From contig MU271467.1 of the NCBI GenBank assembly GCA_021432655.1, positions 1-59,541 on the forward strand: a stretch of DNA of 59,541 nucleotides, written 5' to 3'. The DNA comes from Atractiella rhizophila (taxonomy: Eukaryota). The notes beneath the pieces are model-generated. The model saw only the letters and a list, made by a program, of their open reading frames with translations. It did not search any database and was not told the DNA's origin. Made by a program: the position numbers and the translations under genes. Below are positions 1-59,541 of the stretch, one piece after another; the first letter of the stretch is position 1; each line of letters starts with the position of its first letter.

Positions 1-1186
1 CAGTGAAGAACACTATTATTCCAGCGTATTGGAGAGAAGGGGAATATTTCGGAGGGTGGCGAGATCCTTCTAAACCTTTTAACCAGGAAACAGTGAAAGG
101 TCTGGCAACGGAATGGGGGAATGGAAGGGCTGGCTTGCTTGCTGGTTTGTTGTGGTTGAGAAAGCTTGGGGTGGATATTGTTGATGATGGTATGGTGGAG
201 AAGATGGTGGACACGATGATGGAGACCGCTAAGGCAGATGCTCCCATTTATGTAGAGCGCTGCTCGGATATCGATCAAGACCCTCCAGACCATCTTTGGC
301 TCTTCAGTGCAGCGAAGGAGAAAACATCCTCCTACTTGGGTTACGTGCATGGTATTGGTGCGTTACAACTCTCTCATTTTATCACGCTGTTGATGAGAAA
401 TGAATGGGGAGTAGCTGGTATACTGCACACAATGTTCAACGCACCATACACAACTTGGAAGAAGCACGAGTCCGCGCTTCTGAAAACGATCGAATGGATT
501 CTCCGCTTCCAGCAAGGCGATGGCAACTTCAAATGCACTCCAAAGGATGAGAAGACAGAACTTGTGCAGTCCGTCGTCTCCCACTCTCTTCCATGTCTGA
601 TTTGCCAGCTCGTAGCTTTTGTCATGGAGCACCTGGCTTTATCCTCCTCATCTCTCGTCTGCTTTCCTTGCACGCAGAAGGAACAATCGCCCTTGCCCCT
701 GAGCTGAAAGACAAGTTAACAGTTTCTCTTAAAAAGGCAGCGGATTGTGTGTGGGAGAAAGGTTTGTTGAAGAAGGGGATCAACTTATGCCACGGAGTCT
801 GTCTTCTTTGCTCTTATGGCGCTAAACCACAGGCTGACCCTTGCATCCAGGTTGCAGGCTCGGCCTATGTTCTCCTGCAGCTGGCTGTCCTCCCCAAAGG
901 AATCTTGAGCGACGACGAGAGAAGAGACTACTTATGGAAAGCAACTCGCTTTGCTTCCTTTGGAACAGATTGGAAGACAAAAGGATTTGAGACAATGGAC
1001 GTGGAAAATAGTCTCTTCTTCGGAGTTTCTGGTGTACGTCTTCCTTTCGATCTAGACCCTCAACTAGCTCTCTAAGTAATGCCACAGGCTGTGGTGATGT
1101 GGAGTGATTTGTTGACTGTGCTCGAATCAAAGGATGGGAGGGGGGACGGAAAATTCATAGGATTTCCTTTCGCTTGCGACTACTAA
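1..1186 (+). CDS. LanC-like protein (LANCL/GCR2 family), paralogue A; 5' end outside the window; spliced
   Basis: After removing GT-AG introns (about 359-414, 569-615, 797-850, 1034-1087) it reads EWGNGRAG, YLGYVHGI, HFCHGAPG, WEKGLLKKGINLCHGVAG and SLFFGVSG. These match the LanCL GxAHG, WCHG and LCHG motif series. Stop TAA at 1184-1186. Confidence 0.9.
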
Positions 1187-2157
1187 TATTGAAGATAACA
1201 AAGGGCCACACTCTCAGCCCATCCCCATTTGTTATGTATATTACCACGTGTGGAGGCAATAGTTCATGGACCTTCATACGCTCATATGCTCATGTTGCTT
1301 CTCAAAGGAATGCGCTGGGTCGGTGATTGCCTTTTCGGAAAATGCCGCCACAAATTGATAAATTAAATTCATCCTCTTCGTGCATGTCGGCAATGGAGGA
1401 AAGTGAAGGGAATGATGGTTGCGACGAAAAGAACATGAGAAGAAGTAACTTTATCACAGTATGGAAAGAGTCAAACTGAATGAATAAGTGAGCACTTTGT
1501 TTCCTCCAAAGCTTTACTGCGGTGATGTGATGAAAAAAGGCGCCATGCGCCTGAAATCTAATAACCCAGCTCGTCGAGAGCCTTCACCTTTACGGTGTTG
1601 GACGATGAGATCAAAACCTTTCTGATCCATTCTCTCCTGTTAATATTGATTCTGCACTATGTACTGATTTATTCTCTCTAGGACGACTCTTCCGACCCGT
1701 CAAGCTGAATAACTAGGCGATGCTGCATGAAAGCAGAGATTAGTCACCGAAGCGCAATAAAGCCTTCCTATGCTCGCCATCGTTAGCAAAGTGAAGAGAC
1801 CGTTCGATCGGACTGCAACGAATTCTATTAACCTTCACATGCTTCAGGCTACAATACTGTAGCCTGTGCTCGCGTGAAGTTGATGCATACACTGTGGGAA
1901 GTTCTGAGTATTTGAATGTTCACATTCGTCTGGTCGAACTTTGCAACACTCTTGCTTGTTAGTGAGTTGGTCGCAGTACCGCAGTCGCACAAGGCTGCGC
2001 AACCTGGCATCCGCAGCTATTCCTCAGGAATGTGCAGGTTTTTGGCTGGTTAAAAGGAGGCAGCAATCCTTACTTGCTCAGAGCACCTACCACACACAAA
2101 ATCTTTCAGCACCAGTCGGCACTGTTACTCCTCCTACTTTCATACGAAGCAATCATC

Positions 2158-4019
2158 ATGGCCAATCGATATTTTGAAAACCCATTTTCCAATCCCCCTC
2201 ATCTTGCAGCCCAAAACAACGAAGTTATGACCAGCGAGGAGAAAAGCTTGCTTTGCCAGTCTATACAGTCTTTGATTATCCAAGCTGGGGAGCTCCATCC
2301 CAGTCTGACTGAGAAGGCGTTGGAGAATCCGGAGAAGGCGGAAGAGGCGAAGGATTTGGAGGTGACACCTTTCTTTGGCACTTCTGGTTAGTTGCTTTCT
2401 CATTCGCTTCGTTCCTTCGAGCGCGCTGGCAGTCGTCTGTGAAGTTGGGGTTTGCATCTCCATTCAAGATAGAGCTGTTCTTTGTTGCCTGATTTTCTCG
2501 GACGATACAGTTGTGACATAGGATGCCCCCCTTACCTCATCGAATGTCTGAAAGACCACCCTCTCAGTGCTAACTGTATCTCCGTTTACAGGGATTCTAT
2601 ATGCTCTGCAAAGACTCCTTAGACAACAGTCTTTCGATTATCCGCCTTCCTTCCACGATTCCATCAAAAGGTCCGCAGAAACACTCACTAAATTTCAAGC
2701 AACTTTAGCTAGAGACCCTGCTCCAAAACAATGTTACGAGGTCTCCCCAATGTTCACTCCTGTCGGTCAACTCTTCATCGCTATCTACCTACACGCTGCT
2801 TCCGGCTCTCCTATCCCCTCAGATCTACTGGAAACGCTGAAAAGCAAAATCATCCCAGCGTTCTATAAGGACGATGAAGAAAACACTAGTAAATATCGTG
2901 ATCCGAAGAAGCCTTACGAGCATGGACAACTGAGAGGATTAGAGACAGAGTGGGGGAATGGAAGAGCCGGTTTGTTCGCTGGTTTGTTGTGGCTCAAAAG
3001 GTTAGGCGCGAATGTGGTGGATACTGTGGTGGATGATGCGGAGCTGGAGAAGATGGTGGATGTGATGATTGAGAGCGGGAGGAGCGACGCGAAGGTCTAT
3101 AAAGAGAAATACGGAGGTGAAGACTCGCCGGAGGTTCTTTGGCTCTGGAGTACGGTGGGAGAGAAACCTTTCATGTACCTGGGATACGTACACGGTATCG
3201 GTTCGTCCCTTTCAGTTCTTCCCGTTTGTTGCATACTGAATCGAATGCAGCTGGCATTCTCTCGTCCATCATCAGTGCCCCTTTTGCGACGTGGAAGAAA
3301 CACGAATCAGCGATCTTGCAACTCATTGAATGGACCCTCAAATTTCAGGCTGAAGACGGCAATTTTCTAACTTTCCTCAACGAAGGGCCGCCAGTTCGCC
3401 TACAGTGAGCTTCATCCTCCACAAGCTAACAAACGTGACCGCAACGCCTTTAGTTTCTGCCATGGGGGGCTCGGTTTCATCATTCTTTTTTGTCAACTGC
3501 TCTCTCTCCATGCTGAAGGCACGCTTTCTCTGCGGCATGAGCTCAAAGAAAAGCTCCTCGCATCCGTTCGCAAGGCAGCCGATTGCTTATGGCAAAAAGG
3601 TCTCCTGAAGAAGGGCATCAACATCTGTCATGGTGTCCGTCTCCTTCCCTTCTACCCTTTACAACACTGATGGGAGTACTAAGGTTGCTGGCTCCGCTTA
3701 TGGTTTCTTGCATCTTTCAAACCTTCCTTCCAACATTCTAAGCAACGAAGAGAGGCATGATTATCTCTGGAAAGCCACGAGATTTGCGCTTTTTGCAGTG
3801 GATAGGGAGAGGGAAGGGTTCGAGAAGATGGACTTCGAGACGAGTCTTTTCTGCGGGACACCTGGGGTACGTTATCCTCCTTCTCCCTTTCTGTAGAAAT
3901 AGTATGCTGAAGCGAAAGCGCAGACGGCACTCATGTGGAGTGATTTGTTGACTGTCGTCAATTCTAAAGACGGAAGAGGGGATGGGAAATTTTTGGGCCT
4001 TCCCTTCATTTTTGATTAG
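2158..4019 (+). CDS. LanC-like protein, paralogue B; spliced
   Basis: Starts MANRYFENPF (LanCL-type N-terminus). Contains EWGNGRAG, YLGYVHGI, HFCHGGLG, WQKGLLKKGINICHGVAG and SLFCGTPG. Intron positions match paralogue A. Stop TAG at 4017-4019. Confidence 0.9.
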
Positions 4020-5193
4020 CACGCATAATCCAATACGATGCAGCGTACTTTCATCCGACATCCGTCACGTCATATCACCGCGTGCAAGGATATCCTTGCT
4101 GGAACGTTGACTCTGCCTTGTCACGTTACAATGGATGCACCTGTTCCGAAACAATGCTACGCAGGTGCTGCGAAAGATCGTGACTTTGGTAGAGAGGGGT
4201 TGGAAGACGGGCTGCTGACGTATTTTTCCGTGTGGACTGGTGGTGTTACATTGCTCCGTGTTCCTCCAGTCCCCATCTCTTTCGCCTTGAGGTGTGACTG
4301 CTAGAGGAGAGCGCCTATGTGCGGTGATTTGTTGCAGACTCAGATTCAAAGCTAGAAACAAAGATGCCAAGATGCCCCTTTGCGTTTGCGATTCTAAGAG
4401 TACTATGTCCAATGCGTTGTACTCCATCCCATCAAGTAAGCTACAGTTCATTTTCCCGTTGGTCCTTGCCATTCATTGGTGATCTTGCTCGACCACTCCC
4501 GACGTTCTTTCAACTTTCGAAATAGCCAGTCCTTTGCAGCGTATCTTCTGGGCGCCATGTATTTTCTCGCATTTGGCTGAGCTCCAATGCAACCTGCCAG
4601 ACTGGTGACACCCGCGAGGCTTGTGAGGCTTTAGAGGTGAACGTGCACGGAAGAGAGAGGCATTCTGCGGATAACTTTCACGGCAAGGGGACAGACCTAG
4701 AGCCAACCACACCACGGTTTTGACACCGTTGACACTACGCATCCAAACAATCGTACATCCTCTGCTCCAAGGACCGTTGTTGGCTGTGGTCAGACTGGAG
4801 CCAGCAAGGTGCACCCTCCCAGGATCCACAGCTCCGTGCTTTCCACCCACACTAGCTGTGATGTCATCACCACTCCCCCCAACCCCTCCTGCAATTTCTT
4901 GTGCCACAGCCACCCACGAGCACCCTAAATGCGCATTTGCGCCAGCAGGAACATGAATCATATTCCCAAATCTCACATCAGGATTGTTCAGCAATTGTTT
5001 GGTGCCACTGTCTTTCGCAGTAAATCTTGGCGTGGTTCCGGTGGAACGGCTTGTTGATCTTTGCTCACCGCAGGATTGTGTCCTTTCGCGAGAACCAGGT
5101 ATTTATAAGGAGAGCTCATTTGTGCCCAACTTTCGTCAATCCTTCTACGACTTCAACACCTCCTTCTCATTTACGACTTCAGATAGTTCCAAC

Positions 5194-6508
5194 ATGTCGA
5201 GCACTGGCACTCCCCAACCCACGAGCCTTCCTGACGACTTGAACGACAGCTTGTACAACTACAGGTGAGTTTTCAATCTCACTCCCTCCGTCACTTCCGA
5301 ATCCTCAAGCTGATAACGCTGGCTCGGTGCAGCGTCAATGGAGTCCTTCCTATTGTTGCAGCTGTCGTTTTTGCGGTGGCGTTAGCCATCCATCTTTGGC
5401 AAGCATTGCGCTCGAAGTCCTTCAATTACATGGTAAGTGTCTTTGCTTACTGACTCAACCTTTCGTCGCTGAAAGGTATTTCAGTGGCCGTTTATAGGCG
5501 GATTGATACTCGAAGTAGTAGGCTACATCTTTCGCAGAATCTCACGGGACGATGATGAGTGTGTCTTTCCATTCCCGTTCCAACACATGGTGCTGACAAG
5601 TATTCAGAAAACTGGGATATTTCATTATCCAACAGCTCTTTGTCGTCATTGCGTTCGCACCCTTTCCTCCTGTTCGGTTGAGCAAGTGACTGAAGGATTC
5701 TGCAGACCTGCTCTCCTCGCCGCCAGCTTGTACATGAGCTATGGACGTTTGACTCTCTTCGTCGAAGAGCGCTTCTCTCCCCTCCGTCCGAGATGGGTCA
5801 CACGCACCTTCGTCACCGCTGATGTGTTTTCCTTCCTCATCCAAGGAGCTGGTCCGTCTTAAGCTTCTTTTCAGTTAAGGAAGTGCATGGAGCTCATGAC
5901 GATGGTCGAGTACAGGTGGATCTCTATATGCCGGTGATAACATCAGCGCTAGCAAGGCAAACACCGCGAAGGCCATCATTACCGTGGGATTCATCATCCA
6001 GGTTCGCAATTTCCGGACCTTATTAAAACTGCTTTCCTCACACGTCCATTCCTTGCAGATCGTAGCCTTCTCTTGCTTTCTCGTCATCTCCCTGATCTTC
6101 TACCGACGAGCAAAAGCCGGAATCCCTGATTCGCACGCCATCAGACTCGTCCCCGTCCTCTGGCTCACCTCCATTCCCATTCTTGTGAGGACCATCTTCC
6201 GTCTAGCCGAGTTTGCCTCGTCAAACGATAACGGAGAAGGGTACCTGCTCGATCACGAAGTTTTTCGTACGCTTTCTATGTTAATTTGGAGAACGGTTAT
6301 AAACTGAATCGTATTCGTAGTTTGGGTGCTCGAAACCATTCCCATCCTTATCTCTGTCTTCTACCTTGGGTGGTTCCACCCCTCAAGGTGCTCTTTCCCC
6401 GCCCATCGTACAAAAGCTTGACTAATAACTGGACATAGATACATCCCGAACGATAAGGCCCTTCGGGAGAAGCATATTGAGGATCCTTTAACCATGCAAC
6501 AGGTTTAA
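5194..6508 (+). CDS. RTA1-family (lipid-translocating exporter-like) multi-pass membrane protein, paralogue A
   Basis: Motifs LYNY, LEVVGYIFR, PALLAASLYMSYGRL, FVTADVFSFLIQGAG, RTIFRLAEF, GYLLDHE and FHPSRY across multiple introns. Confidence 0.9.
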
Positions 6509-7774
6509 ATCAGAGGCATTTGGTTGATTCTATGTAGAAAGACTCAAAAGGGATACGGTTAGAAGATTTGTGACATCTTAATCTGTTCACTCGTTATTTT
6601 CACTGTAGCAGTAGCCATTCATGGACTTTTTGGACAATGCTGTTACTTTTACGGTTTGGGAGTGTATCAGAGTTGCGAGTGATAATACTCATGATCTACA
6701 TACCTTCTATCACCAAGAAGCGCTCGCCGTTAGATGCATGGTATGGGGAAGCTCAAGGAAGTGATGGACCTGAACGTTGGATGCCATCTCACGGTTTCAA
6801 TATTCATCCATGAGTGCAGAAGCACTCGACCAAATATTTCAGTCGCAAACACCTTGAAAGAAATACCTAACTTTGAAGTTTCTTGAAGTTCACGTTGTTC
6901 TCCAGGGTAGTTTGATGTTTTACAAATTAGTTACCATATTAATGTTCCGAGCTGTGTCCTCGAATGGCGCATTGGCGCAAGCGAGCGTAAGCCCCCATTG
7001 AAGCTATTGGCCTTTTCGGGATTGACTATCCGAACGAAGCATCATGACGAGCCCAGCGACGAAAATAACCGAATCGAGAACGAAGGGATGGCAACATCGT
7101 GACTCTTGCGTCGACATTCCCTCCACCTTTTTGATTCCTTTGGATTCTTTTTCACCGCAGGAGTCAACGGCTTTTATGTGGGATTCGACTGCAGGGTGTT
7201 GAATGGTAGATGCATCGATGGTAAAACAATAGAACAACTCCTGACTTCGGCATGGTCTGGGGACATCAAATTCGGGTGATATATTGTGAGGTATTCGTGA
7301 CTGTTGCTTTCCGACTCCCTTCGATGTTGTATGGAGCATCCTGATGCTTCTGTTAACAGAGGAGGGACCACGTGCGAGGGGCAGAGAAGGACAAACGGCC
7401 ATGAAGAACTGCCGTCTCTACGTACAGCTACGAGAAACGCTCAGGCACACCTCTGCCCAACCTACGCCGCTTTTCGCAGTCAAAGAAGGCAGGTGGCAGC
7501 GAAGTTACTGCAAACTCCAGAGATCCGTTCAACCAGGCTCAACTGGATTAAAGTTATCAAGTCCTTGTGAGGCGAGGCTGGCGCATTTCAGAGGAAGCAG
7601 TCTGTGACTCATGGGGAAGCATTCTCCCGACTCGACAGAGCAACCTGAAGGCCAAAGCTTTAAAAGGGTACTTGGGAGCAGCTATGGACCCCCAACACTC
7701 CTCCTTCTTACGAAGCGATCTACCATATAATATTTCACACGCTCTACAACTTCCAGCAGGATCTGAACTTGAAA

Positions 7775-9143
7775 ATGTCGAACGCAAACGATAATAATAC
7801 CAACCAGAACGACGACTTTTACAACTATAAGTGAGGAATTACTCAATATTCTCAAACAAAAAGTGCTTTTGCTAATAATTCACTTTTTCCAGCCCTAATC
7901 ATGTGCTACCAATAGTTGGAGCCGCGATTTTCGGTTTCTGCTTCCTCTACCACTCATGGCAATCCATCCGTTCGAGGTCATATAACTATTGGGTTTGGGT
8001 CCTCCTAATAAATGCCTATCATGCCAATATATTTTCTGCAGTGGCCGTTCCTTATTGGAGTGGGTTTAGAAATAGGGGGATATGTCTTTCGCAAACTCAC
8101 AGCGAAGAGAACGGACGTGTAAGCAGCCCTCCACTTGTTCATCTATCCCAACGATAACTGACCATCTTTATTAGCAACCAAACGTTTTTTATACTCCAAC
8201 AAGTGTTTATCATTATCGCGTCAGTCTTTCATTATCTGTTTCACAAAAGCACACGGAATGACTCATGCTTGAAATTCGTTAGACCCGCCCTTCTCGCTGC
8301 AAGTCTATACATGAGCTATGGCCGCTTGACCCTTTACGTGGAAGCTCGCTTTTCTCCAATGCGACCAAAATGGGTCACGCGGACATTTGTCACGTTTGAT
8401 GTTTTTTCATTTCTCATTCAAGCAGCCGGTACGTTCTTCGATTCTCCATTCCAAGTGGAGAGTGCTGACCACGATTATATTCACCCTTCAGGAGGATCTC
8501 TGTATTCTGGTGACAATATCACTGAAACAAAGGCAAATATTGCGAAGGCAATCATCGTTAGCGGCTTTGTGATTCAGGTATGTTCGCACTTTCACCTTGT
8601 TTCTTTTGCTCATCACCTCGCAGATCGTCGCGTTCTCAAGCTTTCTGCTCATTTCTCGAGTCTTTCTTGGACGCGCAAGGGCAGTTAATCCTCAATCGAA
8701 TGCTCTCAAACTTGTTCCCGTGCTCTGGTGGACTTCAATCCCTATCTTGGTTCGTGTTTCTGTACGGGTTTCTTGGTCGAGGTCGAACTCATAGACGCAC
8801 TGCAGCTACGGACAGTGTTCCGTCTCATCGAATTCGCCACTGCCAATAAGGAAGGGAATGGGTACATTCTCGACCACGAATGGTTCTGTAAGTTTTCTGG
8901 CCAGCCTTTTGGGGCGAAGAAACCTGATCGTTCATTGGTGACAGTATGGGTGTTCGAGACTACTCCAGTGGTCATCTCTGTCCTGTACATCGGATACTTC
9001 CATCCTTCACGGTATGTGTTTCGACCTGTCATCTCTTCCTGCAAACTGATGGATGACGGATACTCAGATATATCCCGAATGACAAATCGGTCCGTGAAGA
9101 TAAATCTGCCCTGGAGGAATCCCTTCCATTAGATCGAGTGTAA
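7775..9143 (+). CDS. RTA1-family membrane protein, paralogue B
   Basis: Motifs FYNY, LEIGGYVFR, PALLAASLYMSYGRL, FVTFDVFSFLIQAAG, RTVFRLIEF, GYILDHE and FHPSRYIP. Intron layout parallels paralogue A. Confidence 0.9.
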
Positions 9144-9433
9144 ACCTGAGCGCTTTCTTTGCAGTTTAACTATGGACTTAACAGTTTTTCTTGGATGTGT
9201 ACCTTCAAGTAACAGTAGTTCTCAAAAGAAAGTTACCTGTTTCGTGAATCGGTTTCTCCGACGGTCATTCTTTCAATATCTAACCAACGAGTGTACTGTA
9301 GACCAAGGACAATTCAGTTTTTAGTTTGAAGAACAAGTTGTACAAACATAGACATTGCAACGTCCTGCTTCACTTCACTACACTGATGCACAGACGAATA
9401 CACCAACAGAAATCTTGCGCAACATTGTAGTGT

Positions 9434-12097
9434 TCACATTTCACTCCTCAGCCTGATCTTATAACAGTCCTCGTGGTAAGCCTTCTTGCCACCGTTCTTT
9501 GGGCCATCATCCCGCGTAAAGAAAGACGATGTTGGGAACGGTTTCCGGCACATCTACCCTCTAATCAGCTTACTGTGATGTAAAAGGTTTGCGAGAGACC
9601 TACATGACAAACAAAACAATCCTCATGCCAGCTCTTATCTAAAGCCTTCACAACTGTGTCTTCCTCAATACCCTTTCCACATCCTCCACATTTAGGTCGG
9701 TAGAGGTTCACGTTGCACCTCTGACAGTAAGGATGGCCTTTACGAACAACGAACGGTTTTGCCTCCACTTTTCTTTCTCCTCCATTTTCCTCACGAACGC
9801 CAGGGATCTGGGAAATCCGAGACTTTTCCAAGAGTGATTTTGGATCAATGAAGGGGTCACCGCAGTTGGCACAGAAGAAGTGAAGCTCATGGTAAGTTCG
9901 TGGTGGACCAAGAGACGGTTCTGAAATGGTGATGTAGGACTCGTCTACGATCGCTGTCTTGCAATGATAACATTTAAGGGAGAAATGCTGCAGTAGATGT
10001 TCAGCACAAAGGTGCGGCGCCAACGAAATGATGTGACATACCTCATCCCAATCAACCCCACACCAGCCTCCAATTTCTGCTCCTTCTTCGACGTCTTTCA
10101 TCGTTCCATTCAAATCCTTCGGACCTTCGAAGAAAGCGATATGCTCCAAATTCGTTCCACAATAGACACAAGTGAAGCAGTCAGGGTGGAACTTCTTCCC
10201 CCTGAGCGCGCTAACCATTCGACCAATGATGAGCTGTCCACACTCCGCACACTGCATATTCTCTTCTTCGCTCGGCGGTCCCCTCGCCCTTGAGCGCGGG
10301 ATGATGGTAGGGATGTAAGTTGGAAGATTTTTCTCTGATGGATCTCGTGGGGCGTGAGTGAAGTAAGAGTCGACTTGTGAAGGCTGGGGCTTGGGAGAAG
10401 GTGGAGCGACGGCGATGGCAATAGATGCCGAAGCTTGGTCTTCCTCTTCTTCGTCCCCACCATCAAAGGAAAACGTAGGGACAGGGACCGAAACTTCTCC
10501 ATCAGCATAATTGTCTTGTTCTTCATCATGAACAGCAATCGAAGGTGGAGAATCAGGCGTTTGGATAGAAGGCGGCGAAGCTGGCTCCTCGATGTAGACT
10601 GCAGGCGGCTTAGGCTTGATCGCAGGGGGTTGCCTGTCGTTCGAAGGTCCAACCAGCTCTTCCATCCTCTTCCTGATGGCCTCTACACCTTCTTCGTCCA
10701 CTTTCACTCCACCAATCTCCTGGGAGCTGGGCGGGTCGAAAACTCTCTGCACTCTAACCGGCGTCGTCGGCTTTGCTCCTTGAACACTCGTAGCAGGCGG
10801 AGAAGTTGTTGGTGGCTCGATCTCAACACTCGGAGCTGGAGCTGTGCCTCCCCATCCAATCTTCGGCTTGAAACGTTTTACAGGTCCCGTCTCATCAACT
10901 GATTCTTGCAGTGATAGGTCCCTTGGTTTAGGAGGTGGCATGGGAAGCGGTCGCTTGATGGACCCTACTGAAGAAACGGAGTCCGAGCGGCGAGGAGCTA
11001 TAGGTTTCGTGGCTGTGGACGGGATGGTTGGAGGAGTCGCAACTCGTCCACTAGTGACGCTCGCGAGGGAATCCTGTCGTCTTACAGGTTTGGTAGCAGG
11101 ATTGACGGGGGGAGGCTGAGAAGAATTCGGCGAGGATAGAGGGGGAGTATAGGAAGCCGGAGCGGTGGTAGGATTTGCGTAGCTGCTCGTGACCGGGGTG
11201 GGCGAGGCATAACCTTGAGAATGATGAGAGTGGGAACTTGGATATTGCGCTGTAGTACTAGGAGGATAGTGTTGTGTTGGCTGAGTTGAATACTGGTACT
11301 GTTGCTGCTGCGAGGAGGGCTGATACGCCTGAGGGTGCTGAGTGGGTGGCTGTTGAGGTTGAGGTTGTTGATACTGAGGTTGTTGGGCCGGCTGTTGACC
11401 GTAACTCTGTGAGCCTCTCCAACCACCTTGAGTTTGAGGTGATTGAGGAGGGTACCCTTGGTGGTGTTGTTGGTAGCCATAGGTAGACGGGGATGAGGGG
11501 TATTGACTTGGCTGTTGCTGCGAGTAATACGGTCCGCTAGGTTGAGATTGAGGGTACTGTGGCGCTTGTTGGGCATAATATCCGTTTGAAGTTGATGGTT
11601 GCTGCTGTTGGAAACCGTTTTGTGAGTATCCAGCTTGGGTTGTCTGATATTGCGTGGGGTTCTGGTATTGAGCTGTGAAAAACCACTGTTAAACAAGGTA
11701 AGGTTCACAAGTAGGAAGAGAATCAAAGGTGGCAATCGCCATTTTATGACAAAAGAGACATTTTATGACAAAAGAGAACGTTCAATAACAAGGATTCCTC
11801 ACACCATCGTTCACTATGTAGCTTCAGAGGTATGACCCTGTTATCAATGTCATGGATGAGATGACGACATCGTGGAAACAATGGAAACAAAGACCCCATG
11901 ATACACAAGTCACAGAAATGATTTCAAATACATAAACATGGTGCCCATGCCCATCAGAGTAAGGAAGTAGACTTACCTTGTCCATGAGGCTGCGTTTGGT
12001 ACGCAGTGGCATATGAATCATTCTGCTGCTGCAACTGCTTCATAAAAGGTGTCATCTTTGGCCCTGGTCCTCCTTGCGCATAATTGTAGGAAGTCAT
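9434..12097 (-). CDS. LIM-domain (paxillin/Pxl1-like) protein with Q/P-rich N-terminus
   Basis: C-terminal LIM fingers: CAECGQ..HPDCFTCVYC, CYHC..HELHFFCANC..YCQRC and CGGC..WHEDCFVC..HEDCY. ATG at 12097 (MTSYNYAQGG); TGA at 9434. Confidence 0.88.
11740..11777. repeat. Perfect 19-bp tandem duplication (cattttatgacaaaagaga x2) in the first intron of the LIM gene
   Basis: Read directly from the sequence. Confidence 0.9.
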
Positions 12098-12230
12098 GTT
12101 GAGCAACTTGAACGCGTTGAGTAGAGATAATCGTGTCGTTGGTTTGTCAGCGGACGGAAATACTGCCAACAGAGCAATCACGTGAATATTCGCTTCAATT
12201 GTGTTCTGCTCATAGTTGTTCAAGGAGAGG

Positions 12231-15200
12231 ATGCCGCCCAGAAAACTGCCTCGAAAACATGTAAAAGCATCCTGTACGTTCCTTCTTTGCGTGCATTGAC
12301 CTCCTGCTAAGTATTCCTCAATAGGTCAGGCTTGCAACGACATTCGCGCGTCATGTATCAAGCTTCCCGGTAAGTTTGCTGCTCCTCTTCGCACACGAAA
12401 ATGTTCATGATCTGACATGCAGGGCAATTAACGTGCGAGTTTTGTCGAATGACTGGCCAAGAGTATGTACCATCCTCCTCTTCTGGGCTTGTATCTGATG
12501 CGGCGCGCGGTAGATGCATCCTTGTCTACACGGTCTTGCAGGAGGGCCAGAGAGATTATTCCCTTCCCAAGCCTAAGTGCGTCTTCCTTACTCTCTTTAA
12601 TATGATGTCTCCCTCCTCTTCCCTCCACGCGTAAACAGAAAAACAAACTGTTGCTCGAGAAACATCCACCGTTTGTCCCTTATTTCACTCCTGGAGAACG
12701 CTTTGCTCCTTAAAACTTTGTTCCTCCTTGCCCTCATCATAAAATTTATGACAGGTGAACGAAACGGTGCTTCTGAGGCCAGAGAGCACATTCCCATCAA
12801 TTCGCCGTTCGAGAAGACACTGTTCCTAAATTTATCCTCATTTATTGCTCTTATCATTGTCGTTTTCAACAAATTCGGGAAAGAGCGGCTTGTTGTAACC
12901 GAAGGAATCGAATTATTCCAAAGCTTACTTGTAAACGATATAGATTATGCGATTTCTTCTTCGAAGTTTGTTACCAGTGACCAGAGATGTAAAGAGTCAG
13001 GCTTTCCTGACGCACGTTTTATTAGACTGTTGTCTGGTCTGATATTTACCCTACACAGATCTTGATTTGCGTTTGACAATCTGAAAGAGGAGAGTGGTGT
13101 GCGCAAAAGTCTGTTTCTCAAACACTCCCACTCTTACATAATGCATTAATGTAGGAGAATCAGTCGTCGCCCACAGCAATTCCAGGTACAGAACAAAGTC
13201 GCAACAAAAAGTTCTTCGCATACTTCATTGGATGCTATTTACACATCGACACTTGCGCTCCAATCATTAGGAAGCAGTTCAATCAACAATGTTCTTGGAA
13301 ATGTGCAACTTATGCGTGCCTTGGGTGATCATCTTTTGGATATGGCTAGCCTCAAGCTGGGGACATACAAACATCTCATGGTGGAGAAAATGCCTCCGTC
13401 CTACACGGACTATGATTTTCTGAGGAAAAACCAGGAATCACTGGACACATATGTCGAGGTCTTATGTCCCTTAGATTCAGAGGCTTACCCGCTGACTGCT
13501 TTGCCAAGATCTGGATTGCCTTCTCAATAACAATCGGCGCTTCAATATCTCCTCATTCAGCAGTTTTCTCACACTTGTTGTGAAATCTTTTGACTGTAGT
13601 TTACCAGGCCATTCTGTTGTCCAATTCTCGCTCCTCAGTCCCCAATCTACCCTTCCCCATGCTGCGCAGAAGCGATTTTCGAGCTGAGGGTATTATACGG
13701 CATCCAGTATATCAACTCCTTGTTTCACGTTGCCTCGATCTCGCCTTCGCACCAGATTCACCTCTGAGGCAAGCTAGCGCAAAAAGCCTCTCTCTCATCC
13801 ATACTTTGTTTCTTTACCTCAAGACGTCCGATCCTGTTCGCTCTCATGAGCTGTTAGAAATATCCAGGGAAATCTTTGAAACAATGTACGCAAAAATGAA
13901 TCATTCAGACGGGACCCAGTTTGTTAATCGACAAATCGACAACTTCGCAGTAAGTTCTAGAAATATCGCCACCAGAAAGCTGATGGAATATGGAGGTTCG
14001 AGACACAAAGGCTGCGGTTTTCTCAGGGAAACAGCTTGTATTGTGAGTATATTTCTTAAAGCGGATATAATTCACCCAGTGACTTGTTTATACAGAACGT
14101 CATCCTTTTATCGTCGATACCAGACATCAGTTGTTCCAGCTGAGGTTTACCTCGACGTTCACCATTTTTATGAAATGCACCATCCGGAGAACGTCTCTGA
14201 CTTTGCTGAAAATTGTTTCGCTCACCTGATAGCAAGACTCAGAGCGGCCTCCATTGCTCGTGAGTACTTAGCCACCGCGGAACAGCTACCTAAGTGCTTG
14301 CTGCAGGAAACAACATTTCCTCACAAGGCTCCATACAAGCCGCAGCTGCATGCACAGACCTCCTGGATGACTTCGACAAATGGATAATATGGAAACAAAG
14401 AATCGAGATGAAGCTGCCCCTTAACGCCTCCTTCAACTTGGGTGACGACGAACGAGGCACGATTTTTTCGCTCACACAAACGGAGCTCAAATCTCGTCGA
14501 ATGCTCATCTCTCCGGAATTCCTCCACAACTGCCTACTTTCCATGAAATCACCGCTAAACGGCAACAAGGTCCAACCCATGTATTCAATATTCACCCAAA
14601 TCGGGATTCTCCTAACGGAGGCAGAACAAGAACTGAGTGGCCTTTGCCTTGGTGTCATCCACCAGGCTCTCACCCAGGCAAAGGTTTGCTTTGGCGACAA
14701 TCAGACCTTCCGCCGTTTAAGCGTCAGGTTGCAAGAAAGGGAAGACGATATGATTCGGAGGACTTTGACATTTGTAGACGCAGGTTGGGAAATTCAGCAG
14801 AAGCAAGAAGACCATCAAACTGTCTTGGGGTGGAGTTACTTGTCAGGTAAGCCGCTGTCACTTGCTCTTTCGCTCCCAGTTCAATGTTATTGTGCAGAGT
14901 TCACGCAATGGTTCGATTTGATCGGTTGGGACAGACTTGCCGAATTTCTAGTCCAGTATCCTCAGCACTACAGCCAAGTGGTTGGGTAATAGCAGTTCCC
15001 TTCACATCTAATCCCTCCCTTAGTTTTTACGGATAGACTATCGGCTCAGTGCAAAATTGCTGGTTGGGCAAAGCGAGCGTGGGCAGATCGACTCGAGACT
15101 CTTGCGGTAGCAATGTCAAAGCTTGCTGTAAGGATCATGGTCGCCCATCTCAATCTCAGACCTAAAACGTGGACTGCAGGTATTGAATGGTACGCCTCTG

Positions 15201-15371
15201 GCAGCGTCATCCCCGTCGCTGCAGGATTTCGCGGCTGTTCTTCCTCGTCAAGTTTTGGCACCGATATCATTTCCGACCTCTTCAGAACGTGCCAGGAATG
15301 TCTCTCCCCGTCAACGAACACGATCATCATCACCAGAGATTCTGGACTTTCTTCGAACCCTTTCCAGTTGA
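12231..15371 (+). CDS. Zn2Cys6 (Gal4-type) fungal transcription factor; many introns
   Basis: The spliced N-terminus gives CQACNDIRASCIKLPGQLTCEFCRMTGQEC, i.e. C-x2-C-x6-C-x8-C-x2-C-x6-C. Downstream ORF pieces at 13228-14989 are helical regulatory-domain-like. The last exon most plausibly ends at 15371. Confidence 0.78.
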
Positions 15372-15819
15372 CGAGACAAACTTCTAGTGGATCATGACTT
15401 TGGAGCTCCTTTCAAACTCGCAAGAGAGCAACAGCTAAACATTGATCAATGTCATGAAGGATATAGTTGCTCAGAAATCACGCTGGGGTGATGTCAATGT
15501 GGTAGAGCTGGGGAGCATCCTCCTTCCAGGGAATATGCTCCCCAGTTCCGATATTGATGATGTAGCTCCCTTCAGGGATGCGTATGTGTTGTATAAAATA
15601 TTCATTCTGGCAGTTGCAATGCAAATTAATGTCATTCCAGCATTTTCCGTTTTGTCTTTTGGAAAATAGAGCTTGTTTTCATAAATAGTTCAGGCACTTA
15701 CTCCTGCACAGGGGTCCAGCTCTCCCCGCTCACGCTACTGTTAGAAGCTAGTTCAATGAAATCGACTTCCCTGTAAACGAGTCAACTTCAGTACAAAGCA
15801 AAAAACGAAGAAACAGACC

Positions 15820-18800
15820 CTACTCGTCGAGATAGAGTTTGACGCTAATAACCTGAAAAGCTCTGAATTGGAGTGGGATGACTGATCCACTTCCCACTGG
15901 CTTTACCAAAACTTCTCCCTGATCACGCTCCAGGATGTCACAGATAGTTGCCTTCTTCACTCCCAAGTCGATTTGCAAATCCACAGAAGCATGTCCACCA
16001 TACGCTTCATAGATTCTCAAGACAACTGTCCTAGGAACGGCTGAATACTCGTCTCCAGAAAAGTCGTCGTCGTCTCCCCTTTTGATGGTATCAATGAAAA
16101 CATTGCTGCCGCCAACAATGTGAACAGGTGACTTTCTTGCGGTCAGAGTATTGATTGAGGACGATGCCACTTTTCGAAGATGCAACGGTGTGTTGAAGAT
16201 CATGCCTATTACCGTCTGTCAGCACTAAAGCAAACATTCCAGGAGGCATACCTGCAAGAGGAACCTGGCTATGATCAAATGACCCCCGGTGAGGCAAGAC
16301 ACCGAGAGAAAATTCGTGGTAGTGTTGGTCCTGCTCAGCGTCTGGTGCTGTTGCCGCTCTCAATAAAGAAATGCGTAAAACGTTTCCTTTCGAACGTCAG
16401 TGAGCGATAAATTATGCAGGAATTGCATGACAAACCTTCACACGCATAACCATACTTGCAGTCATTGAGGAGAGCCACTCCATATCCGTACTCGCTAAGG
16501 TCCGCGAAACGATGACCGCACACTTCAAACTTGGCGGCGTCCCAGGTTGTGTTGCGATGCGTAGGACGGGACAGGACACCAAACTGCGTCTCATAACGCG
16601 CAATGTCGCTGTTGATATTCAACGGAATCTCCCACTTCAAAAACTTGTGACGTTCATGCCAGTCGACTTCGACATCGATGCGAATCATGGTCAAAGCATC
16701 GGCACCGTATGCGTGAGGAACGGCATCCAGAGAGATATAAGCCTATAGTTTAGTGAACACTGTTCAAGGAAAAGTATAGATGCCTACCCTCATTTCTGTA
16801 TCTTTGCCAATGCGATACTTCGCTAGAAGGGTCGCTCGAAGTGGCCCAGTTTCGACAATTTCAACAGAGTGAGCATCAACGTTCTTCTTCGTTTGAAGGT
16901 GGAAGAAGTCGACCTTTTAACAAGCCTTAATACAGAATAATGAGAAACAACAGAACTCACATCCCAAGCGTCCCAGTTCAGCGGATGATCGTCAAAGATC
17001 ACGAATCCAGCCGTCTGTCCGTCTGCGATGAGCTCACGAGACTGACCTAAGTCGGCAAGGCGAGTAATGCGGCCTTGGGGAGAAACTTCAAGCCACAAGA
17101 AAGCGTTGCCCATGACTACAACATCGCCTCTGCGTTGCGCTTTGACATGTATCTACTTCAGCCCACGATGTTTTAAAAGGGAAGACAACGTACCAAACAC
17201 GTGCCCTTGCTTAAGAAGAGCATCCGCATTTTGAATAGTGGCCACTCCTGTTCCATCACGGTCCTCGACAAGAGCATAACAAAATTCTTGATTCCTCGAT
17301 GTCTGGAATGATCCGGTTGCAGAGTATACTTGCGAATTCGGCAGTCGCACGATCTCCCGTCTGGGATGACAGAGAGTATTGACAGCTACAATTTCATAGT
17401 TTTCGTTGATCGAAGGTGAAGTGATAGGAACGGTGCCTGGAAGATAGACTTGAAGTGCCTTCTCGAGAAGCGCATTTCCTTTGTTGCGAATGTGGGCATA
17501 GTACTGAAGAAATACGCTCGAACACAAATAATGAGTTCTGGGAAAGGCAAACCTTCTCAGCATCCTCGTATATCATGCCGATGCCGCTACCAGGGAGTAC
17601 ATCATCTAAGCTGATCCATGAGGAGTGTATGCGCGAGCTGGACGTTCAGACTTACGAAATTGCTGCAGGAGAGCTGTGAAAAGGATGGTCAACGTTACTT
17701 TAAAGTTCAGAGTAGAAGAAGAGTACTATTCTCCCAAAGTTCGTCGACATCATCCTTAGGGAAGACATACTGCCTGTCCTCTCTGGCGTGAGGAGCTAAG
17801 GACGCAAAGGTTGCTGCAAACTCGATCTCTCTCAGCAATACTTCGGACTGCACCGTAATCATCAGGCAAATTTCAAAAACGTGGGGGATGGACACACCTT
17901 CCTGTTGCCTTTCTTGATGCTGCCGTGACTGGTATACGTTCCACGATGGAGTTCGAAGTACTATATCTCCTCAACACTTCCAATTATTTGACGACAGAAC
18001 TGTGCCTACCAGCTCTCCATGCCATGTGGTAAGGTCTCTGCCTCCGTTCGAATCCTTCTCGATGGCTCTGTAAAAGTCTCCCACACTACTACCCATCTTG
18101 ACCTTGGGGAGCTCTCCACGCTCGTTTGCGGCTGCTCGAATTCGACGAAGCCCCTCAATCATCCTACCAATTGGCATCCGCCAATTACAATCAAGATGTG
18201 GAAGCGAAGAAGGCACGAACGGCGCGAGTGGTCCTCCTCCTCCATCCCCGTTCCCGTAAGCCAAAAGACCCTTGTCCTCAGTCCCCAAATTCTTGTGTCG
18301 GTATGTAGCGTTGCGGACATCCCCGACGTAAGCTTGGGCGGTATACCTGATCAAGACCTCGGAGTTAAAAAGAGCAGAAAGGAAGAGAAGAGGATCACGT
18401 GTTGACGGCTAGATCAGTCTGTTAGCATAGCTGATGAGGAAAATAAGAGCTACATACGCGTCATGTGTGTGATCACCTGTGTTCCGTCCAACCCGATCCA
18501 GTTAAACGTAGTACGAGGGAAGCTAATCGAGCATTATAATAAATAGTCCATTCCGTTCCTAGTCAAACGAGAGCCTACCTATTATACTGATTCCAGCTCA
18601 GCTTCTGAGTGAAGAAGTACTTCATTCCGGCATTCCTCGCTAGTTGTGGTAACTGGGAAGAATATCCGAAAGTGTCCGGGAGCCTGAACGTTTAACGGAA
18701 TCAGCACTGCTTCTCCAAGTGGAATAAGATTGAAGACAAACCAGAAAACATCACAATACTCTCCAAAACGAGACTTGAAGTAACGTTGACCGTAGGCAAA

Positions 18801-20434
18801 TTGTCTGCAGAGAGCTTCTCCCGAAGGCATGTTGGTGTCCATTCTTCACTCCTCATCACCAAGTTGTCCTCAACAAGAGGAAAGTCTTACTCGACCCAAG
18901 TCCCACCAATGGGCTGGAATTTCCCTTCATCTACTTTCGTCTTAATAACCTGGAAAAGTTTGGGATATTGCTGTTCGAGCCATTTGAACTGTTCCCCACG
19001 AACAAATTAACTCCCAGAGTGCAGAATCGAGTCGAAGGGGGGCTAACTTGTTGAGCTTGGCTGGCGACGAATGTGAACTCGGGGTACCTTTCAATGAGAT
19101 CGCACTGGGTGCTCCAGCTCCTCGCTGTCTTCTGTTGGGTTGCCGAATAAGGCCAAAGCCAAGCGGTGTCGATGCTGCATTCGCCAACATCCTCTCAGTT
19201 GGAGCAGAGACGGGAAGGGAAAACGGACTGGCAGTTACCAATTCCCCAAACTTGCTCATGTCCGATATCCTTCTCCCTCAGCCCTTCTTCATACACTTTC
19301 TCACCTTTCTCTGCCCACCCCTCTCCGAAAACGGTTTCCGCAATCTTTCTGCATTTGGCGATAGTCGACAGGTCAGAAGCGTCGAACTCGTTCAGGATCT
19401 TGTTGGCGGTCAAGAAAGCGACGTTTCCCAAACTGGAGTTGTCGAGAGGAAGGGTGCGTGAGATGTCACGGAGGATTCGGAAGTCCCAAAGCAAGTGCCA
19501 GGCTTGCATGCGAGGAACGACCAGATCGGCGGAGTTGAGCTGCAGCGAAATAAATAAAGTGAGCACGGGACGAGGAATGGGAGTAAACCACTGACTCGGA
19601 AGTAGCGGTTGTCGTCTGGTGGTCCGTGAGAGCCGTCGCCGTTCCCGAACATGGCATTACAAGATGCTGAGGTTGAACACTCAGCTGTTTGCTCATCGCG
19701 TGTTCGAAAGCTCACCTTCGATGTAGATCTGTCTCATTGGTTAGACTAAGCTGGTTCTTGGTTCTAAAGGGACGAAGCACATACCTTGTAGGGGAACCCT
19801 CTAGCTTCCTTAGGAATAATAAATTCCACTCTCCTGTCGCCTCCGAAACCACCAGTTATTCCTTGAAGTGGTAAACCCTCTGCATCGAAAATCATAGCTT
19901 CCCCGGAAGGGTCGAATTCGAACTGGATGCGCTCCTTATCCTTCCATTCTTTAGGAATATTCAGGATAACCCTGAACCAATGTTGCGTCTGCGATTCAAA
20001 CTCAGCAGCTGCGTGGAATTGACGGAAAAGAGCGCAACCTACCCAGGAAGGACCAAGCATAATTCCCTTCTTCGCAGGCTTGAAGTTTTGCCTCACAGCC
20101 TTCATGACGCAGTTTTCAACTCTCATCCCACTTCCCAGTAAATAAGGAAGGAACCTACCTCGCTGAATGTGGGCTTCGTCCTGCCTGGAGCAGACCACAC
20201 TTCCAACTGCACATGTTTCTCGTCGTCCGTTCTATCCTCAAATAGCACCGCCAGCACATTGGTGTCTCCAGAAGAGCCAGAATCGAACTGGTCGAGTCTT
20301 CCGTTGGTGGTGCCTCTGCCACGAGTCCGAAGTCAACTGCACTAACTCTTCCTGGAGAGGAACCGAAAGACGTACTTGAAGATGGGCGCGTTGGGAGTAA
20401 AGTTCAACTCCGGGTAGGGAGCTGGACCACTCAT
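15820..20434 (-). CDS. AMS1: Glycoside hydrolase family 38 alpha-mannosidase (Ams1-like)
   Basis: Starts [14 protein letters not shown]. Contains [71 protein letters not shown] and LRIYEAYGG. Confidence 0.95.
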
Positions 20435-21278
20435 TGGTGCTGCAAAGTTTTGTTGGGACATTCCTGCAGTGGCACGTCTCGTGGTCTTGTATCGCTCGCT
20501 TGGTGGTCAATTTCAAATGTGTTCCCAGCCAGATCAAGCATTGTCTCCTTCTCCTTGGGTTAAGCACGAGTCAAGTTTTGCGTGCAGCAATATGCAGCTC
20601 ACGATTATTACAGACCTCGAATATCACAGAACACGCGTATGCGTCTATGAAGGCATAGAACCAGCTTGTCGCTGTTTGCGCGATAGGATTCTCTGGATCA
20701 CAATTGTTTTGGCATAGAGCCAAAGACTGATGGCCTAGATGTGGATTTACCTATTTCGAAATTCCATCAGTTTGTAGAACTACTTGTACTTTTACTCTCT
20801 GTCTCGTTTTGGTTGTTTGTTGAGGAGCTTTCTGTAAATGGTATGAGAACCATTGAGAAGCCTATCTGGCGTTCCCAATATTCGACACGGCAGCGCACAT
20901 CTCTCGGTTCATAACTCGCAGCTTTATAAATGACTTTGTTGACTTTCTGAGGTACAATCCAGGACTCTGTCGTGAAAGACGAATTGCGAATCAATCACCT
21001 CCTTTTCTTACTGTGATGGCAATTGGGAGGATAATCGTTCCTCCTCTCGGCCGCCTCGCACGCTTCGAGGCATCATATGATCGTCGGCAGCAAGGAGCAC
21101 GTCTGAAACAGGACTATCTTTGCTCGCACTTTGGAGAAGTCGCGGGGCCCCACGATGGTATGGAACAACGTTTAGAGCGCGACGCGCCATCCAAAAGGAG
21201 CGCGACTCGTCCCAATCCCTCCAATTATTCTTCAGTGGTAGCTACGAACCTCACCTTCCTCGCGGAATTGGTTCAAAA

Positions 21279-23788
21279 ATGTTGTTTTCTCTCCTTCTTC
21301 TAGCCAGCAGCGGCACAGCCTCTGTTATTAATCCTGGGTTCGCTGAAAGAAGCATATTCCGTCGAAACTACAATGCGTCCGGTCCTGTCGTCGACTTGGG
21401 GAGCGCTGGGAAGTACCTTGGCATAGTTCAAAACAACGGAACAGTTGCGAGTTGGAAGGGAATTCCATATGCCAAACCTCCAGTGGGAGACTTGCGCTTC
21501 AAAGGTGTGTTTCTTGACCATCGATCCCATTAGGCTGATGAAGACTTTGCAGGTCCAAAGCCGTTGCCGACTCAATCTGATGATGTTCAAGATGTGACTG
21601 ACGACCCCTTGCGCTGTGTACAGTTCGCTTCTCCTGGTCCAAATATCATAGGCGTCAAAGCCGGGCCAGGGGTGGAGGATTGCCTTAAGTTATGGATTTG
21701 GAAACCTGTCAATGCAAAGAAGGGTGACAATCTCCGTAAATACTTCCCTTTGACTGTCCTTATCCGCTTTTTCTAACGATTGCCCAGCGGTGATGGTTTA
21801 CATTCATGGCGGTGGTCTCCAGTTCTCTTCGGCAGCAAACAATGATTTTTCAGATTGTCCGTTTTTTTCTTCCAGTCGTTTCATTCCCTTCTAAAATTCT
21901 GTTCCATTCGAAGGGGTGGGACACGATCAAGGTTTCATCGCGGTCAACCTGGCGTATCGGCTTGGAGGCTTTGGATTCTTTGCGTCCCAGGAATTGTTAG
22001 ATGAAGGCGAATGGGCGAACGCTGGTCTCTTGGATATGAGGATGGGACTCGATTGTATGTCCTTTTTTGCCTGTTGATACCTTCTCAAGCGGAAACCGGC
22101 GCAGGGGTGAAGTCGCATATCTCTGAGTAAGTCCTGACTGGCATTTCCCAGTCGTTACTCACTAAATGGAAAAGGTTCGGTGGCAATCCGAACGAAGGTA
22201 TGTAGTGGATTTGATAGACGTCTTCGTGCCATCGCACTAATTACTCACAAACAGTAACCCTCATGGGTCAGTCTGGCGGTGGTTTTGGCGTCGTAGGGCA
22301 AATGACACTGTATGACGGAAAGAAAGTCGGTATTTCTTCTCTCAACAGAGCATTGCAACAATCACTGATTCCAACACCAGCCCAATTTCAAGCGGACCAT
22401 TCCCCGATCCATCCAACGATCTCCCTCTTTCACGGTCTCAGAACTCTCCGTGAGCAATTCCCCCAACTTCGGAGAATCTAAAGAGTGAATGGGAATGGGA
22501 AATAACAGGAACGTAACGCAGCCATCGCCGCTGTTCTGAACTGTCCCTCTTCCAGCTCGCAACTAGCCTGTTTCCGAAAAGCGAACGCGTCCGATTTCGT
22601 GAACGCCGTCTTGAGTGTGAACGGAGGTGGGAAGTGGGGCGGGAACAGCGGATTCGTTCCGACGGTGGATGGCTATACGCTCACTGATACAGTCAGTGAG
22701 TTTTCTATCATGTTTTCTAAGTTCGCTGAAAAGAAGCTAATTCGAGATGTAATTAGCGCGATTATTCCAGTCTGGAAAATTCGCCAAAGTGCCCATGATC
22801 GCTGGAACGGTAACCGACGAATCTGGTCCGTTTCCCCATCCAACCATGCACTTTGCGCATTTGTTGTCCTTGTTGACCATTCTTCATTTTATGGAATGCA
22901 GCCGCCGCAACCCCAAAGACAAGTTCGATTACGAACACAAGTTCCATCGGAGCATTCAACATGAGTTCGGAATACCTTTCCAAAGTCCAAAGTTTCTATC
23001 CCGTCAACTCGACCTTTGCTTCACGTTCGGGGACCGCAAACTTCTTCGTGAACGAATGGAGAGCAGTTGTTCAAGCCAATGCGGGCCTCGGCGAGGGAGG
23101 GATAGCTTGCAGCGTCGGTCTCCTCTCCCTCTTGCGTCCTTTCTTCTTCGACAGATCGTTGACTCCTTTTTTTGGATGGTAGGAACGTCTGGTGAATGCT
23201 GCTATGGCTGAATATGGTGGAAACACCAAGCATTGGGGGTTCCGTTTCGAAGCTCCCACCGTAACTCAGGGTGGACCGACGGGAGTCGCTTGGGTCGCAC
23301 ATTCGGCTGATAATAGTTATCTCCAAGTGAGCCCTTCTTTTTCCTCTTCTTTCATATTGCGCAAGATATTCAGGCTAAACCAATAACAGAACGCGACGGC
23401 GGTTATGACGGAGCAAGAATTGGAGGTTGCAGAAGAATGGAGAGGGTACATCGGGAGCTTCATCAAGACTGGAGAGTGCGTTTCTTCCCCTCACATCACC
23501 TCGTTACTTCGTTTATCCTCCCTCGTTACCTTCAATACTTACTCCCGAAAAATAAACAGCCCGAACACTGAACGCGTCAAAGATTCAGTCTATTGGCCAC
23601 CTTACAACGCTCTGGGAGACTACAACAACTCCCCCGTCCGCCTCGTCCCCGCGTTCCGATTCCCTTCCAACCCTGGAACGGGAACGCAGCAAAAGACAGG
23701 CACACAGCTGGAGGTTATGCAGCGTCCAGGGTTGGAGAGGTGCGATTGGTGGTTGAGCGAAGAGGTGATTGCTCAGATCAGAGCGTGA
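21279..23788 (+). CDS. Secreted type-B carboxylesterase/lipase (alpha/beta hydrolase)
   Basis: Signal peptide MLFSLLLLASSG, then GIPYAKPPVGDLRF, EDCLKL, IHGGG, YRLG.FGF and the nucleophile motif GQSGG. Candidate acid in GTVTDE and His in VAHSAD. Confidence 0.9.
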
Positions 23789-25292
23789 TATGTACTTGAG
23801 CACTATTTGGGACGCGGCGAAGTTGGAGTCGCTGTTTGTCGTCGAGTACTCAATGGAATATGGGGCAGCTAATGTTCGATGAAAATAAAACGTGATGAGA
23901 AGCACGATAACGTATTCATTAACGTATTGGCGTCCAAACATTGGACTCGGACCATGTTTGCTTCACAACTTGACAGCGTTCTCCCCGATCATGATCGCGA
24001 CTTTCTCATGCGAACTGGTTGTTCTTCATATAACCGTACGTTGCCTCGGCCTGCCTCATGCTCGAACCCCTCACTTCTTTTTTCGCATCGAAGACGGGGG
24101 ACGGACAAGGAGGTATCAGTCAAGCAACCAACCGCTCTGCTGTTCTGCTCCCTTCTCCAGGAATCCCCCAGCCCCAGTATTCCGAGATATCCGAGACCGT
24201 AGAAACAATTCAAGAAGCAATTACCGTACACGAGTTCGGAACGACTGGACCGTACAGTACGATGAGAAGATAACTCGGCTTTCCTGGGTGCCTTGAGAAC
24301 TTAACTTTGCACATGTGAGGGCTTGCGTGATGAACTTGAGGGGAGCGAAGGGAAAGAATTGAATATGAAGAATAATGGAATGGAAAGACATTGGCGACAG
24401 GATCATTCCCATTTCGGATTTCTAGGCGGATACGTGTTCTCTGTATGTGACGATCATTGATAGAAGTTGGAAAGCGGAAGTTTGAAGCGAGGCGACGCAT
24501 GGAACGGAATGAATAGAACAATATGCACTCATATTCTGACTGATATTCGGGCTGATGTTGCCAGTGATACGCGACTTATTGAAGCTGGCTCCCTGAAAAA
24601 GGAACAGGGTTTGTTTTGAGGATTCATCGTTCGAACGGAAGGGATTACCGGAACCGTTCGTTGGATTGGCTTGGGTGGCGACTTGTGTCCTCATATCATT
24701 CCTGTTTCTCTTCTTGCGCCCTCCGCCCTTCTTATTTCTTATCGCTCCAGTTCACCCACTGGATTATTCACATCCATCCGTCCACTTGCTCTGCCACATC
24801 ACACCATTGTCCTTAATACCAGCATTATACCGTGACTGCTTACTCCGAGGCCAGACTATAACATCCAAGGAGAATAGAAGGAGGATAGGAAGAGGATCCA
24901 AGAAGAAATTAGGAAGAGGAAGATAGGAAGGGATAAGAAATTGCCGCTGGGATACCGATCGCTTTCCACGCTTTTCAGTCAAGGTGTGGCTGAAGGTGTC
25001 CTTCAACGTGAGCGTCCATGAGTCGTCTGTCTTTCATAAAACCTACTTCTCTTTATCTGCCTTTCAATTATTCCTCCTCATTGCTGTGATATCCCTTTCT
25101 CTCGCCGAGCATCCTTTTCTCGCGTACATCGACGATCATAACGCTGACCCTCACTCAGTACGCAGAACTTTCCATCCACACCGCACTCGATAACGACAGC
25201 CACACTTATAATCGTATCCGTCTCCACACCCCTTGCCACAGATCAGATCTCGAGCGCTGTCCATACAAACGTTCGCAACGATCGTGGAGATC

Positions 25293-28200
25293 ATGTTTTC
25301 TCTTTACTACGACACCAAGGCGGCGTCTACTAGTGCGTGTCCCCAACATTTATTTATATCTTCTGACCATATATCCTCACCATCTCCGTTGAACCGACTG
25401 GAACGAACGCAGAGCCAGCAGAAGAGAAGAAGAAGAAACCACCACCAACCCCCCCTCCGCCTCCCCATCCACATCCACACCCAACCCCAAACGCGAACCC
25501 TAACCCCCCCTCCAACTCCAAATCCAAATCCAACCCAATCCACACCCACCCCCAATCCCAACCACACACACAAACACAACCACAACCCCAACCTCAAACT
25601 CAACCTCAACCGAACGCAGCAGCACCGATGTCCACGGCATTCATGTCGCTAGCATACTGTCGAGCGACCGCCTGCCAATGTCCCTCTTACGAATCGGGGA
25701 GTGGATCAGGAACGACTGACTCGGAGTGCGCATTATGCTCACACAACGTGCTTTGGCACCATCGGCCGCTGTCGATCAGTATGGAGGGGAACAGGGTGTT
25801 GGAGAGGTGCAAGACAGCAGGATGCGGGTGTCCCATTTGGGTCGGCGCGGATGGGAGGATTGCGAGCGAGGGAGGAGGAGACGGGCTGGGATGTCACCTT
25901 TGTGCTCATCCGAAGAGAGAGCATGAAAATTGGGCCAACTCTTCCGGCGTGGGAGTCGGAGGGAGGATGGTCCATAATAGTCCGCCAGCTAACGTACTCA
26001 CTCCTCCAATCACCCCTCCGCCCGCTCCACCCGCCCTCCTCGCACCCGGAGCTGGGAGTGGACCTGGAGGGATCAACCTATCGAACCTCCAACTGTCGTC
26101 AGCAGAAGAAGATAGCATGTGGTCCGCTGTCCCTCCCCCTCGTCCATCATCCGCTAAACCCCAACTCCACATAACTGTCCCTCCCGCGCACCAAACTCAG
26201 ACAGTCCCCGTCCTGCCGCCGCCGCTCCATCCTGTACAACCGTTCCCTGGCGCACAATCCTATTCGAGACCTTCCACCGCGGATCGGAACAATATCCCTC
26301 CACCGATGCAGCAACAACAAGCTTACGCTCCCGGATTTAGAGGCGCTCATAACGTCGTACCTAACGCTGTCGTCCCTGTTCCTTCCATCCCCTCCATCCC
26401 TCCAGGTAGGATGAGCTTCTCATCTACGACTTCCGGACACTCCACATCGTCCCATGGACACTCGCACCATGGCCATCAACAACAGTACCAACCTCAACTC
26501 CAGCATCAGCACCCCCACCTCCAACACCAACACCAATACCCCCATCCTCAGATCCCGATCCCACAACAAAGACCGGTCCTACACACCCAACTCCCCAACG
26601 TCTCATACACCGACGGGGCTCCCACACCCAGCACCTTCCGTCGACTGCGACGGAGCAGTGAGCCCATCTCCCCAACATCTCTCATGTCCACTCGAACCGC
26701 TTCGAGCTCCAGTCACGCCACCTCCACAAATCACGGAGCGAGTGGAACGGGAGGTGTCACACCACCGAAGAAGTGGGAGAGCCATTGTTCAAGGAACGTA
26801 GAGCTCGAGATCTCACCTCCTCTAAGTGTGGTGCCCATTCATCCGTTGAGTGAGATCAGTTGTAAGGTCCGCCTGGGGGATAAGGTCGCGTTGGGGAATT
26901 ATGAGAGGTTGGAAGTCTGTTTGATGGGCGTTAGCACCGTCAGTGGCGAGCCGTACATCTCTTCTTCTCCTTCTTGGGGTAGGTGCTGATTGTGTTCGGT
27001 GCGGTGCAGGCCGGAACATCATACTTTCCTCACTTTGACGAAGAGCATTTTGCCCAGGAGTGCCGATGTGAAAAGCGAGGGGAGGGCGGATAGGGAGTGG
27101 TCTTTTACCATCCAAGTTCCGTACGTATCTCTCTTTCCACTGTCCATCCATCCGGTCCCATACGTGCCTGCCTAACATCCTATCAATAGAGAGAGGAACG
27201 ACTGTTCGTGCCGCGGCCAACGTCTTTCCTTAGCCCCGTCGTACGCGCATGATGACGTGCAGATCCGCTACTTTTTAGAACTGCAGGGAAAGAGGAAGGA
27301 GAGGTTCAGCACGAACGATAAGCTCCAGATTGGGGTGACGGTCAACAAGACAAAGAACGCGAGCGACCTCCCGTTGCAGGATAAGATTAAGAATTATGTC
27401 TCGACTGACGGTCCTTGGACTATGGCGCTTGCCAGTAAGATGTTTAGTGGAGAGAGGGGTTATGTCATCCTTGTGGAGAAACAGAAGGCGCCAATCGTGG
27501 ATGCTGAGGTTCGTCCCCTCTCGCCTTCTTCATTTGTGGAAGCCAGTAAACGAAAGATGTGATATTGACGATGTGACGCCACCAGTTGTCCGCCCTCGTC
27601 ACAAAGGCTCGCAGCGGCTCCTCCCAGCTACACATCCTCTATCGCTTCTCCCTTCACTTCGCCGCGACCTCAGACATCAATAGCGCAGCGCTGGATCCCA
27701 TTCTGGCCAGCTTGAGGATCTCGTTGTCTCGTCGGATTGTGATCAGGAAGTTAACTGGGAAGGGGAAGGACAGGGATAAGGAGCTCCTTTTACCTGCGAG
27801 AAGGATCCTGTCAACGACGAAGCAGACTGGGAAGGAGGTCCATCGTTCAGATAACAGGACCATCTTGACTGTCGAGGGAAGAATTGAGACCAATAAGAAC
27901 GAGGTGGTGATCTGGAACAGCTGTAATGCGGACGTAAAGGTTCGTCTTCCCCTCAATCCTACTTTTTATTATTCCCTCCTTTCCGAGGAGAAAAAATTAA
28001 TATGTATTCGGGCGACGGCGACCGCAGTTCGATCTATCAGCACACATTTCATCCCCTCTGCTCTCTTCAGACATCTCTGTCGTTCTGCCCATCCAAGATT
28101 TCACAGCTAAAGAGGCTCAAGCCCGACCCTCAGACGTCACAAGCGGGGCGAAATCCATACGTTCCGTCAAATCGGCGAAGGGGAAGGTGCGAGACGAAGT

Positions 28201-28645
28201 CTTATTGAACACCGTCGTACCGTTCGGAATGGAACCGCCTTCGGACGACTCCTCTCTACCCACAGCCACCATTCCCACTCCCGCCACTGCGCATCCCCAA
28301 AGACCAGCAATGCAAACCCGCTCCTACTCTGCATTCGGACCGACATCTGCTCACACTTCAAACTCCAACCATCACATGCAGTTCTATCCACAAACTCCCG
28401 TACCCCCTATCCCGACTGCGTATCAGAACCAAACAGCTCAGATCCCTCCCGTCCCCCCTTTGCCGCAACAACTTCCACAACCCCAGCAAACACAACAACT
28501 TCAATCTCAACAAAGGAGCCTCGAGGCTTCGGCACAATGGCAGGGCGACTTTACGAGATTGGTCACTGAGGAACCGGGGGAACATCTCCCACCGCCGATT
28601 TATCAGAATGCTGTGCACGATAAACCGGTACAACTGCGTCAATGA
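25293..28645 (+). CDS. Hypothetical arrestin-like adaptor with N-terminal duplicated Cys/His motif, Pro/Gln/His-rich linkers and C-terminal PPxY
   Basis: ATG at 25293 with intron 25333-25412 splices in frame into the 25628 ORF. The central beta-rich region (..SYAHDDVQIRYFLELQGKRKERFSTNDKL..) resembles the arrestin N domain. The C-terminus has LPPPIY. Family assignment is inference. Confidence 0.6.
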
Positions 28646-29581
28646 GATGACGGTGGGGATCAGATTGCAGTTTGGTAGGGAAGATGGACCCTTGGCTCCG
28701 GACCGACGGGATGTGGAATGCGTTTGTTGAGGGTAGAATGGATACCCTGTACTGATCCACTGAAGTAGTAGATGTGCGCTTTTGATAGTTCGTGCTTCGT
28801 ATTTTGATTGACAGAGATTTGGTCTGCTTGCCAGAATTCTACCTTACCTTGATTGTAGTGCCCATGTGCTGAAATTCTATGATCAGTTATGGAAACCCTA
28901 CAAAGTCTGCTCCTGGTGGGGTGCACGTGACGTGATACAGGGTGCCAACTCACACAAACATGTTCCATCTCCACCATATTTGTCCATATTGTCCTTGAAA
29001 CGTCTTCCCGCAACAGGTGCGTATTGATGCTTTTCCTCCTGGTTGGAAGGACACGTCCTCTTTATGAATCCTAGCGAGGATGCACCTATAATCTTATCAA
29101 TTGACAGTGATGCATGAACGAAGTGGGTTGCTTCTAAGCATGTGTGCTAAAAGGAGAGAGTAGATTTGCTCCTTCTGAGGAGGCACTCTCCACATTTGTA
29201 CCTCTCGAAGGGACCACGTCGTCCAACTTCATGTTCCAACATTATCTTCTACTAGCATTTATACTCGACAGAACGCGACTTTTACGTCGACGTGCACTGA
29301 GATTGGTCTTACGGAGTGTGAAGGCTTCTACTTACTGCCCGTCGTACTCCGATCGTGTAGTAAGGCTTCATCCTTAGGTTCAAATCGTGCAAGTCGTCGT
29401 TCGCCAACTTCTTGGGTTAGTTGTTGTGTGATCCCTTACACCATCCCGAGCTTCTATTCTATAGTACTCAGCAATTTATGCTCGAAATTACCTGTGCCAA
29501 CGTGTTCGGCTTTCCAGCATTTTCCCTTTCTCTGAATAAATTTAACCGATTTTGTGCTAGAAGCTCAAAGTTCAATCAAAC

Positions 29582-30983
29582 ATGTCTTTACTCCCTCTCG
29601 AGATCATCATTGAAATTCTGGTTTATGCGCATTCTGACAATTGGGACGAAGATCTCAATCGGCAATATCTTTCGTTGTCCCTAGTGTACACCTACAATAC
29701 CATTCTCGTATAGTATTGAGATGAATGCGGCTGCAAACGATGGCCGTCAGAAGTACGAAACATTATTTTCGCAGGCTCGAATTACATCTTGTTTCTAGAT
29801 CCTTTCTTACAACGCCCTCCATTCTGTCGTTTTTGAAGGCATGCAAGACGTGTGATTGGCTCCCGCCGTTGATCGCCTGCATCGTGTTACGTTTGGACAG
29901 CGAAAGTTCATGGATCTCCATGTTGATATCAGAACCAGGCACAGACATACCCAGCTTCCCAGGGATGGAGCAACTGCAAACCTTCGCAAACTCAGCAATA
30001 TTTCCAAGATTGCGAAAATTTGAATTATCCGGTGATCCTTTCCAAGGCTGTCAGGTTTCGATTCTCAAGCTGCTTTCTGCCCTTGATCTGACATCACTTC
30101 GGTTCTTGGGCGGCAACGTGGAATTGCAGGACCTTTTAAACTGTCTCCAAATTTGCATATGTCTTTCGTGAGCTAGAGATGTGCTCCTTGGAACTCAGAG
30201 GCAATCCTACTCCTGACCGTCTGCCAAAGCTCAATCTCGAATGCTTTATGTATGAGGAGGGATGGGAGAAAATACCTCACCCATGGCTCTTCTCCACCCT
30301 GCTTCCTGACCTGAAATTTCTCAAAGTCGAGACTACCGTGTGTATTGATGAAGATGTCAGTACCTTGGTTACCTCCAACTCTAAGTTTTTGCAGCTTCAG
30401 GAATTGAGTCTCAATCTCACAACGGAGAAGTTTTTTCCGCTCGGAACATTCGCCTCCCCTGGAACGTCTGCCTGTGAACAAATTTCTATCCCTGTTTTCG
30501 AATTTGCAAGCTCTCAATCTTCACGGCGCGGGGTGGGATGAGACTGTTTTCCGCATTTTACCTGCATCTCTGAAGAGGCTACAAATGCATCTGGACCCCG
30601 AAAAAGTTACGGTAAGACCGCAACATGTACGACGGGGTTTAATCCAACAGAACCATCTTTCGTCATTGGAAATTTTCAAGCTGACTGTGGAGGTGGACAG
30701 TAATTCGTGGGAGAACATTTCTGTACAAGAACAATGGATTACTTCCTTTGATTCTTTGGAGAAGGACTTGAAAGAGTCTGGAAGGCATTGGGCAGTGTGT
30801 GACTTGACGCTACGGAGGATTCCGCTTGTTGATGAGTGGATGTTGGAATCCTTGCACGAGTATTTGGAACAAGGAGGTTCCATGAGCGAAATTTTTCCCG
30901 AGGGCAGTGACGATGAGGTTGATTTTGGGACGGAGTTGTCGATGGCTGGTGGTAGTGGTAGCCTACCAGTTTGGATGTGCTGA
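29582..30983 (+). pseudogene. F-box/LRR-like gene with about 3 frameshifts (pseudogene or sequencing errors)
   Basis: Starts MSLLPLEIIIEIL..LSLV/CKRW (F-box-like), followed by LRR-like segments. The frame changes near 29760, 30145 and 30455 with no evident introns. Confidence 0.55.
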
Positions 30984-31374
30984 ATTTCATGTAAACAACA
31001 TATGTGTGGAGTTCTGAATTTCACAAAAGTCACAAATGTAGTTACTTGATTTGCTGTAATCCTATCAATTTTCCCAAGGATAAGCAGGCTGAAAGGCAGC
31101 GACGAGCAAATAATATAGTGGTGTCCAAGAATTAGCATGAGAGCAATCATTGGATTCATCAATATTAGCTCAGAATTGAATTCCCGAAAGACATCTTCTC
31201 AGCAGAGAGTGCGAGTTGGGCTGGGATGAGATGAGTACTTCACTGATTCTCCGCTTTGAACAAGTTGTGGTTCGAACCAAAGTCCTGTCGGGCGGAAATC
31301 AAAGGAAACGCCAGAGTGCACATCCCGATTGCCACCAAATCTTCACCGTAACATCTTATCAACACCTCAAAAAA

Positions 31375-32893
31375 ATGGCATCTCGATCTTCTCAACCGTT
31401 GAAGGTTGGAGTCCTTGGTTTTGGGATGAGTGCAACGATCTTCCAGTACGATTGCTTTAACCACTTTGTAACATCACACAGATCATAATAATGTCTACAG
31501 CATCCCGCTGATACAATCTCTACCTCAACTTTACACACTTCATAGCGTTCAGTCTCGCTCAGCGGGAAGTCCAACCGCTGACTCTCCTCTCGCAAAATTC
31601 CACAAGAATTTTCCCGACGTCAAGCTAGTCACTACTTATGAAGAAGTGGCCTCAGATCCAGATATCGATGTGGTCTGCGTTTGCACGCCCAATGATTCGC
31701 ACGAGGCAGTTGTGAAAGTAGGATGTTCCATCAATAAGCCCTTTCAGCTGATCTATTGTCCAGCTACTGCTGGAGAACGGGAAGCATGTCATCTTAGAGA
31801 AACCATCATTTATCACGTCCGATGCTGCACAGCGCTCCTTTGATCTTGCGAAAGAGAAACAGCGGCTCATTGCCGTGTACCAGAATAGGAGGTGCTTCCT
31901 TTCTCTTCTATCTCCTTGTTGCGATTAAGTTGGCGTATTTAGGTTCGATGCGGATTTTTTGACGCTACGAAAGCTCATCGAGAAAAAAGTCTTTGGACCG
32001 CTCAACGAATTGAGTACATATTACGATCGGTATCGACCGTCCCTGTCCTCCACAGCATGGAAGAACTCTGCAGCACCAGGTCACGGCATTGTTTTTGATC
32101 TAGGGACACATCTTCTGGACCAAATTTTACATCTGTTTGGGCTCCCGGCGGAGGTGTCTACTCCAGTCCTTCGAAATGTCAAGGAGGATGGCGGCGCGCC
32201 GGACGAGATGCTCGTTCTGCTAGGATACGGCAAATTGAATGTCCTTGTGAGAGGTACGGTGTTGAGCCCTCTGAAGAAGCAACTCAGGTTTGGTAAGTGT
32301 CACGCCTTTGTTTTTCATGTGTCTGACGTGTTTCGCTTTTTGAGTCGCGAAGGGAAAGAATGCATCGTGGGTCAAGTATGGCATCGATGCGCAAGAGGAC
32401 CAGCTGAAGCATTGGATGTCCACAAGAGGTCTTGGAGTCGGAGGCGGATTAGATGAAGAGACCTTCGGTTTCGGTACACCTTTGTTTCGGCTCTCGTTGT
32501 GATTGTTGCTGAGAGAACCAATAGAAAGTGAGGATCTTACAGGGACACTCACTATAGTTAAAGAAGACGGGTCATTTACTGAAGAGCAGCCGAAAACTGA
32601 ACGTGGAAATTAGTGAGTCCATTCTTCTAGCGCGACGTGTGCACGAATTGAGGGTTCCCAACAGCCAAGCTTGGTATCTACAAAATCACGCCGCCTTTGT
32701 CAGTAATGATGCCTCAAAATTGGTCGTCAGCGTTCGTCCTCCCCCATCTGTGACCCCTCTTCAAGGTAGTGATTTTACCCTGATTTAGGATCTGGACGCG
32801 ATCAATCTCATCCGTTTAATTGAGCTGATTTACGAAAGCGCCTCCAAAGGGGGTGCAAAACTTCCAGTTCCTTCATCTTGGGGCACAGCTTAA
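31375..32893 (+). CDS. Gfo/Idh/MocA family NAD(P)-dependent oxidoreductase
   Basis: Motifs KVGVLGFGMSATIFH, CTPNDSH, GKHVILEKP, YQNRRFDADF and GIVFDLGTHLLDQ. Confidence 0.92.
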
Positions 32894-33071
32894 ACGCTTA
32901 AAAGTGAAAAAGGCGCCCCCATTGAAAATCGATGTCGGTTGTAGCTTTGTAACAAAATAGAATTGGTATGCTATGCACAGAATGCAAGGTATATATGTGT
33001 TTGTGTCACCATATAATAAAATGGCCTTTGGCCAAAACCTGAAGAACACTGCTTCGTATCATCCAATAGAA

Positions 33072-35004
33072 TCAATCGGCACTTTTCATTGTCTTCTCCT
33101 CCCAAGGCGGTCGTGGGGCGGCTGTGTTGCCATGGTCTCTCCGCCAGATGCCCTCGACCACCATTTCAGCCGATGTAACACAACCATCTAGAAGGGGTAT
33201 CCCTCCACCACACCAACTACCGCACAGATATATACCGCCGACGCCTTGGAACCTGCCTTCCTGTTGTCGATCTTTCTGACGCGGAGCGGCGAAGAAGGGA
33301 AAGAAGAGTACGCGAAGAAGGAAAAGAAGAAGCTGACGGATCCGAGGCTTTGAGGGATTTGTTTTTGATCCCGCCGACGATGGAGGTATTAAAAACCCTT
33401 CGAGCGCCGCCGCACTCCGTCGTGTGACCAATGCCCTCTCGTACCAACTCGTCTTGATGATTTTATCTGCTTCGATTTCTACGGTCGGATTCGTGGTCTG
33501 CAAAACAAGGTCTCTTGTACTCTTCATTCCTTCAGCGAGTGCCTGGTGGGTGCGCGATAGGATGTGAGTTGCCATTACATGATTTGCGGGCATTATCGAC
33601 TTGGACTTGAAGACAGGCTGGCAGTTGTCATCGATGTTAGGCGGCGGGTCATTCTGTGTCGACAATGCGATATTGAGGTCTCTCCACTCGTCCTTTTTCG
33701 GAGGAAGGACAGCCCGCCAATCCCGATGATCGATCACCAGGCTTGTGGCCCATTCGAACCGCCCTAATGCTGCGAGACGCTCGCTGTCTAACTTCTTTTC
33801 GTCTCCATTTGACTCTAGTCCCTTGGAATATCCGCCAAGAAGTCGTAGGGATTGGTGCGCCGGAAGGGCGAACACAAGATAATCAAATGTGTACATCTCT
33901 TTAGACGCTGTCGTAACATGAAGGGAAGGAAGCGACGAGGAGGAGAGGGATGACGAAATATTGATGACAGTCCCCGCCTCCTTGAGGTGGATATGAGATT
34001 CTGGGAAGGAAGAGAGGAGGTTCGAGACGACGTCTTGCACGCCATTGGTGGTTACGAAGTGCGGGGTGAGGAAGGTGTCGGCTATATAGTCTGTTTACAA
34101 TTCCCTTATTGGTTAGGAGCGTAAGAGGCAAAATTGAAAGTAGGAGACACTGACCTGTCACGCAACGTAATGGAAGTTGCTTGATTTTCCCAACGTCTGC
34201 AGTGCAGACACAAGCAAATAATGGCACTAGAATTTCCTCCAGAAATCTCCCTCTAACGAATGGCACTTTCTCCAAGTCCCCCAGTTCCCAGTCGTCAATC
34301 TTCGTTGAACCCTTTGGCAGGACTCGGAGGCCAAAGGAGAAGACGACCAGGAGGACGTAGGCAATGGAGATAGAGATATACTCCCACACTGAGGAGCTAG
34401 GATTGAGTTTGAAAGGAGGAAAAGTGCCGAATCCATTCGAGCCTTCATAGACGAGACGAGACGAAGAGGATCGAGAGTTGGCGATGAAGAAGGAGTAGTC
34501 GAAGTTCTTCTGAGTTAGAGGGATCCCTAAATATTCATACAGCTTGAATACACGATCGTGTGTACCTGTTCACAATGATCATTCAGCTCTAGATTTCGAG
34601 ATGCTAAAAGAGGAACGGCTACCTCCTTGCATCGCACGCATGGGCGAGTCAACCCTGAAAGGAGCACCGGAAGGAGCTGTTATGGTATGGGAATTGGCAT
34701 CCATACCGAGCGTCGAGGCCTTCGTAGGCATGAGCTAGAGGAGACAAAGCGGGTAGGAATACTCACTCGCTCAAAAAGGTGTACCTGTTCACCGACTGCC
34801 ATTAGTTTTCATCGGTTAAGAGCTGAACGATTGCTCACATCGTACTCCACCTGTTCGTCATCTTGTTTATTATAAAAGTTGAGTAAATTAGCAGCCACAA
34901 GACCCGAAAGACCACTGTCAAACACGATCAATGAGGCACCATAGCAAATGCGAGACAGCCACAGACCTGCCAATGATTCCAACCCTTACGACCTTCTTAC
35001 TCAT
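33072..35004 (-). CDS. FAD-dependent oxidoreductase (flavin amine oxidase-like)
   Basis: N-terminal dinucleotide-binding motif MSKKVVRVGIIG..GL.AA..HLFER, then DSPMRAMQGG, FDYLVFALPAHQ and C-terminal GIYLCGSWCGGGIPLLDGCVTSA. Confidence 0.82.
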
Positions 35005-35583
35005 CTCTAATCCAGCAACACACCTCCCGCTACAAATTGTCGGAGCCTTCAACCCCAACGCAAAAAGTCTTTTAAGTCGCGGTTTTGGTGGAGCGGTGGC
35101 GTCCCGACGGCTGTGAAATCGGACGACGAGGTCGTCCACCGACTTGTTTTGATAACAATCGCCATCTCGCCATTCGCTTTTTCTGAAATCGCGCGAGAAC
35201 TGACGCGTCTCTGCTGTCGGCACCAGCAGAGGCAGTGGAAGAACAGGTTCCAGGCGTAGAATTGAAGAACATGCGAGGAAGTTCCATCATCAGACCATCA
35301 TGGCAATGGGCTAATATCTGGGTTAATGGTAAGTCATTCCGTGGCCCATAGTTAGTAAGGTCCTGGGAATATTAAAGAGCAAAGCTATTGTTATTTTGTG
35401 CTGCACGGCGACTGTATTGCAATTGGCAAGAGGTTCATTTCAAAGCAGAACCTGCAACGCCGTTCTTCAGATTGCTCACTAAAATGCTTTCCTCTCAGGA
35501 GGGTGAGGGAAGGTGACTGTATGATACGGCGTGATAAAGCATACTATACGTTCTGTGACAGTCACAGTTCAACCATATCCAAG

Positions 35584-38096
35584 TCACCTGTAGTTTCTGC
35601 TGTAGTAGCCCTCTAGCATGTGTCCAAGCTCCTTCATAGTTTGTAGCAGCTTGAAGTCATCACTGTTCATCCCCTCAAAGCTCTGGATTTTGTTCCCAAA
35701 GATGTCGTCATCGGCTTTACAGACTGAACCTGATTTCGGCAACACTTTCCACACTATGAGCCAATCTGCTACATACAGATCAAATAAAACGTTACCTCCA
35801 TCATTGAAGTAATTTCTTATGGCCGTGGCCGTGCATACGGATGACTGAGCAGGGGTGCAATGTCCATAACCATCTTGAATCAACAGGCTAGCAGAACGGC
35901 CAAACTGTTTTGTCACCCGTTTAGCGACGGGGAGAGCACAAACGGGATCATTCGTATTCTGAACGATCAAGAATGGATGTCTGTGAGCTATCAGCAGGGG
36001 AAAATGCTCAAGTGATGGATGGTACGGACGCTGTTCCGTTGACCGGGATAAAAGGGCCAGCGAAGCGTTCGTAAGGCTCAACCTTGTAGCTTTGACACTC
36101 CAGAATGGAGAGCGCGAAGGAGTCGCCGTCCTACCTAGATTAAGTTGAAGACACAATGGGCTAATGACACGTACCCATATTGAAATATTGCTAAGCTAGA
36201 CGATATCATCAATGGGATATTGCGCTGTCAAATGCGTACTTACATGTCGCATATGATGCACAACTTCGGTCAAAGAAGTGTTTGTCACCTTTAATCTATC
36301 CTGGTCACTACAGAGTGTAGCCTATATGCCATTCAATCTGCAGCCTCCACAAGAAAAAATTAACGTACACGATTTGTGATCATTCCTGCCTGCCCGTTCA
36401 TCACTCTTCCAAAAGGGTTATCATCCCACCTTTTATGCACAAAGTCTTCTTCCCCAGGTTGCGACATTTCCCAAAGCATTTCAGGTTTTCCAGCTTCTGC
36501 ATTGTTCAGCGCCGTCGCCAGATCCTTCCAGCGTTTGGGACTATACATTGTCGTAAATATGACGGGGTGGAGATTCGCGGCTGTCAGGATTCCAGCACCG
36601 GAGCGTGAAGCTACGGCCATAGGTGCTTCGAGTAGTCGAGCAGACAACGAGGTCAACCGCTCGTGTAGATCGGCTGATGTCTGGTTTGCTCGAGCGAGAG
36701 CACAGTACGCCGGGCCTGAAGAGACGCACTCCTCGAGAAAGCCCCAATACACCTTGTATATGCATTATTGGGGACGGTGCTTGAAATATGAAGAAAACGT
36801 ACCTGGTCCGTCGAAGAGCGGAGCTCTTTATACCATTCTATGAAGTCGTCGGCTAGTAGTTGGGGGTCACCCATCTGCCGCACGTCATCAGGTTGTGCTG
36901 GATCACGGATTGGAAAAGACGAACTCCATCGAGAACCACTCTGTTCACTAGCTCAGGGAACATTCCCACAAAGTGGAAACCAATGTCGGTCCCTGCATCA
37001 GTAATCTCATCAGAATTTTGTGTTGCGAAGCGGGATGCTCGCCATAAGAGAACCCCCAATAGTTCAGACCGTCTTCTACTTCTCCTGAAGCTTCTAAAAT
37101 CCATTTCATATCTCTAGCAGTAAAAGCTGTGCTCAAACTTTTCAGCAATTCTTTGTTACCAAACTTCATGCAGCTCTGCCATTCCGCGTCAACGTTCGCT
37201 CGATATTTCTTGAGGAAGGCGAGTTCGGATTGATTAGATGCGAGCTGTCTGGAAGGCGAAAGAGTTGAGATGTTTGGATGGAGGTATGGAGAGGCTTCTG
37301 GGAAAAGACGAGATGTGTATGGAATGCCAATTTGACCCATGGTATATTCGTGTAGATTTGCACTGGCTTCGTCTTGAAAGCAGTTTACGGCCGGAGTCGT
37401 GAGATTGACGCCTCTGGGATCCCACCCAAGAATGTCGTATTGTCCCTAAAGTCATTTCAGTGATTTGAAACTTGAAGTGACGTCTGGTTGACTGCACCTC
37501 CGTTATGATGGAGATGCTTGGTCCTAACCTGGCAACTGCTGCATGTCCACTTCCACCAGGTCCACCTATGCTTCTCCTCAACAAGTGGCGCACCGCAGAA
37601 TAACATGCGTACCAGGATTGATGAACAAGGTTCCTTTTCTCAGCCCTGGACGCACCGTAGCGGGAAGCCGTCTCAAGGCGAGTGAAACTGTCGAATTCGG
37701 CTGTGGATCGAGATGCTGTTGTTTTACACCATCATCCATCAATGTGCAAGGGAAAGCCTCATAGACGAAGACTCTCACATTCATCGGCACTGTCAGATAT
37801 GCACAATCTAAGTGTGTAACATCAGGGCAAGCGCTCCAAGCTATGCCCCCATGTAGTCCAACCGATTGTCTGACGATTCGCTCTTCCTTCGAATGGTACC
37901 AATTTGCAGAATCACGGGCAAGAAACCTCAGGGTGCGTGATAGCAATAAAGCAAACGTGATGCCAATGAACCAGCGTGATATGGAGATCGAGAGACTAAA
38001 TTTACTCCTTTGTCTTTTCGTAGGAACATGGACAGCCAATCCTGTTCCCAACTTGGAGGCTGCATCATCCTCCCAACGAAGTTTATGGGAGTGCAT
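35584..38096 (-). CDS. TAP-like (Abhydrolase_4) serine peptidase/hydrolase with N-terminal membrane anchor
   Basis: Motifs DCAYLTVPM, NPGGPGGSG, GWDPRGV, nucleophile YWGFSYG, DPVC and GYGHCT. Confidence 0.9.
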
Positions 38097-38798
38097 CGCG
38101 AACCGGGGTTGGAGCTAGGGCAATGAGACCAAAGAAAAGAGGTACTTCAGTATCCCAACCGCAACGTGCCAGTGGTTAACAGCGCAATGACAGGAATGGG
38201 AGTCACATCATTTGGATACAGGGAAAGACATATCCTGATAGGAGCCTGTACACACGTAGCTTCCCTGGGGAAGAGTCGGAAGCCCGGGACAGCACAATCT
38301 GGCAGTCTGGAGAGAAGGACTGATTATAAAATTTCCAGCTGAACTAGGGAAGAGAAGTGGTATGTTACCTTCTATCGCGGTGCTAGCTGCTAGCACAATC
38401 AAAGCCATGACGTGCCAGCCTCAATTTACTGCTTGGAGGCTACAGTGGCCTTTAAGAGCCTGAACTAACATGCTGGTGAACGAGTTGACGCAAATGGAGC
38501 ACATAGTTGACCTCGTATTGCAAAAGAAAACAAATTAAACACTCGCACAAAATGCTAAGGAAGAACGCGTTCATGGCGAGGGCCGCTAACAATACGATGG
38601 ACAACTGCCTTGTTCTACTGTAAAGGATCCATAAAGAGGCCAGATTCATTCAAAAACAGGGAAATGAACGACAGATGATACAAGAATGAAGAATAGAGAA
38701 ATCGGAATCTAACCTTCAACGACACTTCAGACCCATTTGTCCTTTTCGTTTAGGGCATAGCTTCCTAGCATCCGCACGATGAAAGGCCGGCGAAGCGT

Positions 38799-41654
38799 CT
38801 ATACGGAAGAAACAATCTCATCAGCTTTCTGGAGAGCCTCCACCATCTTTGCGCATTCCTTCCTCCTATTAACAACATACTACAACCAGCACATTAGCAT
38901 CACGTAGCTTCATGGCGAAAGGAAACGCACGTCTGATTCTTTGAGTAGCTCGTCGAGGACGTCAGGGCGGTAGAGTTCCTTGAGAAGTTCTTTCTGTAGC
39001 TCCTCTTTCGAGTGAGACACAAGATTCAGCATGATTGCTTTCGGGACCATATCAATCATCGTCCTATGTTTGGTCGCATTGAGATAGCTGTACTACAAGC
39101 ACGGGGTAGAGGTACACACCTCTTCGTGATGTTGAAGTAGCTGTTAATGAGAAGCTTGATGACCTCAATCTCCATCTGTTCCCTTTCACTCAAAGCGCCA
39201 GAAGCCTTCAGTTGTTGCGGTGGCTGCGACAAGCTCAGCTCTTGCTCCTTAATTCGATGCGAACACTTACTGGTTCCATAGCAGCCGCTCCCTTCTTCTG
39301 CGCAGCGGTCGGCTTCCTATCCTTATTCCAGAAGCTCCCAAAGAAGCCTTGGTTGTCAGCTTTCAAGTCCACATCAAGGTCCTTGGAGTTGTTGACGGCG
39401 CCTGGCGCCATTTTACCCGTCTTGGGGTCAATCATGGGCTGTGGCGGTCCTTTCGCGGCTTCCATCCTGCGGGACACGAGGTCCATAGCCTTGTGGCCTG
39501 AGATGAAGTCGGGGTGACCAGTGTTCACATAGCAAGCTTCCATGGACACGAGATCAGTTACAAGTTTCTGCGTAGGGTCCATGGCACGTTTGTAGAAGGC
39601 CACAACGACAGAGAAGAAGCGTTGTTTGAGCGCAGGGTAACGGGTAAAGGATTGCTGTTCTCGTTCTCTGAGTTTGATGATGAGCGAATAGATAATGGCA
39701 TACGTTCTTGTTTAGAAGCTGAGAGAGTATGCGAACGAGTTCGTCGTATACCAAAGCACAACACTTAATTGCTGGCGCTTCCTGTTTGCCACTTCAGTGG
39801 TGCATAGTGCCAGCTTTGAGAGAATTCTCACCATCCTCTTGATCTGCTGCTTGATGATGACCTCGAAAGCAGTCGTCCCAACAAAAAGGGCTGGACTTGA
39901 ACCGCTCGAGTTGTAGAGAATAACCCTAACGTCGGAATCTTTAACTTCATCGAATGGGTCAATCCCCTTGATTCCGTTCGAAAAGAGTTCATGAAACACA
40001 AAGGATATCCTAGCACCTCCAGAGAGTTCGTTCAGCGAGAGATCGTTAGAGTTTCCGTCAATTGCCGTCCGATAGTCGTTTGTAAACTCAGTGATAATCT
40101 GCAAGATAACATTGCTCTATTCCAATGCGTTAGCTTTAGGTAGGAATAAAGGAAAAGGGGGATAGACGAACCGAGTTGCCTTCGCCCATAGGTCCACCAA
40201 GAGAAGTGAGCTCCTGCTGGAACCTAACAAGTTGGCTTTGAATTCGAGCTTTGACATCTGGAAGCGTATTTCGAATATGTCCCATAAGTACCTGTTCCAT
40301 TTGACTCAACTCTCCACCCAGCCAATTCAGGTGACAACAAGAAAAGACGCACCATGTTCAACCTCTTCGCCAAATAAGGAGTACCACAAAAGGCGCTCTT
40401 GGCTCTATAACTCGGATGTTCGTCAAAGAATCGCCTCTCGTTCTCCAATGCATCCCTAATCAGCTTTTTGCCATCAATGTCCCTCTGTCCCCTATTCACT
40501 ACGGGGATGAACCCGAGCTTCAAATGGATCACTCTTCCGGCGAGAATATCGACTACATCTGTTCCAACATCCATGAGATCCACTTTCGTCAACACTCCAA
40601 TCGTCCTGTTCCCTTCTGGATCGACATCCCGCGCAAGTTTGAGACCATCAGAATTAGCGAGATCTTGGTTGGCGGGCGTGACGGCAAGGATGACAGAGTT
40701 AGGTTTCGTGATGTATTTAAGGATCATATCCCGGATCTGACGCTCAATGTCCTTCGGTTGGTCTCCCACCTGTCAGTCCATGCTGTCAGTGCCTTCTCTT
40801 GGATATAAACAGTAGAGGAGCTTACAGGAACTCGAGTCAAACCCGGCAAGTCGACAAGGGTAAGAGTGAGGACATTGGGGCTGTAGATTCGCAGGTTGAT
40901 TGGCGCGGGACTGATACCTATTCCGTACCAACCAGCAAGTCAAATCCACATGACGACAATTCATTCCATCCTTCACTGAAAGAGAAACGCACCAGCATTT
41001 TTGCCAGTCTTAAGTTCTGTATCCTTCACAATCTCGTCTCTAATCTTATCAAAATCGAAAAACTTTTCTCCAGGCTTGTGAAGGAACTCTCCCCATTCAT
41101 CCGGGTTGATCTCTTTCGAGCTCCCATTCGGAACCGGAGCAGCAGCAGGAGCGGCATCTCCATTGGCTGTCGCTCCGTTGGCTGTTGGAGCCGGTTGAGA
41201 AGAAGCTGGACGGTTGATAAGTTGTAGGACGAGGGGACGACGAGTGACGATTCCAGCTGCGCACACAAACACGTATCCCTTCAATTCCACTTCTCTTCAA
41301 CCAGGAGACAAAGTACTTACTTCCTCGTGGTAAGAAATCACGTCCGACGATGTTCTAGACCTCGCAGCTTCAGCAAAAGCCGCCACACGACAGCCTCCCC
41401 TTCCTCACCTCAAGAACGGAACTCTTCCCCCTTTTGATAGAATATCTCAGTATAAATGCCTCAGCAAAGATTTAAAAAGCACTAACGAGCTCTGAGAGCC
41501 GACTACAGCGATCTGCGGTAAGTCTATAGCACTCGCACTGAGGCCAACACTCGAAAAGGCGTCTTGCAGCCTACCCCATGAACGTGAATAATTTCCTTGC
41601 CGCAAATATTGAGAATTCTGACCGATTAACTACTTTGATAAGTCCCTGATCCAT
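38799..41654 (-). CDS. VPS1: Dynamin-family GTPase Vps1
   Basis: Starts [10 protein letters not shown]. Contains [59 protein letters not shown], a GFFGSF insert and a GED ending ADEIVSSV. Confidence 0.95.
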
Positions 41655-42558
41655 GGCGAAGGAGTTCTACTGGAAACTTGAATAATTCGAGGAAAGGAAT
41701 AAGTACGCGGTGGCACGGAAAGTGGGAAGTTATAGTCACGCTGTAATTCCGACAGACTATTCTGCTCCTTTGAACTTTGCAGGCATTTTATCTTCCGTGA
41801 AGCAGCATTTCTTTCAGAAATGCCTATGAAAAGGTTGGACAAGTCTTTGTCACATATGGTGTCCTGAATACTTTATTGAAGGTGTTTCGCTTGCTGTTAG
41901 ATCAATTTTCTACCATCCAACTCTCAGCGGATTAGTGTCATACATTGATTGCCTCTGCATTCACAGTGTAGCCATAAAGTTGGTTGTAATAATGCTTTCC
42001 CACCTTGAAAGCTAGGTCCTTTCGTCTGTGACCACTCGAGACGACAGAGCCTCTCAATGGAGAGGTACAAGTCCATAGGTTCTCAAGATGTGAATGCGTA
42101 GATGCTTGATGCCTCAAAAAGTTTGAAAGCAGTTGTTCTATTCTACGACGGCTAGACGACTAGCCGGTAACTATGAGCCTTTCAAATGATCTTTTTGTTC
42201 TGCTCGCCCCCTGGTCAGTGTTACCCTTCATTATGGTTTCATGCCTTCACACAGGACAATGTAAACGAATATTGTAAAGAGTGTCAAAGAAGGCGGTTTT
42301 CGTCCCTAGTTCCATGAATATGACGTCCCGACTCTGCCAAACAGAATTCTTCTATGCCTTTCCATCAGATGGCGTAGAATCCATACGAGCAAGTTGATTT
42401 GTCAACCTCGCTCTTTTTCCAGCTTCAAATAGCGACGGGGAAACTTGTCCTGGACAATGGTTCTGGCTTCTATGTCAATGAAAATGCCCAGATTAATATT
42501 CGTATCAAGCTTCTAGCAAATCTATATCAGACCAGACACGTGAATCCAGTTGATTGGT

Positions 42559-43629
42559 TCAAAACGCTTCGGCCTTTTCAACATAAGGCACCCATCCCCA
42601 CTTATGCTTTGCGAACCAGATTTTATAACCCTCGTCCAAAGCAGTGTGCAAGTTCTGCGGATTTCTGTTGACGTTTGGCTGCTGAACAGAGTCTAATAGT
42701 GGCTCCGTGAAACGTTTCAAGGTGACACCAACTGAATAACGATCTAACACAATGTGCATAAGGTCCTGCTCCACTTTTAGTCCGAATAAAGCTTCTACGG
42801 TAGGAGAAACGAACGTCGACGGTAAAGCCATGGCGGGTCCTTCCTTCTGCAGTTATCCATGTTTCTTGGACCTTTCGTCACGATGAATATTGACTGAACC
42901 GTACAGAGTAATAAACACTTACCCCTCTTCCCAGCCAAATGTCATACTTCTCTTCCTTGCTCTTCAGGACGCAACCACTGCGGTTTGACGACTCGCCTTC
43001 TTCCGAGGTAGTGACTGCAGAGGAAATATAGTAATGTCCCAAATAATCTGGCGAGATGAAGAACGTTATCTCGTCTAGCTTCATTATTGGAGAAGCGAGT
43101 TCCTTCTCCTCTGCAATCACCCGCTGGCTCGCAATCGTGAACGGTAACTCATCCGTAGCCCTAATGTCTAGTAAGTTTCCCTTTGCGGATGCAGAAGGAG
43201 AGAACCGAACCCTAATAACCATCTCTTTGTTTCGTCCTGCCGAACATTCGAGGTCCTACAATAGTGTCATGAGCTTCTCCGGTACCCTGTTAGCGAGTAG
43301 GTTTGTCGCTCTCACTTGGGACGCGGTACCTCTTCAGCTTTCTTCACGACTCGTCGTCTGACATAACTGCACATTTCGACTCCAGCACCTCTCCGCTTCT
43401 GAGCTTCGAGCCAGACGTCCATCAAAGAATGCCTGGCGATGTCGTATGCGAAGACAATAGAAGCCCAGAAATGACATGTGCAACGAAGGGCAATCTGTGT
43501 GAAAGGATCGCATTGCGTTAGAAGGATGTGACAGAGCTCTGGGTAGATGGGATGGCGGTCATCATTCGTGAAGAGGAGGAAGAGTTTGGAAGGTCCACTC
43601 TCTGTGGTTTTTGCTGACCCTATCGCCAT
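42559..43629 (-). CDS. Hypothetical spliced protein, possibly F-box-like
   Basis: PELCHILLTQCDPFTQIALRCTCHFWASIV resembles an F-box. ORF pieces 43629-43330, 43222-42921 and 42850-42559 can be joined through GT-AG introns. Confidence 0.4.
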
Positions 43630-43729
43630 CTTGGTTCGATAAATGCACATTACTAGGATGTTGACAGCAATTTGTCGGTTTCTAAGAGTTCTTATATGCC
43701 AGAAGGTTTGGGTTTGGAAATCCGAATGT

Positions 43730-44148
43730 TGTGGATACGATGACTCCTCCATAGAGTCATGGTTCCCGTCTACTGCTTCGATACTACTTTGGGGAATTCC
43801 CTGTCCTTCCAACACCTCTTCTCTCCCCCATCATTCTTCCCCTCATTGCAACATTCAGGTCACGCATTAGGTGATCCTGTAATGATTGTTAGTATCTCTC
43901 CTTACTCCACTATTTCGTCTCTTATGATTGTTACTTTACTCTCTTGCATCTTCGATGTTTGTTTATGGTATCATTGGTATTTCATGTTTATATAAGGCCT
44001 ATCGTACAGCTATGTAAATTCAGACTTGTTTCCAGTCTCAACCTCGCATCCAGCACTCCCGCATTTCTAACCTTAACCTTTCCGTATACGCCGTATTCAC
44101 AGTTGATCAACTGTGAGGTTAAGCTCTTACCTCTAAGCAGTTTGACCT
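43730..44148 (+). mobile_element. Ty3/Gypsy LTR (about 424 bp, TG...CA) interrupted 5 bp from its 3' end by the Copia insertion
   Basis: Starts TGTGGATAC and has a TATA-like tatataagg near 43990. It is near-identical to the backwards reading of 50447-50868, which ends ...gacct-tacca and is followed by Gypsy gag. Confidence 0.85.
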
Positions 44149-44373
44149 TGTTGATCCTGAGGTTCATCAGAAATGATGGTGACAAAAGATCAACATTTAG
44201 TAATGTAATACTACATAGAAAAGGAGACATACCTGAGGTTCATCAGAAATGATGGTGACAAAAGATGAACCTCAGGCAAATCGAGTGTGCGAAACTAGAC
44301 TACGGGAGCGGACGGAACAATGTCAAGAATGCGGAAACGAGAAACGAAACGAAAATGAGCAAAGCATTCAACA
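44149..44373 (-). repeat. Copia 3' LTR (225 bp) with an internal 35-bp direct repeat and inverted repeats
   Basis: Direct repeat at 44156-44190 and 44232-44266. The terminal TGTTGA/TCAACA is followed by the polypyrimidine tract ctcccactcc. Confidence 0.88.
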
Positions 44374-44562
44374 CTCCCACTCCGTACGCTACCGGAAGAA
44401 TGCGAGAGAAGAGAGAAATGAGGAAGTTCGCGAAGACTACGGGAAATATGTATTTGGTATGGTGGGGTTGGTTCAGAAAAAAAAAATAGGTGCATGGTTT
44501 TGTCGTGAACGAACTCTTGCTTTTGCGAAATGCAATCAAAAGATATTGAAGATTGAAGCGAA

Positions 44563-47500
44563 TTAAGAGAGTATTACACGTTCTCCGATGTCTCGTACGC
44601 CCATGGCGTGAATGCATTGATGAAATGAGTCTTTGGATAGTGGCTTCGTAAGGACATCTGCAATTTGCCGACGGGTTGGAGTATATCGTAGAATGATGTT
44701 TCCTTTCTGAACATTGTCTCGCACCATGTGGTAGCGAAGCAAGAAAGGTTTGCTTTGTGCATGGTGAACCCCGTTGGTTGAGATCTTTATTGCAGCCTCA
44801 TTGTCTTCATAGATGGTAGTGGGAGGCACTACTTCTCCGCTGTTGACGTTATGCACGCTTTCAAGGGCGTCTAGCTCAGCGTAAAGACCTCTTGTCCATA
44901 GAAGATCGGCAGTTGCTTTTGCGGCTGCTCCGTATTCTGCTTCGCCCGAGGACAAAGCAACGACTGATTGAGGTTTTGACTTGAACGTAATTGGTCCTCC
45001 GCAGAGTATGGTTACACGACCCTCTTGCGATTTGAGAGAGGGGAGAAGAGAGGCGAAGGAGGCATCCGCATAAGCATGGAGCGGTCTGCGGTCATTCCCG
45101 TTGAATAGTAGCCCTTTATTTGATGTAGCACTGAGGTAGCGGAATATTTGCTTGACGGCTTTGAAGTGCTCGGGGCCAGGATTGGCTGCGAATCGTTGAA
45201 CGCTTGACAAAGCGTAGGTGATATCAGGCCGTGTGCAAACTGAAAGCCAATTTAAACATCCTGTGGCTTCAAGGAAAGACCAAGCAGGTCTTGTGAGAAG
45301 ATCTTCTTCGGTCCATATGCCGTCGAAAGGCTCAAGCTTGGTCTTCGGATTAGCGGGGACGCTAGCATAACTGTTTGTGAAGCCGAACTTGTCGAGGATG
45401 TTGAGGGTGTAAAGCCTTTGGGTAAGACTGATGGTGCGTTGTTCCCAGTCTCGCTTTACTTCCATTCCGAGGAATTTTCCTACTTCTCCAAGGGTTCTCA
45501 ACGCGAACGACATCCCTAGTTCTTTTTGCAGCTCTTGAACAACACTTCGATCCTTTCCAAGAAGCAGAGTGTCGTCCACATAGACCACTAGGATATATAG
45601 TTTTCCATTTACCTTCTTGGTGAATATGCAGGAATCTGACCATAGAGGGGTCCAGCCTTTCGAGATAAGGTTTGCCTTTAAGGTGTCGAACCAGAGACGG
45701 GCAGCTTCCAAAAGCCCGTACAACCCTTTCTTTAGTAAGTACACTTTCCCTTCGGTGCTTGGTTTTTCGAACCCAGGCAGTTGACGGATAAAGATACGAG
45801 TTTTGGAGGTGTCGATCGAGGAGTTGAGGAACGCGGTTTCGTAATCTGCCTGATAGATTGCCAGATCGTCACGGGCTGCGAGAGCGACAACGGCGCGAAT
45901 GGTTTCACCATTGCTTACAGGGGCAAAGGTGGGGCCTCCCGTTGGAGTCTGAAGGTCTCCTCTAACGCATATTCGTGCCTTTAGACTTTCAAGTTTGCCA
46001 TTGATATCGTATTTGTGTCGGAACGCCCACATAAGTGGTGTAGCAGTTTCTCCTTCTGGGAGATCTATCGGTTCCCCTTCAATTGTTCCGTTAAGGAACT
46101 GCTTCTCCCACTCGTTCCAACACGCCTCCATCCACTCTGCCCCTTCTTCAGTTTTCAACGCCTCCTTCAGACTACGGGGCTCTCGAAGAATCCAGCCATG
46201 GTCCTGCAGCGCTCGTGTAGAGAACATATAGTCGACGGAGTCCGAGAAGTGTGTGGAGGAGGAAACGCTTGCATGTATCGGTGTGGTTTCTTCTCTGTTT
46301 GTTTCCAAGAGCTCATTGGCTTGTATGGACGGTGATGCACTTAGGTCAGGTTCCTCTATGCCGACAGAGGCAAGATCACTTTCCTGTCGCGAGGGTCTTA
46401 CGTCCACCACTACATGCTCGGCCCCATTGCAACTGCCCTCTTTTAACACACTGGAAGCGACTTCGCTTCCCTTCATTTCGGACACAACCCTTGCAATTCG
46501 AAGTCTATCTTTATATTTCGGATCCACCACATAGTCATCGTTGAAGATCCGTTTGTTCGGGATTCGGACTCTCGTGGAGCGACGAGGCGGCAGAGCAGTC
46601 TGCAAGTTGGCTGTATGAGGAGATGTCGTAGGAAGAGGTGGTGGCGGTATGTTGTCTTCATGTCGCGTTTGTGAGTAGTCCGTGATTTTGTCAGGAGAAT
46701 GTTGTTGATTGAGAGAGAGGTCACTTTCCTGAACATCGGGTCTTACGTCCACCCCATCGTGTTTAGCGCCCTCGCAACTGCCCGTACCCAAGTTGTCACC
46801 TATGACATTAATATCTTTCACAGACAAGTTGGTAATTGACGGAGATGGAGCGATTGTCTCCAGAGAGTTGGGAACTGGAGGAGCTTGTCTTACTCCTGAA
46901 TCGGGAAGACTTGGATTGAGTGGTAAGTTTTGGGGAAATTCGTCTATGTTTTCTTCTGACCAGAACGAGTAGTCTTCGAGTCGCTCCGAGCCGGTTCTTC
47001 CTTCAAAATGATTCTCAGCAAAGATAACATGTCGCGCGCGGATCAGTCGACGTTTCTCTGGGTCCCAACAGCGGTGCGACTTGAACATGACGTCTGGCCC
47101 AAGGTAGATGCAGCGGATAGCTTTATCTTCCCACTTCTTCCGCCTCTCCTCTGGAATCAGCGCCCATGCCGTACATCCGAATGTTCGCAAGTATCCAACG
47201 GAAGGAGGTATGCCTTCGAGGGTTGTGAGGGGTATCTGGCCTCGGAGAGAAGAATGTGGCGTTCGATTGTAGACATGTCCAGCAAAATACAGAGCCTCAG
47301 CCCAGAAAGACAGCGGGAGCTTCGCGTGATGGAGCATGGACTTGGCGAGGTTGCGAAGCGTCCGATGGATGCGTTCGGCTATTCCGTTCTCTTGGTGACA
47401 GTAGGGAGTTGTGGCTTTCCATTCTATGTTGTTGAGTTCGAACCAGTTCCTTAGCACATTGTTTACGAACTCCCCTCCTCCATCGACTTTCCATCTTCTG

Positions 47501-49608
47501 ACCTTTCTTTGAGTCTTCGCATGGAGGATGGAGCGGAAGCGTTCGAAGGACGGCATCACGGTTCCTTTTGACTTATCGGGAATAAACTCTTGATGGACAA
47601 CTCTCAAACCCACATCAACATGGACAACAGAATACCAGGCACCTCCTAATGACGCTACTTGCACAGGTCCAGTTAAATCGGATACTACAGACTCGCCAGG
47701 AAGTGTTGGCGGCAGTTCTCTTCTTTCTTTCGACGGAAACGACCCCCTGTGCATCTTCCCCATGACACATCCCTCACATACCAGTTCAGACTCCTTTCCT
47801 TCCAACTTTTCTTTTACCTCCAGACCCCCAACCAGCGATTTCGAGATTAAATCTTTGATCTTCTTGATTCCGACGTGTGCTAGTCTGTTGTGCCAAACCC
47901 TTAGGTCGACAGCTTTTGACACGGTCTCAACGTGAGTACTCGCCTGTTTTGCTTCCCCATTAAGCATGAATAACCCGCCTCTTTCTTTAGCTACTCCCAC
48001 CGTTTGACCTTTATGATTGAATATGGTGCAGCATCCATTCTCGAACACCAGTTTCAATCGTTCATGTGTCGGAAGGGAGAGGCTGACGAGCTTTGATACG
48101 CTAATGAGTGGGCTGGTAAGTGACGGGAGATGAAGGACATTTCGTAGGGTGATATTCGTAAGCGGTTGACCGTGTTGATCAATTGTCGCATACGTTGTCG
48201 TTCCCTTTGTTGCAATCGAAATCACTCTTCCATCGGCAACCTCGATTGACCCGTTGTGAGATTCCTGATTCGCAATGTAGTCGATTGGAAAGACATGGGA
48301 TGTGCATGCAGAGTCAATTGCTGCCGTGCTGGACTTGTCAAGAGACAGTTTAGCGGTGTTGATCTCCTCAACGAGACGAGCTTGATCGTGAATAGAGAAA
48401 GTGGAATTGGCGTCAGGAGTGCTTGAGAAGTCTGAACTGAAATCGGACATATTGAGGAGGAGCTTCGCCTTTTCAGGCAAAGACGTGCCATCGATGGACG
48501 GAGAGGCGGAATCTTTGGCCTTTGACTTTGTGTTCGCCGTTCCATCTTTAAACTTGAACCAGTGAGGAGCTCCGCTGCGATTTGCTTCGAGTTCCCAGCA
48601 ACGATCAGCAGTGTGGGAGCGTAATTGACAGTGAGGACAAGGTGGAAACCGATTGAGCGTGCCTCTTTTTCCTCTTTCGCTGCTGGCACTCCCACTGTTT
48701 CCACTACTCCCACTGTTTCTCACTGGGGCTGCTGTTCGTGCGATCAGCGCTTGCTCCTGAGCTTTTTGAACTTCGCTGAGTCCTTCCTCAAGCATGATTG
48801 TGTTGATTGTATTGGAGATCCATTCAGGAGTAAAATCGACTAGTGTTGCCAGCGAGGATTTGGTCGCTTGGAGGGCTGAAAAATATGGTTTCATCTTGTC
48901 ACGAATAGCGTCAGGGAGAGTGGCTTGAAGGTGAGCAGAAAATATGATTGACTTCCAGGCTTCCTTCGTCAACTGGTCCTCGCCAACATACTTGACAAAA
49001 TCCGTCAGATTCTTCTCCAGGGCTGCCATATGCTCCGTCCAATGTTGTGGAGTAGAACCAGTGAAGTGTGTGCGTGCGAAAGCGCTCCAAGCGGTGACGG
49101 CGTAGAGGTGATTTGCGGCATCGTACTCCTTCTTCAGCCAATCCCAGGCTTCTTTTGCCTTTTCTTGCAAGTCGTTGGCCTTTATTCTCGCTTTAATGCC
49201 ATCGGAAAGGGATTCATAAAGGAGAGCTGAGGCCTGAAGGTTTTTGTTTTTCCATGCGATGGAGTGCTGGTCGAAGAGGTAAAGATGTCCACCGTAGCGC
49301 GTTTCATCTGGTACTTTCTCATCGCCAGACGTCACTAGCCAGAGCTGTTGACTTCGAAGGGATTGGTAGGCGTCCTCTTTCCAAGCGCGATAGTTTGGGC
49401 CTTCGAGGATGGTGGGAATTTTTCGTGTGGAGGAAGAGAGCGGCGGAGAGAGAGGTAAGGCATCCATGATGATGATTGTGCGTTCTTCGGGTTCTGGAGC
49501 TGGACTGCGAATGCGACCTGGTACTGTTGATGGCTCTGGAGTTGCGAGACCGTGGGCGAGTAGATCTTCCGGTAGAGATGCTTTGTCTGATCTTGGTGAT
49601 CTTGACAT
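44563..49608 (-). CDS. Copia gag-pol polyprotein (1681 aa)
   Basis: Zn knuckle CPHCQLRSHTADRC, protease IDSACTSH, pre-integrase WHNRLAH..CEGC, integrase D-D-E (SDLTGP, VDGGGEF, ENGIAER), RT YVDD and RNase H (YADAS, EAEY, YEDN, ADVLTK). The PR-IN-RT-RH order is Copia. Confidence 0.97.
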   Translation of the reverse strand: MSRSPRSDKASLPEDLLAHGLATPEPSTVPGRIRSPAPEPEERTIIIMDALPLSPPLSSSTRKIPTILEGPNYRAWKEDAYQSLRSQQLWLVTSGDEKVPDETRYGGHLYLFDQHSIAWKNKNLQASALLYESLSDGIKARIKANDLQEKAKEAWDWLKKEYDAANHLYAVTAWSAFARTHFTGSTPQHWTEHMAALEKNLTDFVKYVGEDQLTKEAWKSIIFSAHLQATLPDAIRDKMKPYFSALQATKSSLATLVDFTPEWISNTINTIMLEEGLSEVQKAQEQALIARTAAPVRNSGSSGNSGSASSERGKRGTLNRFPPCPHCQLRSHTADRCWELEANRSGAPHWFKFKDGTANTKSKAKDSASPSIDGTSLPEKAKLLLNMSDFSSDFSSTPDANSTFSIHDQARLVEEINTAKLSLDKSSTAAIDSACTSHVFPIDYIANQESHNGSIEVADGRVISIATKGTTTYATIDQHGQPLTNITLRNVLHLPSLTSPLISVSKLVSLSLPTHERLKLVFENGCCTIFNHKGQTVGVAKERGGLFMLNGEAKQASTHVETVSKAVDLRVWHNRLAHVGIKKIKDLISKSLVGGLEVKEKLEGKESELVCEGCVMGKMHRGSFPSKERRELPPTLPGESVVSDLTGPVQVASLGGAWYSVVHVDVGLRVVHQEFIPDKSKGTVMPSFERFRSILHAKTQRKVRRWKVDGGGEFVNNVLRNWFELNNIEWKATTPYCHQENGIAERIHRTLRNLAKSMLHHAKLPLSFWAEALYFAGHVYNRTPHSSLRGQIPLTTLEGIPPSVGYLRTFGCTAWALIPEERRKKWEDKAIRCIYLGPDVMFKSHRCWDPEKRRLIRARHVIFAENHFEGRTGSERLEDYSFWSEENIDEFPQNLPLNPSLPDSGVRQAPPVPNSLETIAPSPSITNLSVKDINVIGDNLGTGSCEGAKHDGVDVRPDVQESDLSLNQQHSPDKITDYSQTRHEDNIPPPPLPTTSPHTANLQTALPPRRSTRVRIPNKRIFNDDYVVDPKYKDRLRIARVVSEMKGSEVASSVLKEGSCNGAEHVVVDVRPSRQESDLASVGIEEPDLSASPSIQANELLETNREETTPIHASVSSSTHFSDSVDYMFSTRALQDHGWILREPRSLKEALKTEEGAEWMEACWNEWEKQFLNGTIEGEPIDLPEGETATPLMWAFRHKYDINGKLESLKARICVRGDLQTPTGGPTFAPVSNGETIRAVVALAARDDLAIYQADYETAFLNSSIDTSKTRIFIRQLPGFEKPSTEGKVYLLKKGLYGLLEAARLWFDTLKANLISKGWTPLWSDSCIFTKKVNGKLYILVVYVDDTLLLGKDRSVVQELQKELGMSFALRTLGEVGKFLGMEVKRDWEQRTISLTQRLYTLNILDKFGFTNSYASVPANPKTKLEPFDGIWTEEDLLTRPAWSFLEATGCLNWLSVCTRPDITYALSSVQRFAANPGPEHFKAVKQIFRYLSATSNKGLLFNGNDRRPLHAYADASFASLLPSLKSQEGRVTILCGGPITFKSKPQSVVALSSGEAEYGAAAKATADLLWTRGLYAELDALESVHNVNSGEVVPPTTIYEDNEAAIKISTNGVHHAQSKPFLLRYHMVRDNVQKGNIILRYTPTRRQIADVLTKPLSKDSFHQCIHAMGVRDIGERVILS

Positions 49609-49854
49609 AAAAGTTTGTGTGTTGGACGAGGGAAGTTGAGTTACACACGTCCGTAACGCGTCACGTTTATTTGACTGTGTTTACAGATGTTGATGGAAGG
49701 TGGATCTGTATTAAGCGGGAAGGTTGCTTGTTTGGTAAGGATCTTTTGGGCTCATAACCTGTTGATCCTGAGGTTCATCAGAAATGATGGTGACAAAAGA
49801 TCAACATTTAGTAATGTAATACTACATAGAAAAGGAGACATACCTGAGGTTCAT

Positions 49855-49879
49855 NNNNNNNNNNNNNNNNNNNNNNNNN
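49855..49879. other. Assembly gap (25 N)
   Basis: Run of N in the sequence. Confidence 1.
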
Positions 49880-50261
49880 ACAAGACACGGAATTCACTTT
49901 CCATGGTAACCGCTCGTGGCAGAGCTTCTTTCCGTCGCCGCCTCCACCACATCAACCGCATTCCTTGGCTCAACAGGAAGTTGACCAGGAGGTGGTTCGA
50001 ATAGGTGCGTTGCTGTAGGAGATTTATTGGTGGGAATATCTGGACCTCGAGACGAGCTTCTCAAGGGAAGGCTCGCCTACGATGGAACAAGACCCGCTAG
50101 CATTCCCGAAGATCCGACCGCTCCTCCGACAGCTTAGCCAAAAGCGCTCGACGCGACTCAACATAAACAAGCTCCTCTACAACTATGAGACGAAGACTTT
50201 AGCATTATCAACCACCCGACCTTCTAACCACCCCCACACCTCTGTAGCATCGCCCTAGGTA
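49880..50261. mobile_element. Gypsy gag N-terminus, legible only by reading 50261->49880 backwards without complementing
   Basis: Reads MDPATMSPHPHQ...LEDVVAWISLVEDQLKDNSVPYANYTTSAAAFLRDGARQWYLSLKAQN. The final base a plus ct at 58561 gives T-WEEFK in frame. Confidence 0.9.
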
Positions 50262-50446
50262 ACGCCGCTCTTTCGGACAAGAGCACCTAAACTTCTTCCT
50301 TACTCAACAGCTTCTGCTTCCGCAGGGATCCAGCTAGCTCATGCATTATTATGATCATACAGTTATTTCGCCCTTCTCGAGAACACCTTTTAGCCAGGTG
50401 CAATGCCGCTGAAGACTTCGCCGTCTTCAGCTTCCTAATTAATCTG

Positions 50447-50868
50447 ACCATTCCAGTTTGACGAATCTCCATTCTCGAATTGGAGTGTCAACTAGTTGAC
50501 ACTTATGCCGCATATGCCTTTCCAATTCCAATCTTTACGCTCTCACGCCTTACGCTCAACTCTGACCCTTGTTCAGACTTAAATGTATCGACATGCTATC
50601 CGGAATATATTTGTACTTTATGGTTACTATGGTATTTGTTTGTAGCTTCTACGTTCTCTCATTTCATTGTTAGTATTCTCTGCTTTATCCCCTCATTCCT
50701 CTCTATGATTGTTAGTAATGTCCTAGTGGATTACGCACTGGACTTACAACGTTACTCCCCTTCTTACTACCCCTCTCTTCTCCACAACCTTCCTGTCCCT
50801 TAAGGGGTTTCATCATAGCTTCGTCATCTGCCCTTGGTACTGAGATGCCTCCTCAGTAGCATAGGTGT
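50447..50868. repeat. Mirror-image copy of the Gypsy LTR at 43730-44148, without the Copia insertion
   Basis: Read backwards it matches tgtggatacgatgactcc...aagcagtttgacct with only a few SNPs and indels, and continues tacca. Confidence 0.93.
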
Positions 50869-53800
50869 AGTACGTTTGCAGTACACTAGACGATTCCAGT
50901 TGCGACGGTTCAGATGTGCTAATCTGTAGGCTAGCTCCATGTTATACTGTTAGCTTCGAACTTTGAGACGCGGTAGTTACTCTGAGCTTTTACGAGTTAT
51001 TTGTTAGAATGTGTCTTACTCTGCTGTTGACCGTCGTACTCCATTCAAGTTGGTATGTTTGAGTCTGTCTAGAGTAATTATAAGTACCGGCACATAGGCT
51101 ATTCTTACGTTAACTGAATAGGTGTCGCGGTCGCATGGGGTCCGGTTTAGGGTCCGCAATAGCTTCGAAGACTCTAGATGGTTCAACAAGAGGTCGTTGT
51201 ATTTCCTAGTTCGAGAATAGAAAGCGAGTTTCTGATTGCCATCTGTACGCCATGCTGCGACTGTAGCGTAGAGTTCCGACGAAGTGTCGAGGCACTCAAG
51301 TTGCTTGAACGACCTGTTTTAGGCTATGCAAGCTGAGGTTTCCTTGACTACGCGCTTGTGAATGTACCGTGCCTAGAGTCATCGCGTCATACTGAGTCTG
51401 ACATTCATTGTAGCCTGGAAGAGGTTAGTGAGGGGTTCATGCCTGCGAACTGACGTTTGCCTTCGTCAAACCCGCGGGTAAATTGTAAAGCTCGACGTAA
51501 CTGTTTTCCTAGCTCTGGCTCCAAACTGAAGAAAGTTGTCGTTAGTCTCCTTATACTGCGTAACTGTTTAAGCTGTCCTGTTGTCGTAGAAAAGTCTGAA
51601 CCCTTCAGTTTTTACGTAGCCGTACTCCGAGTCAGTTGGAAGGAACACAGGGACTTGCCTGGTAGTCGATGTCTTGGGCGTCTTTCAGTTACATCGATAC
51701 GTCTACACACTTTCTGTCACAGACTACGTGCTACGGCAACGGAAATTACCTACGATTCGCTACTGTTACTTCTGAGGTCGTGACTTCTCAGATCCTTAAT
51801 CAGGGGAGGGTTTACTTGAGCTAGTGAACTTGCGGTTCAGTCTTTTTATCGGTGTTCTGCTGATCTTCTGCGGCGGGTTGGCACGGATTCGACTGGTGGA
51901 CCATTGTAGCACGTGTTATATCCCTCGTCTTATTATTGAGTATGCGGCTACAACTCTGACGCTGTTGGAGACAAGTGATGGCGTGGCCTGCTCGAAAAGT
52001 TTGCAAGACAGTAGTGACGATAGCTAATGTCAAGGTCTGTAGGTGGATTCATGTACGAATTAGATTCTTTATCTTGTCGCTTCTACATGGAGGAAGCTTT
52101 GGCGAGGTTCGAAACCAGTGTCTCGAAAGTCTACGGGTTGTCACGCAACTCCCATAGAGGAACTATTTCCACGATTGCACTCGTGCTCAGGTAACTCCAC
52201 GACCTTTAGCCTTTAATGGTCTGATGTTTGCACTGGGAAGGACTCTTGCTCGCTTCAAGACCACCGGCAAAACTACACCCTTCCCGTTCACCCTGTTTCC
52301 CTGTGTAACGCGTAGGCGTAGGACTCGCGAAATACGGGTACCTTATCTACGACTTCTTGCCCTTGTACACGAGTCTTATCTTAGCCTCTTCACGTACTAT
52401 CTTGGCTCTAGTCCGACATCAGGTGTACTTTCCGCTCCGGTCGTAGTTTCTGGCGTAGAAAGCTCGGTATAGTTTTAGTCAGCACGTACTTTGCTACAAC
52501 GCGTGTCTTGCTATCGGCGACTTAGCACCGGCAAGTTTAAAGCGTTGTAACTTGGACAACCAGACCACTATCTACCTCAACTAGTTTTCGATCTTCGACC
52601 TACAGACGTTACGCCGCCTGTTTCACGTACGCAGCTCTTCTGTGCTCGTTTTCGAAGCGTTAACGAGACCTCCTAACAGGTTTCATAGAGGTTAAAGACT
52701 TGCACACTATTCCTTCCCTCTACGGCTACAAGAGTCATAGTTCTAGGCCTTTCCACGGGATACTTTACTTAGCCTCAGAGCCACGAAACACTCAGCTTCT
52801 GCTAGATGGTAACATTACTAGTTTTTAGCCGAGGGAGGTTCTTGGTTTTGCGTAGTGTAGGTGTTGGATCAGAGGGGCAGCGCGGAGAAAGGACTTCGAC
52901 CTTTGAACCAAAGCTACAGAGTGGCTGAGCATCTCGCTACAAGGGGAGAGCGTGGTGTTATAACGACGGGTTGACGTGGTGGGACGCAGGATCGGTATGT
53001 AAGAGGATTGCGAAGCTTGTACTGGGGCCGACAAAGTTCTTTAGACTAGAGACTAAGCGGCATGTACAGTCCTTACGGTCCGTAGACAGAGTCTCCTAGT
53101 CGATGCAACGTTTTTAATGACTTTCTTCGAAGCTAGTTTCTACTTTCTGCTCGCTGCTAAACCTTTCCTGCCGTCCAGTCTCCGACTACGGATTTCTACC
53201 TTTCCTTCTTCCCCTACTCTTCTAAGTAACCCTGTCATGCCCAGTTCAGGCAACTGCCTACAGCTACTTCCGCGACTTCCGTAGTTTGACACGATCTTTC
53301 TCACTCCCTACTTCGCCTTGCCTGTCTAGCTTCAAGAGCTTCTTGTACGAAAGGCTTGGTGGCCAGTTCAGTGAGTCCCGATATTATAGGAGCGAGGGAG
53401 AGCAGCGTTGAGAGAGGCCTGGAAAGGCGCGCATTCCTGCGTTCAGTCTGCTAGTTCAGGACGTTCAATGATTGCGGTAATGTACCGACACTTGTTTACG
53501 TCCCACGAGCTTGCTCCGCTCGTTCGTTCATGTAAAGATTTGCCGATGTGACTAGGCGACAACAGGAAAGACTTCGGTTGTCAAAGGTCGCAGGTGGTGC
53601 GAAGAGGGAAGTCGATTAATCACGGAGGCTACGCAGCTAACACAAAAAAGGTGTCTCAGTCACGAGCTCCGAGAACACCTTAAACAACCTAAATTTAGGA
53701 CGTTCTTGAAGGTTTCAATGAACTTTCGCTCTCTACCCTTCAGAATGTCACATGCAAGCTTGACCAGTCAATCGATTGTTACCCACTTCTACAGCAGAGA

Positions 53801-53999
53801 TGGTTCGAGAGGTTTGGCTCTGAGATGGGAGTGAAGTCGGAAGTGTGAGAGGAGTTTCAGTGGGTACCGAGGTCGAGAGCCATGCACCGTAGTGATTCGG
53901 TTTGCAAAGGATGAAGTTAGTTTTTGAAGAACCTGAGAAGGTTGCTGTCCAGCTGAGTACTTACAAGGGAAGTCGCTATCGAGCGACGTACGAGTGTCC

Positions 54000-55100
54000 C
54001 GAGCTTAAGAAGCTTTCGGTTGCTGCGTCGAGGTCACAAGCGAACTTTAGATTGTTTCAGGTCCTATGTCCGTGTAACCTTGTTTTATCACCTGCGCTCT
54101 CAAGATTGCCTTACTTCCCCTTTCTACCTAGAGGGTCTGCCTGCAACGCTGTTGAATACACCGCAAGCTGTCCACAAGCCATATTTTAACCGTTATCCTG
54201 AACTTTCAGATTCTGTGTTATACAATCACCTCTGGAAGTCTGAGCACTTGTATGTAAGACGTGGATGTTTCTTCGATAGCTACTTACTGGGAAGACCGCG
54301 GGAGCGAGAGGCTTCGTGCACTTCTAGCACCTTAGAATAGTCGTCTCATGCTTTGGCGCGAGATGGAGTTGAGGAGATGTGTCTTACGTTCTGGGCCCAT
54401 GAACAGGAGTTGATCGGGATCGAGCTTTGGTACGAATATCTTCCCTGAGACTTGCCTATTGGCATCTTCTTTCCCTGTAAACTGGCAAGCTCGGGAGTAG
54501 TTTCAGCTGTGTCACTACAGGTTGGAACAAAGTCTTTCCACTAGATTTCCTGGAAGGACCAAACACTGGTTCTTAACGTGAGTTAAAGTCATCTGGTTAA
54601 ACGAGATTCCCTTCGGACGTGGAGTTTCCCTGTCTGCGAGAGAAGCTGCTCTGACGTTTTTGTATCCGAGTCTACAAACGGCGACTGCGTAATAAGCTCG
54701 ATGCCGTCTTGCTAGCTGTCGGGTAGGGTGTTAGAGTCATTTCGCAAGGGCCGTAAAGACGTCGCATTACAGTAAGGGAGAAATCGTATCCAGGTGCGAT
54801 TACGAGCGACTCTATATAGTTTCCGCCGAAGAGGGGAGTTAGTGGGTGTACTGCCTCGTTTGGGCTACGCCGGAAGAGTTAGCACGGTTGAAACGTGATG
54901 GCGGTCAACTATGGCTGGTTCACGCCTAACTGATAGGAAGCAACAAGCTCGACTACCTCCTGGACGTCCCTGTCACCCTCTCAGATTACTTCGATTAAGC
55001 GCTCTCTGCTTTAGTAAGAGCTCTTCAATAGGTATCGCCGAGTGTTCCCAAGCAACGTGAACAGAAACCGACGTGCTATTGTTTAATAACATCCCCTCTT
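54000..55100. pseudogene. Degraded NDUFAF5-like (complex I assembly methyltransferase-fold) gene, visible only in the base-wise complement; limits approximate
   Basis: The complement reads VDTVMSNL, DLPG, MFAADALFELR, STLMLAE..GGFSP and [34 protein letters not shown], with several frameshifts. Confidence 0.7.
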
Positions 55101-56135
55101 GCGCCTGCAAAAGCTAAATGCGTGAACCTCGCTTGCTCCTGTACGTTCTCAACGTTCGTGAGTTATGCCCTCTTCCACCATGTGAGCTGATACCGACCGC
55201 TACTACTACGTCCCGGTCGGGTTGACGCTCGTCCTTAAACTTAGTTTTCGGCTCAGGCGTGAAGTTTCGGTATGCTGAGAACGCTATCCACGGTTGCGAG
55301 TAGCAGGATCTGACTCCCTATTCTGCTTAGTTCGTGGGTCTTGGTGTTGGATCCTTCCAACGTCGGTTTTTTCATACATAGTTCCGGGCCGCGCTCTCCG
55401 TTTTTCGTCTTGGAACTTGCATTCGGTACAAGGAGTTCGTAAGAGATGTCACAGCTCTAGCCGGCTGCATCTATTAGGCTGCGGTTGAGGTTTCGGTGCT
55501 AATGTGTGTTTAGAACAGCTTGTTTTTATCTGTCAGATTCTGGCACTATTCTCTGGTTTAAGGTTTTGCAGCCTTTGAATGCGGCGGTATGAACCATACG
55601 AACGTCGTGTTCGAGTCTGACTCGTTTGCGGATTGGTGTAACTTACTCCCTTTTTACCACTTTTTATGACGTAGTGTCATTACGGGGTAGGATGTCTGAC
55701 CCTCTTGACTCCGACGAAGTGTAGTATAGCCTTGGTCTTTTGCTGTGGTTGTCAGGCGTTGCAGAATTGGTTTTATGTCGGACGCGTTAAACATTGTCCA
55801 AAACAGTCTACCGGGCGGCTTGCTCGAAGCGGTTGTTGAGCAGGTAACCCTTTGCTTCAATGTTACCCCTGGCACTACCTGAGACGGGTTACTCATATAT
55901 TTTCCCGCGTCCGAGGTGACGTAACTTTGTAGCTGTCAGTAGGAGTTTGAGGACACGGTTCGCCTTATGGGACGTAGGTGCCCTCTAGTATGTGAGTGGA
56001 TACTAAGAAGCGCGCGCAACAGCGCCCAGCAGAGTCTCTTGAGGCTTTGAGGCCGCCAGTTTTTAAAGCACTGCTGGTGGCTGGTTCTGTTTCTCCGTCG
56101 GACGCGTGACCGTAGTCGTGTGCGGTCGGTAGCGG

Positions 56136-57600
56136 TACAGCGTAGCGTTGAGAAGGGCGTTCTCAAGGTGCGGGCGGTGGAGGGAGCAGAGAGGGGGCGT
56201 CGCCGGTGGAAGGAGGGAGCGGCCGCCGGCGTTCTGCGGCATGTCCTACAGGGGGCTCGGACACGACGGGCACCTCCTGGGCTCACACCTGATACGAAGC
56301 AAACGGCGCAGCTACCAGCCATGCTCAGAGGGCCTAAGCCTCCACCTACCTAACCCTTACCCACCAAACTGGCCTCCCTACCCTCCCGACCTAACCCTAA
56401 CCTCCCAGCCTTCAGGGGATCTTCACCTGGTCCCTCAGTTCTACTCCAGTGCAGAAGAAACAGGTTCGAAGGGAAACCACGAAGGTGGGCGGTTGCGTGC
56501 GGCAGCTCATCGCTAAGGTCAGGCGGAAGGGAGTTGAGTAGGCAACGAACCTTGTACGGGCCGCCTCGGCGAAGACGCAGTCCTTCCGAAAGCGCGCCGT
56601 GTAGCGGAAGAAAAGGGAGAGGTTCGTTCCACGTTGGGGTCGGAGACCAGGGATTTTATAGAGGTAGCATGTGTTTCCCTCTGACATAGTAGGAAAGCCT
56701 CCTACCTTACGAAAAGGCGCAGATGGCTCGCCTCGACACCTTCTCACGCGGTAACGACCTCCTACAAAGCTACCCACACTCCTAGTTTGTTCCCTACCCC
56801 TTACTGTAGCGGAGGTTACACAACGGTCACCTCCTTAGCCCTTGGTGACACCTTTGGGAATGAGCCAACCTAGTAGCAACCACCCTTCCAGCTCCTTGCC
56901 TTCGGCCTTCTCGAGCCTCCCCGTTAATTTCGACGCTCCCTCACCCCTACGCTATCTCTACACTAACTATGGTACTTTCTCTGCTAACACACGCAGTAGA
57001 GACAAACTAGCAAGAAGCTAGACACCCCACCCGGCAATTATCGTTTCCCCTGTCACGCTACCAGTTCTGAGGAGAGCTACGAAATTTGGATATGTAGGAG
57101 CGGCTGAGAGAGGTTCTGAGTGTGGATGAGAGGGTACGTAGGGCAGAGTGGCAAAGAAAAAGTTGGCTTTGAGGTGACAGGTAGGATCTCAGTTGTGTGG
57201 TAGAGGAGAGAAGAAGGAGGTAGAGAGGAGGGCGCAACTTGCGCGAGACCAGGGATGTGCGTGAGGCGAGGCTGGCGAGTGCCCGGTAGGAGAGGTGGGG
57301 AGAGAGGTTGTAGGGGTAGCCGCTCTGTGCGGGAGTGTTGCCCACGTTCTTGGCCCTTGGGGAGCTCAATATAACCCGTTTCTGCGCCTGACAAAACGAA
57401 CCAGTTGTCCCACGTCGCAAACTTGGCTCCCTGAGCACTCCTTTCGGACCTCTTCCTTCGTGCCCGTAGTGGACGCAGCGAACAATATCTACGAAGGAGG
57501 TATGCCATCTCTACTACCTCGTCCTCACCTCCCTCCACGGCCGAGTCCAATTAAACGCCATAACTCTCTCTTTACCCCTCAAACAAAGCACGTTCAACTG
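56136..57600. CDS. BTB/POZ-domain protein, visible only in the base-wise complement; 3' end approximate
   Basis: The complement has TATATAAAAG at about 55895, ATG at 56136 (MSHRNSSRKSSTP), a GT-AG intron at about 56447-56511, then GDCIILSEDGMLFRVYRAELWKSAPLLEDV..LPVEESGTTVETL. There is one 1-bp frameshift near 56858. Confidence 0.72.
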
Positions 57601-58166
57601 TCACTGCCGCACGACACACAATACAGAACGACGTACTCCAGTCGACAGGACCTAGAACCTACTACTCATTTTCCGAGTTCCTCTTCTCAGTCACGAAACC
57701 AAATGACAAAAACGAGTCGAACCTTGCCAGACGAGCTAATATAATACTGGAAAAAATACCACGACGAAAGGTTTCAGAGCAAGATGCCAGACTCATCAGA
57801 AAAGTCAAGGAGTACAACGCAATTCCACAAAACAGATGAACAGGTGAACGGAGGCAGAGCAGAGGGACGCAGGTAGTTCAAAGAATATATGCAGAGCTAA
57901 GCAAAAAAACAGAGACTATAGACAACGTGGTGCAGGGACGAGACGAATTAGGGCAAACGAACGGACAACTCTTTAGGCAAATACTATGTATGCTATAAGG
58001 ACAGTAATACTATGGACGTCATTACTACTATTACGAATATGGAACTACGGAGGTTGAGAACGAGAGGACTTACCTTTTACATCTAAAGAACTACGGGCTA
58101 CACACTTATGAAAGCTGAGTTTACGCCTGTGAGACCCTCCTTCTCTAGGTCCGTGGCTGCTGGTGG

Positions 58167-58560
58167 TACAGTTGTCCAATAAGGGAGAGGCGGCAACGGA
58201 TGGTGTTCCACGAGGAGGTACGGTGGTTCATACGAGTGTCGCTGTAGACGCCAGAAGAGGATCCTGGAAGTCCTAGCTGGTTGCACCACCTACGGTAAGG
58301 CGAGGACGTGGTAACCTGGCGCGAGAGAGGGTACTACCTCCGCCCAGAACTCGAGCACGCGAGAAGAAGAGGGGCGATCGTATTTATGATTAGAGAAACC
58401 AGCAACCTACAACAACCTTACGTATCCGCCTCCACATACGTTTCTGCTTCCCTACCCTACAAGACCCGAAAATACTTCGAGCTTTCCCGTACCTACTCTT
58501 ATGTTAGTCACCCTGCCCCTTCGTCCGACGAAACCGATAACACTTACGACGTCGCTCCTA
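58167..58560. CDS. EMC8: ER membrane complex subunit 8/9 homologue (UPF0172), 5' part, visible only in the base-wise complement
   Basis: The complement reads MSTGYSLSAVAYHKVLLHATKYAHSDICGLLLG..VVDAIPLLHHWTALSPMMEAGLEL, then a GT-AG intron, then AEVYAKTKGWDVLGFYEA. It is cut off at 58560. Confidence 0.88.
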
Positions 58561-59541
58561 CTTGGGAAGAATTCAAGGCCGCTCTTCTCGAAAAATACGC
58601 TTCTCCTCTTCGATCTGATGAACTCCGTCTGCGTATCAAGGAACTACGATATACTCGTATGGACGACTTCATCGAGAAGTTTCAACGACTAGCGACCCAG
58701 ATTCCAGAGAACGAAATGACCTACCTCGACAAACGAGATCGTTTCCTCGACGCTCTACCCATGGAACTGGCCCATCGAATTCGACTGGAAAGTACCCCGG
58801 ACCTCAAAGCACTCTACTCTGTTGCCCGCAACTTGGCTCGTCTCCTTCAACTCTCTTATGGAAAGAAGAAGGACGAACATCGACACTCCAAGAATTCTCG
58901 AAATCGACGACACACCTTCAACACCTTCTCCTCATCCACCTTCAGCTCCTCCAAGCCAACGACGACTACCACGAGTCTTCCACCAGGAGAACCGATGGAC
59001 TTGGACGTTATCGACGAAGCGACAGCTAGGTGCTTCAATTGTAATAAGATTGGGCACTTAGCTGCGAAATGTCCCTCCCCCCGGCGACAGAACCATTCGT
59101 CCTCTTACTCAAATCGAAATTCGACGAACAGGAATGGAACTGGAGGAAATAATCGACAAACAGGGAGAAGACCTGGAGGTACGAATAGGGTATTTAAGGT
59201 GGAAGGACCGAACGAAAATCTGGAGGAAGAAATAGGAGACTTCAACATTGAAGGAATAGAAGAAGAAGGACTGAACATGATCGAAAGTTATCATGTTCAG
59301 GCGAATTCATCTCTGCCGACTTTCAGAGGAACGTTCGAAGGGCGACCTATCAAGATTCTCATCGATTCAGGTGCCTCTTCGATTTATATTAGCGAACGTT
59401 TCGTGGAACGACATTCCCTCGAAACCATCTACGTCCCTGCACGAACGATTCGATTGGCTTCAGGCAAAGGAGGAAAGGTGGATAGGATTGTGGAAGGGAT
59501 GTTCACGATAGGTCCCCTTTCCCACTCCTTGGCTGCTTACG
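58561..59541 (+). mobile_element. Ty3/Gypsy gag-protease ORF, partial and running off the window end (absent from the ORF track)
   Basis: Reads WEEFKAALLEKY, PMDLD, Zn knuckle CFNCNKIGHLAAKC and protease ILIDSGASSIYIS. The frame is open to 59541. Confidence 0.93.

Follow-up and report, generated by a model that had tools for sequence, protein, structure and literature searches.

Natural mirror repeats, such as the tracts that form H-DNA, are short, adjacent, and homopurine-homopyrimidine. To our knowledge, no polymerase or recombinase produces reversed copies of DNA that are left uncomplemented. Sequences that are reversed but not complemented are reportedly made deliberately, as negative controls, in regulatory genomics (e.g., 10.1101/2021.03.18.435942). 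A narrow literature search found no kilobase-scale block of this kind in a deposited assembly; a passage of one paper (PMC5938232) deals with scaffold orientation in a figure and has no bearing on a mirror artifact.

Here, we describe such a block in a contig of Atractiella rhizophila (MU271467.1), of which we analyzed a stretch of 59,541 nucleotides (the window). From position 49880 to position 58545, the deposited record holds what is very probably genuine genomic DNA with its base order reversed but not complemented, a sequence-handling artifact that is absent from the cell. Neither deposited strand of this interval is biological. The block starts immediately after a scaffold gap and ends against a native retrotransposon gene (Table 1).

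Table 1. Positions of the mirror block and of the features in and around it (window coordinates)
Feature	Position	Strand	Basis or remark
Gypsy LTR, native copy	43726..44148	+	Truncated 4 bases short of its end by the copia insertion
Ty1/copia element	44149..49854	-	Pfam RVT_2, gag_pre-integrs, Retrotran_gag_2, SH3_retrovirus
Scaffold gap, 25 N	49855..49879	.	First base after the N run is the start of the mirror block
Mirror block, 8666 bases	49880..58545	.	ORF counts, word and 6-mer orientation, BLAST of reversed versus deposited string, loose contig ends
Ty3/Gypsy gag start, 127 codons	49880..50261	. (read from 50261 down to 49881)	ORF of the reversed string, protein matches
Ty3/Gypsy LTR	50451..50872	. 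(readable only backwards)	BLAST of reversed block against 43726-44149: 97.9% identity over 424 bases, 718 bits
Copia-like element relic	54100..54376	. (readable only backwards)	BLAST of reversed block against 45818-46100: 72.0% over 304 columns, E 6.9e-24
151-aa open frame	54786..55238	Block complemented in place	ORF
350-aa open frame, longest in the block	55877..56926	Block complemented in place	ORF
Pair of exon-like open stretches (58122-58355, 58427-58545)	58122..58545	Block complemented in place	Spliced-ORF model
Ty3/Gypsy gag continuation	58546..59541	+	Native; zinc knuckle and aspartyl protease; exits the window end

Word usage and open frames are those of reversed DNA

We compared short-word usage in the block with that of native sequence. 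CTAG occurs 4.27 times per kb in the block versus 1.58 times in the left flank, and GATC occurs 1.96 versus 3.87 times. The TA/AT ratio is 1.58 in the block and 0.60 to 0.71 in all five controls, and the (CA+TG)/(AC+GT) ratio is 0.82, compared to 1.16 to 1.31 in the same number of controls. Each block value is approximately the reciprocal of the native one. The GC content of the block is ordinary (0.46 to 0.58). For a measure of orientation along the window, we used a leave-one-out 6-mer score with one value per kb chunk. The score was positive in 50 of 50 chunks between positions 1 and 50000 (minimum, +11.1) and negative in all 8 chunks between positions 50001 and 58000 (−33.5 to −197.0).

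Open reading frames (ORFs) of at least 80 aa were counted with the block taken as 49880-58560. The deposited string contains 19 such ORFs (2195 aa in total; longest, 159 aa), and the reversed string contains 36 (4395 aa in total; longest, 350 aa). Five left-flank controls of the same length yielded 27 to 50 ORFs (4244 to 5687 aa) in their native order and 16 to 19 ORFs (1722 to 2276 aa) when reversed. The ORF content of the deposited block resembles that of reversed DNA. Over both deposited strands, 0 of 14 ORFs of at least 100 aa had a Pfam match at E ≤ 0.01. The first-pass annotation had called the block rich in CTAG and had seen no real genes in it, and both observations agree with the CTAG density, the scarcity of open frames, and the Pfam result. 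A crude spliced-ORF finder separated the two strings only moderately, with top scores of 1137 and 819 for the reversed string versus 489 and 483 for the deposited one; it sometimes chooses a wrong frame, and the exon coordinates that it gives are therefore approximate.

Repeats and gag are recognized only in the reversed string

In blastn and tblastx searches of the deposited block against the rest of the window, on both strands, nothing was found at E ≤ 1e-5. The reversed block matched the native Gypsy LTR closely and part of the Ty1/copia element at lower identity (Table 1). The native LTR is a high-copy repeat in read contigs. The copia element has an unbroken polyprotein frame of 1705 aa (44566-49680), and its LTRs start at 44149 and 49760; the right LTR is cut by the gap, and the two LTR starts are identical over the 95 bases available as far as the gap. 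The copia polyprotein also gave a weak tblastn match to the reversed block near the copia relic (E = 0.014).

Directly to the right of the block, the native sequence encodes a gag protein. Its Pfam matches begin mid-domain (the first profile position matched is 29 of 97 for Retrotrans_gag and 78 of 198 for Ty3_capsid), and the N terminus is therefore missing; zf-CCHC and Asp_protease_2 are matched as well. The window end (59541) falls inside the protease; reverse transcriptase, RNase H, and integrase in Gypsy order and a second LTR would lie beyond it. A homology search with the native gag at the "near" lengths returned no match.

We then used an external set of 151 gag proteins (150 relatives and the protein P0001) in tblastn searches of both strands with a cutoff of E ≤ 1e-3. 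The native flank was matched by 147 of the 151. The reversed block was matched by 27, in a single frame and always inside its last 381 bases, while the deposited block was matched by none on either strand. In all 27 cases, the segment of the protein that matches the reversed block comes just before the one that matches the native flank. For P0001, residues 95 to 155 match the reversed block (E = 2.4e-13; best E in the deposited block, 1.7) and residues 157 to 481 match the native flank (E = 1.3e-63). When the block is turned, the order becomes that of a Ty3/Gypsy element: an LTR, then gag with a capsid domain and a CCHC knuckle, and then an aspartyl protease. The claim that reading backwards yields a Gypsy LTR and gag is thus borne out by the LTR identity and the 27 gag relatives, and the check on protein matches that had been suggested along with it came out in favor of the reversed string (27/151 versus 0/151).

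The right edge lies between 58545 and 58546

Read contigs and gapless protein alignment concur in placing the right edge of the block at 58545/58546. The spacing between the two gag matches fits this boundary exactly in 15 of the 27 relatives, and the other 12 differ by +1 (8 relatives), −2 (2 relatives), +3 (1 relative), and +4 (1 relative). The codon that begins with base 49880 is completed by 58546-58547. An edge at 58560/58561 was rejected, as a loose contig end starts at 58546 and, of the 27 proteins, 24 have an alignment with the native flank that begins within 58546-58560. Because these 15 bases are native, the block comprises 49880-58545, or 8666 bases. The first-pass annotation had set the boundaries at 49880 and 58560; the former stands, while the latter is 15 bases (5 codons) too far to the right. 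The peptide that it had read across the junction (QWYLSLKAQN-T-WEEFK) is displaced by the same distance.

Read contigs carry the reversed form at two places

Contigs from read runs of the organism (X1 and X2) were assembled independently. In an X2 contig, 30 of 30 letters before 58546 are the reverse of window positions 49880-49909. At the other loose end, where the native LTR stops (44149), X1 contigs continue with letters that equal those found behind the LTR of the block when the block is read backwards (26 of 26), and X2 does likewise for 8 letters. Contig depth at both loose ends is ∼1,670 to 10,000, compared to ∼200 to 340 in single-copy neighbors, and the native LTR in X1 has a depth of ∼10,000 versus ∼350 in adjacent bins. 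Because both loose ends sit in a high-copy family, they show how the Gypsy family reads in the genome and not how a specific locus does. X1 and X2 count once, as they represent one sample, which is possibly the source of the assembly. Across the deposited block, mean contig depth was 0 in 12 of 12 bins (50432-58255) in all four runs, and no contig in any of the four joined the covered flanks across it, although a hole in cover proves nothing.

Putative cellular genes in the block

Complementing the block in place makes three further features readable (Table 1). We take the 151-aa frame to be the C-terminal part of a putative NDUFAF5-like methyltransferase; E. coli BioC had no match in a local tblastn search (best E, 5.3 in the reversed and 1.4 in the deposited string). 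The 350-aa frame is presumably a BTB-like stretch, and we assume that the two exon-like stretches belong to a putative EMC8/9-like gene. The frame in these stretches runs open over the right edge of the block (58545); after correction, this edge would face the gap. The EMC8/9 family corresponds to Pfam PF03665 (UPF0172), which was sought as a comparator in 14 control genomes and E. coli and found in none. For the unique 7.6 kb that includes these putative genes, the apparent support consists of sequence statistics, one diverged repeat relic, and a reading by eye.

Origin of the block

Only the reversed string matches the native LTR, the external gag proteins, and the letters of the read contigs. 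ORFs, words, BLAST, and read contigs all bear out the first-pass annotation in its view that the block is a mirror image, reversed and uncomplemented, and an artifact. We propose that the true stretch (E) would sit immediately to the left of 58546 in the genome. It would carry, in order, three putative cellular genes on the minus strand, the copia relic, the Gypsy LTR, a leader of ∼170 bases, and 127 gag codons, with gag passing unbroken into the native sequence from 58546 onwards. The deposited record would then consist of reverse(E) and, after it, the native contig. Such a record could arise from a leftward extension of the right-hand contig into the 25-N gap, if the added bases were gathered one at a time going outwards, or on the other strand, and were joined without being turned round (or complemented but left unreversed). 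Provided that the block is an artifact, this leftward extension is the most likely cause and a reasonably probable one, since the reversed prefix is flush with the gap and the join becomes seamless after in-place turning.

A less likely route to the same artifact, though one to be taken seriously, is that "reverse" was applied instead of "reverse complement," either by hand or in a step that merged or finished contigs, with no gap-extension program involved. The resulting record would be identical, with reverse(E) directly before the native sequence. Furthermore, 8.7 kb is a long way for a short-read gap closer to extend through a high-copy LTR (depth, ∼10,000), and this length favors a merged contig or a long-read piece. 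However, the block starts exactly after the N run and no base is lost or added at the native join, and such exact edges would sooner be expected from a program acting at a single contig end than from manual editing.

It seems improbable that the reversal took place after deposition, in the analyzed copy (for example, as a planted control), so that the public record would be free of it. Reversed sequence does serve deliberately as a control in other fields, but the edges here match the gap edge and the base-exact layout of a contig extension, which a random plant would be unlikely to do.

Ordinary misassembly, by a reverse-complemented contig or by foreign or contaminant DNA, might be suspected at a site that adjoins a scaffold gap between repeats, where misjoins are common, but we give it hardly any credence: the BLAST and tblastn searches cover both strands and the deposited block matches on neither, 0 of 14 ORFs over both strands match Pfam, an inversion would preserve the word statistics that are swapped here, and the reversed content belongs to the organism's own repeat family. 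The presence of the block in the cell as deposited, as a kilobase-scale mirror copy made by some unfamiliar process, has the deposited record itself in its favor, together with the points that missing read cover is not formally exclusionary and that both positive read matches fall in a multi-copy repeat; it nonetheless merits just as little credence, as no polymerase or recombinase is known to make such copies, the genes and the LTR are readable only in reverse (with the LTR 97.9% identical to its native copy), the reversed form occurs in read contigs at both testable places, and none of the contigs crosses into the deposited form.

Consequences and comparison with known systems

As a sequence-handling artifact, the block has no biological significance, and its relevance lies in data quality and database curation. 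The error leaves base composition unaltered, and ordinary quality checks would therefore see merely a gene-free stretch; as the stretch also keeps its length and GC content and contains no Ns, contamination screens and assembly statistics are passed while gene finders stay silent. What annotation loses in this way is the LTR of a retrotransposon with the beginning of its gag, along with three apparent cellular genes. If a program is at fault, the same error may be present at further gap flanks of this assembly and in others that the pipeline produced. The 6-mer orientation score offers a cheap screen, having sorted every kb chunk in the window correctly.

Like natural mirror repeats, the deposited LTRs (43726-44149 and 50451-50872) form a mirror pair, here of 424 bases. 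Unlike H-DNA tracts, the composition of the block is mixed, the partners are 6.3 kb apart, and the whole 8.7-kb stretch is reversed. A natural mirror repeat or H-DNA tract was accordingly rejected, given 8666 bases of mixed composition whose sole mirror partner in the window is the LTR 6.3 kb away. The controls of regulatory genomics are reportedly produced by the same string operation, which keeps length and base composition and destroys biological meaning; those controls are deliberate, whereas the block stands unmarked in a genome record and conceals real genes.

The Ty3/Gypsy retrotransposon itself is unremarkable: turning the block puts its LTR, leader, gag, and aspartyl protease in the customary order. 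As in an inversion misassembly, a stretch beside a gap and between repeats runs the wrong way, and turning it in place restores continuity. An inversion misassembly, however, leaves both strands biological, and its genes and BLAST matches survive. In the block, neither strand encodes anything and the word statistics are swapped, because the sequence was reversed without being complemented.

Direction of the sequence right of the gap

The stretch to the right of the single gap in the window (25 N, 49855-49879) behaves as backwards-read DNA. Within the limits proposed by the first-pass annotation (49880-58560), the deposited letters hold 19 open frames of at least 80 aa (total, 2195 aa; longest, 159 aa), and simple reversal yields 36 (4395 aa; longest, 350 aa). 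Five left-flank controls of equal length gave 27-50 frames (4244-5687 aa) in native order and 16-19 (1722-2276 aa) when reversed. Direction-sensitive word counts are swapped in the block, whose revised limits are 49880-58545: CTAG occurs 4.27 times per kb versus 1.58 in the left flank, GATC 1.96 versus 3.87, TA/AT is 1.58 versus 0.60-0.71 in all five controls, and (CA+TG)/(AC+GT) is 0.82 versus 1.16-1.31. A leave-one-out 6-mer orientation score, calculated per kb, was positive in 50/50 chunks up to 50000 (lowest, +11.1) and negative in 8/8 chunks from 50001 to 58000 (-33.5 to -197.0), and at 500-base resolution it became positive again just past 58500. A crude spliced-frame finder scored the reversed block (opposite order, not complemented) at 1137 and 819 versus 489 and 483 for the deposited block; the best strands of five native controls scored 927-2007.

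Pfam searches of the 14 ORFs of at least 100 aa in the deposited frames gave no match (E ≤ 0.01), and neither strand of the deposited block matched any other part of the window by blastn or tblastx (E ≤ 1e-5). The reversed block had two such matches. One (window 50872 down to 50451) matches 43726-44149 over 424 bases (97.9% identity, 718 bits); this partner, a Ty3/Gypsy LTR, is a high-copy repeat in the reads (depth of ∼10,000 in sequencing run X1 versus ∼350 in adjoining bins). The other (54376 down to 54100) matches 45818-46100, within the polyprotein frame of a minus-strand Ty1/copia element (304 columns, 72.0%, E 6.9e-24). Frames, words, 6-mer score, and BLAST thus all agree with the original proposal that the block reads as reversed, uncomplemented sequence.

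The Gypsy gag and the right edge of the block

Downstream of the truncated gag domains on the plus strand (see the table), Pfam identified a CCHC knuckle and then an aspartyl protease. A word search returned a longer gag relative, P0001 (1573 aa, 37% identical; a Sporobolomyces salmonicolor hypothetical protein according to its source). In local tblastn searches, its residues 95-155 matched the final 183 bases of the reversed block (49% identity, E 2.4e-13) and residues 157-481 matched native sequence from 58548 (E 1.3e-63), the single residue between them corresponding to the codon split by the junction; against the deposited block, the best E was 1.7. We searched all 151 proteins of a set comprising P0001 and 150 further relatives. 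The native flank was matched by 147/151, the reversed block by 27/151 (E ≤ 1e-3; one frame, within the last 381 bases), and the deposited block by 0/151, which bears out the expectation that only the reversed string would give protein matches. In 69 of the proteins, the position that aligns with the beginning of the native flank is preceded by 60 or more residues, and all 27 are among these.

Three results move the edge from the 58560/58561 initially proposed to 58545/58546, 15 bases to the left, and the block is therefore 8666 bases long. First, the alignment of a run X2 contig with the window starts at 58546 and extends to the right, and the 30 shown letters of the contig's loose end before that position are the exact reverse of window 49880-49909. 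Second, with the revised edge, the spacing of reversed-block and native matches is exactly collinear in 15/27 proteins, the remaining offsets being +1 (8), -2 (2), +3 (1), and +4 (1); the earlier edge would move all 27 spacings by five codons. Third, 24/27 native alignments begin inside 58546-58560, so these bases are read natively; after the split codon, they encode DVAPT.

Reads and neighboring features

All read data were Logan contigs, and left-flank words were found at 0.77 in X1 and X2 (one sample), 0.46 in X4, and 0.12 in X3. Behind the native LTR copy, which ends at 44149, contigs carry loose ends (26 letters in X1, 8 in X2) identical to what comes after the reversed LTR copy in the block. 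The genome thus holds the reversed form of the Gypsy family, a result that concerns the family and not this exact locus because both sites are multicopy and X1 and X2 are possibly the assembly's own sample. Contig depth was 0 across 50432-58255 in 4/4 runs, a lack of cover that is not evidence either way.

The Ty1/copia element (43726-49854 region) is inserted in a Gypsy LTR copy, 4 bases short of the LTR end. Its LTR starts (44149 and 49760) are identical across the 95 bases visible ahead of the gap, suggesting that it inserted recently. Inside the element, read contigs bridge 274 bases in X1 (46446-46721) and 122 bases in X1 and X2 (49612-49735), so other genomic copies of it have internal deletions.

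X4 and X3 contigs skip at least 11 stretches at 40116-43210, each of them GT..AG on the minus strand. Both runs behave as RNA, and the genes there are spliced and expressed; the 11 RNA-supported joints, each skipping 49-75 bases, show that short GT..AG introns are spliced in this organism. Elsewhere, a 707-aa minus-strand frame (9568-11688) encodes two LIM domains (Pfam E 2.1e-23), and GC skew is unusually high (+0.33) in the 1-kb bin 11001-12000. A 540-aa plus-strand frame (25367-26986) without a Pfam match lies where the window is richest in GC (GC, 0.53-0.58; GC skew, -0.22 to -0.27).

Contents of the turned block

Read by eye, the two exon-like parts are a putative EMC8/9-like gene, the 350-aa frame presumably contains a BTB-like stretch, and the 151-aa frame presumably contains an NDUFAF5-like C-terminal part. 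As local comparators, E. coli BioC had no match in the block and PF03665 was not found in the comparison genomes. The usual start of a tRNA primer-binding site is TGG; judged by eye, the leader (50262-50450, read backwards) does not begin with it.

Features flanking and within the block; block rows run from the gap side to 58546 after turning
Feature	Window position	Strand	Basis or remark
Ty1/copia polyprotein	44566-49680	minus	1705-aa stop-free frame; Pfam RVT_2, gag_pre-integrs, Retrotran_gag_2
Open frames, two exon-like parts	58122-58355 + 58427-58545	minus once turned	spliced-frame model; runs open off gap-facing edge
350-aa open frame	55877-56926	minus once turned	ORF
151-aa open frame	54786-55238	minus once turned	ORF
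Copia relic			between 151-aa frame and Gypsy LTR
Gypsy LTR, leader (∼170 bases), 127 gag codons	gag 50261 down to 49881		
Gypsy gag, mid-domain start	from 58563	plus	Pfam: Retrotrans_gag from profile position 29/97, Ty3_capsid from 78/198

Origin of the block

The layout, read contigs, word statistics, and reversed-only matches support the artifact reading of the first-pass annotation: the block is very probably a true genomic stretch recorded in reverse order without complementing and not a biological feature. The reversal is confined to a prefix of the right-hand contig, which begins directly after the last N and meets the native contig with no base lost or added. If E is the true block sequence and B the native contig from 58546 rightwards, the record would be reverse(E) + B where the genome has E + B. 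B may have been lengthened on its left, into the gap, and the added piece attached in growth order, nearest base first; an extension built on the opposite strand and complemented without reversing would give the same outcome. Within the artifact reading, the layout makes such a gap-extension step the likelier source. A hand edit or contig-merging step using "reverse" instead of "reverse complement" would leave an identical trace, and we consider it possible but rather unlikely. Reversal after deposition is improbable, as neither the position at the gap edge nor the base-exact join would be expected. A physically real mirror copy in the cell, for which no enzymology is known, is exceedingly improbable given that read contigs carry the reversed form, and ordinary inversion or contaminant DNA is equally so because both deposited strands are blank (BLAST, Pfam, and gag relatives) and the word statistics are swapped.

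The real genes in the block are hidden from annotation, and the orientation score offers a cheap means of finding reversed blocks. A narrow literature search turned up no publication describing a block of this kind in any deposited assembly. Ordinary orientation misassemblies, one of the closest parallels, differ in that both strands stay meaningful. Natural mirror repeats, which are short, are another close parallel, as are the reversed but not complemented sequences that are reported to be made deliberately as controls in regulatory genomics.
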